From: an uncultured Candidatus Saccharibacteria bacterium | GTDB taxonomy: Bacteria > Patescibacteriota > Minisyncoccia > Phycocordibacterales > UBA9973 | Assembly (NCBI GenBank): GCA_964622505.1 | Contig: CAZUQJ010000002.1 | Span: 71,905 to 135,904, forward strand | Length of the DNA stretch: 64,000 bases | Direction: 5' to 3' | Shown here: piece after piece, positions 1 through 64,000 of the stretch | Layout of the letters: each line of letters begins with the position of its first letter | Position numbering within the stretch: position 1 is the stretch's first letter | The notes under the pieces: model-generated | What the model saw: only the letters and a program-made list of their open reading frames with translations | What the model was told of the DNA's origin: nothing | The model's database searches: none | Program-made: the position numbers and the translations under genes

Positions 1-528
1 GTAATCTTCCACCAAAGGCTTTTCTATCTTTACCACAGGTGCCATTTCTTGCGTCGGATCATTTTCTACACTACTTTCTTCTTCTGTTGGGATTTCGGAA
101 GTACTGGTTTCGTGAGTGTAATCTCCGATATTTAGTTTCTTTTGAATCCCGTTCCATGCTACTTGTACTGCGATCTCGGGTGGTAGGCGCATGGTGTTGG
201 CTACGTCTTCATCTACGTATTCTTTTATAAGTTGGTTTGTTTTATCATTGTATCTCCCTGCCCCTATGGTTGCAGCTAGACTGCCTGCCATGATTATACT
301 TGCCCATATTGCACTCCTAACAATCTTCTTTGTTCTCGATACTCGTTTCTTCTCTGGTGAATTTCCAGCATCATTTTCTTTTGCGAGTTCTTCGAGCAAG
401 AGGTCGTGACCTTTCTTCCATTCCTCATATTTCTCTAATAGATTTGCTTGTTCTTGTTGCAGAAGTTTGATCTCTTTTGAAAGATCAGTGTTGTTATTTT
501 CTAAATTTTTTTCTGTATCTGGAGACAT
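1..528 (-). CDS. Partial (N-terminal part only; gene continues past window start) coiled-coil + single-TM protein; paralog of the next gene
   Basis: Minus-strand reading from ATG (rc of cat 526-528) gives MSPDTEKNLENNNTDL...YEEWKKGHDLL... plus a hydrophobic helix IWASIIMAGSLAATIGAG. The N-terminus resembles that of 530..2269 (YEEWEKSHKEL). Hand translation, no stop in window. Confidence 0.45.
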   Translation of the reverse strand, partial: MSPDTEKNLENNNTDLSKEIKLLQQEQANLLEKYEEWKKGHDLLLEELAKENDAGNSPEKKRVSRTKKIVRSAIWASIIMAGSLAATIGAGRYNDKTNQLIKEYVDEDVANTMRLPPEIAVQVAWNGIQKKLNIGDYTHETSTSEIPTEEESSVENDPTQEMAPVVKIEKPLVEDY

Positions 529-529
529 T

Positions 530-2269
530 TTATTTATTGGCTGCATATATCTTAACAGAGTTTGAGTATTTCAACACATTTGCCACGTACCTGTTCTGGA
601 TCTTTTTTGTATTATTTTTTATAACATTTCGGAATTCTTTTGGATTGTTGTAATGCAGCACTGCAAGTTCGCGGTACTTGTCTTTTTGGTTGGTTGGAAT
701 GTTGCCTGAATAAATGTCCAATAAATGCGAAATTGTTGCGATACTCGATTTGGATACATCAAACAGGTCAGATGTCTTGCTGATATCAAATATTTCTCTT
801 ACCTTTGGATTGATGGAATTGATGCGTATTTGAGTGGTTCCTGCGCTTACATTTTTCTCGAGCATTGCTCCGAGTTTATCCATTACTCTGCCTGTCTGCC
901 CGGTAAATCCACCGTAGGTTCCAAAGCTTGATTCTTGGCCGAAAATTCCGTAAGCAACTTTTACAAATTCATTGTACACACTATTGGGTACCTCGGGGTA
1001 CAGCTTCATTATTTCCTGTTTTTTCTCTGCTAGTGTTTGTAGGAATTCTTTACCATCTTCATTTATTGTATCTGCTTTTGCCATAATAGGCTGGGGATTG
1101 TAGGGCCTGACAGTTTTGTTCACTTCTTTTTCATTTGATACGAACCGTAGCTCACCGTTGGTAAATATAAATTTGTTGTGAGGGTCGTCTGGTAGAACAT
1201 AGACATTTGTCCCAGGGCCAAATCCCTCTTGGTTTGCTAAGTTTTTTATTGAATTGGCTTGGAAATTCATACAACCATTGGTCATCCTGTCATCTTCAGT
1301 ATTTCCGTTATTAAAAAATTTTCTTCGTTCTGGTAATGTTTTGTGTAACACAGTAGGGACTTCGATTCCGCGCTCGTTGACCAGAGTAAATGAAGGTAAA
1401 TGGTCATAAGTACTTTCTTTGTTTATCGTATATATACCTGCACCAGTTTGCCTGTTGCCCTGCTCCCAATAGACTTTGCCATCATGGATCACTGTTTCTG
1501 TTTGCTCGTCGCCCTTATTCATACCAGTCCCTACTTCGTAAGTAGAGATTAGGTCGCCATGCTCATATAGATGTGCGAGCGCCATCTCCTTATCGATAAT
1601 CAAATATTTCCCTGGTATATCTTTGCGGAATTCATTGATAATAGAAATGTTGTCGAGTTTATTGATCTCTTCTTCGTAGAGCTTGATACTGTTCCAGTCT
1701 TTTAAATTTTCTACTTTCAAGTTGTCGTAAGCGAGAGCTTCGTCGGAGTATTTGAAGCTGAAGCTGGTGCTAGCTGCAAAATTGCAAACCACTGCCAAGG
1801 CGAGCAATGTTTGGCGAACCTTTCTCTTTACTTTCTTCAAGATAGATTCCTTGCCGTCTGCTTCTTGCTTTGGTGTAGGTTCTATTTCTTTGTCATTCAT
1901 GTCGGCAATGACAGCTTCTTCTACCACTGATCTGATCTCCTCTTCTGTTTTCCCGTGTAACTCCTCTTGGATTTCTTCCGCACCAGACTCAGCTATGGCT
2001 TCGTCGATGATCTCGTCGACACTTATTTGCAAAGGTTCTTTTGTCTCTTGTTTTTCTACTTTTTCTACGTCCCCTCCCGTGTTTTCTTTTTTCTCTACTA
2101 AAATTTTCTTTCTTTTAGCTGGTTCTTTTTTTTCTTTCAAGCTTGCGTTGTATGCATTCACAAGCTCCTTGTGGGATTTTTCCCATTCTTCATACTGAGC
2201 CTGAAGTTCTTTCAAGTTTTTTCTCAGTTCTGTAAGCTCTGTATTATTTTTTTCAAAACTTTTTTCCAT
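530..2269 (-). CDS. Membrane-anchored coiled-coil protein with L,D-transpeptidase (YkuD)-like domain and unknown C-terminal domain
   Basis: N-terminal charged coiled coil, TM helix LLALAVVCNFAASTSF, then YLIIDKEMALAHLYEHGDLISTYEVGTG...HKTLPERRKFF...TNGCMNF...GTNVYVL matching the YkuD His/Cys catalytic layout. Confidence 0.5.
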   Translation of the reverse strand: MEKSFEKNNTELTELRKNLKELQAQYEEWEKSHKELVNAYNASLKEKKEPAKRKKILVEKKENTGGDVEKVEKQETKEPLQISVDEIIDEAIAESGAEEIQEELHGKTEEEIRSVVEEAVIADMNDKEIEPTPKQEADGKESILKKVKRKVRQTLLALAVVCNFAASTSFSFKYSDEALAYDNLKVENLKDWNSIKLYEEEINKLDNISIINEFRKDIPGKYLIIDKEMALAHLYEHGDLISTYEVGTGMNKGDEQTETVIHDGKVYWEQGNRQTGAGIYTINKESTYDHLPSFTLVNERGIEVPTVLHKTLPERRKFFNNGNTEDDRMTNGCMNFQANSIKNLANQEGFGPGTNVYVLPDDPHNKFIFTNGELRFVSNEKEVNKTVRPYNPQPIMAKADTINEDGKEFLQTLAEKKQEIMKLYPEVPNSVYNEFVKVAYGIFGQESSFGTYGGFTGQTGRVMDKLGAMLEKNVSAGTTQIRINSINPKVREIFDISKTSDLFDVSKSSIATISHLLDIYSGNIPTNQKDKYRELAVLHYNNPKEFRNVIKNNTKKIQNRYVANVLKYSNSVKIYAANK

Positions 2270-3550
2270 TTATTTTGATTGTTTATTCTTTTCTTCCCTT
2301 AATTCCTCGAAGTATTTAGATTCTTCTTTGGCGTATTCTAGTAAGTCGGGTTCCGCCATACCTTTTCTGTAGGTATAAGGTGAAGTGTGAAGATATTCTT
2401 GAAGGCTTATTTTTCCATCCAGATAATCAAAGGACAGCTGAGCCATTTGTTTTACTTCTTCGGTTACGTTTTGTTTTGCTTCTCCTCGAGCTCGATTAAT
2501 ACCAAATTCTGTTAAATTGCGTTTTGCTTTGACGTAATCTTCCTCGGTTAGGTTGTTTATGATTTCCTTATCAATTTTTTCTTGTGTGCTTTCGTTGTTC
2601 TTTGGTTTCTCGATAGTTTCATTTTTTTCTCCTTTTTTTAGACTCTTTAATTCTTCGTTGTATTTCGCATCAATTTCTTTGAATTTTGCATCTCTTTTGT
2701 GAGCTCCCATAGGCAAATAGTCAGCTGATTCTCGAAATGCTTTGATTTCTTCTTCTTTCCTTTTTTCTATTTCGGCTCTCTTTATATCTTCTAATTCTTT
2801 GTCGTATTTTTTGGTAATCAAACTAATAGCCATGTACCCTTTGTTTTTGTCTTTTGAATCTTCGTAAACAAAGTTAATATAATCTAATTCTTTTTGCTTT
2901 CTTTTTTCTATATCTTCTATTTTTAAATCTTCTAACTCTTTATCGTATTTATTATTTACTATTTTTAAAAATTGTTCAAGTATTTCTTCTGAGAATGAAT
3001 TCTTCTTCCAATTTTTAGTTGTTTCATTTAATTCCTCTTGTCTTCTTTTTTCTATGTCAGCTATTTTTTCTTCCAAGGATTCATTTTTTGTTTCTTCTTC
3101 TGGGTTTTCTTGTTTTTGGTCGTTTTCTTCTGCTTCTTCTCCTACAATTGGGATTTCCTCCTCTTCTAATTCATCACCCCCTGTTTCAACATCGTCTTCT
3201 TCTGCGATAGGGATAACTTCCTCTATCAAAGTAGCTTCCTTGTTCTTTTTTGCTTCGATTTTTTTCTTCAATTCCTCATATTTTGCAAGCTTTATTTCAT
3301 AAGCTTTTTCAAGCTTGAAATGGTTTGCTACCAGCTCTGCAAATTCTTTGTCAAAGTTTTCTTTCTTTATCCTTTCCTCCTCTGCCTTTTTCTCTTCCTC
3401 ATTATTATTTACTTCAGTTTCTGTTTTAACCTCTACCTTTTTTTTCTTTTCATCAAGGATATCAAAAGCCGCCTTTTTTTCATCTAGGATTTTTTGCTTC
3501 GCAATGATTGCGTCGTCGTATTCTTTTGCTGTTGTGTAGTGTTCACTCAT
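2270..3550 (-). CDS. Hypothetical acidic Lys/Glu-rich coiled-coil protein
   Basis: 426 aa ORF, start abuts stop of upstream ORF (3555/3550), repeated KYDKELEDLKIEDIEKRKQKEL motifs, no TM. Confidence 0.55.
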   Translation of the reverse strand: MSEHYTTAKEYDDAIIAKQKILDEKKAAFDILDEKKKKVEVKTETEVNNNEEEKKAEEERIKKENFDKEFAELVANHFKLEKAYEIKLAKYEELKKKIEAKKNKEATLIEEVIPIAEEDDVETGGDELEEEEIPIVGEEAEENDQKQENPEEETKNESLEEKIADIEKRRQEELNETTKNWKKNSFSEEILEQFLKIVNNKYDKELEDLKIEDIEKRKQKELDYINFVYEDSKDKNKGYMAISLITKKYDKELEDIKRAEIEKRKEEEIKAFRESADYLPMGAHKRDAKFKEIDAKYNEELKSLKKGEKNETIEKPKNNESTQEKIDKEIINNLTEEDYVKAKRNLTEFGINRARGEAKQNVTEEVKQMAQLSFDYLDGKISLQEYLHTSPYTYRKGMAEPDLLEYAKEESKYFEELREEKNKQSK

Positions 3551-3554
3551 ATGA

Positions 3555-5045
3555 TTATTTTAGTTCAGATAGTTGCTCGTAATATTTATCCTTAATTATT
3601 TGCAATTCCCTTTTGAATGCTTCCTGGTTTTTTATTATTGGAAGACCACCAGAACTTTTCTCTGTTAGCAATTTAATTAAATTTTTTTCAGCTAATTCTT
3701 TGTTTGCTTGTATTCCAGTAATTTGTCTAACTATATTTTTATGTTTACCCAATAGGTCTTCTTGTTCAGCAGTGAGGACACTATCTTTATTGTTTAGAGA
3801 AAATTCAACTAATTCAAAAACTTTTCTTATATTTTCGTCTTTAATAATATCTTCTATGTTATTAATTTCACTTGTTTGTAATATAATTTTTTCACTTTCT
3901 TTTAGTAAAAATTCTTCTTTCCCTTGCTTCAACTCCGTGATTTCTTTTTCAAGCTGTTTGATTTCATGTTGTAATTGCTCGTGCAGAATTTCCTCTTCTG
4001 GTGTTAAGCCTGTTTCTTCAACAACCTCTTCTGTTGCCTCAACTTCAGCTAGGGCTTCATCCTCTGCTTTTTCTTCGGGCTCACCTGCAAATTCAAAACT
4101 AATTCCTGGTGCACTTAAAAAATTTTTTGCATTATTAAGACTAATTTTTTGCTCACCTGCACCATCAATAGAAAAAACTATATTTTTACCATCATTTTCC
4201 AAAATAGTATATTTAAAAGTTTTGCCGTTTTCATTTACATTCAAAATCTCTCCTGCTTGTGGTCCACCCATTTCAAAAAGCATGTCCGCATTTATTTTTG
4301 ATCCCCCTACTAACTCTTTTTTATTTTTATTAGAAATTCTATTGATCCTTGCTTCGCTTTTAGCTATTCCTCGATCAAGAACCATTTTAAATTCTGGGTC
4401 TTTGGTTGTGTACCCCCTTTTTTGCAAATCATATATAGTTGCTGTTTTTAACTCCTTTTTTGAGAAAGGTTTAAATTCTTTTACTGGCTCTATAGGCTTT
4501 GGAATAATTTTCTCCATGACTGGTACTATTGTATCATTATTTTCTACAACTTCACTTTCTTTAGCCTCTGGATTTTCTACTACAGGTTCCTCTTGAATCG
4601 GCTCTTCTGTTTTTACTTCATTTACAATGTTTGGGGCCTCTGTTCTCGATACGATATCTACCTTCCTGTCTGACACTTCCTCTTTTACTGTAGGTACAAC
4701 TTCCCCCTTTCTGAGCTCAGCTGTCACCCTTTTTATTATCTCATCTTTAATTTGAGAGTTTTTCTGGAATAGATCTATAGAGTCCTGAGAGTTTGTATCG
4801 AAGGGTACCGAGGCTGGGTCTTGGTATTTAGGGTATTCCATAGCAAATTTATTGAAAAGTTCGTCGTATTTTTTACCGAAGTTATCAGCTTCTGGCCTAT
4901 TTTTGCTACCTTTTATGTTTTTGTTGTCACTTTTTTTAGTTGAAAAATCCTTGTCTAGGCTTTTTTGGAATTTTTTGTTTGCATTGCCAAAATGCTCTAA
5001 TTTACGCATGTACCAATTATGCCATAAGTTCTGGAAATATGTCAA
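3555..5045 (-). CDS. Hypothetical Glu-rich coiled-coil protein
   Basis: 496 aa ORF, first gene of a 3-gene minus-strand run ending at 530; the +strand ORF 3613..4596 is its antisense shadow. Confidence 0.55.
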   Translation of the reverse strand: MTYFQNLWHNWYMRKLEHFGNANKKFQKSLDKDFSTKKSDNKNIKGSKNRPEADNFGKKYDELFNKFAMEYPKYQDPASVPFDTNSQDSIDLFQKNSQIKDEIIKRVTAELRKGEVVPTVKEEVSDRKVDIVSRTEAPNIVNEVKTEEPIQEEPVVENPEAKESEVVENNDTIVPVMEKIIPKPIEPVKEFKPFSKKELKTATIYDLQKRGYTTKDPEFKMVLDRGIAKSEARINRISNKNKKELVGGSKINADMLFEMGGPQAGEILNVNENGKTFKYTILENDGKNIVFSIDGAGEQKISLNNAKNFLSAPGISFEFAGEPEEKAEDEALAEVEATEEVVEETGLTPEEEILHEQLQHEIKQLEKEITELKQGKEEFLLKESEKIILQTSEINNIEDIIKDENIRKVFELVEFSLNNKDSVLTAEQEDLLGKHKNIVRQITGIQANKELAEKNLIKLLTEKSSGGLPIIKNQEAFKRELQIIKDKYYEQLSELK

Positions 5046-5226
5046 TTGGTTACCATTTTAAAGGCTTTTTGGGCGATTCTGTCTGTTTTTGCACCCTTTT
5101 TCCACTTTTTGGTTTGACTTGACCCCCTATTTCGGCTACCCTCTATATATAGGTGTACAGGCCTATAAATCTCGAGACGGAAGCACTTTACTTTACAGAC
5201 AGACGATCAGAATTACCCATTTTACC

Positions 5227-6480
5227 ATGAGTATTCAACACTATAAAAAGAAGCCTACGAGCGAAAATTCTTTGCAAAAAGAAACAGCCGTACCTTCTAA
5301 AATATCTATATTTTACAAGCCTTTTATACTAAAAGGTTTTTCCGTTTTACTCCTACTTGCCCTCATCCTCTTACCTGTTAGCAAGGCAAATGCCGGCTTT
5401 TTCTCCTCTATTGGCCAGTTTTTTGGTATGGGTGCGGAAGCTTCCGAGAATGAGAGTCTCGGTACTAATACCAATTCCCAGACCATGCGCCTAATGGAGC
5501 CAACCCTTACCCCAGAGCTCAAACTTGGTTCTACGGCTCTCGATATGACTATTGTCGACGACCAAGCCTTGGAATCCAACAACATGGGCCCATTGGGAGT
5601 AAGCGATATTGAGCAAAAATACGTTACTACAAAGAAAATTCAAACACATACTGTAGTATCAGGCGATACTCTAGAGAAAATCTCTAAAAAGTTCGGAATT
5701 TCCAAAAATACCCTTATAAATTCAAACGACTCCTTGTCTGCTAAGGGTAGCCTCAAGGTGGGCCAAGTTCTCGCTATCTTGCCTGTGGAGGGTATAGCCT
5801 ATGATGTAAAGAAGGGCGATACGATAGAGAGTTTGGCTCGCAAGTACAATTCATCTGCAAAAGAGATCCTCAAGTATAACAGCTTGGACGATGCATCCGA
5901 CTTGCAAATTGGCGATACTATTGTTCTACCAGGTGGCAAAAAGCTTGTAGCCAAAGTCACAGAGAAGAAAGTCGAGGTCCCAAAGCCTACAAGGCCTACA
6001 CAAATAGAGGAAGATACTCCGCAACAAACGCAACCCACACCATCTGACCCAACACCTACAGAGAAGTCGGATTCAACCCCATCTTCAAACGGATACATCT
6101 GGCCATTCCCTCTAGGTGCAGGAAGTGTATCCCAACGTCTACATGATGACAATGCTATAGACTTGCGAGCACCAAAAGGTACTCCAATATATGCGATCAA
6201 AGACGGAACTGTGCTAATCGCCGACTCCGCGGGCTACAATGGAGGGTACGGACAGTATGTCGTTATTGACTTCGATGCAGGGGGCCAAGCATTGTACGGA
6301 CACATGAGCAAAGTTGCATCTGTCGCTGGTCAGAAAGTTGCCCAAGGTGACTTGATCGGATACGTCGGCTCGACAGGGCTCTCTACTGGCAACCACTTGC
6401 ATATCAGTCTGCGTGACGGGCTCAAGAATCCGTACGCATTCTTGAAGAAAGGAGGCACGAGCGCAGATTTCAATAAATAA
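5227..6480 (+). CDS. LysM (x2) + M23 family metallopeptidase (peptidoglycan endopeptidase)
   Basis: Two LysM repeats (HTVVSGDTLEKISKKFGIS..., YDVKKGDTIESLARKYNSS...) and M23 motifs HDDNAIDL...GYGQYVVIDF...STGLSTGNHLHISL. ORF opens at 5089 but the start is probably ATG 5227 (MSIQHYKK), just before the TM/signal segment. Confidence 0.85.
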   Translation: MSIQHYKKKPTSENSLQKETAVPSKISIFYKPFILKGFSVLLLLALILLPVSKANAGFFSSIGQFFGMGAEASENESLGTNTNSQTMRLMEPTLTPELKLGSTALDMTIVDDQALESNNMGPLGVSDIEQKYVTTKKIQTHTVVSGDTLEKISKKFGISKNTLINSNDSLSAKGSLKVGQVLAILPVEGIAYDVKKGDTIESLARKYNSSAKEILKYNSLDDASDLQIGDTIVLPGGKKLVAKVTEKKVEVPKPTRPTQIEEDTPQQTQPTPSDPTPTEKSDSTPSSNGYIWPFPLGAGSVSQRLHDDNAIDLRAPKGTPIYAIKDGTVLIADSAGYNGGYGQYVVIDFDAGGQALYGHMSKVASVAGQKVAQGDLIGYVGSTGLSTGNHLHISLRDGLKNPYAFLKKGGTSADFNK

Positions 6481-6487
6481 AACGAGT

Positions 6488-6778
6488 ATGAAGTTTTCTA
6501 AAACAATTTTAATTATTACGAGTTTCTTTATAAGCTTTACGCTATTCTTTGGAAGTTTCAGTCCAGTGTTCGCTGCAACCACTACTGTCAAGAAAACAAC
6601 AACAGTAAAAAAGTCTGCGACCAAGAAAGCACCGGCAAAAAAGAAAGTATCAAAAAAGAAAAGTTCTGTAAACCTCAATCCCCCGCGCATAACGCTTGCA
6701 ACCGCTCCGCACTCAGAAAAGAAGTCCAAAGCAAAAAAGAAGACAACAAAAAAGCCGGTAGTAAAAAAGAAAGCATAA
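6488..6778 (+). CDS. Small secreted lysine-rich protein
   Basis: Signal peptide (ILIITSFFISFTLFFGSFSPVFA) then KKTTTVKK/AKKK repeats; followed by a strong hairpin terminator. Confidence 0.4.
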   Translation: MKFSKTILIITSFFISFTLFFGSFSPVFAATTTVKKTTTVKKSATKKAPAKKKVSKKKSSVNLNPPRITLATAPHSEKKSKAKKKTTKKPVVKKKA

Positions 6779-6782
6779 AAAA

Positions 6783-6815
6783 TTCCCCCAGAGCTTGTCG
6801 AAGGGGAATTTTTTA
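6783..6815. terminator. Bidirectional hairpin terminator (ttccccc-agagcttgtcga-aggggaa + T run)
   Basis: Perfect 7-bp stem and T tract between convergent genes; its loop is shared with the hairpin at 62611..62647. Confidence 0.6.
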
Positions 6816-6816
6816 T

Positions 6817-8502
6817 TTAGGCAACTTCTTGTTGGTAGCAACTTTCGCAATAAATAATTTCTTTTCTGTCTGGAGCGTAGCTAGTCTGGAATGTTTCAGC
6901 GCATGTTGTACCTCCGTGATTGATATGCTTTTCAATAGTACACACACATTTACCCGGATACAATTTACGCGGGTTTCTTTTTGCCATTCTGGCTTGATGC
7001 CTACATTCGAAGTCCTTGTGTGGAATTGGTAAATTCATTCGTTTATAGAAATCAAATTCAGCTTTTGTTATTTTGTAATTCTTGCCACACTCATTACAAG
7101 CCAATATTTCTGAAGTAATTGCATCAGTCACAGTTGTAATACTCGAAGGTATTGTATTCTCGGGCATTGTTTCTTTACCAAAGGTGCCCGTGTTCTTTTC
7201 TTGCCAGCGATACCCCCTTTTTAAAGCCTCATTTCTTTCTAAAGGGAAAAAGTCTTGAGCCAGTGTTTCATTGTACCCAAAAGGTGCAATGTCTGTAGGG
7301 AAAAATTGACCATACTCTTTTTCTTTTTTCATTTGGTTTTCGATTTTTTCTTTTATTTTGAAATATTCTTCTTTTGAGTATGGCTTATTAAGGATCATAT
7401 AGTTACCTTTACGCACAGCAATACATCCAAACGCATTAGATAGATGATGACAGCTTTCACAATACTCAACTTCATTGCAATAAAAAACAAATGCTGAATT
7501 TTTTAATTTACTTCCTTCTAGCGCTCCCATTATATTGTATCCAAACTCTGGCTTATAGTAATAGTTGTTGCAGTCCATACTGTCTATAGGATTCTCTGAG
7601 TCTGTCATGTATGAGCAATTTTTAGAATCATATGTATCAAAAAGCATAACTCCCTCGTGACAGTTGTGCAGATAGTCTCCAGTGACATTATGGCATTTTG
7701 TTTGTGAAGTATATTTTCTAATGGCTTGAAGTTTTATCTCCTCAAAATCTTTTTTTGCCTTCTCTATTGTTTTGAAGCTCTCAAGGATTTCTTTTTTCTT
7801 TTTTTCAAATTCTTCTTTTGTGTATTTTACATTTAAAATAGAGTTTGACATGTGTCGGCCGTTTGTACAAAATATGCAATTTGATGAGTCTCGCATATTG
7901 AAACAAAACAGTAGGTCGGTAGAAGATTGGCATTGCTCAGAGTACATGCACTTAAAGCATGAGCGACAGTCCGTACATTCGTAGCAAAGTTCTGACTCAT
8001 GTAGAAATGCACAGTCTACACAAAATTTATCACGTTGCAAGAGTCTCCCGTACATACAGTCTTCGTTATAGTCAGCAGCGAATATTAAATAACAATCTTT
8101 ATTTTCTGCTGAACCGTTTGTGTACTCACTACGTACATTGTTAAAAGCCATTAAGCTTAATCTAGGCACCTCTTGTTGCAAGGCTTTGTACTGTTCAAAA
8201 AAAGATTTAGAAAAATCATAATCCACCCCGTAATCTTTTGGATCCCAGCCATCACCCCACCAGCAGTCATGACAATAGACTTTAAATGGTGATTCAGGTG
8301 TATACACAGTAATCATATCTTTGTTGCACATATCGCAAGGCCTTTTATAGAATGTTCTCTCGTTGCGGAAATTCAGTCGTTTGGCCATTCTGCAATCAGG
8401 GCAGAAAAGCGGGTGTGGGCTCTTCATCTGCTCATAAAAAACTATATCTTCGTCGCGAATTACAAATTCCTTTTCGCATGTCTTGCATAGTTGGTTAATC
8501 AT
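6817..8502 (-). CDS. Cysteine-rich protein with zinc-ribbon modules at both termini (paralog 1 of 3)
   Basis: N-term CKTCEKEF...FYEQMKSPHPLFCPDCRMAKRLNFRNERTFYKRPCDMCNK...YCHDCWW, central CxxC-dense repeats, C-term CNECGKNYKITKAEFDFYKRMNLPIPHKDFECRHQARMAKR...YCESCYQQEVA. Same layout in 29955..31652 and 31713..33494. Confidence 0.7.
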   Translation of the reverse strand: MINQLCKTCEKEFVIRDEDIVFYEQMKSPHPLFCPDCRMAKRLNFRNERTFYKRPCDMCNKDMITVYTPESPFKVYCHDCWWGDGWDPKDYGVDYDFSKSFFEQYKALQQEVPRLSLMAFNNVRSEYTNGSAENKDCYLIFAADYNEDCMYGRLLQRDKFCVDCAFLHESELCYECTDCRSCFKCMYSEQCQSSTDLLFCFNMRDSSNCIFCTNGRHMSNSILNVKYTKEEFEKKKKEILESFKTIEKAKKDFEEIKLQAIRKYTSQTKCHNVTGDYLHNCHEGVMLFDTYDSKNCSYMTDSENPIDSMDCNNYYYKPEFGYNIMGALEGSKLKNSAFVFYCNEVEYCESCHHLSNAFGCIAVRKGNYMILNKPYSKEEYFKIKEKIENQMKKEKEYGQFFPTDIAPFGYNETLAQDFFPLERNEALKRGYRWQEKNTGTFGKETMPENTIPSSITTVTDAITSEILACNECGKNYKITKAEFDFYKRMNLPIPHKDFECRHQARMAKRNPRKLYPGKCVCTIEKHINHGGTTCAETFQTSYAPDRKEIIYCESCYQQEVA

Positions 8503-8524
8503 AGATATTTTTAATATAGCATAA

Positions 8525-10117
8525 TTATTGATTAGTGCGAGGGCGGTATTGGAGGGCTTCTAGGATGTGGGGAATTTGGATGTGCTCGCTACTCTCTAGA
8601 TCGGCGATGGTGCGGGCGAGTTTGATGGTGCGGTGGTATGCGCGAGCAGAGAGTTGGAGATGCTCGGCACTCTGATTCAATATTTTCTTGACCTCGTCTG
8701 CGAGTGGTGCAAAAGTATTTAAATCTTTTGAATTCATATCGCTATTTGTTTTGATTTTTCTTGTAGCTTTTTTGAATCTTTTTTCTTGTATACTTCGTGC
8801 ATTTTTCACTCGACTCTTTATTATATTTGTCGGAGTGCTATTGAGATCTTTGCCCGAGAGTTCGTCGTAGCCGACGTTGCTGACGGTGACCCACATATCA
8901 ATACGGTCCATGATTGGCCCCGAAAGCTTGCGATTGTAGCGGTCCAGATCGGTTGGCTTACAAATGCACGCTTTCTGTTTGTTGCCTTTGTGTCCGCAAG
9001 GGCATGGGTTCATTGCAGCAATCAAAATAAAGTTGGAGGGGAATGTCGCTGAGCCTTTTGCACGCGAAATGGAGACGATGTTGTCTTCGAGTGGCTGGCG
9101 CAAAGATTCCAAAACACGTTTTTCAAATTCTGGAAATTCGTCCAGAAATAGGACGCCTTTGTGTGCGAGCGTCACTTCGCCAGGGCGTATATTTGCCCCA
9201 CCACCAATCATAGCGACATAGCTTGCAGTATGGTGTGGTGCACGAAATGGCGCATCGGTAATCAACTTGCCTTCAAGCATGCCAACGATAGAATGTATGC
9301 CAGTGATTTCTAAAATATCTTCGTTGTCGAGATCTGGAAGTATGTACGAAAATGCACGTGCAAGCATTGTCTTGCCAGTTCCTGGAGGACCCGATAGTGC
9401 AATGTTGTGTCCACCAGCGGCAGCGATTTCCAATCCCCTTTTGGCATTCTCTTGACCCTTCACATCTTGGAAATCGGTCCTATTTTCAACTACCGATTTT
9501 TCTATTATAGTTTTTGGGAATTTGGTAAGCTTTGGTTTCTCTTTCTCAAGCGGATTGCCTTTTTTGTCGTATCTAATTTTGTAAATATGATTGATCACTT
9601 CAATCAGAGTCTTTGCGCCATAAATGTCTATTCCATCTACAAGCCCCGCTTCTTCGGCATTGTCATAAGGCAAGAAAATTTCTTTGTAGCCCAAGCGTTT
9701 AGCCTCTTGTGTTAGTGGCAGAGCACCTTTTATAGGGCGGAGTTCCCCATTGAGTGACAACTCCCCGAGGAATACTCTACTTTCTGGGTCGAAATATGTT
9801 TGATTTGCAGAGAGCAAGTATGAGAGTGCTATACCTAGGTCGAAATACGACCCTTCTTTTTTCAAGTCAGCTGGCGAGAGTGATATGACCACCTTTTGAT
9901 TTTGGCTTTTTGGAGATTCGTAGCCAGAATTTTTGAGCGCAGAGCTCATGCGGTCTTTTGCTTCATCGACAGCTTTGTCGGGTAGCCCTACCATAGTAAA
10001 AGCGTGGAGAGTATTTGGAGTAATATCAACTTCTATCGTAACAATCTTGCCTTTTAGCATGTATGGTTGCGCCGCGTAGACTCTTGAGAATGACATAATA
10101 AATAGTATAGCAAACAA
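8525..10117 (-). CDS. comM: YifB/ComM family Mg-chelatase-like AAA+ ATPase
   Basis: Lon-like N-domain, Walker A LSGPPGTGKTMLARA, MNPCPCG zinc motif, C-terminal Mg-chelatase domain. Start may be the internal Met MSFSRVYAAQPYML. Confidence 0.9.
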   Translation of the reverse strand: MFAILFIMSFSRVYAAQPYMLKGKIVTIEVDITPNTLHAFTMVGLPDKAVDEAKDRMSSALKNSGYESPKSQNQKVVISLSPADLKKEGSYFDLGIALSYLLSANQTYFDPESRVFLGELSLNGELRPIKGALPLTQEAKRLGYKEIFLPYDNAEEAGLVDGIDIYGAKTLIEVINHIYKIRYDKKGNPLEKEKPKLTKFPKTIIEKSVVENRTDFQDVKGQENAKRGLEIAAAGGHNIALSGPPGTGKTMLARAFSYILPDLDNEDILEITGIHSIVGMLEGKLITDAPFRAPHHTASYVAMIGGGANIRPGEVTLAHKGVLFLDEFPEFEKRVLESLRQPLEDNIVSISRAKGSATFPSNFILIAAMNPCPCGHKGNKQKACICKPTDLDRYNRKLSGPIMDRIDMWVTVSNVGYDELSGKDLNSTPTNIIKSRVKNARSIQEKRFKKATRKIKTNSDMNSKDLNTFAPLADEVKKILNQSAEHLQLSARAYHRTIKLARTIADLESSEHIQIPHILEALQYRPRTNQ

Positions 10118-10123
10118 AATAGA

Positions 10124-10281
10124 AAAAATCCCCGAGAATAGTCCTTGAGAAATGACTTGCGCAGAAGCTTAGAAAATAAAGTATGTACTCAGGCTATTAT
10201 TTTCTTGAGCGACGAGCAGAGCAATTTTTCACCAGAAAAATATGTCGTGCATTTTGAGAGGAGCTATTCTCGGGGATTTTT
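10124..10281. repeat. 18-bp perfect inverted repeat (aaaaatccccgagaatag / ctattctcggggattttt) bracketing 122 bp
   Basis: Left arm 10124-10141, right arm 10264-10281, exact reverse complements; lies between the comM start and the dksA-like stop. Confidence 0.7.
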
Positions 10282-10287
10282 TAGTGG

Positions 10288-10638
10288 TTATACTAGATTC
10301 ATGCAGATCATGCACTTGCGGGCGCTTGGATTTACATCCAATCTTTCTTCTTCGATAGCGTCACCACATGTTTCGCACTTTCCAAATTTATTTTCTTCAA
10401 TTCTTTTGATCGCGTCCTCTATGTCTCGCATTCTTCGGCCAAGCGTGTCTGTTATGGCGCTACGTTCTTCGAAATCCTCGGTACGGCTTGCCATGTCGTT
10501 TTCATCTGCTTCGGGAGCAGTTTGACTCTCTGGGACTGCATGCCAGACACCAGTTACATCGTCGCGTTTTGCAATCGAAGATAATTCAATTTCTAAATTT
10601 TTCTTTTCTTCCGCTAATTTATTTTTGTGTTTGATCAT
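10288..10638 (-). CDS. DksA/TraR family C4 zinc-finger transcription factor
   Basis: C-terminal GKCETCGDAIEEERLDVNPSARKCMICMN (CxxC-N17-CxxC) after an acidic coiled-coil region. Confidence 0.75.
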   Translation of the reverse strand: MIKHKNKLAEEKKNLEIELSSIAKRDDVTGVWHAVPESQTAPEADENDMASRTEDFEERSAITDTLGRRMRDIEDAIKRIEENKFGKCETCGDAIEEERLDVNPSARKCMICMNLV

Positions 10639-10674
10639 ATGTGAATAATATATAATTTTTAATTAAAGTGCAAT

Positions 10675-11559
10675 CTACAAAGGCTTGGCGTTTTGAGTGC
10701 GTAGTCTCTTGATCGCCTCCACGATTACCTCTTTGTTGTCGGAGATCATGTATAGGTTTTGATTTATAAATACAGAGTAGATCAAAGGCTCGTTGTCGGT
10801 GCCAGTCAGCACCCGTGCGTCGGTATTGTTGATAACAGTATCTTCAAATGATTTTTGCAGAAGGACTTTTTTGTTCCCACTGATATTGATACCAAAGATT
10901 GTAGAGAATTCATCGAGGATTGTTTTCTCCCAAGCATATGACCCTGCCACAGCTTGGTCGTATGATGGTGATTTGAAGATAAAGAAAGTGCCTGTCTTGG
11001 CTTCTGCGTTTTGGCGGTACAAGCCGATCATAAAATTTGAATCCAATGACCTTTTAAATGAGCTCGGTATACTACTACCAACTGTCTCTAGGAAGTCTGT
11101 AGCACTGAGAGTTTTTTGTCCACCGATAGTAAAGACCACAGATTCGACAAGACCATTTTTATTTTTTGCGCGCTCCTCTCCCAGCACTCTTACTAAGTCC
11201 TCTCGGCCGGCAATAGTATCAGCCGGCAGAAGTGTCTGTGTGTCGCTTGGGATCAGCGTGGGAATTCCGGTTACTATTTCTGGATGAGTTGCTTCTATCT
11301 TGCCTTTCTTGTTGAGGTACTTGAATACAAATATTGCGCCTACAATAAGTATGATCGAGCAGATACCAAATACCAAAGCATAATTCTTTTGTTTTGTTGC
11401 TGTCTGCTTTTGAACTTCCCCTTCGCGACGACGTTGCTCGGCCATAGCGATCTTGATCACCGAGGCTTCGTTGTCGCGCACCATACTTGCCATATCGCCT
11501 GCATAGGTGTGTATGGTTTGTGACTTTTTATTTAGATTGATGTTATTTTGTTCGTCCAT
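10675..11559 (-). CDS. Hypothetical single-pass membrane protein
   Basis: TM helix YALVFGICSIILIVGAIFVF after a ~60 aa N-terminal segment; overlaps the pnp stop by 17 nt, implying co-transcription. Confidence 0.55.
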   Translation of the reverse strand: MDEQNNINLNKKSQTIHTYAGDMASMVRDNEASVIKIAMAEQRRREGEVQKQTATKQKNYALVFGICSIILIVGAIFVFKYLNKKGKIEATHPEIVTGIPTLIPSDTQTLLPADTIAGREDLVRVLGEERAKNKNGLVESVVFTIGGQKTLSATDFLETVGSSIPSSFKRSLDSNFMIGLYRQNAEAKTGTFFIFKSPSYDQAVAGSYAWEKTILDEFSTIFGINISGNKKVLLQKSFEDTVINNTDARVLTGTDNEPLIYSVFINQNLYMISDNKEVIVEAIKRLRTQNAKPL

Positions 11560-13672
11560 TAAAGAAATCCTTGTCAGCTTCTTTTATAGAAAGACTGATT
11601 TTACCTTTCTCGTCTACCTTTAGAACTTTGATCGGGACTATCTCCCCTTCCTTAAGAATATCAGAAATCTTCTCTACACGGAATGGGGCCATTTCGGAAA
11701 CGTGCACGAGACCCTCTGTATTACTATTGTTGATCTTTACAAAAGCGCCGAAGTCGACGATCTTGATCACTTCACCTTTAAACATATCACCTGCCTTGTA
11801 TTCGTATGTCATCTCGGCAATCATTTTGTGTGCCTTTTCTGCACCACCGTCTCGGCCTGTGATAAACACTGTGCCGTCTTCTTCGATTGTGATCTCGGTA
11901 CCAGTTGCTTCACGGATTGCATTGATGTTCTTGCCGCCTGGGCCTATAACCATACCGATCTGATCTTTCTTTATAAGGATGGTCATGATCTTTGGTGCGC
12001 GTGCCGAGATATCGGCACGTGGTTGCGCGATCACCCCGATGATTGCTTCGAGGATTTGCAAGCGCGCGTTCTTTGCTTTCACTAGCGCATCTTTGAGTAC
12101 CGGTAGTGGTACACCATCTACTTTAATATCGAGCTGGATTGCAGTGATACCATTTTTTGTCCCGGCAACTTTGAAGTCCATGTCACCATAGTGATCTTCT
12201 GGTCCTTGGATGTCAGTAATGAGTTTGTATTTTGTACTATCATTCTCGTCGATCATTGCACCGATCGAGATTCCGGCAACAGGACTTGTGATCGGCACAC
12301 CGCCATCCATAAGTGCTATTGTCATCGCACAGATACTTGCTTGCGAAGTGGAACCATTGGAAGCGGTGGATTCAGATACAACACGGATTGTGTAAGGGAA
12401 ATTTGTCTTGCTTGGCAGTACTGGAATCATTGCTTTTTCTGCGAGGAATCCATGACCCATTTCGCGACGGTTGATTCCGCCGACGCGACCAGTTTCACCA
12501 GCAGAGTATGGAGGGAAATTGTAATGATGCATAAATCTTTTCTTGAAACTATTCTCGATACCATCGATAGTGTGCATGCTTTCAGGGCCTCCAAGGGTTA
12601 GTACACTCATGACGTGCGTCTCGCCACGGTAAAATATTCCTGAGCCGTGTAACACATCCGAGATACCACCAGCTACTCCTGATAGGGCTCGAACTTCGTC
12701 GAGTCCACGCATGTCTGGGCGCATGTCGTTTTGTAATGCTTTGTCGTGGAGGGCTTTGTCGATATATGTTTCCAAGTAATCTTCGGCGATAAATTTCATC
12801 GCTTGGTCGTCTTCATATTTTTCTTCAACAAACTTTTTCCATTCGTGCTCGGCTTCGTGGATTGTCTTCTTACTTTCAGTTTTGCTAAACAATCCTTTGT
12901 CGAGGATTGGTACGATCAAACCGTTGAACAATTTAACAATTTCTTCTGTAGTCTCGGCTGTTGGGAATACCAATTTTTCTTTACCAAGTTCTGTGCGGAG
13001 CATCTTTTGGAAATTTTCCCACTTTGTGATCTCGGCTATAGCTAGGTCAAAGGCAGTGCCCATAGTTGGCTCATCGAGCTCAAAGGCCATCGCCTCGATC
13101 ATGTTGATAGTGTTGTCCTTTCCGCACACCATCAAGTCGAGTGCGTATACTGGCTCATCAGTTTGAGGGATATAGTTGTTTGCAACGATTGTTGGATTTT
13201 CTTTTGTACTACTTATATGTACGGCACCGATTGGACCTGCCCATGGGATGTCCGACATATGGAGTGCCACTGATGCCGCATTGATGCCGAGGGTCTTTGG
13301 ATCTGCTTCGCCTACTGCGATAACAGTTATGATTACTTGGACCGCATTCTTTATTCGGTGATCGAATAGCGGGCGGATAGTACGGTCGATCACACGTGCC
13401 GCAAGAATTGCTTGGTCGCTAGGTCGTCCTTCACGGCGCATAAATTGGCTTCCTAGGATCTTGCCAGCTGCATAAAACTTTTCTAAATATTCTACAGTAA
13501 GGTTGAAAAATCCAGGATTGGATTTGCCATCACGACTGATACAGGCTGTAGCCATAACTACAGTCCCCCCACTCTTTAGTATGACCGAGCCATTTGCTTG
13601 GTCTGCTAGGTCTGTAAACATAGCGACAATCTTCTTGCCACCAATCTCTACCTCAAATTCTTTTGTATTCAT
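11543..13672 (-). CDS. pnp: Polyribonucleotide nucleotidyltransferase (PNPase)
   Basis: Two RNase PH domains, KH domain (IIGPGGKNINAI) and C-terminal S1 domain; 709 aa. Confidence 0.95.
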   Translation of the reverse strand: MNTKEFEVEIGGKKIVAMFTDLADQANGSVILKSGGTVVMATACISRDGKSNPGFFNLTVEYLEKFYAAGKILGSQFMRREGRPSDQAILAARVIDRTIRPLFDHRIKNAVQVIITVIAVGEADPKTLGINAASVALHMSDIPWAGPIGAVHISSTKENPTIVANNYIPQTDEPVYALDLMVCGKDNTINMIEAMAFELDEPTMGTAFDLAIAEITKWENFQKMLRTELGKEKLVFPTAETTEEIVKLFNGLIVPILDKGLFSKTESKKTIHEAEHEWKKFVEEKYEDDQAMKFIAEDYLETYIDKALHDKALQNDMRPDMRGLDEVRALSGVAGGISDVLHGSGIFYRGETHVMSVLTLGGPESMHTIDGIENSFKKRFMHHYNFPPYSAGETGRVGGINRREMGHGFLAEKAMIPVLPSKTNFPYTIRVVSESTASNGSTSQASICAMTIALMDGGVPITSPVAGISIGAMIDENDSTKYKLITDIQGPEDHYGDMDFKVAGTKNGITAIQLDIKVDGVPLPVLKDALVKAKNARLQILEAIIGVIAQPRADISARAPKIMTILIKKDQIGMVIGPGGKNINAIREATGTEITIEEDGTVFITGRDGGAEKAHKMIAEMTYEYKAGDMFKGEVIKIVDFGAFVKINNSNTEGLVHVSEMAPFRVEKISDILKEGEIVPIKVLKVDEKGKISLSIKEADKDFFNGRTK

Positions 13673-13861
13673 ATTATGTGGGCTAATCTACAGACTCTAG
13701 TTTTGAAGCGGCAAGTAGGCCACTCAACTCTATTTGTCTGGAGATTAACGGTTACCTTTTAATAGACTCTTTATAGCACAAAAGCAGGTTTTTATAAATA
13801 GACAAAAGAAAAGCCCCAACCTAAGTCAGAGCGATTCAAAAATTTAGTACGGTGCTTAACT

Positions 13862-14149
13862 CTATGAAAAGAAGTCATCAGCGCGGCCAAAAGCTTTATA
13901 AAAACTAAAGGCTCCAAAGATTGGACAAAGAAACATCATCAAAATCAGATGAAAAATTCTTTCCCACTCTGGCAACGAACTGGCTGACACTTGTACCTTT
14001 TGTGAAAGATACGTAATACATAGATAGAACAATAAACCGCCGATAGCTATGAACACTAAACGCATCACGCCTATCATCAGAAAGCTGAATACAAGTGATA
14101 CATTAAAGAAGAAATCGGAAAGGTGTTGGCGACAAGTTTTTGTTTTCAT
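13862..14149 (-). CDS. Small hypothetical membrane protein
   Basis: 95 aa, two predicted TM helices; consensus promoter immediately upstream. Confidence 0.4.
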   Translation of the reverse strand: MKTKTCRQHLSDFFFNVSLVFSFLMIGVMRLVFIAIGGLLFYLCITYLSQKVQVSASSLPEWERIFHLILMMFLCPIFGAFSFYKAFGRADDFFS

Positions 14150-14178
14150 TTTTTTGCTATTAAGTTATATTTGTGTAT

Positions 14179-14208
14179 ATTATAGCACAAATACACCCTA
14201 TTTGTCAA
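14179..14208 (-). promoter_or_regulatory. Consensus sigma70 promoter (TTGACA-N18-TATAAT) reading leftwards
   Basis: Minus-strand TTGACA at 14208-14203 and TATAAT at 14184-14179; this is copy 1 of the duplicated cassette. Confidence 0.6.
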
Positions 14209-14210
14209 GT

Positions 14211-14240
14211 AAAAACCCCTTGTAAAATAAGGGTTTTTAA
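14211..14240. terminator. Hairpin terminator aaaacccctt-gtaaaat-aagggttttt
   Basis: GC stem with T/A runs on both sides, downstream of 14307..14861 (-); same element repeated at 14924..14952. Confidence 0.5.
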
Positions 14241-14306
14241 CGCGATCGGCAAAAGAAAAACCCACCGTGCTAAGATGGGTGTTCCATTAGTGGTGGGTTT
14301 TAAGAT

Positions 14307-14861
14307 TTAAGCTTGTTGTTCCTTGATTGAATTTGACCAATCTTTACGATAAATCAAACGAACTAAAGTGCCTACAACAGTTGAAATACTCGCGGTTCCT
14401 AAAATTACAAAGTAAGCTGCTTGAGGTGCAAAAAATAAAATAGTTGCTCCGGCTACTGTAAGATTGGCTGCAATACTGTATCTCGGATGTACAATTGCAA
14501 AGATCAAGCTTAGTGCAAAAAATGAATAAGCAGTGACATCAGCATTAACCATTCCGGAAAATTTGCAAAATAGCGCACTGGCAAGAAGTCCAATTAAGAT
14601 TCCGATAGGATATAACCCTCTGGCTACGTCGTCTCGGTCTGTTAATTTGAACCATTTCAATTCGCGAAGCATTACGATTCCAAAGAAGCTGATGGTTACC
14701 ACCAGTAGAAACTTGGGCAGGATCTCAGTAATTTCTTTCCAGGATACCATGTTTACCATTCGTCCAATTAGGACAGAAATTAAACAGGTTAAAAATAGGG
14801 TTAGAACATAGATCTTTGTGTACAGCTGTACAGTTGCGATGTTGTTTTTAGAGATTTTCAT
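14307..14861 (-). CDS. Hypothetical polytopic membrane protein
   Basis: ORF opens at 14969 but the likely start is ATG 14861 (MKISKNN...), downstream of the promoter at 14892-14921; 4-5 TM helices. Confidence 0.5.
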   Translation of the reverse strand: MKISKNNIATVQLYTKIYVLTLFLTCLISVLIGRMVNMVSWKEITEILPKFLLVVTISFFGIVMLRELKWFKLTDRDDVARGLYPIGILIGLLASALFCKFSGMVNADVTAYSFFALSLIFAIVHPRYSIAANLTVAGATILFFAPQAAYFVILGTASISTVVGTLVRLIYRKDWSNSIKEQQA

Positions 14862-14891
14862 GTTGTTTTTATTAAGTTTTCGATTTTGTAT

Positions 14892-14921
14892 ATTATAGCA
14901 CAAATACACTCTATTTGTCAA
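14892..14921 (-). promoter_or_regulatory. Consensus sigma70 promoter (TTGACA-N18-TATAAT), copy 2 of duplicated cassette
   Basis: Minus-strand TTGACA 14921-14916 and TATAAT 14897-14892; ~55 bp near-identical to 14176-14240. Confidence 0.6.
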
Positions 14922-14969
14922 GTAAAAACCCCTTGTAAAATAAGGAGTTTTTTGGAGGAGGGCTCTCAT

Positions 14970-16016
14970 TTATTTAGATAACTGCTCTTTGAAGTAGTTG
15001 ACCCACTTGATGTCGCTTGGGTCTTTTTCGTGGATGATACCTAGGGTATAGGCTAGATACATTGCCCTTTGCATGCCTATTAGGATCTGAGATAGTTTGC
15101 TCTCGCCTTGCATATCCACAGTTGTGTACTTTATCCCCTGTTTACTCAAGACATCTTTTGTCACTGCAATTCTTTTGTTTATTTTTTCAGAATATAAATT
15201 AGACTCGAAAAACATAAAATAAACTTTCTCTTTATTTGTATCTGGGAATTCCAAACCCTCCATCAAGTGGTGATTGAGCTCTGGGATCTCGTGCGTGAGC
15301 GCCAATGTCTTGGCAGTCTCGTGGATTTGGTTGCGAGTAAACCGGCCAAGGTTGGTGAGGTGTTCGCTGTACACTAGTACTGGCATTTTGTCTGCGATAT
15401 TTTGCGCATCCGTATACACTTCATCGATTTTGTTTTCGGTTTTAAAAGTTTCTTGCCAAGATGCCAACTCTACTAAAGCTTTTTCTACTTCTTCATTCGT
15501 AAGATTGCACACTTTGTAATCTGTACATATCTTTATCATCTCCATCATCATAAATCCTACGCCGAATCGTGGCTGGTTGCATGGGTTATATCCAGTATTT
15601 ATCTTTCTGATTTCTAAATTATTTTTAACTGCGATATTTTCTAGTTCGCCACCCACAGTGATGCAGGCTACTTGCGCGCCCTTTTCAATTGCGTGTGTTG
15701 TTGCAGAGAGTGTCTCTTCTGTACCACCCGAGTAACTGATTGCAAGCACTAGTGTGTCTTCACCAACCCATGCTGGTATATTGTAATCGTGGCTCATAGT
15801 GATAGGCACAGTGAAAATATTTAAAGATTGTAGTATGTATGCACCGAGCGCCGATCCACCCATACCAGCTACCAAAATATTTGTAACTTCTTTTCGTTCT
15901 CTGTCCTCACTTCCGCTCTCCCATGTTGCCTTGCATTGTTTAGGAAACAATTCTACAGACCCAAAAACATTTTTTGTATCGAATTTTTCTATCCCATTTT
16001 GAAATTTTGTATTCAT
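14970..16016 (-). CDS. SIS-domain bifunctional phosphoglucose/phosphomannose isomerase family protein
   Basis: SIS nucleotide-sugar motif ILVAGMGGSALGAYIL and second SIS-like half; 348 aa fits the PGI/PMI family. Confidence 0.6.
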   Translation of the reverse strand: MNTKFQNGIEKFDTKNVFGSVELFPKQCKATWESGSEDRERKEVTNILVAGMGGSALGAYILQSLNIFTVPITMSHDYNIPAWVGEDTLVLAISYSGGTEETLSATTHAIEKGAQVACITVGGELENIAVKNNLEIRKINTGYNPCNQPRFGVGFMMMEMIKICTDYKVCNLTNEEVEKALVELASWQETFKTENKIDEVYTDAQNIADKMPVLVYSEHLTNLGRFTRNQIHETAKTLALTHEIPELNHHLMEGLEFPDTNKEKVYFMFFESNLYSEKINKRIAVTKDVLSKQGIKYTTVDMQGESKLSQILIGMQRAMYLAYTLGIIHEKDPSDIKWVNYFKEQLSK

Positions 16017-16077
16017 TCTTGTATGTTAGCATTTTTTAAGATTTTTGAAAAAAGGTAAAAAAATGTATAATCTATAT

Positions 16078-17913
16078 ATGTGTGGAATAATCGGATATAT
16101 AGGGAAGCGTGAAGCCTTCCCCGTTCTTATAAAAGGCTTACAACGGCTCGAATACCGAGGCTACGACTCTGCTGGGGTCGCTATTGTAGCCGACGGGATG
16201 AAAGTCTTTAAAAAGAAAGGCAAAGTTGCCGAACTTTTGAAGCTGGCCGAGGGAGCTGATACAAAAGGTACTATTGGTATAGGTCATACAAGATGGGCGA
16301 CTCATGGTGAGCCGTCGGATAGAAATTCGCATCCGCATCTTTCGGAATCAGGATCGTTCGCTATAATTCACAACGGCATTATCGAGAATTATGTAGTACT
16401 CAAACAAGCGCTCGAAAAAGAGGGCCACACTTTCAAAAGTGATACCGACACCGAAGTCCTCGTACATCTAATAGAAACAATAAAAGAAAAAGATAAACTC
16501 TCATTACTCGAATCGGTGCGGAGTGCACTAACACAAGTTGTGGGTGCCTACGCCATAATTGTTATGGATGAGCATGACGCCGACACATTGATAGTGGCGC
16601 GTCGTGGTAGTCCGCTTGTGCTCGGTATAGGCGAAGAGGAATTTTTCATCGCATCCGATGCGTCGCCAATAGTAGAATATACAAAAAATGTTGTTTACTT
16701 GGAGGATAATCAAATCGCAATAGTTAAAAGAAATGGCGAATACAAAATATCTAGTATCGCCGGTGTGCCATACACTCCCTTTGTAGAGAAGCTGACGATG
16801 GAAGCCGAGATGCTCGAGAAGAATGGCTACGAGCACTACATGCAAAAAGAAATTTTTGAACAGTCACACACTATTGCCGATGCACTTCGTGGGCACATAC
16901 TACCGGATCGAACAGTGCACTTGCGGGGACTGGAAGAAATTTCCGGATCTATGGACATAGCACGCCGAATCATTATTGTGGCTTGTGGCACATCTTGGAT
17001 ATCTGGACTTGTGGGTGAGTACCTCATAGAATCTCTGGCACGAATGCCAGTAGAAGTAGAGTATGCATCAGAATTCCGCTACCGCAAACCAATTTTAAAT
17101 AAACACGACATCGTGATCGCCATTTCCCAATCGGGTGAAACAGCCGATACACTCGCCGCACTAAACTTGGCGAAAGAGTGTGGAGCAGTTACTTATGGTA
17201 TCTGCAATGTAGTCGGCTCATCGATTGCACGGATGACAGATGCCGGTTCGTACATACATGTGGGTCCCGAGATAGGGGTTGCTTCGACCAAAGCTTTTAC
17301 CGGACAGGTAGTCATACTATCACTACTTGCACTATTGCTTGCCAAAAGACGCGAAGCTCTTAGTGAGAGTGAATACAATACACTCGTTGATACACTATCC
17401 ACTATCGGTGACTCTGTAGACAAAGTTCTCAAGGAAGAAGATAAAATAAAAAAGATCGCAGAAATTTTGAAAGACAAAGAAAATGCTCTTTTCCTTGGCC
17501 GAGGGATACTCTTCCCTGTCGCGCTCGAAGGCGCACTCAAATTAAAAGAGATTTCCTACATCCATGCCGAGGGTTACCCAGCTGCGGAGATGAAACACGG
17601 CCCGATCGCATTGGTGGAAAAAGATTTCCCAGTAATTGTGGTAGCAACCAATGAGGCACTGATCGAAAAAGTAATTTCCAACGTGCAAGAAGTCAAAGCC
17701 CGTGGCGCGTTGACGATAGGAATTGTGCGTGAAGGTAGCAACGACACGAAAGATATTTTTGATCATACAATAGAGATCCCAAATGTCCCCGACGAATGGA
17801 TGCCGATCCTCTCTGTGCTTCCCCTCCAACTCCTCGCCTACCACACTGCAATACTGCGTGGTGCAGACGTAGACAAACCCCGCAACCTCGCAAAGTCAGT
17901 AACTGTAGAATAA
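16078..17913 (+). CDS. glmS: Glutamine--fructose-6-phosphate aminotransferase
   Basis: ORF opens at 16045 but the start is set at ATG 16078 so that Cys2 follows (MCGIIGYIG); two SIS domains; conserved C-terminus ...KSVTVE. Confidence 0.95.
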   Translation: MCGIIGYIGKREAFPVLIKGLQRLEYRGYDSAGVAIVADGMKVFKKKGKVAELLKLAEGADTKGTIGIGHTRWATHGEPSDRNSHPHLSESGSFAIIHNGIIENYVVLKQALEKEGHTFKSDTDTEVLVHLIETIKEKDKLSLLESVRSALTQVVGAYAIIVMDEHDADTLIVARRGSPLVLGIGEEEFFIASDASPIVEYTKNVVYLEDNQIAIVKRNGEYKISSIAGVPYTPFVEKLTMEAEMLEKNGYEHYMQKEIFEQSHTIADALRGHILPDRTVHLRGLEEISGSMDIARRIIIVACGTSWISGLVGEYLIESLARMPVEVEYASEFRYRKPILNKHDIVIAISQSGETADTLAALNLAKECGAVTYGICNVVGSSIARMTDAGSYIHVGPEIGVASTKAFTGQVVILSLLALLLAKRREALSESEYNTLVDTLSTIGDSVDKVLKEEDKIKKIAEILKDKENALFLGRGILFPVALEGALKLKEISYIHAEGYPAAEMKHGPIALVEKDFPVIVVATNEALIEKVISNVQEVKARGALTIGIVREGSNDTKDIFDHTIEIPNVPDEWMPILSVLPLQLLAYHTAILRGADVDKPRNLAKSVTVE

Positions 17914-17924
17914 ATCATGCATTA

Positions 17925-17960
17925 AAAAATCCCAAACTGAAAAGTTCGGGATTTTTTTAA
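17925..17960. terminator. Bidirectional hairpin terminator aatcccaaa-ctgaaaag-ttcgggatt
   Basis: Stem with one mismatch flanked by A run and T run, between convergent glmS and 17976..19373; loop is the reverse complement of the loop at 51441..51470. Confidence 0.55.
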
Positions 17961-17975
17961 GTTAAGATGTTCGGA

Positions 17976-19373
17976 TTAGAAACTGATTGTCCACCAACCT
18001 GCAAGCCAGGTTATGAATACAATAAAATCAATTAGAAAATGAATGTAAAGAGCTTTAGCTACTATTGTTCTGCTTTTCCACCAAATTTTAAATAAACTCC
18101 AGCATTCTTCAAGCCATACAATGAATCTGATAGTGTAAATAACTACAAAAATTATTACAGCAGCTAAGCCAAAAATAATCCACTCAATTAAATCAAGGAA
18201 AAGTTCCAAAAATGCTTTGAGCATGCTGAGGAATTCTTTCCAGTTTTTAATGACCACAACCAGTAATAATACCAACATGGCAATCACGATAAGCGCAGCA
18301 ATTATTATTGTTGCCCACATTACGTAACTGACATTCAAGTATTTTTCCAGCAGTATTTGACTGAAGAGAATTACTAAGAATATCGTAGCCACAATAAACA
18401 CTACCTTGAGTACCGACCACAAATCTTTTAAGCGGAACAACGGCAGACCCATTTTAAAATTTCTTAAAGATAATAACAAAAGAAATAAAAATGGGAGCTC
18501 GATTGCTAATCCAATCGGAGTTGTAATCGGAGTGATTTCTACTCTTTGGGTTGTGATACATACGTTTGCTTGCACATAGCGCATTGTATCCAACAGGCTT
18601 CGGTCTCTCAGGACTTTTGCTACGGCTTCTTTTGAGTGAAGCTGCAATTCACAAGAAGTAAGAAAAATATTTTCTATAGGAATTTTGAGGTCCTTAAGTT
18701 TTTTCTCAATCAGCGAACTTGTTCTTTGTAGCCTGGCTGAGGCCAGATTACTGTTCTCATCTTCATACACTTCTGGCTGTAGACTTTTTTCAAAGCCGTA
18801 CTTTAAAGCTTCAGGTGAAGCCGTCCCCAAAAGATCTAATAAGATTTTCGGCTGGGCAAGAGTCGGGAGTGTCGGATTTACTGCATTACGTACCGCGATT
18901 GCTTGTCCGTCGTAATCCAAAGAAAGATCCATTTTGATTTTATTCACGCTGTCGGAAATCACTTGCGCAATTTCTTCGGCCACAAAATCTTCAGTGGAAT
19001 CATTAGATACTGGTGGCACAAGGTTAAAGTGTGGCCCGATCGGGTACACTACTTTGCGCGTAAAATTTATAGTATCGCGGATAATTTTCCGCGATTCACT
19101 TTGAAATGGAGATAATAAACTCCAAAAATTAAAGTGTGGACCCTTCCCCTCATCTGAATAGAATCGGGTATAGGTAGTTACGTCATTCCCCCTGTAAGCT
19201 TGCAAAGCATTGAAGCTGAAGAGCGAGAGAGTCGAGATGGTTAGGAGGGTAATAAATACCCAGAGGATTACTTTTTTCATAATTTTCTTTTTTAAGAGTT
19301 TTTTTAAATGGTTGATTTCCGCAATTTCTGGCATAGAGAAACTCTGGAAATCAACCACATCTCTTAAAAACAA
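17976..19373 (-). CDS. Hypothetical polytopic membrane protein
   Basis: 465 aa with an N-terminal TM helix and several C-terminal TM helices; promoter at 19413-19441. Confidence 0.5.
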   Translation of the reverse strand: MFLRDVVDFQSFSMPEIAEINHLKKLLKKKIMKKVILWVFITLLTISTLSLFSFNALQAYRGNDVTTYTRFYSDEGKGPHFNFWSLLSPFQSESRKIIRDTINFTRKVVYPIGPHFNLVPPVSNDSTEDFVAEEIAQVISDSVNKIKMDLSLDYDGQAIAVRNAVNPTLPTLAQPKILLDLLGTASPEALKYGFEKSLQPEVYEDENSNLASARLQRTSSLIEKKLKDLKIPIENIFLTSCELQLHSKEAVAKVLRDRSLLDTMRYVQANVCITTQRVEITPITTPIGLAIELPFLFLLLLSLRNFKMGLPLFRLKDLWSVLKVVFIVATIFLVILFSQILLEKYLNVSYVMWATIIIAALIVIAMLVLLLVVVIKNWKEFLSMLKAFLELFLDLIEWIIFGLAAVIIFVVIYTIRFIVWLEECWSLFKIWWKSRTIVAKALYIHFLIDFIVFITWLAGWWTISF

Positions 19374-19412
19374 AAAATTCTAATCCGATGTCGAAGAACA
19401 GCTATCAGCGGT

Positions 19413-19441
19413 ATGATAGCATGTTTTACCCTATTTGTCAA
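19413..19441 (-). promoter_or_regulatory. Sigma70-type promoter TTGACA-N17-TATCAT sharing the cTTGACAAATAGGGT motif
   Basis: Minus-strand TTGACAAATAGGGT... matches the -35 region of the 14179 and 14892 promoters. Confidence 0.5.
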
Positions 19442-19480
19442 GTTAAATTATATATTTAACCCTTATTTTATAAGCTTATT

Positions 19481-20689
19481 TTACCAAACTTTCTTTATTA
19501 TCTCTATTGCTTTGTCGATATCTTGGGTGGTGTGTAGGGCCGAGAGTTGGAATCGGATCCTTGCCTCCCCTTCTGGGACTACTGGGAATGAGAGTGATGT
19601 TGCGTAAATGCCGTTTTCAAAAAGCTTTTTACTCAAGTCGCTCGCTTTTGTGGCGTCGCCGATCATCAATGGTACTATGGCATGACTGCCAGCCAATGTT
19701 GGCCAATTATTTTCTTCCAATTTGCTTCGGAAGTACAAGGCATTTTCTTTTACTTTTTTAGTGAGTGCGTTGTCGGCTTCGAGCATATCGAGTCCAGCAA
19801 TACCTGCGTTTACAATCGATGCTGGCACAGCGTTGGAGAATAGGTAGGTGCGGGACTTTTGGCGGAGTAGATCAACGAGAGATTTCTTGCCACCAATGTA
19901 TCCGCCGATGGCGCCACCGAGAGCTTTGCCAAGTGTTCCGGATATAATATCAATCTTTCCAAATACATTTTGTGCCTCAGGTGTGCCACGACCAGTCTCG
20001 CCCGCAACGCCGATGCCGTGTGCGTCGTCTACAAATAGTAGCGCCTCGTATTTCTCTGCGAGTTCGATTAATTTTGGTAGATTCGCCATTGTGCCCTCCA
20101 TGCTAAATATGCCGTCGGTCACAATTATTTTATTTCTATACCCCTTCTCTTTATCCTCTTCTAAAAATTGTTCAAGCATGTCCACATTTCCGCCTTTGTA
20201 AATTCTTTTATCCAAATTTTCTTTTTTACAGAGCTTGAATGCGTCGATGATAGATGCATGATTGTTGGCATCGCTGTAGATAACATCTTTCCAGGGCTCT
20301 GTACTCCCAAATGGTTCATTTACAAGGGTCGCAAATAATCCGAGGTTGGACATGAAGTTTGTAGAATATAATATTACATCCTCTGTTCCGATGAACTTCG
20401 CAATCCTTTGCTCCAAGTCTCGGTGGATTGTCTGTGTGCCAGAGAGGAATCGAACCGATGCCGTGCCGAAGCCAAATTTGTCCATGCCTTCTTTGGCTGC
20501 TTCGATAAGCTTTGGGTGATTGGCAAGACCAAGATAGTTGTTGGATGCGAACATGATCATCTCTTTGCCATCTACAACCACATGTGTTCCCTGCGCACCC
20601 TCAATGAGTCGCTCAGTTTTATACTTGCCATTATCCGCAATAGCTTTTAAATCCCCCTCTATTTGATCTGTAATTTTTTTTGTATACAT
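19481..20689 (-). CDS. kbl: Glycine C-acetyltransferase / 2-amino-3-ketobutyrate CoA ligase
   Basis: Collinear with E. coli Kbl: NNYLGLANHP, SVRFLSGTQ, PLP-lysine motif GTLGKALGGAIGGY, FSNA. Confidence 0.9.
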   Translation of the reverse strand: MYTKKITDQIEGDLKAIADNGKYKTERLIEGAQGTHVVVDGKEMIMFASNNYLGLANHPKLIEAAKEGMDKFGFGTASVRFLSGTQTIHRDLEQRIAKFIGTEDVILYSTNFMSNLGLFATLVNEPFGSTEPWKDVIYSDANNHASIIDAFKLCKKENLDKRIYKGGNVDMLEQFLEEDKEKGYRNKIIVTDGIFSMEGTMANLPKLIELAEKYEALLFVDDAHGIGVAGETGRGTPEAQNVFGKIDIISGTLGKALGGAIGGYIGGKKSLVDLLRQKSRTYLFSNAVPASIVNAGIAGLDMLEADNALTKKVKENALYFRSKLEENNWPTLAGSHAIVPLMIGDATKASDLSKKLFENGIYATSLSFPVVPEGEARIRFQLSALHTTQDIDKAIEIIKKVW

Positions 20690-20820
20690 ATATATAAGTA
20701 GTTAAAAAATTTTACTTCGCATATCTTTTTCGAGGGTACTCAAATTTTTTGCTAAAAATTTGCTCAGTTCTCCGACCGTCGTCGTCCGAAGCCCCTCAAA
20801 AAGATACGCGTGCGACAATT

Positions 20821-21765
20821 TTATAAACCTAATTTAACTTTTAAATTTATAAGCATTACTTCGGTCATCTTTGGCAGATCGAATTCATGTTTCCAGCCCC
20901 AGTCTGTTCGGGCAACACTGTCATCGATACTTGCAGGCCAGCTATCAGCGATCTTTTGGCGGTGATCGGGAGCGTATGATACTTCAAGTTCGGGAATTGA
21001 TTTCTTGATTTCGAGTGCAATTTCTTTCGGTGAAAAACTTATTGCAGATAAATTGTATGACATTCTGTTTTTAACATTCTCGGTTGGAGCTTGCATGAGC
21101 TCGATTGTTGCACGGATGGCATCATCCATGTACATCATTGGCAGATAAGTATTCTCGGAAAGGAAACATGTATACTTTTTATTCTTTATCGCTTCGTAGA
21201 AAATTTCTACTGCGTAGTCTGTTGTACCTCCACCTGGCTCACTCTTCCAACTTATCAGTCCTGGGTAGCGAACAGAACGCACATCAAGGCCGAATTTAGC
21301 ATTGTAATATTGGCACAGCATTTCGCCTGCGTATTTGGTAACGCCATACATTGTACTTGGCTCGATCACTGTAGCTTGCGGAGTATTATCGCGCGGAGTT
21401 GTCGGGCCAAAGACTGCGATAGAGCTTGGCCAGAAGATTTTCAACTTTTTCTCTACACCAAGATCAAGGATTTGTCGTAGGCTCCCCATATTGAGATCCC
21501 AGCATAGCTTTGGATTTTTCTCACCCGTTGCAGAAAGTAATGCTGCTAGTAAATATATATCTGTAATACCCTCCTTTTCTACAACCGCTCGGGTTGCCAC
21601 AGCATCGGTCGCATCGAGTTGCACGTACGGACCGTCAGCCAGCATTGGGTGATTTTCCCTCAAATCACTTGCAAAAACATTCTCGTTCCCATGAATTTTC
21701 CTTAAAGCCAAAGTTAGCTCTACCCCGATCTGTCCACAAGCACCCATGATTAAAATTTTACTCAT
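20821..21765 (-). CDS. tdh: SDR/epimerase-type NAD-dependent L-threonine 3-dehydrogenase
   Basis: GACGQIG Rossmann motif, YGVTK catalytic Tyr/Lys, size and layout of UDP-galactose-epimerase-like TDH; adjacent to kbl. Confidence 0.75.
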   Translation of the reverse strand: MSKILIMGACGQIGVELTLALRKIHGNENVFASDLRENHPMLADGPYVQLDATDAVATRAVVEKEGITDIYLLAALLSATGEKNPKLCWDLNMGSLRQILDLGVEKKLKIFWPSSIAVFGPTTPRDNTPQATVIEPSTMYGVTKYAGEMLCQYYNAKFGLDVRSVRYPGLISWKSEPGGGTTDYAVEIFYEAIKNKKYTCFLSENTYLPMMYMDDAIRATIELMQAPTENVKNRMSYNLSAISFSPKEIALEIKKSIPELEVSYAPDHRQKIADSWPASIDDSVARTDWGWKHEFDLPKMTEVMLINLKVKLGL

Positions 21766-22645
21766 TTTTATATAAATTAATTAATAACTCTTTATCATCA
21801 TTACTAAATTTCACACCCCTTCTCTCCATCATCCTAATTGCAATTTTTTCTGTTATGTCTATAGGAATTTCTGTCATATTATCTTTCGCATAATAATTCA
21901 CAAAATTTGGCACGTCTGTAGTCACAGTACCATATATATGTGCACCTACCCCAATTATTTTTCCTGTATATACAGATATATTGATTGCGGTCTTCACATA
22001 ATCTGCAACGATTGGACCCATGTGCAATTCGCCTGTTTCAACACCAGCAAGTTTTACTGTGCCGTAAGTATTTTTTACATTTGAAAATGATGTCCCTCCA
22101 CCGATGTTTACCCAAGATCCTACATAAGCATCGCCGAGGAATCCGTGATGAGATTTGTTGCTGTAACTTTCAAATACGGTATTCTTGATTTCACCACCCA
22201 CACCGGAAACTTTGCCAATATATGAATTGCCAAGATTCGCGTGTGAATGCACTCGCGCACCCGCATCTATACGTACTGGCCCAACAAGATATGTAAATGG
22301 TTCTACTTTGACATCTTTTTCAATCACAATGATTCCAGCTTCAGTATTAAAAGCTACAGTGCTATCTACTGTGGCTGTTGTATGTACGTATACATTTGGC
22401 GCAACGAGCTTGTAGCCTGAATTATTTTCCAGAATTTTTGCTTTGTATTTATTGAGGTTGTTTGCGAAATTTTTCTTGTGCAAAGTGACAAGATGAAACA
22501 ATTCATTTGGCATTTCAAATAATTCCCCTTTTGCAAATCCAAGCGCACTTTCTTCGTCTATAGAAAATCCGCCACAATGTATATCGGTAATTTTGCGAGT
22601 CAGAGTGATGGGATATAAATTCTCTCCACTTGTTTGTGTATCCAT
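21758..22645 (-). CDS. Left-handed beta-helix (hexapeptide-repeat) protein, possible acyl/nucleotidyl transferase
   Basis: Repeating [LIV]G-x4 hexapeptides (NIGGGTSF, YIGKVSGVGGEI); overlaps the tdh start by 8 nt, so probably one operon. Confidence 0.45.
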   Translation of the reverse strand: MDTQTSGENLYPITLTRKITDIHCGGFSIDEESALGFAKGELFEMPNELFHLVTLHKKNFANNLNKYKAKILENNSGYKLVAPNVYVHTTATVDSTVAFNTEAGIIVIEKDVKVEPFTYLVGPVRIDAGARVHSHANLGNSYIGKVSGVGGEIKNTVFESYSNKSHHGFLGDAYVGSWVNIGGGTSFSNVKNTYGTVKLAGVETGELHMGPIVADYVKTAINISVYTGKIIGVGAHIYGTVTTDVPNFVNYYAKDNMTEIPIDITEKIAIRMMERRGVKFSNDDKELLINLYKNE

Positions 22646-22708
22646 ACTGCCAATATATCACAATTTTACTTGCCTGTCTTTGCTTTATAAATATGCTATA
22701 TTCTTTAT

Positions 22709-23248
22709 ATGGTAACCATTATTTTTGATTTTGACGATACTCTTTTTGACACCAAACGCTTCAATGGCGATGTGGTAGAGCGTTTTGCATTGCACGGCGT
22801 GGACAAAGAACTCGCAAGGCTCGCCTACAATAATACAAAAATTAATATGGGGAATTATACCCTCAACGGGCACATCACCACCCTCCGCGATGCCCATGGC
22901 AAAGAAATTCCAAAAGAGTTTTATGATTGGTTTGAAGGTTTGGATTTAACTGAGTATGTACTGCCCCAGATGGATATCTTACTCACAGAGCTTGCACAAA
23001 ATCATAAATTGATACTGCTTACAAAAGGGGAAGATGATTTTCAGAATATTAAAATTACTCGTTCAGACCTCGCAAAACATTTTCATGAGATACACATAAC
23101 CCCCAATAGTAAAGAATTATTTTTTGCTGATAAAAGTTTTGATGATAAAGTTGTTTTTATAAATGACAAAGAGGATGAGAATCAAAAAATAAAAGAGTTC
23201 TATCCAGATTTTAAAGTGAGTCAAAAATATGAAAAGGGAGACATGTAG
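22709..23248 (+). CDS. HAD-superfamily hydrolase
   Basis: N-terminal DxDxT motif (IIFDFDDTLFDT) and a C-terminal motif-III-like stretch. Confidence 0.7.
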   Translation: MVTIIFDFDDTLFDTKRFNGDVVERFALHGVDKELARLAYNNTKINMGNYTLNGHITTLRDAHGKEIPKEFYDWFEGLDLTEYVLPQMDILLTELAQNHKLILLTKGEDDFQNIKITRSDLAKHFHEIHITPNSKELFFADKSFDDKVVFINDKEDENQKIKEFYPDFKVSQKYEKGDM

Positions 23249-23264
23249 TCTCCCTTATCGTTGT

Positions 23265-24224
23265 TTAGTTTAATTCTTCGTAAAACACCAGGTCTTGCCT
23301 TGTGGGGCATGTTGCGTCTGGTGTGGTGATTTTTTTACCCGAAACGTGGGTTGCAAAATGGATTGCTTTGCGGATATCATCGATAGTCGCTGTTGCAATG
23401 GATTTGTTCAGGTCTCCTAACTTGGCGATAAATGCTCCTTCGAAGCAGTCTCCGGCTGCGTTTTCAAAAATAGGTGCACCTTCTTCAAGATACTGCGTGC
23501 ACGCCTCAAAGCGTTCGACGGGGTGTCCCTTTAGCGAAAACATTCCTCCGTGTTTGGATTCTGTGACAATAATTAAGGTTGGTCCTCTCTTGTAAAGCAG
23601 TTTGTGTAATTCTGCTGGGGAAGTTTCCTTAAAAGCTTTGTACTCATCAGAATTGACGATCAAAAAGTCAGTACACTTCAATAATTCTTTAAAGGGAGTA
23701 CTATTTTGGATAATTTCGGGTCGAGGATTTAAAACTCGGTTCCCGAAATGTCTGTTGAAAAAAGCTTTGATAAGCGGTATGTGCTGGTATCGAACCCCGG
23801 TACCTATGCGCCAAGTGCCGCCTTCCATCCGGTGTATTTCCTCTATCGTTTTATCAACTTTTTTCTGAATAACTTCGTTTTTTAGACATCTCGATTTTGT
23901 GCTGATGTATAAATCATCAGTAGGGATAATCGTAAAGTCACTTGAGGTCAGAATAGGAAATTCCACATAAGGAATCTTGGATTTTTTCAGCAGAAAATTT
24001 AGCAAGTGTTTTTCTGGATTCTTCTCGCGCCCCGTGAGGGCGAACAATTTGCTTTCGTGACCAAGCGTATGAATTGCTCTAGCCACATTAGCAGAAGTTC
24101 CGGCGAGGCCGAATTTAACTTCCTCCAAAGTACCTTTTTCACTGGTAGCTGGACCAAATTTTTGTTGCATTTCTGTGTTTACAGAGAAACCAACGTCAGC
24201 GGTAATAATGTTTCTAGGTTGCAT
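23265..24224 (-). CDS. PfkB/ribokinase-family carbohydrate kinase
   Basis: N-terminal GGTSANVA and C-terminal anion-hole motif NAAGDCFEGAF (DTxGAGD-like). Confidence 0.7.
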   Translation of the reverse strand: MQPRNIITADVGFSVNTEMQQKFGPATSEKGTLEEVKFGLAGTSANVARAIHTLGHESKLFALTGREKNPEKHLLNFLLKKSKIPYVEFPILTSSDFTIIPTDDLYISTKSRCLKNEVIQKKVDKTIEEIHRMEGGTWRIGTGVRYQHIPLIKAFFNRHFGNRVLNPRPEIIQNSTPFKELLKCTDFLIVNSDEYKAFKETSPAELHKLLYKRGPTLIIVTESKHGGMFSLKGHPVERFEACTQYLEEGAPIFENAAGDCFEGAFIAKLGDLNKSIATATIDDIRKAIHFATHVSGKKITTPDATCPTRQDLVFYEELN

Positions 24225-24291
24225 ATCGTTTCGTTTTTTTTAAGGTTAAACCATTTTTCTTCATTATATCCTTATTTTTGCCGAAATCAAG

Positions 24292-24329
24292 CACTAAAAA
24301 TCCCCCACGTTGTGGGGGATTTTTAGTGC
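24292..24329. terminator. Long perfect hairpin agcactaaaaatccccca-cgttg-tgggggatttttagtgct
   Basis: 18-bp perfect stem directly downstream of the NYN-domain gene stop. Confidence 0.6.
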
Positions 24330-24332
24330 TTT

Positions 24333-24833
24333 TTATCTCATCAAATACTTTTTTGGATTTTTTGAAAGGTCAAAGAAGTCGTCGGCAACGTCCTTGAGTT
24401 TCATAGAGGTTGATTTATCAAAGGAAACGACTTCTACTTGTATAAGACGTGCCTGGAGGTACTCGACGAGCGGAATGAAGTCTCCATCCCCGGTTACGAG
24501 TACGACTGCGTCGAGACGAGAGGACATTTTGATTACATCAACAGTAATTCCTACATCCCAATCCCCTTTTTTCGCACCACCACCAAAAATCTGCAATTCT
24601 TTTGTTTTTGTTTCGATGCCGAGCTTGATAAGTGCATCAAAAAAGTTTTTCTCATCTCCACCTTCGCTTGATATCACATAGGCTGTGGCACGGACAAGCT
24701 TCCTGTCTGCTAAAGAGTCTTTTAGTACTTGGCCGAAGTTTACTTTTCTTTTATATAAATTTTTTGCGCTGTGATATAGATTTGATGTATCTATAAATAC
24801 TCCCACGCGTTGATCTTTGTGTTTGATTACCAT
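24333..24833 (-). CDS. NYN/LabA-like (PIN-fold) domain protein
   Basis: VFIDTSNLY...DVGITVDVI...VLVTGDGDFIPL match the NYN/DUF88 acidic motifs. Confidence 0.7.
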   Translation of the reverse strand: MVIKHKDQRVGVFIDTSNLYHSAKNLYKRKVNFGQVLKDSLADRKLVRATAYVISSEGGDEKNFFDALIKLGIETKTKELQIFGGGAKKGDWDVGITVDVIKMSSRLDAVVLVTGDGDFIPLVEYLQARLIQVEVVSFDKSTSMKLKDVADDFFDLSKNPKKYLMR

Positions 24834-24845
24834 ATATTTTTATTA

Positions 24846-24886
24846 TACCAAAATCAAAACATCTCGACTAATCGAGATGTTTTGAT
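24846..24886. terminator. Long perfect hairpin aaaatcaaaacatctcga-ctaa-tcgagatgttttgatttt
   Basis: 18-bp stem immediately after the rpsO stop. Confidence 0.6.
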
Positions 24887-24887
24887 T

Positions 24888-25154
24888 TTATGCTGTTGCT
24901 TTTAGTTTCTTTGAGACTAATGTGTGGCGAGCTTTGTCGGACTTCTCTAGATGTTTGAGGTGAGTACGGCGGTCAGCTACCATCTTGATCAAACCACGGC
25001 GTGAGTGGTTGTCTTTCTTGTGTTTCTTCAAGTGTAATGCCAATTCGTCGATACGAACACTGATCATAGCGATCTGCACTTCTGGAGATCCTGTATCTTT
25101 GTCGTGAATCTGATTTTTCTTTATTATTGTCGCCTTTTTCTTTGCTTTTAACAT
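24888..25154 (-). CDS. rpsO: 30S ribosomal protein S15
   Basis: MLKAKKKATIIKKNQIHDKDTGSPEVQIAMISVRIDELALHLKKHKKDNHSRRGLIKMVADRR... is collinear with S15; ORF opens at 25274 but start taken at ATG 25154. Confidence 0.9.
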   Translation of the reverse strand: MLKAKKKATIIKKNQIHDKDTGSPEVQIAMISVRIDELALHLKKHKKDNHSRRGLIKMVADRRTHLKHLEKSDKARHTLVSKKLKATA

Positions 25155-25204
25155 ATTGCATATATTAGCACAGAATGGATTTTTTTGCAAGACCTTGTTG
25201 AGTT

Positions 25205-25250
25205 TTGTAAGGTCGGTCCTTAAGGGAGCCCAAGGACCGACCTTGGGTAA
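25205..25250. repeat. Palindromic element copy A: ggtcggtcctt-aagggagccc-aaggaccgacc
   Basis: 11-bp perfect inverted arms around core aagggagccc, between the rpsO and trpR-like genes; related copies at 28558-28593 and 33815-33848. Confidence 0.65.
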
Positions 25251-25321
25251 AAATGAGCAATAAAAGTTATCCACATACTTTACTTGACTAAAGTACTTTA
25301 GTTTGATAAAGTGGGTAGGTA

Positions 25322-25678
25322 ATGGAATTTAATTGGAAAACACAACCAAATAAAGAATTAGTGGATGCATTCCTCTCTCTTTCCTCGCGTGAGGAGGCCG
25401 AGCGCTTTCTCCGCGACTTGATGACCGAAGGCGAGATCACTGAATTCGCCAAGCGCTTGCAAACAGCTGAACTCCTTTCTGCTAAAGTCCCCTACTCTAC
25501 TATCGAACGTGAAACTGGTTTCTCGTCGACGACCGTGGCACGAGTATCGAAGTGGTTATCCAAAGGTACCGGAGGCTATAAAGAAATAATTACAAAACTT
25601 GGTTCGACCAAGCTCACCACAAGTCATCATCACAATCCATCCAAAATTGGGAAAGGATTGTCTTTGACGCGTACATAA
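25322..25678 (+). CDS. TrpR-like YerC/YecD family DNA-binding protein
   Basis: REEAERFLRDLMTEGEITEFAKRLQTAELL...STIERETGFSSTTVARVSKWL...GGYKEII is collinear with the YerC/TrpR helix-turn-helix core. Confidence 0.7.
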   Translation: MEFNWKTQPNKELVDAFLSLSSREEAERFLRDLMTEGEITEFAKRLQTAELLSAKVPYSTIERETGFSSTTVARVSKWLSKGTGGYKEIITKLGSTKLTTSHHHNPSKIGKGLSLTRT

Positions 25679-25770
25679 TTGTATCTACCTCGAAACCAAC
25701 CCCTTCTCAATTTTGAGGAGGGGTTTTGTTTTGTCCCTAACAAAATAACAGTTCTTTAAAATTGTATTTG

Positions 25771-25811
25771 GTTGGTTACATAAGTTTTTCCTGAGAATTT
25801 ATGTAACCAAC
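25771..25811. promoter_or_regulatory. 13-bp perfect inverted repeat gttggttacataa-N15-ttatgtaaccaac upstream of methyltransferase gene
   Basis: Exact reverse-complement arms 25771-25783 and 25799-25811, 16 nt before the ATG at 25827. Confidence 0.5.
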
Positions 25812-25826
25812 TAAATATTAAATAAA

Positions 25827-26717
25827 ATGGAAAATTCAAAAGAGTACTTAAAAGGTATCGTTGCCCTGCTACAACAAAATGTACGCGTTGAAGTTAGTGA
25901 CGCAACTAATTACACAGATGAAGCAAAATACAGCCAGCTTCAAAAAGTTGAAAACGAAAGAAAGGATATAACCAAAATCCTGAAAACACACATTATTCAA
26001 GATCCGGAATCCAGGTACAATCTTGAATATTCAACAGCAAAAGAACTATCCATCCTAACTGGACAAGAAAGCTCTTTTGAAGGAACACACTACTGGTTTT
26101 ATTCCCCGATTCTTGAACCAAATATTTTGTATGTAATCCTAGAAATGAGTGAAACAAAAATTGCACCTTGTAGAATTCTTACAGAAAAAGAAAACAGGAT
26201 TTTAAAATCAAGAATCATAGATATTGGTTGCGGGAACGGACTACTTCTTGAAAAACTTTCCTTGCTAGGAGTACAGAGACATCGACTTGTTGGTATAGAC
26301 ATCTCTGAACAAGCAGTTAAGAGGGTGTGTAAAATGTTTCCAAGTATTTGTGGCAGGATTGAAAATCAAAAAGATTGGTTTGAAAATTTTGATTTTGTTT
26401 TTCTAAGCTATTTTGTAGACCGTGATGAAAACCAAAAAGAGACTTTCAAAAAAAGTGTCCAAACATTAAATTGGAAAGGTTTTTTGGTGCTTGAAGGACT
26501 TTTCCCGTGTGTATTATCCGACTCTAATGGAGTTTCTTATGGAGAAGCAAATGTGACAAAAGGTTTAGACCCCGTGGAAGACATTTTGTGCGTAGTGGAA
26601 GAATGTAAACGATTGAAGGTAGTTTTGAAAAAGATTATCGTCGGTCAACGACTTGTCTACAGCTTAGACGGTTCGGAAGTTCTCCCTACCTATATTCTTG
26701 TTTTTCAAAAAGAGTAA
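25827..26717 (+). CDS. Class I SAM-dependent methyltransferase
   Basis: Motif I IIDIGCGNGLLLEKL and downstream acidic motif II. Confidence 0.6.
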   Translation: MENSKEYLKGIVALLQQNVRVEVSDATNYTDEAKYSQLQKVENERKDITKILKTHIIQDPESRYNLEYSTAKELSILTGQESSFEGTHYWFYSPILEPNILYVILEMSETKIAPCRILTEKENRILKSRIIDIGCGNGLLLEKLSLLGVQRHRLVGIDISEQAVKRVCKMFPSICGRIENQKDWFENFDFVFLSYFVDRDENQKETFKKSVQTLNWKGFLVLEGLFPCVLSDSNGVSYGEANVTKGLDPVEDILCVVEECKRLKVVLKKIIVGQRLVYSLDGSEVLPTYILVFQKE

Positions 26718-26796
26718 GAAGTTCAAAATTAATTATTACCTGCGGCGGCACATGTCGTTGCAGGTTTTATTTTTATTAGTTAATAATTTTAAAAGT

Positions 26797-27534
26797 ATGT
26801 ATAAAAAAGAAAGAAAATTTAATAAAAAAATAGACGATAAAAACTGGCAAGTGTTATTTAACACGCATTTTCAGAGTATGCAGTCACTCGGCGCAGTGAG
26901 TACTATGTGGATCAACGGATTCTCGAAACTTGGTTTTGATAATTCACAAATGCCAACAGCAGAAGCGATAAATGAGGTTTCAAAAAAATATACCGGATAC
27001 ACTTTTATCCAAACAGACGAGCGGATTATTATTCCGCAACCAGAATGGTACACAATGGTGGCAAATTATCAGCTTCCCCTCTCCAACTTCTTGCGCACAC
27101 CAGAAGAGCTTGATTATTGCGATGAGCCGGATATTTGGCACGAGATCATGGGGCACGTTGCGTTCCTGATGAATAAAGATTATTCCGACATGTATCTGTC
27201 TCTCGCAAAATTGTATATCAAGGCGTACACCAAAGATCCAAAAAATGAAACAGGAATTCTAGATAAGGTTGATTTCCTGAGCGGATACCTGATCGAGCTT
27301 GGGTTGATCCAAGAGCCAACAGGATTAAAAGCATTTGGCTCGACATTGTATTCATCTGGAGAACTGCGAGAAGCCTTTAAACCAGAAAATCAAAAAAAGT
27401 TTTCTCTTGAAATTCTTGACCAAATCAAAGGTGTTCAAAATTACGACCGATCAGCATTTCAAGGTACTTATTACATTCTTGAGAGTTTGGATCAAATGAA
27501 TGAAGCTATAGAATATCTTTCAAAAAATATATAG
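26797..27534 (+). CDS. Biopterin-dependent aromatic amino acid hydroxylase (phenylalanine-4-hydroxylase-like)
   Basis: Iron-binding signature EPDIWHEIMGHVAFL and ...YLIELGLIQEPTGLKAFGSTLYSSGEL are collinear with PhhA; ORF opens at 26698 but start set at ATG 26797, which avoids overlap. Confidence 0.65.
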   Translation: MYKKERKFNKKIDDKNWQVLFNTHFQSMQSLGAVSTMWINGFSKLGFDNSQMPTAEAINEVSKKYTGYTFIQTDERIIIPQPEWYTMVANYQLPLSNFLRTPEELDYCDEPDIWHEIMGHVAFLMNKDYSDMYLSLAKLYIKAYTKDPKNETGILDKVDFLSGYLIELGLIQEPTGLKAFGSTLYSSGELREAFKPENQKKFSLEILDQIKGVQNYDRSAFQGTYYILESLDQMNEAIEYLSKNI

Positions 27535-27585
27535 ATTTATTGACAAACAGGTGTGAAATGGTAGGATTTAGAAAAAAGAAATATC

Positions 27586-28035
27586 ATGGAATCAAAAAAA
27601 ATTTTCACAATTTGTGCGGTAGCAGTGTTACTGTTTTCTGCTTATGCTCTCTATGTCATTGATACAATGACAGTACGAGGAGCCATTGTAATGATCGGCT
27701 TCTCTGTCACATTCTTTCTTTTAGGTGTTGCCTGGGGAAAATCTACTCTTTATTCTATTTCACCCAATAAAGAATATACTTATTGGGGTAGGGCTGGGGA
27801 ATTGATTTTCCTCCAAGATGATTATGAAGATATTCATAGTGCGTACTCTTTAAGTGATCAGCTTAGTAGTAGCCCTTTCGAGCCTAATTATTCTGAAGCA
27901 AATGATATCGTTGTTCAGAAAATTCAAAGGTTCAGAGTCTACAAAGCAACAGTATTGAACGGTGCCAGGTTACGTTTGGGTCAAAAGTGTATTGGCCTTG
28001 CAAATAACCAAATCAAAGGTAAAAAAAATAAATAA
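27586..28035 (+). CDS. Hypothetical membrane protein
   Basis: Two N-terminal TM helices; hairpin terminator aagcccacgta-gta-tacgtgggctt downstream. Confidence 0.4.
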   Translation: MESKKIFTICAVAVLLFSAYALYVIDTMTVRGAIVMIGFSVTFFLLGVAWGKSTLYSISPNKEYTYWGRAGELIFLQDDYEDIHSAYSLSDQLSSSPFEPNYSEANDIVVQKIQRFRVYKATVLNGARLRLGQKCIGLANNQIKGKKNK

Positions 28036-28141
28036 TATATTTTTAAAAAATTCTATAATATAAGCCCACGTAGTATACGTGGGCTTACTTTATGTTACAA
28101 TTATTGTACGACGCTTCGGCAGGCTCAGCGTAAAACACTAA

Positions 28142-29116
28142 ATGTTAAACAAATTAGAACAATTAAAAAGAGAATTTCTGGAGCATGTGGAGATCGAGCG
28201 TGGTAATAGTCTGCGCACGGTCCAGAATTACGATTACTATGTTTCGCGCTTTTTGGAGTTTGCCAAGATTTCTGAGCCGAAACAGATCACCGATGACAAA
28301 ATCCGTGAATTTCGTTTGCATCTAAATCGCCAAAACGGAGCCAAGATTCGTGGGCAAGTAGCGAGTAATATGAAAAAGAATACACAGAATTACCACCTCA
28401 TAGCTCTACGCATGTTTCTAAAATATCTTATGAAACGAGAAATCCCCTCCTTGCCTCCAGATCGAATAGAGCTCGCAAAGACTAAACAGCGGTCACTCGA
28501 CTTGATCTCGGTAGACGAGCTCACTCGCCTTTTGAATGCACCAATGCAAAATCCTGAGAGGTCCGACCTCAAGGGAGCCCGAGGTCCGACCTCTGGGGAT
28601 TCTGGGAGCAAAACTCTGCGTGACAAAGCAATCTTGGAATTATTTTTCTCTACTGGGCTTCGTTTGGCGGAGTTGTGTTCACTTGATCGTGACTTGGATT
28701 TATCACGAGACGATTTTTCTGTCCGTGGTAAAGGGGAAAAGGTGCGCGTGGTATTCCTAAGTGATTCTGCCAAAGATGCAATAAAAGCGTATTTAAAAAA
28801 CAGAAAGGATATGGATGCGCCGTTGTTTGTACAGAATTCTAAAAACAAAACAGGCACAGGTCGCCTGACTCCCCGCTCGATCGAGAGGATAGTGAAACAG
28901 TACGCGATCAAGGCCGGCATTTCTAAGAAAGTGACGCCACACGTGATCCGCCATAGCTTCGCCACGGACTTACTTTCCAATGGCGCTGACATTCGCTCGG
29001 TCCAAATGATGCTCGGCCATGCGAGCATTGTGACAACACAAATCTATACACACGTGACTGACTCACAGCTCCGCGATGTTCACAAGAAATTCCACAGCAA
29101 ATCAAAAGGTAAATAA
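28142..29116 (+). CDS. Tyrosine site-specific recombinase XerC/XerD family
   Basis: Catalytic-domain motifs LRDKAILELFFSTGLRLAEL, HVIRHSFATDLL, GHASIVTTQIYTHV; carries an extra ~17 aa between the LLNAP and LRDKA blocks. Confidence 0.9.
   Translation: MLNKLEQLKREFLEHVEIERGNSLRTVQNYDYYVSRFLEFAKISEPKQITDDKIREFRLHLNRQNGAKIRGQVASNMKKNTQNYHLIALRMFLKYLMKREIPSLPPDRIELAKTKQRSLDLISVDELTRLLNAPMQNPERSDLKGARGPTSGDSGSKTLRDKAILELFFSTGLRLAELCSLDRDLDLSRDDFSVRGKGEKVRVVFLSDSAKDAIKAYLKNRKDMDAPLFVQNSKNKTGTGRLTPRSIERIVKQYAIKAGISKKVTPHVIRHSFATDLLSNGADIRSVQMMLGHASIVTTQIYTHVTDSQLRDVHKKFHSKSKGK
28558..28593. repeat. Palindromic-family element copy B (gaggtccgacctc-aagggagccc-gaggtccgacctc) inside recombinase ORF, in frame
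   Basis: Same core aagggagccc and arm agg(t/a)ccgacc as copy A but with arms in direct orientation; encodes ...ERSDLKGARGPTS... in a loop that is ~7 aa in E. coli XerD. Confidence 0.6.
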
Positions 29117-29137
29117 AAATTTGCTATACTATATTAT

Positions 29138-29932
29138 ATGAAAATAATTTCTTGGAATACAAATGGGTTGCGGGCGACTGTTAAGCAAGGTAATTTTGAT
29201 CCGCTTTTTACTAAGCACAAAATGGATATTCTTTGCTTGCAAGAGACAAAATGCGAGGCTGTACAGCTCGATGAAGCCACTCGCAACAAGAAAGGCTACA
29301 CATCCTACTTCTCACACTCACTCGGGCGCAAGGGGTATAGTGGTGTGGCAATTTATACAAAAATAATTCCAGAGAAAGTGGAATACGGGATCGGCATCCC
29401 AGGGCTCGATGATGAAGGGCGCACAGTGGTAGCGTATTTTAAAAAGGGTGACTTCGGTATGAAGAATAAATTTATTTTAATCAATTGCTATTTCCCAAAC
29501 GGTGGCCAAGGCCCACACAGATTAAAATACAAGTTGGAATTCTACGAAGCCTTTTTGAAATTGATAGATAGGAAGAAGAAATTGGGCTACTCAATTATTT
29601 TCACCGGAGATGTAAACACTGCACACGAATCAGTGGATCTTGCTCGCCCGAAAGCAAATGAGGAGAACACAGGCTTCCTACCGATCGAACGCGCGTGGAT
29701 TACAAAAGTGATCGCACATGACTATATAGATACTTTCCGCCACCTCTATCCGAATGCAAAAGATATGTATAGTTACTGGGACCAAAAGACTGCATCTCGC
29801 GACAGGAATGTGGGCTGGAGGATAGATTACTTTTTCGTTTCCAAAGATTTAATCAAGAGTGTGGAGGAGTCCAAAATGCTCACAGATTACATGGGCTCGG
29901 ACCACTGCCCTATTGTGTTGGAGTTAAAATAA
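29138..29932 (+). CDS. xth: Exodeoxyribonuclease III / AP endonuclease
   Basis: MKIISWNTNGLRA, LCLQETK, DVNTAHESVDL, SDHCPIV: full EEP-family Xth signature. Confidence 0.95.
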   Translation: MKIISWNTNGLRATVKQGNFDPLFTKHKMDILCLQETKCEAVQLDEATRNKKGYTSYFSHSLGRKGYSGVAIYTKIIPEKVEYGIGIPGLDDEGRTVVAYFKKGDFGMKNKFILINCYFPNGGQGPHRLKYKLEFYEAFLKLIDRKKKLGYSIIFTGDVNTAHESVDLARPKANEENTGFLPIERAWITKVIAHDYIDTFRHLYPNAKDMYSYWDQKTASRDRNVGWRIDYFFVSKDLIKSVEESKMLTDYMGSDHCPIVLELK

Positions 29933-29954
29933 TAAATATGAGACAATAGAATAT

Positions 29955-31652
29955 ATGGAAACAAAGAACTGCCAGAATTGTAAAAAGGATTTCGTCATCG
30001 ACGAACGAGATGCGCTTTATTACAAGAAGATAAATGTCCCCCACCCTACTTGGTGCCCTGGGTGCCGGTTTGTCCGTAGGGAAGCAAAGATAAATGGCTT
30101 TACTGTTTTTTATCGTAATTGCGATCTGTGTGGCAAGCGTACCCTCTCAGCTTATCCACCATCACAGAAAATTACCGTATATTGCCAGCCGTGTTGGTGG
30201 GGTGACACTTGGGACGGCACAGAGTTTGCAATGGATTATGACTCAAGTCGTAATTTTCTCGAACAAGTAAAAGAACTCAGTGACAAAACTCCTTTTTGCG
30301 CACTCGAGACAACATATCTAACTCTCAAAGATTGTGAGTATTGCAATGCAATTGCTTATAGCAAAAATTGTATTCTGGCTAGCTGGTCCGATTATTGTGA
30401 AAATGTTTGCTACTCGGGATTTAATAATGGCGTCAAAGATACCTCCGACTGCTTGCGCATGCAGGATTCTGAGCTGTGTTATGAATCTATCGGGCAAAAT
30501 AAATCCTATCGCACTTTATATTCCGAAGAATGTGATTCCTGTACTGATGTAATGTTCTCTCGCAATTGCTATAGCTCGACAAATTGTATTGGTTGTGTAA
30601 ATTTACGCGGGGCGACATATATGATTTTCAATGTGAAATATTCAAAGGAAGAATATGCCGAGAAAGTAAAAGAGATGAAGCTTGATACTCGATCGGGGAT
30701 CAAAAAAGCAAAAGAAGAATCCGAGAAATTCTGGAAAACATTCCCCTACCGCGCATATAGTGGCAATACTTTCAACCTCAATACTACAGGCGAATATGTG
30801 TATGGTTCCAAAAATTCTAAAGAAATGTATATTTCAAACGGCGCCGAGGATTGCCGGAACTGCCAATTTGTCACAGTAGCGCCGGCGCGCGATTGTATGG
30901 ATTATTCAGGCTGGGGCAACAATGCGCAACTAATTTATGAATCGGCAAATATTGGTGACAATGTGAGTAATGTAAAATTTTCTTGTTACTGCTTTCCTGA
31001 TGTATTAAACACTGAATATAGTATGTGGGTGATTGCGGGTAAAAATAATTTCGGCTGCGTGAATCTCAAGCGCAAGCAATACGCGATACTTAACAAAGTT
31101 TACGATCAAAGTACTTACGAGAAATTGAAGGAGCAAATAATAGAGAGTATGAAAAACGATCCTTATATAGATAAACTGGGCAGAGTGTATACTTATGGTG
31201 AATTTTTTCCACCAGAATTTGGTAAGTTCCCGTACAACGCATCGAATGTAAGCAAATTTATCCCAAAGACAAAAGAGCAAGCCGAGAGTGAGGGATATTT
31301 CTGGCACGAAGAGCCCGAGACTGTTGTCGAATCTACAATTGATGGCAACAATTTACCCGAGACATTGGCTGAAAGTGGGGATGCAATTTTAAACGAAGTT
31401 ATAGCTTGTACAACTTGCCCAAAGAAATACAAAATAATTCAACTCGAATATAGCATCTTGCAAAGATTAAACATTCCAATCCCAGACCAATGCTCAAAAT
31501 GCCGAGAAAAAAATCGCTTTGCAAAAATTAACCCACCTATATTCTACGAGCGTAATTGCGCGAAATGCAATGAAATTGTCACCACCGCCTATACTCCCGA
31601 AAGACCCGAAGTAATCTATTGCGAAAAATGCTACCAAGGAGAATTTGTTTAA
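29955..31652 (+). CDS. Cysteine-rich protein with terminal zinc-ribbon modules (paralog 2 of 3)
   Basis: N-term CQNCKKDF...YYKKINVPHPTWCPGCRFVRR...CDLCGK...YCQPCWW, C-term CTTCPKKYKIIQLEYSILQRLNIPIPDQCSKCREKNR...CAKCNE...YCEKCYQGEFV; collinear with 6817..8502. Confidence 0.7.
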   Translation: METKNCQNCKKDFVIDERDALYYKKINVPHPTWCPGCRFVRREAKINGFTVFYRNCDLCGKRTLSAYPPSQKITVYCQPCWWGDTWDGTEFAMDYDSSRNFLEQVKELSDKTPFCALETTYLTLKDCEYCNAIAYSKNCILASWSDYCENVCYSGFNNGVKDTSDCLRMQDSELCYESIGQNKSYRTLYSEECDSCTDVMFSRNCYSSTNCIGCVNLRGATYMIFNVKYSKEEYAEKVKEMKLDTRSGIKKAKEESEKFWKTFPYRAYSGNTFNLNTTGEYVYGSKNSKEMYISNGAEDCRNCQFVTVAPARDCMDYSGWGNNAQLIYESANIGDNVSNVKFSCYCFPDVLNTEYSMWVIAGKNNFGCVNLKRKQYAILNKVYDQSTYEKLKEQIIESMKNDPYIDKLGRVYTYGEFFPPEFGKFPYNASNVSKFIPKTKEQAESEGYFWHEEPETVVESTIDGNNLPETLAESGDAILNEVIACTTCPKKYKIIQLEYSILQRLNIPIPDQCSKCREKNRFAKINPPIFYERNCAKCNEIVTTAYTPERPEVIYCEKCYQGEFV

Positions 31653-31655
31653 CAA

Positions 31656-31685
31656 AAGCCCAAAGCAATGCTTTGGGCTTTTGTT
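31656..31685 (+). terminator. Hairpin aagcccaaagc-aat-gctttgggctttt between tandem Cys-rich genes
   Basis: 9-bp stem + T run; nearly identical hairpin at 36058-36081. Confidence 0.5.
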
Positions 31686-31712
31686 ATGTATTTGCTATGT
31701 TATACTTTTTGT

Positions 31713-33494
31713 ATGGAAAATAAAACATGTCAGAATTGTAAACAAAACTTTAATATAGAGGTTGATGATGTGTCTTTTTATACACGGATGAATGTGCCCT
31801 ATCCTACCTTTTGCCCTATGTGTCGTGCGCAGCGACGTTTGGCTTTCCGCAATGAGCGTGGACTATATAAGCGCAAGAGTGATTATAGTGGTAAAGAAAT
31901 TTTCTCTATGTATTCCAATGAATCACCAGTCAAAGTTTACGAGCGTGATGTGTGGCTATCGGATGTGTGGGACCCGACAGAGTACGGGCGCGACATTGAC
32001 TGGTCCAGACCGTTTCTCTCCCAACTTTATGAGCTTATGCTTGAGGTGCCATTCAAGGCCAACAATCTTGTCCATGGAGTTGATAGTGAATACTCCAACA
32101 ATGCCACAGACCCAAAGAATTGCTATCTCGTATTCAATGCCACCAATCCCGAAGACTGCATGTACTCCAATGGCGTCAATTTCTCTCGCGATTGTGTAGA
32201 TTGCTCACATATTTCAAAAACAGAATCAAGCTACGGTAGCTTTTGGCTAGGTTCCTGTTACCGCACTCATTACTCATCTCAATGTGTAGATTCGAGTGAT
32301 TTGTATTTTTGTCGAGATTGCCAAGGATGCCTCAATTGTTTCGGCTCAGTAAATTTGCGTAACAAGAGCTACTGCTTCTTCAACGAGCAGATGACAAAAG
32401 AGGAATATAATAAAAGAGTTGAGGAGTATAAATTACACACTCACGAGGGTGTCGAGAGGGCGACAAAAGATAGCAAAGAATTTTGGAATAAATTCCCAAA
32501 CAAAAATCACCAAGGGATAAAAAATTATTTTTGTGATGGATCGTATGTTAGCAATTCCAAAAATGTCCATGGATCATTCCTAGTTCGTGAATCCGAAAAT
32601 ATAAAATATAGTCAGTATTTACAAGAGACTCCAGGATGTAAAGATTGCTACGACTATAGTATTTGGGGTGATGGCGCCGAGCTTGTGTACGAGGCTGTGT
32701 CTTGTGGAAGCGGTATACAAAATGTAAAGTTCGCATTACTTACACAGGAGAATGTACACGATACAGAATATACTATCAATTGTACAAACGGATCACAAAA
32801 TTTATTTGGCTGTGTGGGCTTGCGCAAATATGAATACTGCATACTCAATAAACAATATACAAAAGAGGAATATGAAATTTTGGTAGATAAAATAAAAAAG
32901 CACATGGAAGAAATGCCATATGTAGATAAAGAGGGCCGCGTATATAAATACGGCGAATATTATCCTATCGAGATGAGTCCGTGGGCTTACAACGAAACTC
33001 TAGCTCACGAATACTTCCCTCTAAAGAAGGATCAGGCTCTAGAACAAGGATACCGTTGGCGTGATCAAGATGCAAAAGCGTACGTACCAACAATGTTAGT
33101 GGAGAATATTCCGGCAGATATTCATGAAGTACCAGAAACGATAACTTCCGAGATTATAGAATGTGCACACAAGAGCGCTTGCAATCATAATTGCACAAAA
33201 GCATTCAGGGTTACCATAGACGAGCTTTCGTTTTATCGAAAAGTTGGGATACCACTGCCCACTCTGTGCCCTGCCTGCCGTACCATGGAGCGACTCAATT
33301 TCCGACTGCCGATCAAATTGTATGACCGTACTTGTATGTGTGCTGGCGCTAGTGATATCACTGGCCAATACCAAAATGTAGGAACTCATGCTCATGCCGG
33401 ATCACTTTGTGAGGAAACATTCAAAACAGGCTTTTCCCCAGATGGAGATGCGATAGTCTATTGCGAGAAATGCTACCAGCAAGAAGTGATTTAA
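31713..33494 (+). CDS. Cysteine-rich protein with terminal zinc-ribbon modules (paralog 3 of 3; second N-terminal Zn site degenerate)
   Basis: ORF opens at 31668 but start set at ATG 31713 (MENKTCQNCKQNF...) by analogy with the paralogs; N-terminus keeps CxxC...FCPMCR but has replaced the next four Cys (KRKSDYSGK...YERDVW); C-terminus ends YCEKCYQQEVI. Confidence 0.7.
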   Translation: MENKTCQNCKQNFNIEVDDVSFYTRMNVPYPTFCPMCRAQRRLAFRNERGLYKRKSDYSGKEIFSMYSNESPVKVYERDVWLSDVWDPTEYGRDIDWSRPFLSQLYELMLEVPFKANNLVHGVDSEYSNNATDPKNCYLVFNATNPEDCMYSNGVNFSRDCVDCSHISKTESSYGSFWLGSCYRTHYSSQCVDSSDLYFCRDCQGCLNCFGSVNLRNKSYCFFNEQMTKEEYNKRVEEYKLHTHEGVERATKDSKEFWNKFPNKNHQGIKNYFCDGSYVSNSKNVHGSFLVRESENIKYSQYLQETPGCKDCYDYSIWGDGAELVYEAVSCGSGIQNVKFALLTQENVHDTEYTINCTNGSQNLFGCVGLRKYEYCILNKQYTKEEYEILVDKIKKHMEEMPYVDKEGRVYKYGEYYPIEMSPWAYNETLAHEYFPLKKDQALEQGYRWRDQDAKAYVPTMLVENIPADIHEVPETITSEIIECAHKSACNHNCTKAFRVTIDELSFYRKVGIPLPTLCPACRTMERLNFRLPIKLYDRTCMCAGASDITGQYQNVGTHAHAGSLCEETFKTGFSPDGDAIVYCEKCYQQEVI

Positions 33495-33561
33495 AATAAC
33501 TTGCAAAAGTGGTTTTGTATGTTATAATGTAGAAAAATTTCACACCCTAATAATTATACAT

Positions 33562-33780
33562 ATGTTAAAACAGTTATTTGTTTTCTTTACTATCATGGGA
33601 ATAATATTCCTTTGGGCATGGGCTAATGCTCCTCTAAAAAATGCTTTGTTTCTAACTCTCGTTCTTATTGTGGTTTTTGCGTTGTATTTAATTTCTAACA
33701 ATGCAAAAATTGGTCCTAAGGGGTTTTATGTGCCCGACGAAAATGAAAATGAAAATGAAAAGGAGATTCCTTTTAATTAA
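33562..33780 (+). CDS. Small hypothetical membrane protein
   Basis: 72 aa, two TM helices; TTGCAA-N16/17-TATAAT promoter at ~33505-33535. Confidence 0.4.
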   Translation: MLKQLFVFFTIMGIIFLWAWANAPLKNALFLTLVLIVVFALYLISNNAKIGPKGFYVPDENENENEKEIPFN

Positions 33781-33814
33781 ATTTTTGCCAAAAAGACATT
33801 ATGTGCTATGAAAA

Positions 33815-33848
33815 TGTAAGGTCGGTTCAGAAATGGACCGGCTTTTTT
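33815..33848. repeat. Palindromic-family element copy C (gtaaggtcggttc-agaaat-ggaccggc + T run)
   Basis: Shares the tgtaaggtcggt...ggaccg arms with copy A but has a different loop; also acts as a terminator-like hairpin. Confidence 0.45.
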
Positions 33849-33908
33849 ATTCCCCTACCAAATCTGATATAATAAATATATTAGTAAATAAACTTTTTTA
33901 AAAAACAT

Positions 33909-34499
33909 ATGAAAACAATTTTAATAATTCTGGCGGTTTTGGTTATTGGTTGCGGGGTGTGGTATGCGATACAAACAAAGCCTGACGCAAATATTCCTCA
34001 AGCACAAGTGAGTGATACAGTTGCAGATCAAAATGAAGAAAAAGAAGAAAACACAGCGCCGGTTTCAAAAACCCAAGTAGACAATGCAAATGTAAAAGTT
34101 GCCTTCAAAGGCTTTGGTCCAGGCAAGGTTCACGATGGATCATTTGGTAAAGTGACTTCTGATATGTACTTTGTGGGTGATGCGTTGGCAGGAAGTATCT
34201 CTATCGATGTGGCATCGCTTTCAACAGACACAGAGAAGCTAACTACCCACTTGAATTCAAAAGACTTTTTTGATACAGCAAAATTCAAAACAGCTAGCTT
34301 TAAAATCACTGGGTGGAACGCAGGCACAGTAACAGGCACAATGACTATCCGTGGTATTGCAAAGACTGTTAGCTTCCCTGTTGCAATGTCAGGAGACGTG
34401 TACACTGCCGACTTTACTCTCAACATGAAGGATTTTGGCATCAATCAAAAATTTGCCAATGAGGAAATTGAGCTTATAGTAACAGTCCCTGTAAAATAA
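33909..34499 (+). CDS. YceI-like (polyisoprenoid-binding) domain protein, membrane anchored
   Basis: N-terminal TM helix then VAFKGFGPGKVHDGSFGKVTSDM...IDVASLSTDTEKLTTHLNSKDFFDTAKF...GTMTIRGIAKTVSFPV, typical YceI pattern. Confidence 0.55.
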   Translation: MKTILIILAVLVIGCGVWYAIQTKPDANIPQAQVSDTVADQNEEKEENTAPVSKTQVDNANVKVAFKGFGPGKVHDGSFGKVTSDMYFVGDALAGSISIDVASLSTDTEKLTTHLNSKDFFDTAKFKTASFKITGWNAGTVTGTMTIRGIAKTVSFPVAMSGDVYTADFTLNMKDFGINQKFANEEIELIVTVPVK

Positions 34500-34614
34500 G
34501 CTCAATAAGACTTCTATAAAATAGCCCGGAATTAGGGCTATTTTATTTTGTATTATAATATTTGACAAATTAGAAAAATAGTGTAGTATGAAGCAAACTT
34601 TAAAAACCTAAACA

Positions 34615-35997
34615 ATGCTAGCTTCCATCTCTGCTTCAGCCCTAGCTGAATTCAAAAAACCAAAAAGATTGATGTGTAGATTGTTCGATCATCTGTATCA
34701 TGATTTTCTACACTACTCTATTTACAAGGTCGTGTCTCCTGACAAAAGATCGCTCTACATTATTTTGGAAGTTATTCCTTATGATGATTTCCTCATTGAA
34801 GTGCTTTTTTACATAAGGCACATCACATCTAAAGAAGTTGCTTGTCGGATCACGCATGATAATGCGATAGAAATCTCGATCGGCAAAGACACAGATGAAA
34901 AGGAAATTGTTATTAAGAACGAATACTTTCAAGATTTTATGAAGCATTTTTCTGAAAAAGAGAAAAACGACTTTAAATCTCAAAACCCGGTAAAAACAGA
35001 GACCGCAACACCGGACAGTATAGTTGCATACTCATCAAATTCAAATTCTAAAAAATTTACAGTAATGACGAAACAAACAGTACACCCAACAACCTTGCCC
35101 GAACTTTTAAGTCGGCTAAACAATGATTTAAATTCAGAATTAAAACTTTATCTTGGAGAAGATTTTACAGCCCTTGATATTGATAAAAGTCCAGGGAATC
35201 GTATTTTTTTAAAAGCAAAAACGGTTGAAATACGAAAACAGGTAGAGTGCTATGATTGGACTTATTGTACAACCTCAAAACAGGAGAATGACCCGAATAC
35301 GAGAACCCTTTGGTTTTACCTGAAACCCGAGGAGCAAAAAACAAAAGGCTCTAAAGTGGAGATTTCACCAGAGAAAAAACACAGACTGGAAGCTCTGCAC
35401 GTAGTTGTTCTTAAGTTTGTTTTCGGTAAAAATTTCGTTTATCCATCCGATGTAAAAATTAATTTCACAGAAGGATATATTTCCTGCAATTGCAAAACCA
35501 AGGAAAAAGCCGATGAACTTAAAAAGTACTGCGATGAAGGTGATTTAGAGCATGTATTTATAACGAAAGATTCGTCCAAAGAACACCTTGTTTACATCAC
35601 CCATGTAGATAAAAGACCGGATGAAGTAATTGAAGTTACAAAAATTAAGCAGTATGCTCAATCCTTTTTATCTTTTGCGGATTCCTACACAGCTCAAAAG
35701 CTCGAACTTTTGAATGTTAAAAACCTTCTTCTGCTTCAAAAAAAGGAGATTGATGATTTGAAGCAAAAAAATGAAGGGCTTGAAAACTTGCTCAAAGCAG
35801 AAACGGAAGACAAAAATGCAAGATTGAGTAAGGAAGACATGTTACAAAAATTAGGGGAATCATTTAAAGCCCTTCAAGGTAAATATCCTTCGGTTCAAAT
35901 ATTCCGTCGGTACAAGAAGGATGATGGCACTGAGATTGGAGAAGAAATTAAAGAAAAAAGTTTCCTCGCCACACTCCATCTTTTGTTTGGAATTTGA
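34615..35997 (+). CDS. Hypothetical cytoplasmic protein with C-terminal coiled coil
   Basis: 460 aa, no signal peptide or TM, no recognisable motif; hairpin terminator agccgatcc-acaatta-ggatcggct + T run at 36022-36052. Confidence 0.45.
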   Translation: MLASISASALAEFKKPKRLMCRLFDHLYHDFLHYSIYKVVSPDKRSLYIILEVIPYDDFLIEVLFYIRHITSKEVACRITHDNAIEISIGKDTDEKEIVIKNEYFQDFMKHFSEKEKNDFKSQNPVKTETATPDSIVAYSSNSNSKKFTVMTKQTVHPTTLPELLSRLNNDLNSELKLYLGEDFTALDIDKSPGNRIFLKAKTVEIRKQVECYDWTYCTTSKQENDPNTRTLWFYLKPEEQKTKGSKVEISPEKKHRLEALHVVVLKFVFGKNFVYPSDVKINFTEGYISCNCKTKEKADELKKYCDEGDLEHVFITKDSSKEHLVYITHVDKRPDEVIEVTKIKQYAQSFLSFADSYTAQKLELLNVKNLLLLQKKEIDDLKQKNEGLENLLKAETEDKNARLSKEDMLQKLGESFKALQGKYPSVQIFRRYKKDDGTEIGEEIKEKSFLATLHLLFGI

Positions 35998-36079
35998 TCT
36001 ATGGAATTTTCTATTATAAATGAGCCGATCCACAATTAGGATCGGCTTTTTTAATTCAAGCCCAAAGCAAGGCTTCGGG

Positions 36080-37588
36080 CTAAACTCCGTGTTTTTTATG
36101 TAATTTAGTAACTTCTTCCTCCTCTAACTCTTCTTTTTTCTCTTTGGCTTTGTCACCCAGAGCTTTCAAGTCAATGTCCGATAATTCTTCCAACTCCCCT
36201 ACTCTTTCTTTTAAGACCTCGATTTCATTTTTCTTTGGATCTTCCAAGACTTCTTCGAGCAAGGCATTTAGTATCCAGCCCATACGGGGGCCGGCTTTTA
36301 CTTTCATTTCATTCATCAAATAATTGCCATCAATTTTTAACTGCCCGACAGAGATCGGGTCACGTAAGCATTCCTCGATCATGGCATGGTACTTGCGCAA
36401 GCGGTATGGCGCTTCCTTTTTATTCATGCCTACCCTATCGCATTCACGAATCTGCATTAGTTCCCAGATATGCTCGGGGCCAACCTTTTGGATTATCCTA
36501 CGTACTGCTGAGAGTGTAATCATTTCTGTGTCGGAAAAGAACATGTGGTTGCGTACCATGGATACTACAAAATCGATTGATTTCTTTGGGAATTTGAGGC
36601 GCTCCATAATAGCTTTTGCCATACGCGCACCTATGACTTCGTGGCCATAGAAGGTGTAGGCTTTCTTTGTCCCTGGTCGGCGACTTCGTGGCTTGCCAAT
36701 GTCGTGGAAGAGTGCGGCCAATCGGATATCTGTCGAGTAGCCTTTGTCGGTGGCATTGCCGAGTGCGCCGAGTAAATGCTCGAACACATCGTAGATATGC
36801 GCCCCACCTTGCTCGCATCCAATTCCCTCTTCGAGCTCAGGAATAATATATTTGAGCAATCCAAGTTTTTGTAGCAATCCAATTCCCTGCGTGCCGTTCG
36901 GACTTTCAATAATTTTTGTAAATTCATCACGAATTCTTTCAGCGGAAATATTTTTTATTAATTCAGAGTTCTTTTCCACAGCTTGCATTGTCTCGTAATT
37001 TATTGCGAAACCAAGTTGTGTGGAAAACCGGATCGCTCGCAACATACGCAAAGCATCTTCTTGGAATCTTTCATTTGCATCCCCCACTGCCCGAACAACT
37101 TTGTCCTTTATGTCTTGTTGTCCTTTATAAAGGTCTAAAAGTTGTCCTTTAGAGCTAAAAGCCATGGCGTTTATAGTGAAATCTCGTCTTTGAAGGTCAT
37201 CTTCTATGTGTTTACTAAATAAAACCTCGTCTGGGTGCCTATTATCGCTATATTGAGCCTCTGTACGGTACGGTGTAACCTCTGTAATCCAATACTCAGT
37301 TTCATGTGTAACGTCTTCGGATGTTTCCCGTGTAACCTTTGGTATGCAAACGCCTACTGTTCCAAAAGTGTTTTCATATATAGTCTTCTCAAACAAAGGA
37401 ATGATCTCTTCTGGAGTGGCATTTGTAGCGATATCCCAATCTTTCGGTCCGCCAGCCGGCGGATTTTCTAATAACATATCGCGAACACAGCCACCTACAA
37501 GAAAAGCCTCAAAACCAGCGTTTTCGAGAGTTGATGTTACATGTGTAACATATGAGGGTATTTTATTTTGATCTATGATTTGTTTCAT
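36080..37588 (-). CDS. cca: CCA-adding tRNA nucleotidyltransferase with HD domain
   Basis: Pol-beta-like NTase head GGCVRD...D.D, HD motif LAALFHDIGKP. ORF opens at 37693 and overlaps tRNA-Arg, so start set at ATG 37588 (MKQIIDQNK). Confidence 0.85.
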   Translation of the reverse strand: MKQIIDQNKIPSYVTHVTSTLENAGFEAFLVGGCVRDMLLENPPAGGPKDWDIATNATPEEIIPLFEKTIYENTFGTVGVCIPKVTRETSEDVTHETEYWITEVTPYRTEAQYSDNRHPDEVLFSKHIEDDLQRRDFTINAMAFSSKGQLLDLYKGQQDIKDKVVRAVGDANERFQEDALRMLRAIRFSTQLGFAINYETMQAVEKNSELIKNISAERIRDEFTKIIESPNGTQGIGLLQKLGLLKYIIPELEEGIGCEQGGAHIYDVFEHLLGALGNATDKGYSTDIRLAALFHDIGKPRSRRPGTKKAYTFYGHEVIGARMAKAIMERLKFPKKSIDFVVSMVRNHMFFSDTEMITLSAVRRIIQKVGPEHIWELMQIRECDRVGMNKKEAPYRLRKYHAMIEECLRDPISVGQLKIDGNYLMNEMKVKAGPRMGWILNALLEEVLEDPKKNEIEVLKERVGELEELSDIDLKALGDKAKEKKEELEEEEVTKLHKKHGV

Positions 37589-37688
37589 CTGAAACGTTTT
37601 GTGGTCAGGAATAGTTTTTTGGTAAAAACTTTCCCGACCCGGGCTCGTGCCGCCGCACTCCGCCTTGCACCAATTACCCCGTAATTTG

Positions 37689-37760
37689 TGCACCCGTCAG
37701 GACTCGAACCTGAAACGACTGTTCCGAAGACAGTAATGATATCCATTTCACCACGGGTGC
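37689..37760 (-). tRNA. tRNA-Arg (anticodon TCG)
   Basis: Cloverleaf checked by hand: 7-bp acceptor gcacccg/cgggtgc, D arm, anticodon stem actgt/acagt with loop cttcgga, T loop ttcgagt, discriminator A. Confidence 0.8.
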
Positions 37761-37897
37761 AAAATAATGGTTATTTGCGACCAATTCATTGTATACTAAA
37801 ACCTTAATTTAGTAAATAACATTATAAAATAAGGTTAATTTATCAAATTGCAATTTTTGTTTAAAATAGTTATAATCTATGAGTTATTTTGGCATTT

Positions 37898-37968
37898 GCG
37901 GGATTGGTTTAGTGGTAGAACACGTCCTTGCCAAGGATGAGACAGGAGTTCGATTCTCCTATCCCGCA
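37898..37968 (+). tRNA. tRNA-Gly (anticodon GCC)
   Basis: gcgggat acceptor, anticodon stem cgtcc/ggatg with loop ttgccaa, T arm ggagttcgattctcc; near-identical to E. coli tRNA-Gly(GCC). Confidence 0.85.
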
Positions 37969-38238
37969 CAAAATAAAAAATCCTCTGTCTTTAATCTGTC
38001 CGTTTATTTAAATAGAAAACTCTTTAAAATCAAGGAATATGTGGATAAGTATGTGTATTTAGGGTATAAGAGACACAACTTTCTTAAAGGCAATATGTCG
38101 GGCACACAAAGAAATTTACGTTTTAGGCTATGTAAAATAAGGTTATTTTATGAAAGACACATTAAAACAGACTTTTTATGTCTAATAAATAGCAAAACGT
38201 TTCACGTGACACATATTTAAGTGTTACACATGTAACAA

Positions 38239-38655
38239 ATGAAGAATTTTACTTCAAAAAGTCAAAAAATAGGGGAATTGGGTGAGGATGTTGCTTGCAA
38301 ATACCTTGAAAAACATGGTTTTGCTGTGTTGGAGCGTAATTATACAAAGAAATGGGGTGAAATAGATATTATTGCCAACAAAGAAGGGAAGTTGTATTTC
38401 ATAGAGGTTAAGTCTGTTTCTCGAGACCTAGATCATTTGAATTCAGCAGTAGAGAATGTTACACGTGGAACATTCCGGCCCGAAGAAAACATGCATCCTT
38501 GGAAAATGAAGCGCTTGGCTCGAACTGTAAGTACTTACTTGATACACAAAAGGATAGGGAACACACCGTGGCAATTCGACTTACTGGTTGTTTGTATCGA
38601 TATGAGTAAGAGGCTTGCCCGAGTAAAGGTTGTAGAGAATGTTATTTTAGGTTAA
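38239..38655 (+). CDS. yraN: YraN/UPF0102 family endonuclease
   Basis: GELGEDVACKYLEKHGFAVLERNYTKKWGEIDIIANKEGKLYFIEVKS matches the YraN core. Confidence 0.8.
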   Translation: MKNFTSKSQKIGELGEDVACKYLEKHGFAVLERNYTKKWGEIDIIANKEGKLYFIEVKSVSRDLDHLNSAVENVTRGTFRPEENMHPWKMKRLARTVSTYLIHKRIGNTPWQFDLLVVCIDMSKRLARVKVVENVILG

Positions 38656-38676
38656 AAAATTTGGTATAATAAAAAT

Positions 38677-39198
38677 ATGAATACTAATAATCAAAAAGGT
38701 ATAATAAAAAGTCTAGTTATTATTTTAGTGTTTGCTGTTGTTGTGTTTGTGTATGTACTCTATTTACAAGGTCAAGTAAAAAATGTGCGAGACGAAAGGA
38801 TTGTATTGGATAAAGATTTCACAAAGCAACTGCTATCTAACTGTGGTTTGACTATACAGCATCCAGTGAAAGATCAAAAAATAAGTACAACTACTGGTAT
38901 TGATATCTGGGCAGTGTTGGACAATACCAAGCGCGAAGCTCTTGGTTGCTCGTGGGTAGCCTTTGAGGCGCAAACTGGGGTAGTGTATGTAAAAGATGCT
39001 GACGGTAAAGATATTGCAACGCCTGCACCACTTACCACTATCGAAGAGTGGATGACAGAAAAAGCAGTAAATTATTCTACTCATGTTTCAATTTTGAACA
39101 ATTATACGGGTCCTGCGACGATAACAATCGAAGAAGAGAATCCGTCAGGGGAGAGACCTTCAAAAGTAATTTCTATCCCTATAATTATTGTTGAATAA
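38677..39198 (+). CDS. Hypothetical secreted/membrane-anchored protein
   Basis: N-terminal TM/signal (VIILVFAVVVFVYVLYL), no motifs. Confidence 0.45.
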   Translation: MNTNNQKGIIKSLVIILVFAVVVFVYVLYLQGQVKNVRDERIVLDKDFTKQLLSNCGLTIQHPVKDQKISTTTGIDIWAVLDNTKREALGCSWVAFEAQTGVVYVKDADGKDIATPAPLTTIEEWMTEKAVNYSTHVSILNNYTGPATITIEEENPSGERPSKVISIPIIIVE

Positions 39199-39290
39199 AA
39201 TAAAAACCCTTTTTTTATCTCCTAGCTCGAGAGTTGGGTGGCGATTGTTTTTTGCGTAAAATATGCTAATATAAAAGGATTGTTACGTTT

Positions 39291-39361
39291 CGGGGTGTAG
39301 TACACCGGTAGTATACGCGGTTTGGGACCGTGAGAACAGGGTTCAATTCCCTGCACCCCGA
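39291..39361 (+). tRNA. tRNA-Pro (anticodon TGG)
   Basis: All four stems pair (acceptor cggggtg/caccccg, anticodon stem cgcgg/ccgtg, loop tttggga, T loop ttcaatt). The overlapping 75-aa ORF 39222..39449 is spurious. Confidence 0.85.
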
Positions 39362-39520
39362 CAAGAAAATCCACGCAGTGGATTTTCGTTGGGGTGAGGA
39401 CATGAACTGCTTCATGTCCTTCAGGGAATTGAAAGATTTTTCCATACAAGCACAGCTTGGCGGAAAAATACCTGGCTATGTAGTAGCCAATTCCTTACCT
39501 TAAGAAAAATTTAATAATTT

Positions 39521-39591
39521 GCGGGATTAGTTTAGTGGTAGAACTACAGTTTTCCAAACTGTTGGCAAGAGTTCGATTCTCTTATCCCGCA
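39521..39591 (+). tRNA. tRNA-Gly (anticodon TCC)
   Basis: gcgggat acceptor, anticodon stem acagt/actgt with loop tttccaa, T arm agagttcgattctct. Confidence 0.85.
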
Positions 39592-39600
39592 CAATAAAAT

Positions 39601-41379
39601 ATGAAATTTCATTCAAGAGAAGATTTAAAGAAAGTAAAGTATTCTTTGTTTGAATTATTGAAAGACACTTTTAAACTGATCAAACCCTATAAAATGAGGT
39701 TTTTCTTTGCGACTTTTATTAGAATTATAGGCGATCTGGCATATCTATATCCTGTTTATGCATTTGCTTCTATTATTACTTTCTTAAGTCATTATCAAAA
39801 AGGTGAATCTCTGCATTCTATTTGGATAATGGTAATTCTATATTTTGTTTCAATAGTTGTCAGAAACCTATGCCAATACTTTTGCAAGTATATGGGATTT
39901 ACAATTGCGGCTCAAGTTGCAGTCGATTCGAATTTAAAAGCAATTAAACATATGTTTGCTCTAGATATAGCCTGGCACGAAAAGGAAAATTCTGGGAATA
40001 AAATTAAAAGAATTCAGAACGCGGGTGACGGCTTTACTAAAATTATCCGAATTTATTTTGACGACATCGTCCAAATAGTTGTAAATTTTATTGCGATAGG
40101 CTTCATTATGTACAACTTTGACCACAAAGTACTTTTTGCACTAGTTATATTTTTATTTACTTATTTTACAATTTCTTTTTTTCTTACACGCCGAGCGGGG
40201 CAAGCTTATTATGAGGTAAACAAACAAGAAGAAAAAGTAGCGGGGTTACTATTCGAAGCCACTGGTAATATTCGGACGGTCAAGATTATGTCCATGGCTG
40301 ACAATATTTATAAAATTACGAGTGATTCAATGCGTACGCTAATGTGTAAAATTAAAAGTCGCATCAGATGGTTTCAGTTTAAAGGCACACTTCTTTCTTT
40401 TTATGCTGGTAGTTTCAAGATAATAATTATTTTAATCATTATTTATGGAATTATTAATGGTCAGTACGAGATTGGTTTTTTAATTCTATTTAATGGATAT
40501 TTTACTGATTTGCGTTCTTCGATCGAGGAATTATCCAATGCCACACAAGAATTCGTAAATTCTAAATTTAGTATTGCTCGGATGAAGGAAATTTTAGATG
40601 AACCGATTAAAATCGATGATGACAATGGCAAGGGGGCATTGCCACCAGACTGGCAGAAAATTAATTTCAACAAAGTATCGTTTTCTTATGAAAACAATGA
40701 GGTTCTAAACAATGTTTCCTTTGAGGTGAACCGTGGCGAGAAAATCGGTATAATTGGTCTGTCTGGCGCTGGTAAATCTACATTGTTTAAATTATTGCTC
40801 AAGGAGCGCGAAGAATTTACCGGAGATATTTTATTCGACAATATTTCTATAAAGAAAATTCGCAAGAATGATTATTTCGAGCAAGTTTCTGTTGTGCTAC
40901 AGGATACTGAAGTTTTCAATTTCTCTCTTCGTGAAAATATTGTTATAACAAATTCTAAGCAAGAGAAAAATAAAGAATTATTAAACAAAGCCTTGAGTGT
41001 TTCTCATATTTCAGAATTTGTAGACAAACTTCCCCAAGGATTAGATACCCTCATTGGTGAAAAGGGTATTAAATTGTCCGGTGGCGAGAGACAGAGGCTG
41101 GGCATTGCCCGCGCAATATTCAAAGAGCCTCAAATTTTATTGCTCGATGAAGCCACTTCTCATCTAGATGTAGAATCTGAAGAGACAATCAGGGACTCGC
41201 TCCATAAATTTTTTGAGAATGTTACTGCGATTGTTATCGCCCACAGGTTAACCACGATAAAAGAAATGGACAAAATATTGGTAATCGAAGATGGTAAAAT
41301 TATTGAATCAGGTAATTTCGACGAACTATATAAATCCCAAGGTAGATTTTTTGAACTTTGGAACAAGCAAAAGCTGTAA
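39601..41379 (+). CDS. ABC transporter, fused permease/ATP-binding exporter
   Basis: Six TM helices then NBD with Walker A GLSGAGKST, signature LSGGERQRLGIARA, Walker B LLLDEATS. Confidence 0.9.
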   Translation: MKFHSREDLKKVKYSLFELLKDTFKLIKPYKMRFFFATFIRIIGDLAYLYPVYAFASIITFLSHYQKGESLHSIWIMVILYFVSIVVRNLCQYFCKYMGFTIAAQVAVDSNLKAIKHMFALDIAWHEKENSGNKIKRIQNAGDGFTKIIRIYFDDIVQIVVNFIAIGFIMYNFDHKVLFALVIFLFTYFTISFFLTRRAGQAYYEVNKQEEKVAGLLFEATGNIRTVKIMSMADNIYKITSDSMRTLMCKIKSRIRWFQFKGTLLSFYAGSFKIIIILIIIYGIINGQYEIGFLILFNGYFTDLRSSIEELSNATQEFVNSKFSIARMKEILDEPIKIDDDNGKGALPPDWQKINFNKVSFSYENNEVLNNVSFEVNRGEKIGIIGLSGAGKSTLFKLLLKEREEFTGDILFDNISIKKIRKNDYFEQVSVVLQDTEVFNFSLRENIVITNSKQEKNKELLNKALSVSHISEFVDKLPQGLDTLIGEKGIKLSGGERQRLGIARAIFKEPQILLLDEATSHLDVESEETIRDSLHKFFENVTAIVIAHRLTTIKEMDKILVIEDGKIIESGNFDELYKSQGRFFELWNKQKL

Positions 41380-41428
41380 TTAAAAGTAAAAAAGGTCCCG
41401 GAGGACCTTTGATAGCTGTTTAATATTT

Positions 41429-42553
41429 TTATGAATTCAGAACCGTTTGCTTTGGTTTAAAACTCATCTCAATAACATGGATGGAATGATCTACGAAGCC
41501 TTCAGCGATAGTGTCGTATCTATTGTAAGGAAGTTTAAATTCTTTGCAGAAATTAATCATGATTTCACTGACAATAGGGTAGTGCTCTGGATTGATATCC
41601 GGGAAAGCATGATGTTCGATCTGGTTAGAAAGACCACCCGTAAGTAATCTTACCCAGTAACTATCTTGCCCAAAATTGGCAGTAGATAGTATTTGAACAA
41701 TAATCCAATCATTTTTTATATTGCCTGTAGCCTGATCTGGCTTCAAGAAGATAGATTTGCGCTGTACATGAGCAAGTTGGAAAATGATAGTGATGATCAA
41801 ACCTGTAGTACAAATCATACAAACGTATGCTCTGAGCATCTCTTCAAACCCAAAAACTACATAAGGGAGAACCATAAAAAGCAAAACGTGGATAATTTTA
41901 CCACCTAAAATTATAAAAATGTCGGCGAATCCTATCTTTTTAATTTCTGTCTGTCCAACTTTCATCTGGTATAACTTCTGGAAGTCTTTTATGAAAATCC
42001 ATTGAAAATGCAGAAAAGCATAAAATGGCAACATGTATACGATTTGAACCAAGTGCCAAGGATACCATTTTTGCAAGGGGCTGAAGCGAAATACTCCTCC
42101 TGTTTCGATGTCATCATCGAATTCATATATGTTGGTATATGTGTGGTGTACAACCTCGTGTTTGATTTTCCAAAAAAAGGAGCTTACACCTGAAAATAAA
42201 TCAAAGCTATATGATAAGAGCTCATTGACTTCCTTGTTTTTAGAAAAGCTTCCATGGCTGGCTGTGTGACCTACCATAAAACCAATAAATCCTATGATTG
42301 CTCCTAAGATTCCTGCATAGACATAGTGACTTCTTGGAGAGGCGTCTCTGATGTATGGTAGCAACAGTAGTACAAAGAATAAAAATATCATTAGTCCCGC
42401 TGGTAGATATGATCTCCATGTGCCAGTGAGGGGTATATTTTTTTCTTTGAAGTGGTCGTATACTCTAGATTTTAGAATACGCAATAAATTAACATCGGGG
42501 TTCCTTTTTACAAACTTTATAATTTTCATATGTACAAATTTTCTTTTAATCAT
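41429..42553 (-). CDS. Membrane fatty acid (acyl-lipid/sphingolipid-type) desaturase family protein
   Basis: Three His boxes (HTASH, HEVVHHTYTN, NQIEHHAFP) with 4+ TM helices; start may be the internal MKIIKF. Confidence 0.65.
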   Translation of the reverse strand: MIKRKFVHMKIIKFVKRNPDVNLLRILKSRVYDHFKEKNIPLTGTWRSYLPAGLMIFLFFVLLLLPYIRDASPRSHYVYAGILGAIIGFIGFMVGHTASHGSFSKNKEVNELLSYSFDLFSGVSSFFWKIKHEVVHHTYTNIYEFDDDIETGGVFRFSPLQKWYPWHLVQIVYMLPFYAFLHFQWIFIKDFQKLYQMKVGQTEIKKIGFADIFIILGGKIIHVLLFMVLPYVVFGFEEMLRAYVCMICTTGLIITIIFQLAHVQRKSIFLKPDQATGNIKNDWIIVQILSTANFGQDSYWVRLLTGGLSNQIEHHAFPDINPEHYPIVSEIMINFCKEFKLPYNRYDTIAEGFVDHSIHVIEMSFKPKQTVLNS

Positions 42554-42656
42554 ACCATGAGAGGGGATTATTAGGCATTAAAAAATCACCCAAGATAGAG
42601 ATAGGTGATTTTTTAATCTGTATTAGTGTTTCTCGAATTCCCGAGACAACAAATAA

Positions 42657-42929
42657 TTATTTAACAGCGTCTTTTAGTGCTTTTGCTGCGCGGAATTTTG
42701 GAACTTTTGTAGCTGCAACTTTTACAGCTTCACCAGTTTTAGGATTGCGAGCCATACGAGCTGCGCGTGCCTTTACTGAAAAGATTCCAAGACCTGCGAT
42801 TGATACATCTTCGCCTTTACTCAACGTAGAAACGATAGCATCAAACATTCCGTTCACGATTTCTTCAGCTTGTACTTTTGTACCGCCTAGCTTGCCATGA
42901 ACCCACTCTACTAATGCTTGTTTATTCAT
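42657..42929 (-). CDS. hup: HU family DNA-binding protein
   Basis: MNKQALVEWVHGKLGGTKVQAEEIVNGMFDAIVSTLSKGEDVSIAGLGIFSVKARAAR.ARNPKTGEAVKV is a canonical HU. Confidence 0.9.
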   Translation of the reverse strand: MNKQALVEWVHGKLGGTKVQAEEIVNGMFDAIVSTLSKGEDVSIAGLGIFSVKARAARMARNPKTGEAVKVAATKVPKFRAAKALKDAVK

Positions 42930-43156
42930 ATTTTACTTTCTGATAATTTTTTACATTACCAACTTAGCTAAATAATTTCGACCGTTTGCAAACGATCCCT
43001 GATAAACAGGAGTAATACCATTATATACCAATGGTATTTTTATGAATATATTGACAAAAAAGTTTTCTACTTTCTAATTTTTTCTAAATTTTTACCCTAA
43101 TTTCGTAAAAAAGCCATAAAATTTGCTAAAAATACCGATATATTGTATAGTTTGTG

Positions 43157-43490
43157 GGTTCCGCGTCGAATGATCGCTATCTATATTATTTATAATAATG
43201 GGTAGAGGAAAGTCCGAACATTTATTTCTAGAGTAATCTAGAGGAAGAGTAGCAGGTAATGCCTGTCTGGGGTAACCCAAGAGGTGCGAGCAGTGACGCC
43301 GATGCCGAAAGGCTAGGGCTCCTTCAGGAGTAATCGTATGGAAACATGCGGGTGAAACGGCTAAATCCTTACTTGAATGCAAGATCGTGCCTTTGCGTAA
43401 GCAGGGGAGAATCGCTTGAGCTATGTGGCGACACATGGCCCAGATAAATGATCATTTCAAACAGAATTCGGCTTATGAACGCGAAACACA
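43157..43490 (+). ncRNA. rnpB: RNase P RNA (reduced bacterial type)
   Basis: CR-I gaggaaagtccgaac, gggtgaaacggc block, CR-V acagaattcggcttat; P1 candidate guuccgcgu/acgcgaaac; ends are approximate. Confidence 0.7.
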
Positions 43491-43546
43491 TACGAAGACA
43501 CACGGCACCAAAGGCTGTGTGTTTTCATTTCTACTTATTAAGAAAA

Positions 43547-43577
43547 ACAAAAAAATCCCCGAGAGGGGATTTTTTTG
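43547..43577. terminator. Bidirectional hairpin aaaaaatcccc-gaga-ggggatttttttg
   Basis: Perfect stem with A run and T run, between the rnpB 3' end and the rny stop. Confidence 0.65.
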
Positions 43578-43583
43578 TTGTAA

Positions 43584-45110
43584 CTATCTCGCGTACTCTA
43601 TTATTCGGTTCTCTCTTATCATCGTTACTTTTATTTCGCCTGGGTAGGTGAGTTCTTCTTCTATTTTCTTTGCTATATCGCGTGCCATTTCTTTTGCCCC
43701 GAGGTCACTGACTTTTTCTGGAGTGACAAAGATTCGGATTTCACGGCCGGCTGCGAGTGCGTACGACTTCTCTACGCCATCAAAAGTTTTGGTCAGAGCT
43801 TCGAGGTCTTGCAATCGTTTAATATAATTCTCGACAGAGTCACGACGTGCGCCAGGGCGGCCTCCGGAAATGTGGTCGGCAGTTTGCACGATCACAGCTT
43901 CGATACTTTCGTGAGGGCAGTCGTCGTGGTGAGACTTCATCGATGTAATGATGCGCGGATCCGCACCAAACTTTTGCAATATTCGGATACCAATATCGAT
44001 GTGTGTACCTTGGACTTCGTGGTCGAGCGCTTTTCCGATATCGTGTACCAATGCTCCAGCTTTGGAAACTGCTACGTCTGCGCCGAGCTCTTGTGCGAGC
44101 ATGCCTGCGATGTGTGCCATTTCTATGGAGTGTTGAAGAACATTTTGGCCATAACTAGTACGGAAGTATAGTCGGCCGACAATAGCTACGATACGTGGGT
44201 CGAGGTTGAATATTCCACATTCATAGACTGCTTGCTCACCTTTCTCCTTTATAATCTTGTTGATATCAGCTTGAGCTTTGTTTATCATTTCTTCGATTTT
44301 TGCTGGTTGGATACGGCCATCGAGGATCAGATTTTCTAAAGCCAATCGGGCAACTTGTCGTCGTACTGGATCAAATGAAGATATCACTATCGCACCTGGA
44401 GTCTCGTCGACAATCAATTCTACTCCACTTGCACGCTCAAAAGCACGAATGTTTCGGCCTTCTTTCCCGATAATTTTACCTTTGACATCGTCGGATGGGA
44501 TATTGACCGATGAAGTCATCATCTCGCTTGCAGTAGAGGCAGCGAGGCGGTTGATAGAAGTCGAAAGGATGTCTTTTGCACGACGGTCCAACTTTTCTGC
44601 ATTAGTAGTCTCCATCTTTTGCATACGTACTAGCAAGTCTTCTTCGTATCGAGATTCGATATTCTTGAAAAGGATTTCTTTGGCATCATCGACGGACAGG
44701 TGCGCAACCTTCTCTAGCTCCTTTTCTTTTTCAGCTTGCATACCATCGACGCGCTCTTTGATCCGGCGGATTTCGTCGGCCTTGCCTTTCAGGCTCTCTA
44801 CTTCGCGGTCGATATCTCCTTGTCGAGCATCGAGAGTTTCCTCCTTTTTTATCAAACGATGCTCGGTACGCTTCCATTCGTGCTCTTTTTCTTTTTCTTC
44901 TCCATGGAGCTCTTTGAGTCGATCCTCAGCCTTGGCTTTTGCTCCGTCTAATATCTTTTGAGCTTCCTCTTTTGCGCCGATCGTCATCTGCTTGATCTCG
45001 AGCTCCATTGAGCCCTTCTTACCAAGCGAAATAACAAGGCGCAAATAATATCCAACACCGACACCAATAGCGAGTGCCAATCCGGATATGATTATTGTTG
45101 TTAAATTCAT
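43584..45110 (-). CDS. rny: Ribonuclease Y
   Basis: N-terminal TM helix, long coiled coil, KH domain, HD domain (ALVHDIGKA...HH); 508 aa. Confidence 0.9.
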   Translation of the reverse strand: MNLTTIIISGLALAIGVGVGYYLRLVISLGKKGSMELEIKQMTIGAKEEAQKILDGAKAKAEDRLKELHGEEKEKEHEWKRTEHRLIKKEETLDARQGDIDREVESLKGKADEIRRIKERVDGMQAEKEKELEKVAHLSVDDAKEILFKNIESRYEEDLLVRMQKMETTNAEKLDRRAKDILSTSINRLAASTASEMMTSSVNIPSDDVKGKIIGKEGRNIRAFERASGVELIVDETPGAIVISSFDPVRRQVARLALENLILDGRIQPAKIEEMINKAQADINKIIKEKGEQAVYECGIFNLDPRIVAIVGRLYFRTSYGQNVLQHSIEMAHIAGMLAQELGADVAVSKAGALVHDIGKALDHEVQGTHIDIGIRILQKFGADPRIITSMKSHHDDCPHESIEAVIVQTADHISGGRPGARRDSVENYIKRLQDLEALTKTFDGVEKSYALAAGREIRIFVTPEKVSDLGAKEMARDIAKKIEEELTYPGEIKVTMIRENRIIEYAR

Positions 45111-45400
45111 ATAATGGGTTGCCCCATCTCAAAATACCAATCTATTATGATTGTTTTGTCTGTCGAAACTTTAGAATATCTTTCAGAATATAGGTTTGTA
45201 AGGCAATTTTTATCATTGTTTAAAGTGTTATTGTAAGACGGAACTTTCTAAACTTTTAAAATTCGATATTCTCATCATACCCGATATATCCAATTTTGTC
45301 TAGATATAGTACAAGTTATCCCCATATTCTATATTCAGAGCTCGGAAAGACGTTTTTAAGTGTTATAATGAATCTATATTATTAAGTCAATTTTTATTCT

Positions 45401-47134
45401 ATGAGAAAATTATTTACGTTTGTAATGTTTCTGTTTTTTATGTTAGTTTCGTTTGCTGGAACAGCTTCCGCTGCTGCCCTCAAAGTAACTCTTACTAGCA
45501 CAACGCCAACAGGGGGAGAAGTAAAAGCTGGCGACAAAAATGTTGAATTTGCTCATTTTTCAGTAGCCAACACAAGTAAAAGTGATGTAAAAATTGGCGA
45601 CTTTATTGTTGCTCAACAAGAAGGTCAAAAAGGTATGATTGAGAATCTGGCGCTGTACGACTCGAGTGGTAATAAAATAAGTGAAAAAATGAACACAAAA
45701 GATGGTAATTTTTATTTCGGTAGCACCTCAGGACTTTTTACTGTCACTAAAGGCGCAACTTTTAAGGTAATTGTTAAGGGGGATATTTCTGCTTCAGCTT
45801 CAGCTCAAAATAATTCAAAAGTTGGGATATCGTTTAGTAAATCTTTTGGGAAAGACCTGTCGACTAATGGTCTTGTTACTTTTGATCAGAGCATAAAAGC
45901 AAATTTGAAGATGTTCGCGACACCAGAATGTGCCTTGGCGACGCAACCTTGGATCAAAGTCATTTCTCCAAATGGAGGGGAGGGTCAGTCGTATAAACCT
46001 GCCGATAAATATACTATTACTTGGGATAGTTGCAATGTGAAAGGCAAAGTTGACGTTGCTCTAGTATATCCTAGCTCTTTTAACCTTAATTTTGGAATTA
46101 CTGCCCTGACAGTTGATAATACTGGATCAACAACGACTACCATACCAGCCTCGAAACTTTTTTATAGTCCAAAGGGTCTTCAAGATGGTACATACTATAA
46201 AATTTCTGTAACTGACCACGATACAGGAAAAATTGTAGATATGAGCGATGAAAATTTTAGTATTCGTTCATCATCCACACCTTCTTGTAATGCGAGTACT
46301 TCACCTTGGGTCAAGGTGATATCCCCAAACGGAGGAGAGACATATACGCTGGGTAAACACATTCCCGTACAATGGGAAAAGTGCAATATATCTGGTAATT
46401 CTGTGAGTGTGAAGCTTGGGCGTACTGCTGCTGGTTTTACGTTTGATTTATATGATCAATATAGGAATAGTGTAAATTTCCCTCTATCGGTATGGCCAAG
46501 TTTGCCTCCTGTCACTCAAGCGATAGGTACAGGCCAGTATAAGATAATAGTTGAAGGAGTTAAAGGAGGTGCTCAAGCAAAACTGATTTCTGATCAGAGC
46601 GATCAAACATTTACAGTAAAAAGCCCAGTGAGTATTGCTGTAAGCTCAAAGACGACTAAGGCTAAAAGTATTTATCCTGGTGGTAAAGATATTGAATTTG
46701 GAAGATTTATTATTTCTAATAAGATGACAGATGAGCAGTTCAAGGCAATCCTTGTGGGATTCAAGCAAGTGGGGACACACACCTCCAAGATAGAAAATCT
46801 ACGATTATATGACACAAAAGGAAATAAATTAAATCAAAGTGATTGGGTACAATATAAAAACACTGAATTTACAATAGGAAATACTTCTAACACTTTGCTT
46901 ACTGTTGAAAAAAATAGAACATTTGAAGTCGTCGTCGTCGGTGACTTGTCTTCCTCTGCGAAAGCTGGCGAAACTGTGGGATTTAAAGCAGGAATAGGTT
47001 ATGGTGTTTATTTTATAAGTCCATATCATACATTTATACCGAAAGGTACTATTGAAGTTGGTTCCCCTGACACAACAAACTTAATGAAAGTTGATACAGG
47101 AGTAACAAGTCAAAATAATACAAAAAAGCAATAG
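45401..47134 (+). CDS. Secreted hypothetical protein with two copies of a VISPNGGE...W..CN beta-sandwich-like repeat
   Basis: Signal peptide; WIKVISPNGGEGQSYKPADKYTITWDSCNVKGKV and WVKVISPNGGETYTLGKHIPVQWEKCNISGNSV; extended -10 promoter aagtgttataatg at 45358-45370. Confidence 0.5.
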   Translation: MRKLFTFVMFLFFMLVSFAGTASAAALKVTLTSTTPTGGEVKAGDKNVEFAHFSVANTSKSDVKIGDFIVAQQEGQKGMIENLALYDSSGNKISEKMNTKDGNFYFGSTSGLFTVTKGATFKVIVKGDISASASAQNNSKVGISFSKSFGKDLSTNGLVTFDQSIKANLKMFATPECALATQPWIKVISPNGGEGQSYKPADKYTITWDSCNVKGKVDVALVYPSSFNLNFGITALTVDNTGSTTTTIPASKLFYSPKGLQDGTYYKISVTDHDTGKIVDMSDENFSIRSSSTPSCNASTSPWVKVISPNGGETYTLGKHIPVQWEKCNISGNSVSVKLGRTAAGFTFDLYDQYRNSVNFPLSVWPSLPPVTQAIGTGQYKIIVEGVKGGAQAKLISDQSDQTFTVKSPVSIAVSSKTTKAKSIYPGGKDIEFGRFIISNKMTDEQFKAILVGFKQVGTHTSKIENLRLYDTKGNKLNQSDWVQYKNTEFTIGNTSNTLLTVEKNRTFEVVVVGDLSSSAKAGETVGFKAGIGYGVYFISPYHTFIPKGTIEVGSPDTTNLMKVDTGVTSQNNTKKQ

Positions 47135-47288
47135 TTACTATAACCAAATTGTATTTAAAAATATTTTCAACTAGGAGTTATCCACTGTATTCTTTCTATC
47201 ATTTTTTATAACATGATAGAATAAAGTAGGTTTATCGGGCCCGTTCTAAGTGTTATTAATTTATTATCTTTAAGTAAAAAATAAAATT

Positions 47289-47906
47289 ATGAAAAAAGTA
47301 TCAATGTTTCTAATGGTTATCGCAGTCGCTGTTTTTGGTGCTAATTATGCAAATGCTGCTGCAACACAACAAACAAATAGTAATGTAAATTGTAGTTACA
47401 TAGATCAAAATGGTAATAAGGGGTATAATTGTGATAGATTAGGTGGTGATTATACTGACGGTGGTGGAAGTGGTGGTAGTACAGCAAACAATACTGGGAC
47501 AAAAAGCTCTACTACAACTTCTAAAACAAACACAAGTGCGAATACAAAGACAAACACAACTACTGGTACCAATACTAAGACAAACACAACAACAAAAAAC
47601 ACTTCAACTAACAATACAACCACTAAGAAAGCAGACACTAAGACAGAAACTAAGACAGGCACTAAAACAGGGGCAGGTTCAAGCACCTCTACTAAAACTA
47701 CTTTCAAAGTTATAAAGTATGGTATGTCTAGTAAAGAGGTAACAGATGTTCAAAATGCTCTAACAACTAAAAAGCATTTCAAGGCAAAAGTTGATGGCAA
47801 GTTTGGTGTCGACACTTTGAATGCAGTGAAGGCATTCCAAAAAGCAAATAAATTGAAAGTCGATGGAATCGTGGGAGAGAGTACTTTTGACTTACTGATG
47901 AAATAA
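47289..47906 (+). CDS. Secreted Thr/Asn/Lys-rich low-complexity protein with C-terminal peptidoglycan-binding (PG_binding_1-like) domain
   Basis: Signal peptide, ~100 aa TKTNTTT repeats, C-terminal VTDVQNALTTKKHFKAKVDGKFGVDTLNAVKAFQKANKLKVDGIVGESTFDLL. Confidence 0.55.
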   Translation: MKKVSMFLMVIAVAVFGANYANAAATQQTNSNVNCSYIDQNGNKGYNCDRLGGDYTDGGGSGGSTANNTGTKSSTTTSKTNTSANTKTNTTTGTNTKTNTTTKNTSTNNTTTKKADTKTETKTGTKTGAGSSTSTKTTFKVIKYGMSSKEVTDVQNALTTKKHFKAKVDGKFGVDTLNAVKAFQKANKLKVDGIVGESTFDLLMK

Positions 47907-48021
47907 AAACCTAAGTTAATATAATGTTTAAACAAAAACCACCTATTAGGTGGTTTTTGTTATGTTGACAGCAACATTTTGTGTTATAATGAATCCATAT
48001 TATTAGGTCACTTTATATATT

Positions 48022-50106
48022 ATGAAAAAATTATTTTTTGCTTTTGTTTTTTTGATGGTCGTTGGTTTTGGAGTGCAACAAGCACATGCTTTGGTTACTC
48101 CAAATGAGCCGGTGCTTACAAACACTGGAGTTATTTTAAAACAAGGGAGTACTGGAACTACAGTCACAGAGTTGCAACAGACACTGATCGATAAGGGGTA
48201 TCTCCTGGGTAAAGCAGACGGTAAGTTTGGTCTGCTCACTACAAATGCAGTAAAGGCATTCCAAAAAGCAAATAAGTTGAAAGTTGATGGTGTTGTGGGG
48301 GCGGGAACACTCTTGGTCCTAAATGACCCATCTTCCGGCTCAACAACTGGTGGTACAAATACTGGTACTAGTAGTGCAGGAAATGGAACAAATAGCAACA
48401 CCAACAGTAATACAAATAGCAAGATAACAAAATCAGAAACGATAACTCTCTCAAGTACAAAGAATAAAAATATTTTGTTGAAAAATTATTCATGCAAAGA
48501 TACTGTTGCAAAAGCAAAGTTGGGTATATGGACAGGAGAGGCGCTAGATGAAGCAAAAGATGCCCTCACTAGTCTTTCTGATGTTTGGACTACTACAGAT
48601 GGTACACTTTGGACAAAAGAAGCAGACAAAATAAGTGTTGGTCAAGGATGGGAAAGAATGGTAGTTACTATAAAAGAAGGTGGCAAAGACACAGTTTACT
48701 CGTTTGGTGCTAAATACAAAGTAGGTGGCTCTGAGTCAGATAATGCAATTTACAAATCTACCGATTTCGTCAACTGGACTTATGTAGGAGATATGCCAGA
48801 TTTCTCAAGATACTACGATAAATCGATTGTTCATTTCAATGGAAAATTCTGGGCAATATCAAGCGAAGAACCTAATACAAGCTCAGACGTTGTTGGTGTG
48901 TGGAGTTCAAGTAATGGCTCAAGTTGGAAACAAGAACTTAACGATGTGCCTTGGGATGGAAATGGTAGGGATACTGTTACAAACGGAAAGGGTAGCTATA
49001 ATAGCAATAGTTTAGGAGCTTTTGTGATCGGCAAAGAAATGTTTTACCTAGTTTACAATGATAATGTGATGACTATTTACTCAACAACTGATGGTAAAAA
49101 ATGGACAAACCAAGGAGCTCTTGTGGATAGCAGTACTTCTGCTAGTTTCAAAATTGGAACAAATACTAACCCAGCTCCAGTGACCTACAATGGTGAAGTA
49201 TACATCTACTCTACTGTTCCTGGGACAATGAGTCCAATAACTATTAAGACAAAAAATGGCAAAAAATGGGTTCGTGTTACAAGCACTGAAGATAGATCAA
49301 ATTATACAAATGGATTAAAAGATACAGATTATGCTCCAGGGTATTATTCAAGTGATTTAGTGTTCAATAATAAACTATGGAAAATCGGCGGTATGAACAA
49401 TACAAAAGGTAATGATAACGCAATCTACACATCAAAAGATGGAGCTGATTGGAAAAAAATGGATGTCGAAGGTGTGTCAGAATTCCCAGGGCCTGCTGAT
49501 CGCCAACTTTCTGGAGCGGCTGTTATAACTGGATCAATGAAGATGAAGGCTACAAATTTGCAAATAGCAAGAAAATATAATTCAACAGGATGGTTTACAG
49601 GAAGTGATGAAACAGCTAGAAATTTAGGTGAATGGAATCTAATAGCAAATTCTGAAAAGAATACAAAGAACACTGGTCCAGTATCTGTTGCAAGTCTTAG
49701 TTTTGTAGGCAATAACTATAAATCTTCCCTAGGAGGTAAAGAAATTTCAAGTCTTGAAACTATGGAGAATCTGACCGTATATATAGACGATGTGAAAGTT
49801 GGTTCAATTACCAAATTCAAAGGTCCATTCTTTGAGACAACTGGTAGTAAGCTTGCATTACCTCAAACAATTAAACTTGATACACCATATACAATCAATC
49901 AGGGTCAAAGTGTTTGGGTGAAATTGGTTGCAGACTTCCCAAAGCCTGCGTTTGGCAACATTGAGTACAGGACATTCTTAAATGGAATTACATTCAAAGA
50001 TGGATACACTACACCATGTCTTGTATACAACAATGAAACAACCGACGGATACTTCTCTGTCCCGGGAGCGAATTTGTATTACAAAGATGCTAAGTTGCCT
50101 AACTAA
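48022..50106 (+). CDS. Secreted protein: N-terminal PG_binding_1-like domain + large BNR/Asp-box repeat (sialidase-like beta-propeller) region
   Basis: VTELQQTLIDKGYLLGKADGKFGLLTTNAVKAFQKANKLKVDGVVGAGTL, then repeated S-x-D-G-x-x-W motifs (TTDGTLWTK, SSNGSSWKQ, STTDGKKWT, TSKDGADWKK). Confidence 0.55.
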   Translation: MKKLFFAFVFLMVVGFGVQQAHALVTPNEPVLTNTGVILKQGSTGTTVTELQQTLIDKGYLLGKADGKFGLLTTNAVKAFQKANKLKVDGVVGAGTLLVLNDPSSGSTTGGTNTGTSSAGNGTNSNTNSNTNSKITKSETITLSSTKNKNILLKNYSCKDTVAKAKLGIWTGEALDEAKDALTSLSDVWTTTDGTLWTKEADKISVGQGWERMVVTIKEGGKDTVYSFGAKYKVGGSESDNAIYKSTDFVNWTYVGDMPDFSRYYDKSIVHFNGKFWAISSEEPNTSSDVVGVWSSSNGSSWKQELNDVPWDGNGRDTVTNGKGSYNSNSLGAFVIGKEMFYLVYNDNVMTIYSTTDGKKWTNQGALVDSSTSASFKIGTNTNPAPVTYNGEVYIYSTVPGTMSPITIKTKNGKKWVRVTSTEDRSNYTNGLKDTDYAPGYYSSDLVFNNKLWKIGGMNNTKGNDNAIYTSKDGADWKKMDVEGVSEFPGPADRQLSGAAVITGSMKMKATNLQIARKYNSTGWFTGSDETARNLGEWNLIANSEKNTKNTGPVSVASLSFVGNNYKSSLGGKEISSLETMENLTVYIDDVKVGSITKFKGPFFETTGSKLALPQTIKLDTPYTINQGQSVWVKLVADFPKPAFGNIEYRTFLNGITFKDGYTTPCLVYNNETTDGYFSVPGANLYYKDAKLPN

Positions 50107-50112
50107 CAAGAA

Positions 50113-50145
50113 TAAAAATACCCCACTTTAGTGGGGTATTTTTAT
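50113..50145 (+). terminator. Hairpin terminator aaataccccact-tt-agtggggtattttt
   Basis: Perfect stem + T run after the 48022..50106 stop. Confidence 0.55.
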
Positions 50146-50150
50146 TTAGA

Positions 50151-50735
50151 TTATTTTTTGGGTTTAGAGATTACTTCGTCTATTAGATTGTATTTTTTTG
50201 CTTCTTCGGCAGTCATCCAGTTGTCTCTATCAGCGTCCTTCTCTACCTGAGCGGGAGTCTTGCCTGTATTCTTGCTCAGAATTTTATTTAAATTTTCTTT
50301 GATGCGTAGAATATGTTTGGCTTGGATCTCTATATCGCTTGCTTGCCCTTCGGCGCCACCAAGCACTTGGTGGATCATAATCTCCGAGTTTGGTAGTGCA
50401 AAGCGCTTGCCCTTAGAACCAGCCGAGAGTAGTAGTGAGCCCATCGATGCAGCTACACCGACGCATATTGTGGAGACATCGGCTCGGACGAAGTTCATAG
50501 TGTCCAGTATTGCCATACCAGCCGAAACCGATCCGCCAGGAGAGTTGATGTACAAGTGGATATCCTTTTTGGAGTCCATATGGTCTAGATACAACAACTG
50601 CGCTACAACCAAGTTTGCAATATGATCATCGATCGCTCCTGCGAGGAATATGATGCGCTCGTTGAGGAGGCGAGAGTATATGTCATAAGCTCGCTCACCG
50701 TTCATTGTTTTTTCGATAACTGTTGGGATTAACAT
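50151..50735 (-). CDS. clpP: ATP-dependent Clp protease proteolytic subunit
   Basis: ORF opens at 51035 but true start is ATG 50735 ([10 protein letters not shown]...); catalytic Ser GVAASMGS, His MIHQ, Asp; 194 aa. Confidence 0.9.
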
Positions 50736-50770
50736 AAAATAGTTCAAAATTTTAAAGATAAATAAAAATT

Positions 50771-50850
50771 TTAAATAGCTCTCCCCAAAGGGTACAGGAT
50801 TTTTGAAGCTTAAAAATCCCTGAAGTTTGGTCGCCGTCGCTCCCAAAACC
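50771..50850. other. Structured element: long-range stem tccccaaaggg/ccccctttgga enclosing hairpin aggattttt-gaagct-taaaaatccct
   Basis: Nested perfect complementarity read directly; lies in the clpP 5' leader region (minus strand) and upstream of the + promoter at 50907. Confidence 0.4.
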
Positions 50851-50906
50851 CCCTTTGGAAAGACTATTTCAAATTTGTATTTATATACTAGCAAAATAAG
50901 GGTATT

Positions 50907-50943
50907 TTGACACTTGACAAAATGGTATAAATAGTGGTATAAT
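50907..50943 (+). promoter_or_regulatory. Consensus sigma70 promoter TTGACA(x2 overlapping)-N18-TATAAT
   Basis: ttttgacacttgacaaaatggtataaatagtggtataat, 19 nt upstream of ATG 50962. Confidence 0.55.
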
Positions 50944-50961
50944 AGAACAAATATTCGAAAA

Positions 50962-51417
50962 ATGAAAAAAATTCTAAATAAGTTCGCAATCTTGGTTGCC
51001 CTTGTGGCAACAGTCCTATTTTCTTCTTGTTCCAAAAATTCTGATCCTGTACCAGTTGGCGTAACCGTTGGAACAGGTCCTGATGGTGGTATCTACATTG
51101 ACATCTCTTTTGGGGGATATCATGGCGGTGGATACTCGTATCCAAACGGTTATCCAAGAAATTGGAATCAGTCGGATGAATTTAGCTTTATTTGCTACAT
51201 CTGGACCAACCCTGTGTCCAGAAACAATCGTCCAGTTTTTTTGGATGCGGCAGGAAAAATTCCAGCAAAAAGTCCAAACGGTGGAGTTGTTATTGTAAAT
51301 ATAAGTACGTCAATGATGTCATATTTACAGTATGACCCAACTCAATGTGTTTTAGTTCCGGTAGTTGTCACTATGAAAAGGGACAACAATTACAAATGGT
51401 ACTACGAGGTTGAATAA
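50962..51417 (+). CDS. Hypothetical lipoprotein
   Basis: Signal peptide with lipobox LFSSC, no other motifs. Confidence 0.5.
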
Positions 51418-51440
51418 ACCAGCGTATCAAAAAAATAAAA

Positions 51441-51470
51441 AATCCCAGCTTTTCAGTTGGGATTTTTTTT
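51441..51470. terminator. Bidirectional hairpin aatccca-gcttttcagt-tgggatttttttt
   Basis: Between convergent 50962..51417 and tig; loop cttttcag matches (as reverse complement) the loop at 17925-17960. Confidence 0.55.
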
Positions 51471-51492
51471 ATGCAAAAGGGGAGTAGACCCT

Positions 51493-52551
51493 TTACTGAG
51501 CGCTTAAGAATGCAAAAACTTTTTCGTTGGTTAGCATTTGTTCCACATATGCGCGAGCACGCACTGGATCCGCGTCTTTATACATTTTTGTGATAGTGTC
51601 GGCTTCTTTTTCCACTTCCTCATCTGCCGGCTTAAGACTTTCTTTTACCGATATGTTGTGGATGATGAGTTCAAGCAGTGCACGCTTTTCAGCGTCGGCA
51701 CGCCACTCTTTTGATATGTCTTCCATGCTCTTGCCGATCTGCTTGAAGTAATCTTCGAGCTTGAATCCCATATTGGTAATGTCGGCTTCAAGTTTGTACA
51801 TCATCTTTTGTATTTCACTATTTATAAGTATCTCGGGGATCTCGCATTTTGTATCGGCAACAATAGCTTCTATTATGCTCATGCGTACTTTGTCTTTGGC
51901 TTGTGTTTCTTTTTCGATCTTGATGTTCTCACGGATCTTGTTTGTAAATTCTTCTACTGTTTCAAACTTGCCAAAAGACTTTACAAACTCATCATCGACA
52001 ATTGGGAGTTGTTCCTCGGTCAGTTCTGGGTGATCATGGGGCTCGCCTTCTTTGTGCTCGTGCGCTGGCATACTTTGATGAGCGCGCATTTTGCGCAAGT
52101 CGTCGATTACTTTCTTTACATCTGTTTCTTCAACAACGATTTCTTTTTTATTTTCTTCCTTGCTATTCTCTGTCTTTGCAATCTTTTTGTAATCTGGAAG
52201 TGTCATTTCTGGAATCACGGCTGTCTTTATCTTGAATTCTAGATCAGCACCTTTTGCGATTTTTGTAATAGTGATCTCTGGTCGGCCGATGGCATCAATT
52301 TTATTCTCTTCAAGAATCTTTGGATACGCATCTGATATTGCTAATTCTGCCATTTCTTCGAGGAGCACAAGCCCGTTTACATTTTGCTTCAATATATCCG
52401 CTGGAGCTTTGCCTTTGCGGAAGCCTGGTATTTCCATCCGCTCGCCAGCGCGAGCTAGAGCCTTGGCCTCATAGCTCTCAAGAGTTTCTGCAGTTAGGGA
52501 ATATTTAATTTCTACCTCGCTTTTTGCGAGTTTGTTGATTGTGGTTGTCAT
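51493..52551 (-). CDS. tig: Trigger factor (short form)
   Basis: Ribosome-binding signature IPGFRKGKAP near the N-terminus, PPIase-like middle, chaperone C-domain; 352 aa. Confidence 0.8.
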   Translation of the reverse strand: MTTTINKLAKSEVEIKYSLTAETLESYEAKALARAGERMEIPGFRKGKAPADILKQNVNGLVLLEEMAELAISDAYPKILEENKIDAIGRPEITITKIAKGADLEFKIKTAVIPEMTLPDYKKIAKTENSKEENKKEIVVEETDVKKVIDDLRKMRAHQSMPAHEHKEGEPHDHPELTEEQLPIVDDEFVKSFGKFETVEEFTNKIRENIKIEKETQAKDKVRMSIIEAIVADTKCEIPEILINSEIQKMMYKLEADITNMGFKLEDYFKQIGKSMEDISKEWRADAEKRALLELIIHNISVKESLKPADEEVEKEADTITKMYKDADPVRARAYVEQMLTNEKVFAFLSAQ

Positions 52552-52566
52552 ATCTATATTATTTAT

Positions 52567-53151
52567 TTAATCTAATTTTGGAGCGTAATCTTTCTGGTAT
52601 CTTTCTTCGCACTCTTTAATAATTTTTATTGCCTCATCTGCATCAAAGAATCCCAATACTTTGCAAGTTCCAGCTTTTTTCAAATGTTTGTAGTATTCGA
52701 AGTAGTGCTCTGTTTCTTTTTGCCAGTGAGGACCGAGCTCTGTGTATGAAGTAATATGATCCATTCTTTTGTCGTCAGCAAGTACTGTGATGATCTTGTC
52801 GTCACGCTCGCCACCGTCTTCGAATTTCATAACACCTATAACACGTGCTTCTACAAGTGATCCTGGGATCAATGGCTCGGTCACATTTGCGATAACAAAA
52901 TCAAGCAAATCATTGTCCTGATCCCAAGTCATAGGAATCGCTCCATACGATACTGGGTATGCAAGTGATGAATAGCCTACACGGTCTAGCTTCAAGTGTC
53001 CTGTTTCTGTAATAAGTTCGTATTTATTGATACTTCCAGAATTAATTTCTACAATTCCATTGATTACTTTTTTATCTTCGTTTGCGAAAGGAGGGAGTAC
53101 GTGCTGAAGGTTCAGCATTGCTTTTGAAGGTTTGTGATTTATGTTTGCCAT
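52567..53151 (-). CDS. ppa: Inorganic pyrophosphatase (family I)
   Basis: INKYEL, DQDNDLLDFVI, GVMKFEDGGERDDKIITV active-site Asp cluster. Confidence 0.9.
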   Translation of the reverse strand: MANINHKPSKAMLNLQHVLPPFANEDKKVINGIVEINSGSINKYELITETGHLKLDRVGYSSLAYPVSYGAIPMTWDQDNDLLDFVIANVTEPLIPGSLVEARVIGVMKFEDGGERDDKIITVLADDKRMDHITSYTELGPHWQKETEHYFEYYKHLKKAGTCKVLGFFDADEAIKIIKECEERYQKDYAPKLD

Positions 53152-53173
53152 AATTTTAAATTTAAATTAATAA

Positions 53174-54352
53174 TTATTCTGTCCCGTCATCGACTAAGCC
53201 ATCTTCTATAATTATATCACTTTCATTATCATCTGTAACACTCCCTGCTGTTGGCATGCCTTTGATATCAATTCTCCAACCTGTGAGCTTGGCTGCGAGG
53301 CGTACATTTTGGCCACCTTTACCGATTGCAAGTGATAGCTGATCCTCGGCAACTTCTACTTGAGCTTTGTGGTCTTCTTCATTGATCTCTATGTCAGTAA
53401 CATTTGCTGGAGAGAGTGCGCTTGCGACGAATTCTCTTGGATTCTCGGACCATGGAATGATGTCTATCTTCTCACCACCAAGCTCACTCATGACTGTTGT
53501 TACACGGATACCTTTCTGGCCCACACAAGATCCGACAGGATCGATGTGATCATCGTTTGAATACACAGCAATTTTAGAACGTGAGCCTGGCTCGCGAGCG
53601 ATGGATTTGATTTCCACCACTCCGCTTGCTATCTCAGGAGCTTCGAGTTCAAAGAGTCCTTGGATCAATTTTGGATTTGTACGAGAAAGTTTGAGGTTTA
53701 TTCCACGAGGAGATTCCTCCACACTATACAAGTATGCACGGATGCGCTCGCCACGGCGGTAGAATTCACCAGGGATTTGCTCTTCTGGAGGCATGATACC
53801 TGTTGCACGGTCGAATTCGATATATACAACTCCACGCTCTACTTTCTGCACGAAGCCATTTATGATCTGGCCTTCTTTGCCACCGTATTCATCCATTACA
53901 GAATCGCGTTCTGCTTCACGGATTTTTTGGATTATAACTTGCTTGGCAGTTTGGGCTGCGATACGGCCGTAGTCTTCTTTGGATTCAAGAGGGAAGATTA
54001 TTTCTTCTTCAAGTTCGGCACCGCTCTTGATCTTCATAGCATCGTTTAGCATGATGTGGTGCTCTTCATTGTAGCGGACTCGTTCGTCGCCTTCTTCTAT
54101 CTCTTCTTCCTCTTCACCTTCGAGGACTATGCGGACCAAAGAATCGTCCACGACGATTTTGACTTGGTAGAATTCTGTCTCGCCTGTCTCCATATTGAAA
54201 TGGGCACGGATGATCTGGCCTTTTTTGCCGTAATCTTTCTTGTAAGCGGCAGCCATAGCTTGCTCGATGGCTTCGAGAATTTTGGCTTTTGGTATTTTGC
54301 GCTCTTGCTCGAGTTGCTCGAGAGCGGATTTCATTGTTTTGAGATCTAACAT
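53174..54352 (-). CDS. nusA: Transcription termination/antitermination factor NusA
   Basis: N-terminal domain, S1 domain, two KH domains (GSCVGQKGIRV..., IGKGGQNVRLA...). Confidence 0.9.
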   Translation of the reverse strand: MLDLKTMKSALEQLEQERKIPKAKILEAIEQAMAAAYKKDYGKKGQIIRAHFNMETGETEFYQVKIVVDDSLVRIVLEGEEEEEIEEGDERVRYNEEHHIMLNDAMKIKSGAELEEEIIFPLESKEDYGRIAAQTAKQVIIQKIREAERDSVMDEYGGKEGQIINGFVQKVERGVVYIEFDRATGIMPPEEQIPGEFYRRGERIRAYLYSVEESPRGINLKLSRTNPKLIQGLFELEAPEIASGVVEIKSIAREPGSRSKIAVYSNDDHIDPVGSCVGQKGIRVTTVMSELGGEKIDIIPWSENPREFVASALSPANVTDIEINEEDHKAQVEVAEDQLSLAIGKGGQNVRLAAKLTGWRIDIKGMPTAGSVTDDNESDIIIEDGLVDDGTE

Positions 54353-54526
54353 TTTAGCTTTTAGCTACTAGGAACTAGGTGCTAGCTAGAATCCAGAAGC
54401 TTTTTATTAAATTTTTGATTAAAAAAAGTCCAGCTTTCGGGGCGGACTAATACATATACAGTATACTATTTGACCACTTTTTGCAAGAGTTAGATTACGT
54501 ATCTTAAGTATTACAATACTTCTACC

Positions 54527-54565
54527 AATAAAAAGATCGATAGCGGAAAAGCTATCGATCTTTTT
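54527..54565. terminator. Hairpin aaaaagatcgatagc-ggaaaa-gctatcgatcttttt
   Basis: 10-bp perfect stem + T run after the stop of 54569..55780. Confidence 0.55.
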
Positions 54566-54568
54566 ATT

Positions 54569-55780
54569 TTAAGCTACACAAGGTAGCATAATGCAATCAA
54601 GCGAACCGTGTACGTCTGGAGTATGACGGCCTGTTATTTTAGCGTCAATCACATCCCCGTTCTCCCCAATGTAGGCAGTCAGACGTAGGTACCAGTCACT
54701 TTTTAGTAGTTGACCATTTGTTCCGTAATGTGGAATAAAGAACTTTTTTTGGTCAATAGATTCTTGGGCAATGTAGGATGAATGTCGCAACTTGGTTGCT
54801 TTGTTAAATTCATCATGATTTTGATTGGCAAACCATACTCCGTGCGACCCACTCTCTACATCTTTTTTTAAAATGAATTCTTTGTTCTGGAACCAAGAAT
54901 TATTTTTTGGAAAATGTTTGCCAAGCACTACGGTTGGAGGTACATACCGACGCAGTAGCTCTATGGAGTCAGAGAAAAATGCTTTGTTCAGCTCTTCAAA
55001 CTGAAAGTCCAACGTAGGGTTTGAAATGACCCCAAGTAAACCTTTGGAAGATAGCCATGGTGAAAGTGGATAAAGAAATTTTTCAGGTTGATTTAAATAC
55101 ATTTTAATCAACTTTTCTCGCATGGGTAACTCTTCTTTCCAGTTCATGCCCCAAGGAACCATGTCGATGATATCTTCATCAAGAATCATTACACTTTCGG
55201 TAAAAGCATCCTGTAAAACCATATGAACACCATGTTGGTTGAGAATACGTTGCATCTGCTTAAAGATTTGCTCGTAGAAGCGCTCTCGGTGAGCATACAT
55301 CCACACAAGTCTTTTTTCTCCAACGAAATCTTTTAATACACTTTTTACACCAATAAAAGATGGATCTTCTCCAAAAATGTCACGTAAAAAAAGTGCTACA
55401 GGAATAGGTCGCGAATTGTAAGAATCGATCTCTGCAATGTTTAGGTTCTCATCGTGGTCAATCATAACATCTACTTTTGCAATTGGAATATTTTTTTCAG
55501 GATACGTAATAGGCAATCCATCAGTGGCCTGTTTACATATGTTGTAAACAGTTTGGGTTGCTAAATTTTGGTTGCCATGATGGCCACAAAAATCTAGTAA
55601 ACCACTAACCCCTTTATGATAGCAGGAAGTTAGTTGTCCAATTTCTTTTAATTGCCGCATTATATTTGGTTTTAAAAGAAATGGTTCCGGTGATAGTTTA
55701 TACCCGTATCTAGGGTCGGGTTCTGTAGACCAATAACCATTATCTAAATGGTACGCTACTAAATCTTTGTACGTTTTCAT
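54569..55780 (-). CDS. Hypothetical protein; weak resemblance to glutathionylspermidine-synthase/ATP-grasp-like enzymes
   Basis: 403 aa, no TM; tentative by size and fold impression only. Confidence 0.35.
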   Translation of the reverse strand: MKTYKDLVAYHLDNGYWSTEPDPRYGYKLSPEPFLLKPNIMRQLKEIGQLTSCYHKGVSGLLDFCGHHGNQNLATQTVYNICKQATDGLPITYPEKNIPIAKVDVMIDHDENLNIAEIDSYNSRPIPVALFLRDIFGEDPSFIGVKSVLKDFVGEKRLVWMYAHRERFYEQIFKQMQRILNQHGVHMVLQDAFTESVMILDEDIIDMVPWGMNWKEELPMREKLIKMYLNQPEKFLYPLSPWLSSKGLLGVISNPTLDFQFEELNKAFFSDSIELLRRYVPPTVVLGKHFPKNNSWFQNKEFILKKDVESGSHGVWFANQNHDEFNKATKLRHSSYIAQESIDQKKFFIPHYGTNGQLLKSDWYLRLTAYIGENGDVIDAKITGRHTPDVHGSLDCIMLPCVA

Positions 55781-55869
55781 TGCATTATTTTTTTATAAAA
55801 GGACAATTCGCATCTTTGTGATACGACACTGGCAGTGTCTCTACATGACCAATGTCCTCGCACAAAAAT

Positions 55870-56316
55870 TTAAATAATATCTCTTACTTCTTCAAGGGTC
55901 AGCACAATGTGATCTGGGTCTCCGCTTTCTTCCGTTGGCCCTTCTTCAGCAAATTTTCCGTTTTTGAACCATACGGTCGTATAGCCAAGTTTATTGCCCG
56001 TGGCAATCTCAGACGATATACGGTCTCCAATAACATACACCTCAGTATAGTTATTTCCAATAATTTCCGTGAAGAGATCAGTTGTCTTTGTGTCTACGTA
56101 ATGGACGCTCTTAAAGAAATTCTCAATGCCAAGCTCAGCTACAAGTGTATTGCGACCTTCGCCATTTTTGGAGACAAGGAAACAGTCATATGATGTATAC
56201 GCATGTTCTAATAAATTTTTGGCGAAAGGGTTGAGAGTTCCAGTTTCTGGATTATAGATGGTCCTCATAAAATCGAATATGACGGCTTGATCTTTCATAG
56301 GTATAAAGTGTAGCAA
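55870..56316 (-). CDS. HAD-like hydrolase (short)
   Basis: Motif-III-like VYVIGDRISSEIATG; N-terminal motif I is atypical. Confidence 0.45.
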   Translation of the reverse strand: MLHFIPMKDQAVIFDFMRTIYNPETGTLNPFAKNLLEHAYTSYDCFLVSKNGEGRNTLVAELGIENFFKSVHYVDTKTTDLFTEIIGNNYTEVYVIGDRISSEIATGNKLGYTTVWFKNGKFAEEGPTEESGDPDHIVLTLEEVRDII

Positions 56317-56367
56317 CTACAAATACCATGTCAAGCACTTGGTAGCCATTTTTATTTATGGTAAAAT

Positions 56368-56730
56368 TTGCTTATGGATAATACTGTTTTACCACAGACT
56401 GAAAATAGCACTCCAAAGAAACCTTTTATTTACAAAAAGAGCATTATCGTGTCGCTTTCTATCATTGTCGTTTTTGCATTGGCAATTTACTTCTTCCTCA
56501 AATATAAGAAAACAACAGTTGAAGCCCCAAAGCCAATGACGAAAGAAGAGAAAATCGATATATTGAATCGTTTAAACAAAAATCCACCAAATGACGGCTC
56601 GGTGAGTATGACTACAGACGAGAAGTTGCAGATTTTAGATACTATATCTACCAAGAAGGGTGACCCAAATACAAAAAAGAAGCCATCGACCCCAGAGGAG
56701 CAACAGCAAATGTTTAACTCAATAGAGTAA
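56368..56730 (+). CDS. Small hypothetical membrane-anchored protein
   Basis: TM helix IIVSLSIIVVFALAIYFFL then a charged tail. Confidence 0.4.
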   Translation: MLMDNTVLPQTENSTPKKPFIYKKSIIVSLSIIVVFALAIYFFLKYKKTTVEAPKPMTKEEKIDILNRLNKNPPNDGSVSMTTDEKLQILDTISTKKGDPNTKKKPSTPEEQQQMFNSIE

Positions 56731-56749
56731 TTCAAGAATAATCAATAGC

Positions 56750-58126
56750 ATGCAAACAAATATTCATTTTAAAAATATAGTACAGAAGTTTGGAGTCATT
56801 GCTCTCGGTATTGTATTTGCTCTCGGTGCAAGCTATGTGTCGGCTATGAGTAGGCCTGCCGATATTTCTACCCCTGCCCCAGAAGTTTTGAATGTAGGAG
56901 AGGCCACACAGGTCAAGCCGGGCTTGATTAGTCTGCTCGGATTTACCGCTGGCGACTATGCCGACAAGGATAATTTTAATTACACAGCAATTGATAAATT
57001 GGGCATTATGTCTATTGGTAAAAAAGAGACTCCAGAGTTTTCAAAAGGCATTAGTCTGGATATTGCTGGCACAACTGGAATACTTGGTACTATTCGTTCA
57101 AAAGATTTGGAAAGCTCTGGGCTCAAAGAAGTCTGTGCTGATTCGACAGGCAAAATTATTTTCTGTACAAAAGCAAAAGAACTTGTTTCGGCCGATTCCG
57201 AAGAGCCGACTTACTATGGATTGATGGTCCCAGAAGGAGTGAAATCTATCACAGTAGAGATGTATGGTGGTGGCGGATCAGGGTATGGGAAAGCCAATAG
57301 TAATACTGGGGTAGATAACGGACAATCATCCTATATAATCGGAGACGGAGTTAGTATTGTTGCCGAGGGGGGACAGGGGGCAGATATATATAGCACTGGA
57401 GGCAAGGGCGGCAAGGTTGTAATCACAGGTAGTGGTGTAAGTGTGGACACAAAACAAGAGGATGCAAATGGATCTGCTCCGGGATCATTTACCGCCAATC
57501 CTTCACAGTATGGATCAAGCTCTACTTGTAGTGGTACCGTATATTCTACAATTAAAGGAGCGAATGGAAATGTCGGAGGTAAAGGGGGCAAGCCGTACAA
57601 TGGATCCAATGCAAGTGGAGGGTCTGCAGGTTCTGCTGGTCCGACATCTGGTACTTACAAGAGTAAAGCTTGGAACTTCAACATTATTTCAAGCGAGACA
57701 ACCCCCCCAGTAAATAGAACAAATTGTGATTATGCTACCCAGTCAAGCGATGAATATGTACCAAGTCAGTATATAAATAACCGCCCAGGAGGCAACGGTG
57801 CTAGTGGAGCGAGCTACGGAGCAGGGGGTGCAGGCTTTGGGGGCAAAGGCGGACTGTCAGCCGTGTATTCAGGAAGTATAAATAATTGCACAGAATGTTT
57901 TGGAGGGGACGGCAGTGCAGGAGGCGGTGCGGGAGCGTATGTAAAAGCTAAATTCAATACTCAAGCTGGAAGTACCTATTATGTAAAAGTTGGTAATGGA
58001 GGTAAACATGCAGGGTATAGTTGTAATGGTGGTGGTGGATCAAATAGCTGTTTAAATGATCTTGGTGGTGGTGCAACCCCTGGAGCGGGATATCCAGGCT
58101 ACGTAAAAGTAACATACAATAATTAA
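56750..58126 (+). CDS. Secreted glycine-rich protein (shared N-terminal module + Gly-rich C-terminal domain), paralog A
   Basis: Signal peptide; KLGIMSIGKK...LKEVCADSTGKIIFCTK; YGLMVPEGVKSITVEMYGGGGSGYG then GG/GxG-rich stretch. Confidence 0.5.
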   Translation: MQTNIHFKNIVQKFGVIALGIVFALGASYVSAMSRPADISTPAPEVLNVGEATQVKPGLISLLGFTAGDYADKDNFNYTAIDKLGIMSIGKKETPEFSKGISLDIAGTTGILGTIRSKDLESSGLKEVCADSTGKIIFCTKAKELVSADSEEPTYYGLMVPEGVKSITVEMYGGGGSGYGKANSNTGVDNGQSSYIIGDGVSIVAEGGQGADIYSTGGKGGKVVITGSGVSVDTKQEDANGSAPGSFTANPSQYGSSSTCSGTVYSTIKGANGNVGGKGGKPYNGSNASGGSAGSAGPTSGTYKSKAWNFNIISSETTPPVNRTNCDYATQSSDEYVPSQYINNRPGGNGASGASYGAGGAGFGGKGGLSAVYSGSINNCTECFGGDGSAGGGAGAYVKAKFNTQAGSTYYVKVGNGGKHAGYSCNGGGGSNSCLNDLGGGATPGAGYPGYVKVTYNN

Positions 58127-58129
58127 TAT

Positions 58130-58510
58130 ATGCAAAAAAATAATTTAAAATTTTTCATCCTCGCATTCCTAACAGTATTTACTTTGCAAGTAGTCGGGGC
58201 GTATACTTCTGCTCCATCATCGGGACCTACAAGCAACAACACAATTGCTCCAATGAATGATTCAGCAGACAACAATAGCAAATATTCTGGCTTGGGGGTC
58301 AAAGAATTGATCTCTGGCGACACAGGTGTGATCGCCGTAGACGTGTCTGGCAACATGGGCGTCAATACAAGTTCCGCACCAACCGATGTACGATTGGAGG
58401 TAGGAGGATCTATAAAGATAAAAGACTTGGCTGGTACAGGGACTCGCGCTATATGCGCAAGTACAACAGGCTCAGCCAACGAAGGTTACCCACTTGTAAT
58501 ATGTCCTTAA
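58130..58510 (+). CDS. Small secreted protein carrying only the shared N-terminal module
   Basis: Signal peptide; LGVKELISGDTGVIAVDVSG...AICASTTGSANEGYPLVICP parallels the N-modules of the 56750 and 58515 proteins. Confidence 0.45.
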   Translation: MQKNNLKFFILAFLTVFTLQVVGAYTSAPSSGPTSNNTIAPMNDSADNNSKYSGLGVKELISGDTGVIAVDVSGNMGVNTSSAPTDVRLEVGGSIKIKDLAGTGTRAICASTTGSANEGYPLVICP

Positions 58511-58514
58511 TTAT

Positions 58515-59870
58515 ATGAAAAATAGTATGAAAAACATTTTAATAATAGCTGTAGCATTCCTCTTTTTTGGGTACGTTGTATACGCCGACCCTACTAATGT
58601 ACCGGTAACAGAGAATATAGATGCCCCGATTACTCAGCTGGATTATCCTCAAGACAAAAATGGGGCTTTGATTGTAAACAAACTCTCTGTCGGTGACTGG
58701 AAAGATTCTGCTGGTAATTTTGTTGTCTTTACTTCGACAGGCAAACTCGGTATTAAACAGACCGCTTCGAGCCTAAGTGCAATAACAGAATACTTGGAAG
58801 TAGAATCAGGCAAAGTGCGACTTTCTGAGTTATCGGTTCCTGGGGTAGAAGTATGTGCTGACTCGAAAGGCAACTTGGTACAATGTCAGTCGACAATATT
58901 TAGTCATTCCGGCAATGACACAAAAGCATACGAGACATATAGCTTCAAAGTCCCAGCAGGAGCAAAAAAATTGATTGTAGAACTTTATGGTGCTGGTGGA
59001 GCTGGGTATTTTTTAAGCTCGAGTAGCTACGATAGGTCACCAGATGACTATTCCGGTTGTGGTAAAGGGAGTGGGGGTTCTTATTCTTGTGCAAGTGGTG
59101 GATCTGCATTTTTCTATGATACTGATGGTACAACTACACTACTTCAAGCAAAAGGTGGTAAAGTCGCAACAGGAAAGCATACAGGGGGCACTGGGGGTTC
59201 AACATATGTGAATACGAGTTCTTCAAAAGTTGAAACAAGCGGAAAAGTTGAGACAAGTGGAACAAACGGAGAAGCTGGAGAAAATGGAGTAGCCAAAGAT
59301 ACCAGTCAGACATTTAAATGCGGAACAACATACACCGCAACGATAGGTGGGATGGGTGGTGCAGGTGGTGCAGGTGGAAATGCAGGCAAGGGTGGCAAAA
59401 CTCCTGGTGGAAATGGTGGTAGGGGTGGAGCAACTATTTTAGAATTAACAGAATATGAGAGGTGTGTAGATATGTTCTATTCATTCAATAAGGGTAAAGG
59501 GTATCTATCTGAGGGTGGAGTTAATGGTCAATTTGGTGGTGGTGGTAGTGGGGCTGGAGGTATTGGTGGGTATTCCGATAGAGGCGGAGATTTTGCAAAT
59601 GAGAATGAATCACTTTGCTCAAAAGGTGCTACTTGCCCAGGATCTGATCAAGGTTATGCAGGTGGTGGTGGGGGTGGATACGCAAAAGCAACAGTCACGG
59701 TTAGTGGTGGGCAGACATATACGATCAAGCTTTCTCATGGAGGAGCGGTACAAGGTATTACAGAAGATAAGGGAGATGTATGGTGCTACGATCGTGTAAA
59801 AGATGTATGTCATAGTGGATCACGTAGCGGTCATGGCTCTGGTGCTTATGCAAAAATTACAGTGAATTAA
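58515..59870 (+). CDS. Secreted glycine-rich protein, paralog B
   Basis: Signal peptide; KLGIKQTASS...VEVCADSKGNLVQCQ; YSFKVPAGAKKLIVELYGAGGAGY then a Gly-rich region. Confidence 0.5.
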   Translation: MKNSMKNILIIAVAFLFFGYVVYADPTNVPVTENIDAPITQLDYPQDKNGALIVNKLSVGDWKDSAGNFVVFTSTGKLGIKQTASSLSAITEYLEVESGKVRLSELSVPGVEVCADSKGNLVQCQSTIFSHSGNDTKAYETYSFKVPAGAKKLIVELYGAGGAGYFLSSSSYDRSPDDYSGCGKGSGGSYSCASGGSAFFYDTDGTTTLLQAKGGKVATGKHTGGTGGSTYVNTSSSKVETSGKVETSGTNGEAGENGVAKDTSQTFKCGTTYTATIGGMGGAGGAGGNAGKGGKTPGGNGGRGGATILELTEYERCVDMFYSFNKGKGYLSEGGVNGQFGGGGSGAGGIGGYSDRGGDFANENESLCSKGATCPGSDQGYAGGGGGGYAKATVTVSGGQTYTIKLSHGGAVQGITEDKGDVWCYDRVKDVCHSGSRSGHGSGAYAKITVN

Positions 59871-59948
59871 ATATTTAAATTTATTACCATAAATAAAAAC
59901 AGCCACTTGGAAAGTGGTTGTTTTTATTTTGAGAGAATTTTATATAAT

Positions 59949-60716
59949 CTAATTTTTTATTAGTTTATATACTTTATTGTCGGTATGTAAGAAATACATT
60001 CCGGGTATAAAGTTAGAAGTTTCGATTGTTGCAGAATCTGTTGATCCTGTGTAAACAGTTTGCCCTAAAGTATTTGTGATTGTGATTGGTTGAATTTCAT
60101 TGAAATTCAATAGATCAATATGATCACTAAAGGGATTTGGATATATTGTTAGATTGGATTTTGGGTTGTTGATTCCTGTTGAACCAGGTTTTTGACCATA
60201 AACAAGAGTTTGTTTTAGTGGATCATAGTAACTTGGTTCAAAACCATCAAGACCCATTGCAAGTTTGATTTGGATGTCTAAGCTGTCTCCTAGTGCGATA
60301 CCTGACATATCTAAATCGGCAGTAATCCTTAATTTTACATAGCTACGACCCAATGGAAAATTGGGAGGTAAATTAAAACTGGATTTATACCAAGATATAT
60401 CTCCGTAGTACGACAAGGTATCGTAGGGTGGTCTCATTAAGGACACTTTAAGGTTACTTAGTAACCAAGGTTTCCCAGATGAAGTTACGTCACCGTAGAT
60501 AATTTGAAGCCACGCACGATCTTCAACTTGGTGGGTTTCATTACCCTTGATCTCAATTTCATATACTATGTAATCGGCATATATATTGCTATCAATGGGG
60601 TGTAGTACGGTTCTGTGCTCTAGGGGTTCTTTAAACCCTTGAGCCATACCCTGAGGTATGTAGATGGCGACCAAAAACATGGTCCAAAAGAGTGTTTGAA
60701 TTATTCTATTTTTCAT
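59949..60716 (-). CDS. Secreted protein with C-terminal T9SS-type (Por secretion tail-like) sorting domain
   Basis: Signal peptide; C-terminal ~70 aa LTIYPNPFSDHIDLL...LGQTVYTG...FIPGMYFLH...KVYKLIKN shows the YPNP, GxY and K-I/L-K-terminal motifs of the type-A CTD. Confidence 0.5.
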   Translation of the reverse strand: MKNRIIQTLFWTMFLVAIYIPQGMAQGFKEPLEHRTVLHPIDSNIYADYIVYEIEIKGNETHQVEDRAWLQIIYGDVTSSGKPWLLSNLKVSLMRPPYDTLSYYGDISWYKSSFNLPPNFPLGRSYVKLRITADLDMSGIALGDSLDIQIKLAMGLDGFEPSYYDPLKQTLVYGQKPGSTGINNPKSNLTIYPNPFSDHIDLLNFNEIQPITITNTLGQTVYTGSTDSATIETSNFIPGMYFLHTDNKVYKLIKN

Positions 60717-60946
60717 GATATTAGCGATTAGTTTAGAAAAGACCCTTGTAAAATCTACTCTAAACTAACCACTAATACATGTCGAAACTTCTATTATCAA
60801 TGTACAGACAGTACTTAAATATATTATAGTATAGATATCTAGACTATGTCAACAAATTCAAGGTAGTTATCCACAGGTCCGATTTTGGCCTTATTTTAGA
60901 GGATATTTCCTTGCTCGCAGACTTGTATATATAGTATAATAATAAA

Positions 60947-62587
60947 ATGAAATTTAAGTTCTCAACATTGGCAAAAATCTCTATAATCGCCTTTTCTTTT
61001 GCTATTTTTCTACTATCTCCGAGTTATGTAAAAGCTGGGGCTGACGACAACGTCTTTGGCTCTGCTTGGAGCAACAATGTGGGCTGGATTACCTTCAATA
61101 GCTGTACAAACCCGACCCCAAACTATATTGGGACTAGTTGTGGTTCTGTAGATTACGGTGTTCATTTCGACAAAACAACTTTGGAAGTCAAAGGTCACGC
61201 TTGGAGTGACAATGTAGGCTGGATTAGCTTCAATCCTAGTGATTGGGGAGGCACTTGCTCTCCTTCGGGAGCATCTTGCAGTGGTTTCAAAAATAAATGG
61301 CAATCTGGTGGCTGGGCACGTGTTGTCTCTGCTAAATCCGGGACAAATACTGGAGGATTTGACGGATGGATCTCGCTTGGAGGATCAAATTATGAAGCAC
61401 CTTTTGATACAAGTACAGAGATTTCAGCTTCAATGCCGGCAGACTATGTCGACAATGACATCTATACAATCAAGACATCTGCCAATGGTTTTTGGTGGGG
61501 TTCGGAAGTTGTAGGGTGGATCGATCTGAAGCGGACCAGTAGTTATGACCCAGCTGACGGAGGAATATTCTTGGTAGATCTCTCTACCGACACGCTTGAG
61601 CTGACATCAAGTGCTACCGACAACACTGTAGTGGCCGGAGATCTTGTAGATAATATACACTGGAAAGCCACAGGTTTTGTACCAACAGAATGTATAGGTA
61701 CAATGTTCGACAGCAAAGGCAAGCCGATCCTCAACGATGATTGGAATGACACATTTACTTACTCTACTGTAACAGAAGGAGATATAGGTCCGATCGAAGT
61801 GCCATACGATTTCCCAAACAATGCAAAGAAAATCGCAACAAAATTTACCTTACTTTGTAAAAATACGGTAAAGAGTGCGGCGCAAACTATTACTATCTAT
61901 GCTGAGCCACTAAATGTTTTCTTGAAGGCTACCAACATGTGTGCCTCGGGTGGTACAGCCAAGCTAGAATGGTATGCAGATGGCAATACAAATCAATTTT
62001 GTGAGATAGAGGCCACTCCAGCCTCAGGTGGGTCAGGTCCTTATACAGTAGCAGTAACAGGCACATCTCCAGGAACAGCAGACGACACGGACTTTGGCAC
62101 CAACCAAGGTAGTGGGCCGACAAGCTATGTACTATCTTGCGTGAATGGAACAGGGACATATCAGGATCCTATCCCTGCCAAGACAACAAGTACCGTAAAG
62201 GTAAAAGAATGTACTTCAGATTACACAGTGGGATACAGCCCCAATTGTCAGCCATTTACTCTCGTGGGCACCTCGTACGAAGCAACCGTAGAGCTCAGTG
62301 TAACTCCACAGTCTGGCTTTACTGATGATGTGACAGTATCCGACGGAGGAGGCCTCGGGTCATGGACATTTAGCACGTCGGATAAATTTACTTACACCTC
62401 CCCAAATTTCTCAAAAGTAGATGCAACACTAACACTCTCTAAACTCGAGTATAGTTCTATCAACTGGAGCTTGGCATTTACCAGAGATGCACTTTTTGAT
62501 GCAGTGGGCTTGTCCACAAAAACTGAATCGATTAAATTCTGTGAGTCAGGCACAAAGCTTGTTAAACCAAAATACGTTCCATTCTAA
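60947..62587 (+). CDS. Secreted repeat protein (four W-S-x-N-V-G-W-I-x-F-N-like repeats) with Thr/Ser-rich C-terminal region
   Basis: Signal peptide; AWSNNVGWITFNSC, AWSDNVGWISFNPS, GFDGWISLGG, GFWWGSEVVGWIDL. Confidence 0.5.
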   Translation: MKFKFSTLAKISIIAFSFAIFLLSPSYVKAGADDNVFGSAWSNNVGWITFNSCTNPTPNYIGTSCGSVDYGVHFDKTTLEVKGHAWSDNVGWISFNPSDWGGTCSPSGASCSGFKNKWQSGGWARVVSAKSGTNTGGFDGWISLGGSNYEAPFDTSTEISASMPADYVDNDIYTIKTSANGFWWGSEVVGWIDLKRTSSYDPADGGIFLVDLSTDTLELTSSATDNTVVAGDLVDNIHWKATGFVPTECIGTMFDSKGKPILNDDWNDTFTYSTVTEGDIGPIEVPYDFPNNAKKIATKFTLLCKNTVKSAAQTITIYAEPLNVFLKATNMCASGGTAKLEWYADGNTNQFCEIEATPASGGSGPYTVAVTGTSPGTADDTDFGTNQGSGPTSYVLSCVNGTGTYQDPIPAKTTSTVKVKECTSDYTVGYSPNCQPFTLVGTSYEATVELSVTPQSGFTDDVTVSDGGGLGSWTFSTSDKFTYTSPNFSKVDATLTLSKLEYSSINWSLAFTRDALFDAVGLSTKTESIKFCESGTKLVKPKYVPF

Positions 62588-62610
62588 TTTTGAAATAATG
62601 TGTCACACAA

Positions 62611-62647
62611 AAAATCCTCCTGAGCTTGTCGAAGGAGGATTTTTTGT
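62611..62647 (+). terminator. Hairpin aaaaaatcctcct-gagcttgtcga-aggaggattttttg
   Basis: 7-bp stem + T run; loop is identical to the hairpin at 6783-6815 while the stems differ by compensatory changes. Confidence 0.6.
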
Positions 62648-62684
62648 GTGAATATTTGTTCGTCGTATGATATAATTTAATCAT

Positions 62685-64000
62685 ATGCAAGTTGATGATA
62701 CAAAAATGCTCGATCTCATACGCGATTCCAATCTTGTAAGCAAGGCGGACTTAGATGATGCTCTCAAAAAATCAAAAGAATCAGGGACTCAAGTCGGACA
62801 GATCCTAGTAAGTGCAGGCAAGCTGACTGAAAAAGATTTCCGCAACATGGAAGCACTGGTTCTGGGTATCCCTTTTATAAGTTTGAAAGATGAAAAGATC
62901 GAGTTCACTGTCTTGTCACTGATCCCAGAACCGATTGCCCGCAAGAACAATATCATTGCTTACAAAAAAACTCCGACAACACTCGAGGTCGCCATGCTCG
63001 ATGTTGAGGATTTGTCAGTTATTGATTTTATAAAGAAAAAAGTCGGTTTGAAAATTCTACCACGCCTTACCACTAGCGACTCTATCAAAGGAGCATTGGC
63101 TCAGTACAAAAAGACACTCGAGGCCGACTTCGAAGATATAATTAAAAAGGAATCCGGATCACTTAAGACGCTGACTGACCAGACGACAGATGAAGGTAAG
63201 AGTGAAAAAGAATTGAAAGAATTGGCCGAAGACCTGCCGATCATCAAGATTGTGGAGACACTAATTTCGCACGCGATCTTGCAAAATGCATCTGATGTGC
63301 ACATTGAGCCCTGCGAGGATAAAGTAGTAGTAAGATATCGCATCGATGGAATCTTGCACGACGCCATGACACTGCCGAAAGAAACTGCTCCGGGTATAAC
63401 AGCTCGTATCAAAGTTCTTTCAAATTTGAAACTCGATGAAAAGCGTTTACCACAAGACGGGCGTTTCAAAATGGAAAACGACCAAGGCAGAGTTTCCTTC
63501 CGTGTTTCTACGCTACCAACATACTATGGAGAAAAGACCGTCATGCGTATCCTCCACGAGGATGCAAAAGGATTTTCTCTCGAGGGTCTTGGGTTCCACG
63601 GCGAAGCACTGGAGCGAATACACGATTCGATGAAGCAACGCATAGGTATGATACTCGCTACTGGACCTACGGGGTCTGGTAAGACAACCACACTATATAC
63701 TATGCTCGATATCCTCAATACCCCAGATGTAAATATTTCTACCATTGAAGACCCGATTGAATATCAAATGCCACGTATCAATCAAACTCAAACTAAATCT
63801 GAAATCGGCCTGACCTTTGCCAACGGGCTCCGTACACTACTGCGTCAGGACCCAGATATTATCATGGTGGGAGAGGTCCGTGATGGAGAAACAGCATCAC
63901 TCTCGATCAATGCTGCTCTTACAGGACACTTGGTGTTGTCTACTATCCACACCAACTCAGCATCAGGCGCTATCCCACGTATGATCGACATGGGAGTAGA
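62685..64000 (+). CDS. pilB: Type IV pilus assembly ATPase PilB/GspE family (C-terminally truncated by window end)
   Basis: Hand translation from ATG 62685: N-terminal GSPII_E domain, Walker A GPTGSGKTTT, Asp box DPIEY, Walker B/His box LRQDPDIIMVGEVRD...TGHLVLSTIHTN; no stop before 64000. Confidence 0.9.
   Translation, partial: MQVDDTKMLDLIRDSNLVSKADLDDALKKSKESGTQVGQILVSAGKLTEKDFRNMEALVLGIPFISLKDEKIEFTVLSLIPEPIARKNNIIAYKKTPTTLEVAMLDVEDLSVIDFIKKKVGLKILPRLTTSDSIKGALAQYKKTLEADFEDIIKKESGSLKTLTDQTTDEGKSEKELKELAEDLPIIKIVETLISHAILQNASDVHIEPCEDKVVVRYRIDGILHDAMTLPKETAPGITARIKVLSNLKLDEKRLPQDGRFKMENDQGRVSFRVSTLPTYYGEKTVMRILHEDAKGFSLEGLGFHGEALERIHDSMKQRIGMILATGPTGSGKTTTLYTMLDILNTPDVNISTIEDPIEYQMPRINQTQTKSEIGLTFANGLRTLLRQDPDIIMVGEVRDGETASLSINAALTGHLVLSTIHTNSASGAIPRMIDMGV

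Follow-up and report, generated by a model that had tools for sequence, protein, structure and literature searches.

The cysteine-rich gene at 6817..8502 on the minus strand of the window (the whole 64,000-nucleotide stretch of DNA analyzed here) appears to be one vertically inherited ortholog line of a very large Paceibacteria (Patescibacteria) family whose paralogs are, by their sequences, ancient. The best overall explanation, which we put forward tentatively, is that this gene, here called P1, represents such an old line, that its product has two zinc-finger pairs enclosing a duplicated solenoid in the order A-B-B'-A', that its link to ComM is accidental, and that it serves as a rigid adaptor. 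In a preliminary description a nucleic-acid-related role had been proposed from the position of P1 beside comM and a dksA-like gene. A nucleic-acid role is possible because Arg-rich helices trail the zinc knuckles, and not because of the neighboring genes.

The P1 open reading frame starts with an ATG (8500-8502), stops at 6817-6819 and encodes 561 amino acids, 37 of them Cys (6.6%). The gene is genuine and under strong purifying selection, as against a 91% identical ortholog dN is 0.05 with dS saturated, and dN/dS is about 0.02. It was also confirmed that P1 is a third paralog, 35-38% identical end to end to the tandem pair at 29955-33494. Paralog 2 (29955..31652, plus strand, 565 aa) has a C-terminal CxxC-x17-CxxC spaced as in P1, and paralog 3 (31713..33494, plus strand, 593 aa from the ATG that matches the family start, in a reading frame opening at 31668) lacks all four Cys of the second finger. 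No further family copy was found in the window by tblastn.

A family search returned 3269 matches, all named 'hypothetical' and from Patescibacteria. Clustering at 50% identity gave 4765 clusters at E<=1e-3 and 2072 at E<=1e-30, nearly all of 545-610 aa, and with more than 2000 such clusters the family is among the larger uncharacterized protein families of Paceibacteria. Members, with 5.6-6.6% Cys, were present in more than 572 stretches of GTDB species genomes. Their tandem arrays reach 8-9 copies within a 17-22 kb locus, and in relatives such arrays occupy about half the length of some 20-45 kb stretches. Neither Pfam nor NCBIfam holds a family-level model and our literature search found no paper on the family, while PADLOC and PHROG models gave the Cys-rich proteins only marginal scores that are not credible (NsnC, 0.0016; phrog_15341, 0.009). 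The best paralog within the same genome had a median identity of 42.6% and in no case exceeded 70%, and 91% of family genes had a closer relative in another genome than in their own. Recent tandem duplication or arms-race turnover was rejected on this distribution of paralog identities.

Comparison of parts within the P1 chain indicates that the protein arose by tandem internal duplication, giving the order A-B-B'-A'. A and A' are finger pairs, each consisting of a zf_Tbcl treble clef, an Arg-rich helix and then a CxxC-x17-CxxC finger. The N-terminal treble clef with its helix (residues 5-42, Cys 6, 9, 34 and 37; 8377..8490, minus strand) matched Pfam zf_Tbcl (PF13451) at 22.2 bits, under the cut-off of 24, with an E of 1.4e-4; the same model matched 17 of 18 family N-termini at E<=1 (best 3.9e-5) and 11 of 44 full-length members at E<=0.01. 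Its two CxxC knuckles (C6, C9, C34, C37) were 100% conserved among 123 diverse members. The second finger (residues 49-81; 8260..8358, minus strand), whose spacing C56-x2-C59-x17-C77-x2-C80 was read directly, scored 14.6 bits against TIGR04272/PF23477 (zf_Tbcl_2), below the curated cut-off of 27; the paralogs scored 10-16 bits against 36 and relatives reached E-values of 1.3e-5 to 4e-6. Cys 59, 77 and 80 covary with a phi of 0.97-1.0 and are lost jointly in half of the paralogs, and the all-or-none behavior of Cys 56/59/77/80 supports probable zinc binding. The C-terminal pair A' (residues 464-561; 6820..7113, minus strand) and the N-terminal pair are duplicates of each other (hhalign probability 99.4%, E 1.2e-21). 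Terminal Cys are 97-100% conserved in the family, although residue 497, a Cys in 98% of it, is Asp in P1. The whole protein is mildly acidic (pI 6.1) and A' is its only basic part (pI 8.6).

The finger pair and Cys spacing seen at both ends of P1 are those of small zf_Tbcl/CxxC-x17-CxxC proteins (PF13451, PF23477, TIGR04272), and small CxxC-x17-CxxC proteins of Methanosarcina mazei were shown by ICP-MS to bind Zn (PMC12704099). Those proteins are themselves small, or occur as appended tails, whereas P1 is a 560-aa protein in which two pairs cap a duplicated solenoid, and it scores under both curated cut-offs.

For the rest of the chain, a first AF2 run on 14 close sequences gave a pLDDT of 49.7 and was discarded; with an alignment rebuilt from the profile of 44 divergent paralogs the model reached a pLDDT of 89.3 and a pTM of 0.89, with the entire chain predicted to form a single compact and rigid unit. 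The AF2 DSSP string and the sequence periodicity place solenoid B1 at residues 128-228 (7819..8121, minus strand), with about 8 coils of 12 residues and a ladder of Cys at position 3 of the repeat. A helical hairpin (DSSP; residues 229-262; 7717..7818, minus strand) separates it from solenoid B2 (residues 263-376; 7375..7716, minus strand), an internal duplicate of B1 by hhalign (probability 99.9%, E 1.7e-35). A helix and a conserved aromatic-rich linker follow (residues 377-463, YGxFFP..PFxYNET..FPL..GYxW; 7114..7374, minus strand). The solenoid geometry is thus a prediction from the DSSP string and the periodicity, and not from model coordinates.

Searches by sequence profile and Foldseek found no solved structure or annotated homolog: no profile match to the PDB fell under an E of 0.4, and the AF2 model had no Foldseek match at E<=0.001 either in the PDB or among viral models, where the matches cover only the small zinc-ribbon module. 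As modeled, a duplicated Cys-ladder solenoid with 12-residue repeats and a finger pair at each end would be an architecture without a solved analog. The only PDB folds that Foldseek retrieved for the center of P1 were the left-handed beta-helix (hexapeptide-repeat) proteins GlmU, LpxD and gamma-carbonic anhydrase, which resemble the P1 center in that very short strands build a solenoid and a helix comes after it. The match was insignificant (best E 0.023, probability 0.08 with all at or below 0.11, TM 0.07 with all at or below 0.1); their repeat is 6/18, while that of P1 is 12 with every third residue buried, and no Pfam hexapeptide (Hexapep) match was found in P1 or its relatives. The beetle antifreeze protein TmAFP is a secreted, disulfide-bonded beta-helix with a 12-residue Cys ladder. 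It shares with the P1 solenoid the 12-residue coil, the Cys at a fixed repeat position and the very narrow shape, but this is an analogy only: no search retrieved TmAFP, no homology was detected, and none would be expected. Unlike TmAFP, the P1 family has Cys that are interchangeable with Ser, Leu or Val and an N-terminus that is not signal-peptide-like. For the latter reason a secreted protein was rejected, and family proteins are probably cytoplasmic.

Conservation is divided between the ends and the center. Among P1 orthologs B1 and B2 are the most conserved parts (85% and 76% identity), and between paralogs they are the least conserved (34% and 29%); for the finger ends it is the other way round, with conservation lower among P1 orthologs and higher between paralogs. 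This clear split between generic ends and ortholog-specific faces leads to our best guess, that P1 acts as a rigid adaptor whose binding faces differ from paralog to paralog. The conserved zinc-finger ends would serve every paralog in the same way, by docking onto a polyanion or onto a partner that all of them share. The likeliest partner would be nucleic acid, or else the finger-bearing tail of the TraD/VirD4-like ATPases found on either side of many arrays. Since the solenoid faces are conserved within each ortholog line and differ between paralogs, each paralog would have its own fixed target, and the protein would be an adaptor or specificity subunit rather than an enzyme. A catalytic role may nonetheless be borne by the conserved KD..D and ELCYE motifs or by the aromatic linker. 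Candidate partners are the TraD-like ATPases and the TrmB regulator.

Genes for TraD/VirD4/TrwB-type coupling ATPases bracket family arrays in relatives, with cassettes of the form ATPase, several Cys-rich genes, ATPase at seven loci (L042, L063, L076, L087, L091, L098 and L164), and the tail of the long-form ATPase carries the same CxxC-x17-CxxC finger as the family. Such genes adjoined family genes 13 times against 6.4 expected (p ~0.002), a statistic that overstates independence because much of the neighbor signal stems from related genomes with shared synteny; GrpE and the CCA-adding enzyme had higher adjacency scores. Around metagenomic ATPase genes, family genes were present in 11 of 80 loci. 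One could imagine the family and its two bracketing ATPases as an undescribed Paceibacteria-specific machine in which solenoid adaptors steer hexameric translocases. At least ten ancient adaptors would be permanently available to it, each recognizing a different macromolecule by its solenoid face and docking through the shared finger, with P1 as a member turned into a stand-alone, TrmB-controlled gene. We consider this unlikely, if still worth entertaining. A tblastn search with 23 ATPases found none in the window, and none lay beside P1-type orthologs (>=50% identity) in the loci examined, so that the ATPase link may be restricted to paralogs other than the P1 type.

The same ATPases could instead export the family, as effectors or DNA-pilot proteins, to host cells by a type IV-like route. 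The two same-strand ATPase genes bracket arrays in several different genomic contexts, the finger module is common to both partners, and the large repertoire recalls type IV effector sets. Such a role as cargo is nevertheless distinctly doubtful. In the two ATPase sequences inspected by eye the N-terminus starts nearly at Walker A, with no hydrophobic stretch that could serve as a membrane anchor. No VirB4/VirB6-type gene was found by Pfam/NCBIfam among 13 recurrent neighbor clusters or among the Pfam labels of six further loci, a scan outside which most other genes of the loci lie, and no other type IV component was named among these neighbors. In addition, the paralogs are ancient, change slowly and have orthologs in other genomes, unlike fast-turnover effectors, a compact multi-zinc protein would be a poor substrate for unfolded export, and phage and plasmid collections held no family copies, with a single fragment in IMG/VR.

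A part in proteostasis or in redox or metal stress, as a holdase-like or thiol/zinc-buffering protein co-regulated with the DnaK system, is improbable as well. Chaperones with zinc centers exist, DnaJ and Hsp33 being the precedents; the family is rich in Cys, and in many relatives family genes flank dnaK, separating it from grpE on one side and from dnaJ on the other. This layout is however a single syntenic block common to related genomes, P1-type genes lie outside it, and one locus (L104) has GrpE and PaaX without a family gene. Conservation of ortholog-specific solenoid faces is also more readily explained by specific recognition than by bulk buffering.

The label of a Cys-rich zinc-ribbon protein, under which P1 was first described, holds for the two ends and fails for the center. 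Taken by themselves, the run C173-x2-C-x2-C-x2-C-x2-C185 of P1 and the C203-x2-C206-x2-C209-x2-C212 consensus of the family look like cluster-binding motifs, and the center could on this ground be read as Fe-S or multi-zinc sites of a redox or electron-transfer protein, or as a long zinc-ribbon array. We regard this as quite improbable, since the central Cys are swapped singly for Ser, Leu or Val without tetrad covariation, while the Cys of the genuine finger 56/59/77/80 are either all retained or all lost. Positions 194, 203, 206 and 369 are not Cys in P1 itself. Stacking of the 12-mers and autocorrelation at periods 3 and 12 put the Cys in register with the 12-residue repeat. The modeled solenoids are narrow, and their Cys are accordingly predicted to form an interior packing ladder and not to be metal ligands; because of the covariation pattern, a zinc-ribbon array or Fe-S center in the middle of P1 was rejected.

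In the window P1 does end a same-strand run, as first noted. On the minus strand, PNPase (11543..13672, Pfam) is followed by a reading frame for a putative TM protein (10675..11559; no Pfam match, a single hydrophobic stretch seen by eye only), a DksA/TraR-like finger protein (10288..10638, Pfam 7e-8) and ComM/YifB (8525..10117, Pfam Mg_chelatase 3e-90). The run is tightly packed except for a gap of about 170-190 bp from dksA to comM, and 22 bp (8503..8524) separate the comM stop codon (8525-8527) from the P1 start codon. PNPase, DksA/TraR-like and ComM are ordinary family members here, and the first three genes (10288..13672) form a conserved cassette together with comM in the rpsO-pnp/dksA/comM housekeeping neighborhood.

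P1 is not a conserved part of that neighborhood. Same-strand adjacency to comM is not kept in relatives, and the pnp-TM-dksA-comM cassette is kept in relatives without a P1-type gene in it. In orthologs of 90%, 80% and 76% aa identity (L166, L167 and L168) a TrmB-family gene on the opposite strand lies between comM and the P1 ortholog, an arrangement shared by L015 and L021, and at L013 two other genes intervene. In more distant relatives the pnp..comM genes are on the opposite strand, 3.5-5 kb from the family gene, at L004, L023, L026 and L028, and no comM occurs within 6-10 kb at L002, L006, L011, L012, L027 and L169. Among the loci examined, direct adjacency was seen only in the window and at L003 (73% identity, 39-bp gap), which leaves comM immediately upstream in 1 of about 7 fetched GTDB loci with a complete comM, the window being a further case; about 180 other family genes examined do not adjoin comM. 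The expectation that comM and this family would be conserved neighbors was thus not borne out.

L166, the locus of the ~90% identical ortholog, is collinear with the window and suggests how the junction arose. There a HAD hydrolase gene and the opposite-strand TrmB regulator gene separate comM from the P1 ortholog, directly upstream of which is a near-consensus promoter, TTGACA-N17-TGcTATAAT (TTGACA-N17-TGCTATAAT). By blastn, the window has no equivalent of the 1.4 kb of L166 that comprise HAD, TrmB and promoter. The extended -10-like element TGCTATATT (8513..8521, minus strand, 10 nt 5' of the ATG) matches TGCTATAAT of the L166 promoter, although a consensus scan called no full promoter at the window junction. 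The 22-bp junction therefore looks like the scar of a recent 1.4-kb deletion that took out the -35 region along with the genes for the HAD hydrolase and TrmB and so fused P1 to the end of pnp-TM-dksA-comM. By the same comparison P1 appears to be ancestrally an independent transcription unit, with its own predicted promoter and usually the divergent partner of a TrmB-family gene. Since the adjacency arose by deletion, the ComM link would be accidental, and it warns against inferring function from the gene order of one compact genome.

Co-transcription with comM, as once suggested, is possible in the window by read-through, given the adjacency and the lack of any terminator-like site found between the two genes; the intervening TrmB gene of the closest relatives and the L166 promoter argue against it as a conserved feature. 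That P1 is a functional member of the operon, acting with ComM, and perhaps DksA, in competence, recombination or another nucleic-acid transaction, is highly improbable despite the short gap, the shared strand, the similar junction at L003 and Arg-rich zinc fingers compatible with nucleic-acid binding, because synteny is not conserved in relatives. Rfam and tRNA scans found nothing close to the P1 locus. The only terminator-like hairpin, followed by a T-run, lies past the P1 stop (6785..6804, minus strand), and with its A-run and T-run flanks it looks bidirectional, also serving the convergent reading frame at 6488-6778.

The gene studied here, paralog 1 (P1; 6817..8502, minus strand), opens with an ATG and encodes a protein of 561 aa with 37 Cys. 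It aligns over its full length, at 35-38% identity, with the tandem paralogs P2 (29955..31652, plus strand) and P3 (31668/31713..33494, plus strand), and no further family copy was found in the window by tblastn. The P3 ORF opens 15 codons 5' of the ATG that is aligned with the family start. P1 had been described as the third paralog, ending a same-strand run of pnp, a TM protein, dksA and comM, 22 bp after comM, and all of these facts hold. PNPase (11543..13672), the DksA/TraR finger protein (10288..10638) and ComM/YifB (8525..10117; Mg_chelatase 3e-90, ChlI, Mg_chelatase_C) were identified by Pfam, all on the minus strand; the putative TM protein ORF (10675..11559, minus strand) had no Pfam match, and its one hydrophobic stretch was judged by eye from the sequence. 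The gap from the stop codon of comM to the start codon of P1 is 22 bp, and the tight packing attributed to the run has one exception, dksA and comM being spaced about 170-190 bp apart. A terminator-like hairpin lies 3' of the P1 stop, and none was found in the comM-P1 gap. When P1 was compared with its 91% ortholog, dN was 0.05 and dS was saturated, indicating a constrained coding gene. A 96-aa ORF (6488-6778, plus strand) without Pfam match, with a hydrophobic N-terminus and a low-complexity Lys/Thr-rich tail, is convergent to P1, the hairpin being common to both; in the related loci L166-L168 its place is taken by ORFs of 90-130 aa. On the plus strand, a 126-aa ORF (10145-10525) antisense to the dksA-like gene exceeds the real gene in length and can mislead an uncritical gene caller.

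In the preliminary description, association with ComM and DksA was taken to argue for a nucleic-acid-related role of P1. Gene neighbours were mapped in 80 loci fetched from GTDB species genomes, and the nearest relatives were then examined singly. The order pnp-TM-dksA-comM is a recurrent block in these loci, and a P1 ortholog immediately 3' of comM was found in L003 only. The two are separated by two same-strand genes in L013, and in L015 and L021 by a PaaX-like gene plus a TrmB gene on the opposite strand; in L004, L023, L026 and L028 the pnp..comM block lies 3.5-5 kb from the P1 ortholog on the opposite strand, and in L002, L006, L011, L012 and L027 no comM was found within 10 kb of it. As comM-P1 synteny is not conserved, the inference of a function from this association is refuted by the criterion set in the preliminary description, and specific evidence likewise stands against P1 as a ComM partner.

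In L166, the locus of a 90% P1 ortholog, the order is PNP, TM, DksA, ComM(+), HAD hydrolase(+), TrmB(-), P1(+). The 80% and 76% orthologs follow ComM(+), TrmB(-) and (a small ORF), and the 75% ortholog follows TrmB(-) without comM. By blastn, L166 was collinear with window positions 12727..6094 at 76-78% nucleotide identity, and its positions 4177-5587 (HAD, TrmB and the intergenic region) had no counterpart in the window. Since the TrmB-P1 pair is widespread, this 1.4 kb was lost in the window lineage. The L166 promoter, TTGACA-N17-TGCTATAAT, lies 15 nt before the start of the P1 ortholog, and -10-like boxes occur 6-15 nt 5' of the ATG in many other orthologs. The window retains TGCTATATT at 8513-8521, 10 nt before the P1 ATG, and comM coding sequence now stands at the former -35 position. 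The intervening TrmB gene and promoter in relatives, the 1.4-kb loss and the promoter remnant lead us to conclude that P1 was ancestrally a transcription unit of its own, probably controlled by TrmB; in no evolutionary sense is it part of a pnp-dksA-comM operon. The junction of comM and P1 is a deletion scar. In the window an extended -10 element may still drive P1 transcription, and read-through from comM is possible, as an accident of the deletion. In a gene-map tally, a divergent TrmB-family gene was seen 5' of P1-type orthologs in roughly 16/37 loci with upstream sequence (including L166 4643-5431, L167, L168, L169, L007, L009, L015 and L028), and its product may regulate the P1-type gene; no TrmB homolog was found in the window by tblastn.

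No model in Pfam or NCBIfam covers the whole P1 protein. In profile-profile comparison residues 1-81 matched 464-556 (probability 99.4%) and residues 128-239 matched 275-387 (99.9%), giving the part order A-B-B'-A', with finger pairs (A, A') at the ends and solenoids (B, B') in the centre. In the A modules a zf_Tbcl finger comes first and a CxxC-x17-CxxC (zf_Tbcl_2 / TIGR04272) finger second, with P1 scores falling just below the curated cut-offs; C-terminal to the first finger is a conserved stretch rich in Arg, CRxxRRxxxRNER. [quoted passage not shown] AF2 with 14 close sequences gave a poor model (pLDDT 49.7); with an alignment of 141 sequences, obtained after a search in which 44 divergent paralogs served as the profile, pLDDT was 89.3 and pTM 0.89. 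At the centre of this model, very short strands form a solenoid whose DSSP period is 12 residues. When P1 12-mers were stacked from residue 135, Cys stood at repeat position 3 in 6/8 rows, and Cys and core-type residues showed autocorrelation at all multiples of 3 that peaked locally at 12.

Cys conservation was assessed in 123 diverse family members. Conservation was 97-100% at the terminal Cys (6, 9, 34, 37, 469, 472, 497, 500, 519, 521, 534, 552 and 555). Finger 2 (56, 59, 77, 80) was intact in 62/123, and elsewhere its Cys were lost together (phi 0.97-1.0), as would be the behaviour of a true metal tetrad; in P3 (31668-33494) all four are replaced (S, S/G, E, V), as in half of the family. 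Central Cys were swapped singly for Ser, Leu, Val or Thr and did not covary as sets among the 123 members, a pattern that fits a ladder of packed side chains within a narrow coil. The zinc-ribbon label given to the protein thus suits its two ends but is wrong for the central part. P1 itself is atypical in being without the family Cys at 194, 203, 206, 369 and 497.

The homolog search returned 3269 matches, all 'hypothetical', from Patescibacteria/Paceibacterota/Nomurabacteria and related groups, and in a library clustered at 50% identity 4765 clusters matched at E<=1e-3, of which 2072 reached E<=1e-30; almost all are of 545-610 aa and match end to end. In relatives, same-strand arrays reach 8-9 full-length copies in 17-22 kb (L051, L068, L063, L067), and one 77-kb contig carries about 12 copies. 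The best same-genome paralog had a median identity of 42.6% (maximum 63%) and the best match in another genome 59%, a closer relative being found in another genome for 91% of family genes; the array paralogs are not recent duplicates. Among P1 orthologs the solenoids are most conserved (85%, 76%) and the finger ends least (65-70%), whereas between paralogs the solenoids share 29-34% and the ends 45-47%. We read this reversal as generic ends with stable, line-specific recognition faces on the solenoids, and it disfavours arms-race turnover. In many relatives a P1-type gene occupies a slot running from an XerC-like integrase and an ExoIII-like nuclease to the CCA-adding enzyme; in the window (28142-37693) this slot holds the tandem P2/P3 and P1 instead adjoins an M23/LysM peptidase gene, indicating that paralog positions were reshuffled between lineages. 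In L162 (2476-13092) five consecutive family genes have 4-nt start/stop overlaps with one another, and overlaps of this kind also join them to an upstream CYTH-domain gene and a downstream M23 peptidase gene, suggesting that translation is coupled within a cluster of cell-wall genes (MurG, Mur ligase).

Family genes most often have a further member of the family as their neighbour. When gene order was shuffled within loci, the above-chance neighbours were the CCA-adding enzyme (convergent), GrpE, a TMEM175-like channel and a PaaX-like gene, all of which reflect synteny common to related genomes, and a TraD/VirD4/TrwB-like ATPase (13 adjacencies observed vs 6.4 expected, p about 0.002). Family genes also recur inside grpE-dnaK-dnaJ; in one Paceibacteria group (L037-L062 block, L095, L103, L164) the interleaved heat-shock operon reads GrpE, one to three family genes, PaaX-like(-), DnaK, ..., long ATPase, one or two family genes, HTH, a 325-aa gene, short ATPase, DnaJ. 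The ATPase occurs in several distinct layouts, most often with a short and a long form bracketing an array (L042, L063, L076, L164), and the long form has a disordered tail with a CxxC-x17-CxxC finger. The short form is of about 490 aa and the long one of 650-1030 aa, both on the array's strand (L042, L063, L076, L087, L091, L098, L164), with no N-terminal membrane anchor by eye and a match to phrog_5156 (E 5.5e-57). In a reciprocal check of 80 ATPase-centred metagenome loci, 11 had family genes, all but L155 among the 36 closest ATPase homologs, and three of these (L087, L091, L098) had bracketed arrays. The ATPase association is the best lead to family function and does not reach P1: no TraD/VirD4-like ATPase was found in the window, and in the loci surveyed TrmB, rather than the ATPase, is the gene paired with P1-type genes.

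P1 is an unremarkable, well-conserved representative of a remarkable unnamed family, which is new as a combination of known finger modules with an undescribed solenoid. In the most likely working model, itself still tentative, a P1-type protein would be a rigid adaptor whose zinc-finger ends would serve for docking, to nucleic acid or to a common partner, and whose solenoid faces would give line-specific recognition. The rival readings as type IV cargo, as a stress or redox protein and as an Fe-S protein each meet with specific contrary evidence.

Elsewhere in the window, about 10.6 kb (13673-24332), containing GlmS (16045-17913) and some nine other genes, lies between pnp and the NYN-domain and S15 genes (24333-25274), which are directly 3' of pnp in most relatives. 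An RNase P RNA (43158-43491, plus strand, 114.6 bits) is overlapped by a spurious minus-strand ORF call (43092-43436), and at 37688-39592 four tRNA genes (Arg, Gly, Pro, Gly) flank the CCA-adding enzyme gene.

Follow-up and report, generated by a model that had tools for sequence, protein, structure and literature searches.

A probable REP/RPE-like selfish DNA palindrome residing in frame in a XerC/D recombinase gene, and its family in Patescibacteria

The recombinase gene studied here, which lies in a 64-kb stretch of DNA (the window), contains an in-frame 36-nt hairpin element, E1 (28558-28593); this is probably one copy of a selfish, REP/RPE-like DNA palindrome whose presence in a disordered loop of XerC/D is tolerated. 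E1 belongs to a repeat family whose copies reside in frame in many genes, and orthologous sites are filled in some genomes and empty in others. The family appears to be a dispersed, non-autonomous palindromic DNA repeat that is widespread in Patescibacteria (CPR), with a core in which two 13-bp arms enclose an asymmetric loop of 10 nt, often accompanied by a locus-specific outer stem. E1 itself would have been inserted or copied into the inter-helix loop at the start of the XerC/D catalytic domain.

The sequence at 28558-28593, read directly, is GAGGTCCGACCTC-AAGGGAGCCC-GAGGTCCGACCTC, a 13-10-13 hairpin and exactly the palindrome that had been reported by an earlier reading made from the sequence alone (the sequence-only reading). 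The left arm (28558-28570), itself a 6+1+6 palindrome, pairs with the right arm (28581-28593) at 12 of 13 positions, the exception being a central C·C mismatch; the loop between them, AAGGGAGCCC (28571-28580, sense strand), recurs without change in a second element of the window, E2, and in 71 metagenome matches representing 65 distinct elements. In both DNA and RNA folds an outer stem, formed by AATCCT (28550-28555) and GGGATT (28596-28601), extends the hairpin to 52 nt; all of these parts are given on the + strand. Over 60 nt, E1 folds better than shuffled sequences both as DNA (-15.3 kcal/mol, z -3.35) and as RNA (-34.9 kcal/mol, z -4.6). The outer stem is retained as AATCC...GGGATT in one XerD orthologue (L002), and outer stems of the form AAAATC.../...GATTTT recur in Saccharibacteria copies as well as at loci L135 and L141. 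The outer stem AATCCT/GGGATT probably belongs to the inserted unit, which would then exceed 36 nt.

The host gene (28142-29116, + strand), assigned on the basis of its ORF and of NCBIfam and PDB matches, encodes an intact XerC/D (XerA-type) tyrosine recombinase of 324 aa, with NCBIfam scores of 238 bits for XerA (above the cut-off), 234 for XerD and 227 for XerC. A protein identical to it is present at NCBI (P0001), and the names of its closest homologues mark the host as a CPR bacterium of the Nomurabacteria/Paceibacterota type. Matches to XerA/XerD structures in PDB have E-values between 1e-37 and 1e-31 and align the catalytic motifs R...HxxR...H...Y; all of these alignments start at residue 155-158, directly past the insert. 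As had been claimed, the reading frame is preserved: E1 reads in frame as (E139)RSDLKGARGPTS(151), residues 139-151 of the ORF, and the predicted peptide spanning the insert is ...NPERSDLK/GARGPTSGDSGSK.... In an AlphaFold model of moderate quality (mean pLDDT 66), helices 124-136 and 153-171 are joined by a coil (residues 140-152) whose pLDDT stays below 50; according to this model E1 sits in a disordered loop of XerC/D, at the surface as the sequence-only reading had proposed. E1 may have persisted because its core amounts to 36 nt (12 codons) with no stop in the frame used and encodes a short hydrophilic peptide in a disordered loop. This peptide, rich in Gly, Ser, Pro and Arg, would lie on the protein surface, and through these properties of frame, peptide and loop the recombinase would have been left intact, E1 being presumably tolerated and neutral for XerD.

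The stretch of protein that contains E1 is highly variable among relatives. In a set of 120 XerD orthologues with 75-84% identity, the segment from 'AP' to 'LRDKA' has a length of 7 residues (DTETPKG) at the lower end and of about 34 at the upper. The same arms, translated as peptides of the type RSDL...G.T and enclosing a loop of 10 nt or longer, are found in approximately 35 of the 120, and several orthologues resemble internally deleted remnants (e.g., PEKSDKNKTSG). At the DNA level, four orthologues possess two boxes at the same site as E1, with different loops and partial decay. The element is missing from P0002, P0003 and P0005, the three nearest relatives of the query, and its presence is patchy over a XerD distance tree that was built with the variable loops left out and is weakly resolved. 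The insert is thus specific to certain lineages, the outcome that an orthologue alignment, proposed as a check on the insertion, had been expected to decide.

A second loop of the recombinase, located after FIQYSKN, tells a similar story. It is empty in the window genome (SKNKTGTG, 28838-28861, + strand), where residues 233-237 are of low confidence in the AlphaFold model, and in about 12 of the 120 orthologues it is occupied by a 13-10-13 element translated as RSDLGSTRGTT, RSNLESTRGS or similar peptides; one example is GAGGTCGAACCTC-GAGAGCACCA-GAGGTTCGACCTC at 10702-10737 of L002. In addition, an unlike palindrome, CCCCTAAGC-AAG-GCTTAGGGG (peptide PKQGLG), is present in both XerD loops of other orthologues. 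Because the 13-10-13 element and the PKQGLG palindrome are both found in these two places, we regard both loops as permissive sites that have repeatedly gained hairpins.

The sequence-only reading had also pointed to a related hairpin between genes at 25211-25242. The relative is real and its loop is identical to that of E1, although its actual extent is 25209-25244 (E2, AAGGTCGGTCCTT-AAGGGAGCCC-AAGGACCGACCTT, + strand). E2 forms a perfect 13-bp stem, and its 60-nt fold as DNA (-14.6 kcal/mol, z -5.8) is better than those of shuffled sequences. Apart from the identical 10-nt loop, the two elements differ at seven arm positions, so that 29 of 36 positions are equal overall; six of the differences pair up as three compensatory double changes within the stem, and the remaining one, at the stem centre, sets the G-C pair of E2 against the C·C mismatch of E1, which is why the stem has 13 of 13 pairs in E2 and 12 of 13 in E1. 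The earlier claim that the two elements share both core and arms therefore stands for the core and has to be amended for the arms, which are not identical and differ by compensatory changes. The 64-kb window contains exactly two occurrences of the 22-nt core, GNCCTYAAGGGAGCCCRAGGNC, which is matched in 0 of 100 shuffles, even with two mismatches allowed, whereas the bare 10-mer with one mismatch is not significant by itself (2 seen versus 2.09 expected). E1 and E2 are 3.3 kb apart and solitary, with no repeat-spacer array, and single boxes are never seen in the window. A family covariance model run over the 64 kb retrieved nothing convincing beyond these two, merely generic terminator hairpins, and no Rfam family reached the gathering threshold in the entire window, hits at E up to 10 in 24800-28800 being noise.

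These data bear on the simplest alternative, namely, that the segment is a native, fast-evolving XerD loop in which the palindrome formed in situ or is there by chance, without any insertion. Hypervariability of length and sequence in the XerD family, even where no palindrome is visible, is what one would expect of such a loop; nevertheless, this scenario is very improbable given that the same 22-nt core is present elsewhere in the window against a chance expectation of 0, that the element occurs in dozens of unrelated genes and genomes, that the nearest orthologues lack it and that changes in the arms alter the peptide yet leave the DNA complementarity intact. The results of all the checks proposed for the insertion support it, including the search for further copies, which located the same hairpin at the second XerD loop and, in Patescibacteria, both between genes and inside dozens of unrelated housekeeping genes.

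The wider distribution of the family was explored with an arm pattern, AGGTCNGNCCT-N12-AGGNCNGACCT, searched in one genome per species, which yielded at least 120 loci. Among the matches listed, 71 are labelled as CPR phyla, 13 as unnamed bacteria and 19 as other taxa; the CPR groups represented among them are Kaiser-, Nomura-, Sacchari-, Lipton-, Beckwith-, Moranii-, Portnoy-, Chisholm- and Doudnabacteria as well as Paceibacterota. Seventeen of the loci listed come from two termite-gut Spirochaetaceae metagenome-assembled genomes and were excluded from the family; their hits consist of 23-mers repeated directly in tandem, in which the centres are the same in 24 of 25 cases and the ends do not complement each other. 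The 99 distinct non-spirochaete copies listed behave differently: at the four position pairs that the pattern does not constrain, Watson-Crick complementarity holds in 96, 87, 78 and 92 copies, respectively, and the centres are identical in just 6. Since the free arm positions are complementary and the centres rarely identical, the unit of the family is an inverted repeat, not a direct one, with the consensus nAGGTCsGACCTn. The same arm pattern had no match in 2.9 million viral contigs, a result on which a phage origin of the family was rejected.

Roughly half of the arm-defined copies listed lie deep within long ORFs and use three reading frames, giving peptide variants of the types RSDL..G.T, EVGP..RSDL and RGPTS..EVRP; other copies are intergenic, at gene ends. 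The host proteins identified with Pfam include TopA, LepA, LigA, UvrA, UvrB, UvrD/PcrA, RecJ, GatA, GatB, PheT and TGT, along with a class-I aminoacyl-tRNA synthetase, a cysteine desulfurase and others. Pairwise alignments of host proteins reveal inserts mostly of about 12 aa (8 to approximately 30) that are missing in the partner orthologue, and in each of UvrB, PheT, TGT and UvrD the insertion sites differ among genomes.

A complementary scan of metagenomes, which required the loop and 6 nt on each side, returned 71 matches (65 distinct) in 68 stretches. Although only 6 bp per arm had been specified, all matches except one (L173) possess complementary arms of 13 bp, which vary in sequence, examples being AAGGTCsGACCTT, AAGGCAAGACCTT/AAGGTCTTGCCTT, GAGGACGGTCCTT and CCCGCCAGACCTT/AAGGTCTGGCGGG. 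In an ungapped alignment, 97.7% of the stem cells are paired, compared with 79.9% in shuffles; double-sided changes account for 150 cells (37 in shuffles), and 9 of the 13 stem pairs covary. The symmetry is strictly Watson-Crick, G·U pairs occupying just 3 of 858 stem cells, and this near-absence of wobble pairs points to symmetry maintained at the DNA level rather than to a selected RNA helix.

Many copies, in addition, possess a locus-specific outer stem that is set off from the core by purine-rich internal loops, GGGAA / GAGGAG being a recurrent one. The family can be abundant in a single genome: the Saccharibacteria assembly CAZVEC01 holds at least 17 copies with an almost identical core of about 48 nt and compensated outer stems (AAAATCAnnC/GnnTGATTTT), and one 51-kb contig carries 4 copies. 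Copies at orthologous sites can agree in every position of the 36-nt core even where the 400-nt flanks share just 58-83% identity. The compensated arm variant AAGGCAAGACCTT/AAGGTCTTGCCTT characterises an entire lineage, where it occupies at least six host genes, including a topA site at which relatives have the standard arms; such a lineage-wide variant requires homogenisation or re-invasion, or else indicates selection. ORFs hold 43 of the 65 distinct loop-defined copies, coding status being defined by ORF length (at least 150 aa) rather than by gene calls. The loop AAGGGAGCCC is on the sense strand in 38 of these 43, where stop codons alone predict about half, and 32 of the 43 share one codon phase, the RSDLKGAxG.T frame that is also used by E1, both statistics being inflated by orthologous copies. 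A bias of this kind in strand and phase is not expected of neutral random insertion, for which strong selection at the peptide level would therefore be needed.

It is this strong bias that keeps alive the alternative of a functional cis-element, that is, a conserved stem-loop, in mRNA or DNA, that is bound by a trans-acting protein and has been placed or retained in many informational genes, xerD included. Its possible roles would comprise mRNA processing or stability, pausing of transcription or translation, and a binding site for nucleoid proteins or nucleases. Such a function would fit the conservation of the 10-nt loop and the closing pairs over many lineages, the covarying outer stem, the identical cores between diverged flanks, the lineage-wide compensated arm switches, the recurrent purine-rich internal loop and the existence of some copies in which a GC-rich stem, CCCGCCAGACCTT-loop-AAGGTCTGGCGGG, is followed by a T-run, in a terminator-like arrangement downstream of genes. 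We nonetheless consider it unlikely. The element is patchy among close orthologues and its copies are decayed or partly deleted; the host genes and the sites within them vary among genomes; three frames are in use; the scarcity of G·U pairs is unusual for a selected RNA helix; E2 has divergent genes on its two sides and precedes the predicted promoter of the + strand one; and there is no Rfam match. Furthermore, the scans selected for parts of the element, either the loop or the arms, and this biases the apparent conservation of the core. An extension of the functional interpretation, which seems quite doubtful to us, is that the hairpins are cis-sites of a CPR-wide trans-acting system in which a hairpin-specific DNA- or RNA-binding enzyme co-evolves with the stem. 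The GGGAA/GAGGAG internal loop, the conservation of the asymmetric loop and the lineage-wide compensated switches of arms would find an explanation in this way. The sites would lie on the sense strand and in a single phase of replication, repair and translation genes and would serve, for instance, regulated mRNA processing or programmed DNA nicking and restart.

The uptake sequences (DUS/USS) of naturally competent bacteria are found in ORFs and also as inverted pairs at gene ends. The boxes of the present family are likewise located within ORFs and as inverted pairs at gene ends, and natural competence has reportedly been observed in Patescibacteria, so one might view the 13-nt box as a DNA-uptake or another genome-wide signal. 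There is hardly any likelihood of this, however, as the density of two elements per 64 kb is far too low, boxes never occur singly in the window and sequences other than the box can replace the arms while the loop is kept.

Returning to the selfish palindrome, the spread of the family and the preservation of its symmetry at the DNA level would most plausibly involve a single-strand hairpin handled in trans by a putative enzyme, with conversion between copies as an additional or alternative route. Copies would then decay through point changes and internal deletions and would be observed just where they are tolerated, in surface loops of proteins and at gene boundaries, E2 representing a tolerated copy in a divergent intergenic region. 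Active mobility we infer only, because no very recent presence/absence polymorphism, with near-identical genomes differing in the element, was captured. No transposase was noticed among the loci examined, and the possibility that the elements bound a transposon was rejected, as the genes flanked by pairs spaced 0.7-1.7 kb apart (L050, L123) are ordinary ones, ddl and rpsP among them. In a family-wide test, flanking direct repeats have a median length of 6 nt, equal to the null value, and there is no target-site duplication in general, with the exception of two loci (L126, L155) that have repeats of 16-17 nt. At E1, a candidate duplication (GCAAAATCCTG versus GCAAAACTCTG) matches at 9 of 11 positions, but the two segments are 61 nt apart and out of phase, and the match was judged to be due to chance.

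In their behaviour, the CPR elements come closest to two known classes of repeats. The RPEs of Rickettsia are palindromic repeats that lie in frame in many unrelated housekeeping ORFs and add an extra peptide compatible with the protein fold (PMC10969869; PMC3733652). The resemblance is that of in-frame palindromes read through as peptide in unrelated housekeeping genes of small, reduced genomes; in the CPR family, the frame is preserved in XerD, TopA, LigA, UvrA/B/D, RecJ, GatA/B, PheT, TGT and LepA, where the insert would be translated as extra peptide. RPEs are CGTC-tagged (PMC3733652), measure about 100-150 bp, form ten families and are confined to Rickettsia, whereas the core of the CPR element is 36 nt long (52 nt in E1 if the outer stem is counted), the element is untagged and it occurs in many CPR phyla, a distinction drawn from size, tag and host. 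REPs are palindromes of 20-40 nt that are present in many copies, often at gene ends, and produce no target-site duplication; intragenic REPs with GTAG/CGTC tags have been described in replication and repair genes (uvrA, uvrB, recB), where they add 20-30 residues (PMC3733652). The CPR element is, similarly, a short multi-copy palindrome that is also found in repair genes and in general lacks a target-site duplication. The GTAG or CGTC end tag of REPs has no counterpart in E1 or E2, GTAG/CTAC and CGTC/GACG being absent within or beside both, and REPs are mostly extragenic, unlike the loop-defined CPR copies, most of which are inside ORFs. Bacterial MITEs are non-autonomous, possess inverted arms and are sometimes intragenic in frame (PMC10969869), features that the CPR element shares with MITEs such as Correia, ERIC and RUP, but it is much shorter and is not, in general, accompanied by a target-site duplication. 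The family therefore resembles RPEs and REPs in behaviour yet departs from them in the defining tag and in size and host, shows no MITE-type duplication and matches no Rfam family. No description of it was found in the full-text literature, by sequence or by topic, within an incomplete coverage that makes an earlier description possible.

Other comparisons are more remote. Some family members, with a T-run and a location downstream of genes, are similar to intrinsic terminators; E1, in contrast, is within an ORF and E2 between divergent genes, both without a T-tail, E1 showing just a weak minus-strand consensus match that touches the left arm and E2 not being called as a terminator. CRISPR repeats are similar in the 36-nt length and the partial palindromy, but the CPR copies are solitary and do not form an array. 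The dif site of Xer recombinases comprises about 28 bp, with two 11-bp recombinase-binding arms around a 6-8-bp centre, and is present once per replicon. The CPR element differs in its 13-10-13 organisation and in its number, two copies within 3.3 kb and hundreds across genes.

Patescibacteria have tiny, gene-dense genomes that are regarded as poor in classical mobile DNA. The 36-nt palindromes reside in frame in essential genes of many CPR phyla, namely topA, ligA, uvrABD, recJ, xerD and genes for aminoacyl-tRNA synthetases. If the selfish-palindrome interpretation is correct, the phenomenon of 'selfish DNA in coding regions' known from Rickettsia would have a second, independent instance in this family, again in reduced genomes, and some of the puzzling loop insertions and differences in length among CPR proteins would be accounted for. 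The elements would then serve as natural markers of permissive loops, useful in protein engineering and strain typing, and the question would arise which enzyme moves or homogenises such hairpins in organisms with few known transposases. The strand and phase bias, along with the concerted changes of arms, goes beyond simple neutral insertion and merits a genome-wide study.

The surroundings of E2 deserve a few remarks of their own. The element is flanked by the divergently transcribed genes rpsO (- strand, start at approximately 25154) and a trpR/yerC-like gene (+ strand, 25322-25678). A role as an S15 (rpsO) leader was dismissed, as the rpsO genes of relatives, which adjoin xerD, have quite different hairpins, none of them E2-like. 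A replication origin near E2, to which a switch of both gene orientation and GC skew near 25 kb and a perfect DnaA box at 25267-25275 had pointed, was likewise set aside, as the box is not part of a cluster there.

Comparison of insertions of the 13-10-13 hairpin element at orthologous sites revealed that the outer stems, the pairing outside the core, are identical, and that three compensated changes, grouped in one block, distinguish the inner arms, with GTCGG/CCGAC in one variant and GCAAG/CTTGC in the other (L168 versus L181, at a site in topA; L161 and L154 versus L142). The variant arms are found again in no fewer than six host genes, which suggests that the core was homogenised or replaced.

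Between genes, copies with GC-rich arms (CCCGCCAGACCTT...AAGGTCTGGCGGG) were observed, often followed by T-runs in a terminator-like arrangement (L126, ~4580-4680; L155, ~4615-4700; also L129, L132, L134, L144, L157, L171, L179 and L189). In L126 and L155, exact direct repeats of 16-17 nt lie on both sides of the unit, and the repeat in L126 extends over the beginning of the gene downstream. Half-sites shared with the 13-10-13 element also make up small hairpins located at the ends of genes, among them AAGGTCC-CGGA-GGACCTT at window positions 41394-41412 and a 30-nt perfect palindrome, AAAACATTCCGACCT|AGGTCGGAATGTTTT, located after rpsO in the relative L001 (9468-9497).

Upstream of rpsO, relatives carry different long inverted repeats with arms of ~25 bp (L001, ~9800-9945; L003, ~7750-7870), at the place occupied in the window by the intergenic copy E2. 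The rpsO and xerD genes are divergent and directly adjoining in L001 and L002; four additional genes separate them in the window. Near 25 kb of the window (~24000-26000), gene orientation switches from minus to plus and the GC skew changes sign. A perfect DnaA box, TTATCCACA, is present at 25267-25275, separated from E2 by 23 nt; DnaA boxes do not form a cluster near 25 kb of the window, and three one-mismatch boxes together with an AT-rich palindrome lie at 20208-20715.

The two permissive loops of XerD (site 1, which houses the in-frame copy E1 in the window, and site 2) also house a second palindrome family, unrelated to the 13-10-13 element, of the form CCCCTAAGC-AAG-GCTTAGGGG and encoding the peptide PKQGLG. 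It is present at both sites in L192 (xerD, 3001-3978) and at site 2 of xerD in L001; single boxes of this family also occur, such as GTCCAGGC-AAG-GCCTGGAC, which encodes SRQGLD.

In two Spirochaetaceae metagenome-assembled genomes from termite gut, a unit of 23 nt, made up of CAGGTCAGACCTC and a further 10 nt, is repeated in tandem arrays (L052, 5331-5635; also L006, L011 and L117). The 13-nt box is identical to that of the element in Patescibacteria, whereas the spirochaete layout is one of direct repeats.

The window further encodes four tRNA genes (37689-39591) and a class A bacterial RNase P RNA (43158-43491; 114.6 bits). In a Saccharibacteria open reading frame (L013, 3-1691), a match to an intein splicing domain encloses a NYN domain, and a copy of the 13-10-13 hairpin element is also present near the N-terminus.

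Follow-up and report, generated by a model that had tools for sequence, protein, structure and literature searches.

Three genes in the 64-kb stretch of DNA analysed here (the window) encode members of a very large protein family that is centred on the ultra-small Patescibacteria and has not previously been described or named. Their products, pA, pB and pC, and the family at large almost certainly share a single layout, ZZ-S-S-X-ZZ. Here ZZ stands for a pair of Cys4 treble-clef fingers, one zf_Tbcl-like and the other of CxxC-x17-CxxC or zf_Tbcl_2 type, the same pair being found at both termini; S is a narrow beta-solenoid whose inward-pointing positions, one in three, are taken by Cys, Ser or small aliphatic residues, with a conserved cap and helix (FGC.NL+.+.Y.I.N..Y[ST]KEEY) closing each copy; and X is a near-invariant aromatic insert. 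A common layout of the three genes had been proposed in a first, sequence-only reading, and the full-length alignment of the paralogues, which are 37-38% identical in pairs, bears it out.

Patescibacteria make up a large share of bacterial diversity, with genomes of about 1 Mb in which most proteins are without known function. Given its size, the strong conservation of its orthologues, the ten copies present in the MAG JTS-AC38 and the lack of any model or structure matching its core, it is very probable that the family fills an important, lineage-specific role. The ZZ-S-S-X-ZZ map could become a set of family models for annotation, which would be the main gain should these proteins be only structural scaffolds.

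The three family genes expected from the sequence-only reading are all present as intact ORFs, and the family HMM retrieves exactly these from the window:

6817-8502, minus strand: pC, ORF of 561 aa, third paralogue, finger N2 intact
29955-31652, plus strand: pA, ORF of 565 aa, paralogue group A, all four Cys4 sites intact
31650-31686, plus strand: terminator-like hairpin with a 17-bp stem and a T-rich tail; overlaps the stop codon of pA
31713-33494, plus strand: pB, ORF of 593 aa, paralogue group K, finger N2 without its four Cys

The length of about 593 aa assumed earlier for pB was right, its true start being at 31713 (MENKTCQNCK); a longer ORF opening at 31668 was rejected, for that start falls inside the hairpin. 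The position of the hairpin between pA and pB suggests that the two may be transcribed separately, or with attenuation. As to other genes of the window, comM ends 22 nt upstream of the pC start on the same strand, xerC-xth lies immediately upstream of pA, and a CCA-adding enzyme and tRNA genes are found 2.6-4 kb downstream of pB.

pA, pB and pC are predicted to be soluble cytoplasmic proteins, since they have no hydrophobic segment (maximum Kyte-Doolittle 19-residue window below 1.0) and the first finger starts at residue 6; neither a signal peptide nor a transmembrane segment was found in the three sequences. The AlphaFold model of pA (pLDDT 89, pTM 0.89) and the alignments divide the chain as follows, all on the plus strand:

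29955-30098: finger N1, aa 1-48, C6-x2-C9-x24-C34-P-x-C37-R and then a basic helix; zf_Tbcl-like
30099-30209: finger N2, aa 49-85, C56-x2-C59-x17-C77-x2-C80; zf_Tbcl_2 type
30330-30638: beta-solenoid 1, aa 126-228, with ladders of Cys/Ser at each third residue up to a final CxxCxxCxxC coil and the N226 cap
30639-30740: helical hairpin 1, aa 229-262, KYSKEEY-type, DSSP helices 231-241 and 246-260, pLDDT > 95
30741-31100: beta-solenoid 2, aa 263-382, homologous to solenoid 1
31101-31310: helix 2 and aromatic insert, aa 383-452, YGEFFP...[SK][PF]F.YN[EA][TS]...G..W
31311-31394: variable acidic linker, aa 453-480, poorly conserved
31395-31649: finger pair C1 (aa 481-528) and C2 (aa 529-565), terminus YCEKCYQGEFV

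Terminal finger pairs

The N-terminal module of pA (aa 1-95) and its C-terminal counterpart (aa 478-565) are homologous, as had been noticed at first sight (hhalign probability 99.8%, E 1.5e-28, 80 columns); N1 pairs with C1 (E 8e-23) and N2 with C2 (E 1.4e-12), and by the same method the two fingers inside one module are dissimilar to each other. Details of the earlier description need amending. The first finger reads CxxC-x24-CPxCR, not CxxC-x(16-18)-CPxCR; the RNER motif occurs in pB and pC and is absent in pA; and the loss of the second N-terminal site, ascribed to pC, concerns pB, which lacks all four Cys, while pC keeps the site. In pA, C2 is C535-x2-C538-x17-C556-x2-C559; pB carries insertions in both C1 and C2, according to the paralogue alignment, and C1 of pC has three Cys (C469, C472, C500) with an Asp at the fourth position.

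Among 144 diverse members, the four Cys are intact in 139 at N1, 84 at N2, 113 at C1 and 141 at C2. The N2 Cys are mostly lost together; about four in ten sampled family sequences are without this site, and N2 and C1 losses are correlated (odds ratio 11.6 in the 144 members, a statistic that ignores phylogeny). Finger Cys tend to be retained or lost as sets, unlike core Cys. Conservation is also strong at the extreme C-terminus (...YCE.CYQ.E..). Of the fingers, N1 and C1 are basic (median charge +2 and +5); the core is acidic, the whole-protein pI being about 5.5-6.2.

Fingers N2 and C2 have the spacing of zf_Tbcl_2 (PF23477, TIGR04272; curated cut-offs 27 and 36 bits), together with its ...Y.P...[VI]YC..C signature. 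The match of this model lies below the 27-bit cut-off in both pA (17.2-18.8 bits, E 0.0013-0.0043) and pB (19.5 bits); it extends to 34 of 35 relatives at E < 0.01 (best 2.7e-7), and many homologues bear a precomputed PF23477 match. In known examples zf_Tbcl_2 either makes up a free-standing protein of ~60 aa or is a short appendage; in a family protein of ~565 residues it contributes 2 x 30. Fingers N1 and C1, with CxxC-x24-CPxCR plus a helix, were likened to zf_Tbcl (PF13451, 'probable treble clef / zinc-ribbon domain'; cut-off 24 bits), of which positions 4-46 of 48 match pA residues 3-44 below that cut-off, at 16-19.6 bits (E 9e-4 to 0.012); 8 of 35 relatives match the model at E < 0.01. 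ICP-MS has shown Zn bound to small CxxC-x17-CxxC proteins from Methanosarcina mazei (PMC12704099). From these domain matches, the analogy with M. mazei and the retention of Cys as sets, the fingers of pA, pB and pC are predicted to be zinc-binding.

The C-terminal pair of pA gives a weak zf_Tbcl_2 match too. The C2 finger also matches Pfam LIM weakly (E 0.008), and a LIM protein is the sole PDB sequence match, over the same finger and without significance (E 0.4). LIM proteins (CRP1/CRP2, PDB 1ctl and 1cxx) use two consecutive treble-clef Zn sites as a protein-docking module; their fingers are contiguous, whereas those of the family are kept apart by an Arg-rich helix and a linker, and ligand sets and spacing differ.

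Solenoid core and aromatic insert

The core is built of two homologous modules of ~100-120 aa, each with its helix (solenoid 1 against solenoid 2: hhalign probability 99.95%, E 1.2e-37). The Cys of solenoid 1 have a period-3 power of 1.39, as against 0.054 in shuffles, none of 2000 reaching 1.39; the signal is found in pA, pB and pC singly (p <= 0.0004) and has no significance in solenoid 2 (p = 0.074). The period in solenoid 1 and the homology of the two modules uphold the view that the core Cys have conserved spacing and are no low-complexity sequence. The KYSKEEY-type helical linker described earlier exists as well; rather than once, it occurs twice (pA aa 226-234 and 380-388), once per solenoid.

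That the core Cys serve as metal ligands, which the sequence-only reading implied, finds no such backing. They swap independently with Ser, Val, Leu, Ile or Thr, and pA itself has Ser, Gln, Ser and Thr at four ladder positions. The last coil of solenoid 1 is all-Cys in 81 of 144 members, and all-Cys coils are near the independent-column expectation (81 observed vs 72.6 expected; 26 vs 14.5). Cys number 27-49 per chain (~6%), those of the core 8 to 37. Because the columns exchange independently with Ser, Val and Leu, the core Cys look like interior packing positions rather than obligate metal ligands.

Narrow beta-solenoids are known from the Tenebrio molitor antifreeze protein (PDB 1ezg), the ryegrass ice-binding protein (3ult) and curli CsgA (8c50), the latter two having no sequence relationship to the family. 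In the first, 80 of 82 residues align, and an inward Cys, Ser or Ala every third residue is shared; a search for sequence similarity between the two gave none. The insect protein is secreted and disulfide-bonded, with a TxT ice-binding face, whereas in the family, predicted to be cytoplasmic, Cys are exchangeable and the solenoids lie between zinc fingers. The family would add a cytoplasmic protein to a fold, the narrow beta-helix lined with Cys, whose other known case is the insect protein. Its solenoid, with three residues per side, may stand for a new class of cytoplasmic fold in which a metal column could be held. A left-handed beta-helix acyltransferase was rejected (no Hexapep Pfam repeats, a different period and no sign of a trimer interface), as was a pentapeptide-repeat protein (no Pentapeptide Pfam match, a differing period and no sign of DNA mimicry).

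The aromatic insert is near-invariant across the 144 members, at G415, F417, F418, P419, S423, Y427, N428, A432, G447 and W450; as an isolated query it has no Pfam match. The linker that follows has a net charge of -7 in pA and a median of -3 in the family.

Family extent and gene neighbourhoods

A sequence search returned 3569 homologues of pA, all unnamed or 'hypothetical', and no Pfam or NCBIfam model covers the family core, so that the impression of no characterised family holds; nor was any solved structure found to resemble the family. It comprises 2020 clusters at 50% identity and E < 1e-30. Some sources label members 'CxxC-x17-CxxC domain-containing protein', and Peregrinibacteria homologues are labelled 'zinc-ribbon domain containing protein'. 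Members also occur in MAGs labelled Bdellovibrionales. Outside Patescibacteria, N-terminal GNAT fusions are conserved in at least 9 clusters, and there is one N-terminal fusion to an inositol-monophosphatase / CysQ-like domain. IMG/VR yielded no relative and BFVD nothing at E <= 0.001; the sole PADLOC match was NsnC (E 0.0016, on a Lys/Glu-rich helix of pC), the best PHROGs match had E 0.0045, and an anti-phage defence or phage protein was rejected accordingly.

The copies had been taken as paralogues in the course of diverging. They represent, rather, paralogue lineages of long standing with separate sets of orthologues, because orthologues are 54-93% identical (pA 60-93%, pB 67-88%, pC 54%) as against 37% between paralogues; pB has orthologues in L002 (88%), P0121 (70%) and L083 (67%), and the closest relative of pC is P0124. 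Dozens of columns are invariant across paralogues, and 206 members fall into 43 clusters at 45% identity. In Paceibacteria the genes form arrays of up to 9 in 22 kb, with 189 of 190 array members co-directional. The ten copies of JTS-AC38, ~1.7 kb each, lie on three contigs.

Over 84 related loci, the commonest neighbour is a gene for an orphan soluble VirD4-like ATPase, within 3 kb in 26 loci and often adjacent or interleaved; in many Paceibacteria a pair of such VirD4/TrwB-like ATPases (FtsK-HerA superfamily) flanks or interleaves the arrays. By sequence, the flanking ATPases have no membrane anchor. The longer ATPase of the pair bears the CxxC-x17-CxxC finger, which is present on 13 of 14 long ATPases, and the family N2 HMM matches 12 long ATPases and only one other of 1255 ORFs. 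In Patescibacteria, orphan homologues of VirD4 that are unlinked to virB4 number about two per genome (PMC12102498). Conversely, where a finger-bearing ATPase served as anchor, only eight of the 41 loci spanning 10 kb or more contain a family member, and in all eight the ATPase is among the nearer relatives, sharing at least 61% identity with the query; the pair is also found alone, without the family, in most lineages. On these counts the coupling of family and ATPase is lineage-specific, and it could be inherited synteny. No VirD4-like ATPase was found in the 64-kb window.

A second arrangement, pilMNO, a small TM gene, rluA, the family gene and rplS, surrounds pA-type orthologues in 12-16 loci; in L001 a gap of 4 nt follows rluA. 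Finally, cutA1 adjoins arrays in 8 loci.

Possible roles

A rigid, zinc-stabilised binding scaffold or adaptor is tentatively favoured over an enzyme or a metal store. The outermost fingers N1 and C2 with their Arg-rich helices, almost never lost, would form together with the insert X a common docking surface for a macromolecule, either nucleic acid or protein, and specificity would be supplied by the solenoid surfaces, which diverge between the old paralogue lineages. Such specificity would explain why Paceibacteria retain so many distinct copies, up to 10 or more, in arrays that run in one direction. Against a scaffold, the recurrence of rluA and rplS beside the family offers another candidate neighbour set, the GNAT and inositol-monophosphatase fusions may hint at a function in catalysis or with small molecules instead, and the near-invariant core Asp, Asn and Tyr are compatible with an active site.

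The weakest step is the partner: the pair of VirD4-like ATPases is the best candidate, though it is doubtful that the family works with them. Rather unlikely, too, is the further idea that both make up an unrecognised Paceibacteria-specific machine, the family proteins being adaptors or cargoes handled by an FtsK-HerA-type motor. If true, the machine would move DNA or protein as part of the episymbiotic way of life, with a repertoire of ten or more rigid zinc-capped solenoids. A testable hypothesis is offered for the orphan VirD4-like ATPases of Patescibacteria.

The setting of pA-type orthologues between rluA and rplS, in at least 12 loci, speaks for an otherwise unlikely role in RNA modification or ribosome biogenesis, in which the finger pairs, with their basic helices, would clamp tRNA, rRNA or a ribosomal particle. 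Along the same line, CCA-adding enzyme genes lie near family members in the window and in L085, tRNA genes are present in the window, and one GNAT-fused member, its GNAT domain weakly RimI-like, lies downstream of iscS-mnmA-miaB/rimO-like-rnc-der. However, the neighbours of other GNAT-fused members are unrelated, the rluA/rplS arrangement is limited to one paralogue group and may be inherited synteny, no RNA-binding domain is recognised, the pI is acidic, and arrays of nine paralogues are left unexplained.

Patescibacteria possess T4SS and many orphan coupling proteins (PMC12102498), and arrays adjacent to or interleaved with coupling-protein homologues would suit effectors whose conserved C-terminal module is recognised by the VirD4-like ATPases for delivery to a host cell; multigene arrays are typical of effector repertoires, and the MAGs labelled Bdellovibrionales would be from predators, if the label is right. 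Such export is nonetheless improbable: orthologues that share 60-93% identity over many species, and dozens of columns invariant across paralogues, do not fit effectors, which evolve fast, chains with four compact Zn sites (as predicted) and rigid solenoids would be poor translocation substrates, and the ATPases are unanchored and mostly occur without the family.

There is likewise little probability of a beta-helix enzyme, for instance one transferring acyl or other groups as left-handed beta-helix acyltransferases do, with a substrate related to CoA or nucleotides. The fusions mentioned above and the near-invariant D84, D96, Q104, D165, N226, D316, N380, K381 and N428 speak for it; no Hexapep or other enzyme match in Pfam or NCBIfam, an inward-facing period of 3 unlike the hexapeptide pattern, and the presence of over ten diverged paralogues in a reduced genome, unusual for a single activity, speak against.

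A metal or thiol buffer, with the inward Cys ladders binding a metal-ion column or Fe-S clusters or acting as a redox sink, is very improbable, for all the Cys content, the CxxCxxCxxC coils and the cutA1 neighbours: core Cys are replaced singly, vary widely in number, are not kept or lost in concert, and match no ferredoxin or metallothionein model. Ferredoxin/Fe-S, radical-SAM and SPASM proteins were rejected for the same independent variation and for want of a Fer4, Radical_SAM or SPASM match; an anti-sigma factor (ZAS) was also rejected, there being no Pfam or NCBIfam match and no sigma gene noticed among the neighbours examined.

The sequence-only proposal of a zinc-ribbon protein working with its neighbours XerC, exonuclease III and ComM is largely refuted, and hardly to be credited, because the linkage is not conserved: of 84 loci, one has comM near a member and four have xerC/xth, all in close relatives, which marks the proximity seen in the window as local synteny. 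The order xerC, xth, family gene does recur in four relatives; in the 93%-identical relative a TrmB regulator gene intervenes between xth and the pA orthologue.

Three paralogues in the window

A search of all six frames of the window with the family HMM finds the paralogues pA, pB and pC and no further member. They are listed here with the hairpin that lies between two of them.

6817-8502, - strand: pC, intact ORF, 561 aa
29955-31652, + strand: pA, intact ORF, 565 aa
31650-31686, + strand: terminator-like hairpin, 17-bp stem with 7 GC pairs and a T-rich tail, overlapping the pA stop codon
31713-33494, + strand: pB, intact ORF, 593 aa

The three proteins are 37-38% identical in pairs over their full length (alignment A1, of the three window paralogues), and cysteine makes up 5.4-6.6% of each (32-37 residues). 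The hairpin ends 27 nt 5' of the pB start; a longer pB reading, from 31668, would begin within it, and the start is therefore taken as 31713. A terminator or attenuator probably separates pA from pB, and so strong a hairpin argues against simple co-transcription of the pair. The exact pA protein has no record in the public assemblies looked up. Its orthologues are 60-93% identical to it and it falls in the largest cluster group, those of pB are 67-88% identical, and the nearest relative of pC stands at 54%; judged by these identities, the three are old paralogue lineages rather than recent duplicates.

In the closest relatives (loci L002:4725-6093, L003 and L004; pA 93% identical), a divergent TrmB-family regulator gene and a 198-aa ORF without a Pfam match lie between the pA and pB orthologues, and a second TrmB gene lies 5' of the pA orthologue, so that these genes intervene between xth, pA and pB. 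The window, where only 31653-31712 separates pA from pB, lacks all of these genes, which marks an indel-prone spot.

Paired fingers and a cysteine-lined core

The layout of the family may be written ZZ-S-S-X-ZZ, that is, a pair of Cys4 fingers at each end (N1 and N2, C1 and C2), two beta-solenoids (S) and a conserved aromatic insert (X). BLASTP self-comparison finds no internal repeats; since it is blind to them here, profile-profile comparison of sub-alignments from 146 family members was required. The N-terminal 95 residues prove homologous to the C-terminal 88 (probability 99.8%, E 1.5e-28, 33% identity over 80 columns), as had been proposed from the sequence alone. Finger 1 pairs with finger 1 (E 8e-23) and finger 2 with finger 2 (E 1.4e-12) across the termini, and no relationship links the two fingers inside one terminal module. 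The core likewise consists of two modules that are homologous to each other, aa 112-262 and aa 263-402 (probability 99.95%, E 1.2e-37), both of which close with FGC.NL+.+.Y.I.N..Y[ST]KEEY followed by a helix.

AlphaFold2 with 144 diverse sequences gives a model at pLDDT 89.0 and pTM 0.89, superseding an earlier run with 35 close sequences (pLDDT 76.7, pTM 0.80, solenoids at pLDDT 50-65). In the model, the termini form small strand-strand-helix fingers, residues 126-228 and 263-382 form strand-rich repeats with single bridges at every third residue, helices span 229-262 and 383-402, and residues 403-452, the X insert, are short alpha/beta. The insert holds the densest near-invariant run outside the fingers (G415, F417, F418, P419, S423, Y427, N428, A432, G447, W450). 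The family proteins have no hydrophobic segment and their first zinc knuckle begins at residue 6, so they are soluble and cytoplasmic.

The termini are zinc fingers, and their cysteines tend to stay or go as sets among the 144 members compared.

Members retaining all four cysteines (CCCC) of each finger
N1: 139/144
N2: 84/144
C1: 113/144
C2: 141/144

Where N2 is not intact, three or four cysteines are mostly missing together, and losses of the inner fingers (N2, C1) are correlated with an odds ratio of 11.6 over 581 sequences, a value not corrected for phylogeny. In the window, pA has all four finger sites, pB has lost N2, and C1 of pC keeps three Cys plus Asp. The outer fingers and the X insert are thus the invariant parts of the family, and the inner fingers are dispensable. 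The finger helices are Arg-rich (R38, R41, R42 and N47 in N1; R517 and R521 in C1), the net charge being +2 for N1 and +5 for C1, against an acidic core.

In solenoid 1, cysteine recurs at every third position, with a period-3 power of 1.39 versus 0.054 in shuffles, a value reached by 0/2000 shuffles; the signal holds within pA, pB and pC each (p <= 0.0004). In solenoid 2 it is not significant (p = 0.074). In every core Cys column, Ser, Val, Leu, Ile and Thr occur beside Cys, single proteins have between 8 and 37 core Cys, and all-Cys coils occur near the expectation for independent columns (81 observed vs 72.6 expected; 26 vs 14.5). This answers the refuting condition that came with the sequence-only reading: the core repeats have a conserved spacing and are not low complexity, but as metal ligands their cysteines are not conserved. 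I take the core cysteines to point inward and to serve for packing in a very narrow beta-solenoid. The antifreeze beta-helix of Tenebrio molitor (TmAFP) shares this pattern, with C/S/C/A at every third residue. A coil of 12 residues is suggested by the ladder registers and the likeness to TmAFP, the Cys periodicity supporting period 3 alone, and that for solenoid 1 only.

Known relatives, distribution and expansion

Against Pfam, pA, pB and pC have only sub-threshold matches (zf_Tbcl_2, zf_Tbcl, Zn_ribbon_LysW), and against NCBIfam only a weak one to TIGR04272; of 35 relatives, 34 carry zf_Tbcl_2 and 8 carry zf_Tbcl. The CxxC-x17-CxxC domain is known to bind zinc in small proteins of Methanosarcina mazei (PMC12704099). 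Isolated S1, S2 and X segments match nothing in Pfam at E <= 10 except noise. Among all PDB sequences, searched with phmmer and the family profile, the best match is a LIM finger at E 0.4, judged noise; BFVD yields no match at E <= 0.001, IMG/VR no relative, and PADLOC and PHROGs marginal matches only. One of these, PADLOC NsnC (E 0.0016), a Menshen effector (PMC12065111), was judged spurious, for it spans a Lys/Glu-rich helix in one paralogue only. Another, phrog_15341, a phage family of unknown function, is weakly matched by residues 130-313 of pB and pC (about 180 aa, in solenoid 1; E 0.005-0.009) and may be distantly related to the S module as a stand-alone protein. Literature searches on the Pfam names and on cysteine-rich beta-helix proteins from Patescibacteria brought up no description of the full-length family. 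No model, structure or paper was found for the family as a whole, its ZZ-S-S-X-ZZ layout, its S module or its X insert. The parts are of known kinds, namely zf_Tbcl-type treble-clef fingers and a beta-solenoid; the family and the architecture assembled from these fold classes are, as far as found, new. Its annotation value is high and its biological interest moderate to high.

In a database clustered at 90%, pA has 3569 matches; among those listed, all are unnamed or 'hypothetical protein' apart from two 'CxxC-x17-CxxC domain-containing protein' entries, and the sources are Nomurabacteria, Paceibacterota or Patescibacteria. A profile of the three paralogues retrieves 4738 representatives at 50% identity, 2020 of them at E < 1e-30. 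At least 565 loci were confirmed in GTDB species representatives, the named lineages among the matches listed (Nomura-, Jorgensen-, Giovannoni-, Staskawicz-, Lipton-, Morani- and Sungii-bacteria) all being Parcubacteria/Paceibacteria. Searching from a divergent member extends the family to Gracilibacteria and Peregrinibacteria, and to a clade beyond typical Patescibacteria, with a GC content of 52% and one member that carries the label Bdellovibrionales. In that clade, an ElaA/RimI-like GNAT domain is fused N-terminally in at least 9 clusters (members P0257 and P0271-P0278, 725-734 aa; L088:6001-8196), and in one more cluster the fusion partner is an inositol-monophosphatase / CysQ / HisN-like domain (P0285; L092:3687-6185). 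The neighbourhoods of fused members are not conserved; the divergent representatives P0180 and P0270, their flanks being too short, were left out of the context comparison.

Outside typical Patescibacteria, the family is single-copy in the loci examined. In Paceibacteria, 53/84 loci carry at least two copies, with arrays of up to nine in 22 kb (L033, L062), 189/190 array members are co-directional, and one MAG holds 10 copies over three contigs. The paralogy is ancient: grouping the 206 full-length members at 45% identity yields 43 clusters, and single arrays mix clusters.

Genomic neighbours and possible roles

The proposed link to DNA-processing genes did not survive comparison, as comM stands near a member in 1/84 loci and xerC/xth in 4/84, all close relatives. 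More frequent are genes for VirD4/TrwB-like ATPases, present in 26/84 loci in two forms, neither of which has a membrane anchor. The form of about 490 aa lies upstream of, or interleaved with, family arrays; the form of 600-1000 aa lies downstream, usually paired with a paralogue of about 490 aa, and after it comes a membrane-anchored Lamin-tail (LTD) + PKD protein. In 13/14 long forms, a CxxC-x17-CxxC finger directly follows the ATPase domain (Pfam zf_Tbcl_2, E 2.7e-12), and among 1255 ORFs the family N2 HMM picks only 12 long ATPases and one other ORF. The long ATPase, a soluble protein (L066:15673-18708, L047:15725-18325 and 11 more loci), keeps 70-78% identity across 'candidate phyla' of Paceibacteria. 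Its finger lies near residue 450, and it also has a long tail rich in Pro, Glu and Lys and, conserved at the C-terminus, the motif KEVPE..L.K.LE.

In a published survey of 2918 Patescibacteria genomes, 5713 VirD4 homologues were found, and virB4 lay nearby for just 148 (PMC12102498). With some two copies in a genome of about 1 Mb, chance adjacency is roughly estimated at a few percent, versus 31% observed. The reverse test started from 80 metagenome loci retrieved by their finger-bearing ATPase. Of the 41 loci at least 10 kb long, only 8 have a family member next to the ATPase, and all eight belong to the closer ATPase relatives (identity to the query 61% or more); the two ATPases are also seen together without the family, and the window has no ATPase of this type. 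The link is real but lineage-specific, and could be inherited synteny.

The role tentatively favoured is that of a rigid, zinc-stabilised binding scaffold, in which the outer fingers and the X insert would make a common docking surface and the paralogues would owe their individual specificities to their diverged solenoid faces. Its least certain step is the partner system, for which the finger-bearing VirD4-like ATPase pair is a doubtful candidate; that the family marks a new Patescibacteria-specific system built around orphan VirD4-like ATPases is somewhat less probable still. Each of four rival explanations faces specific contrary evidence. An RNA- or translation-linked factor, the best of them though improbable, draws on the recurrent order pilM-pilN-pilO-small TM-rluA-[pA type]-rplS (rplS = L19), seen in at least 12 loci, and on one GNAT-fused member that adjoins mnmA, a miaB-like gene, rnc and der. 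A role as T4SS cargo is quite unlikely, and equally so a beta-helix enzyme, towards which the GNAT and phosphatase fusions and the invariant polar residues point. A metal or thiol buffer is the least likely of the four.

The window shows some further features around the family genes. The ORF at 26698-27534 (+) has a biopterin-dependent aromatic amino-acid hydroxylase domain (Pfam Biopterin_H, E 5e-19), which is unexpected for a metabolically reduced Patescibacteria genome. Two flanking ORFs are without a Pfam match, at 27586-28035 (+; 149 aa, with a hydrophobic stretch at the N-terminus) and 34615-35997 (+; 460 aa). A DksA/TraR-type C4 zinc-finger protein (10288-10638, -; Pfam E 7e-8) is encoded about 170 nt upstream of comM, on the strand common to comM and pC. 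Four tRNA genes (37688-39592; Arg-TCG, Gly-GCC, Pro-TGG, Gly-TCC) adjoin the gene of a CCA-adding enzyme (36080-37693, -), and a bacterial class A RNase P RNA lies at 43158-43491 (+; 114.6 bits).
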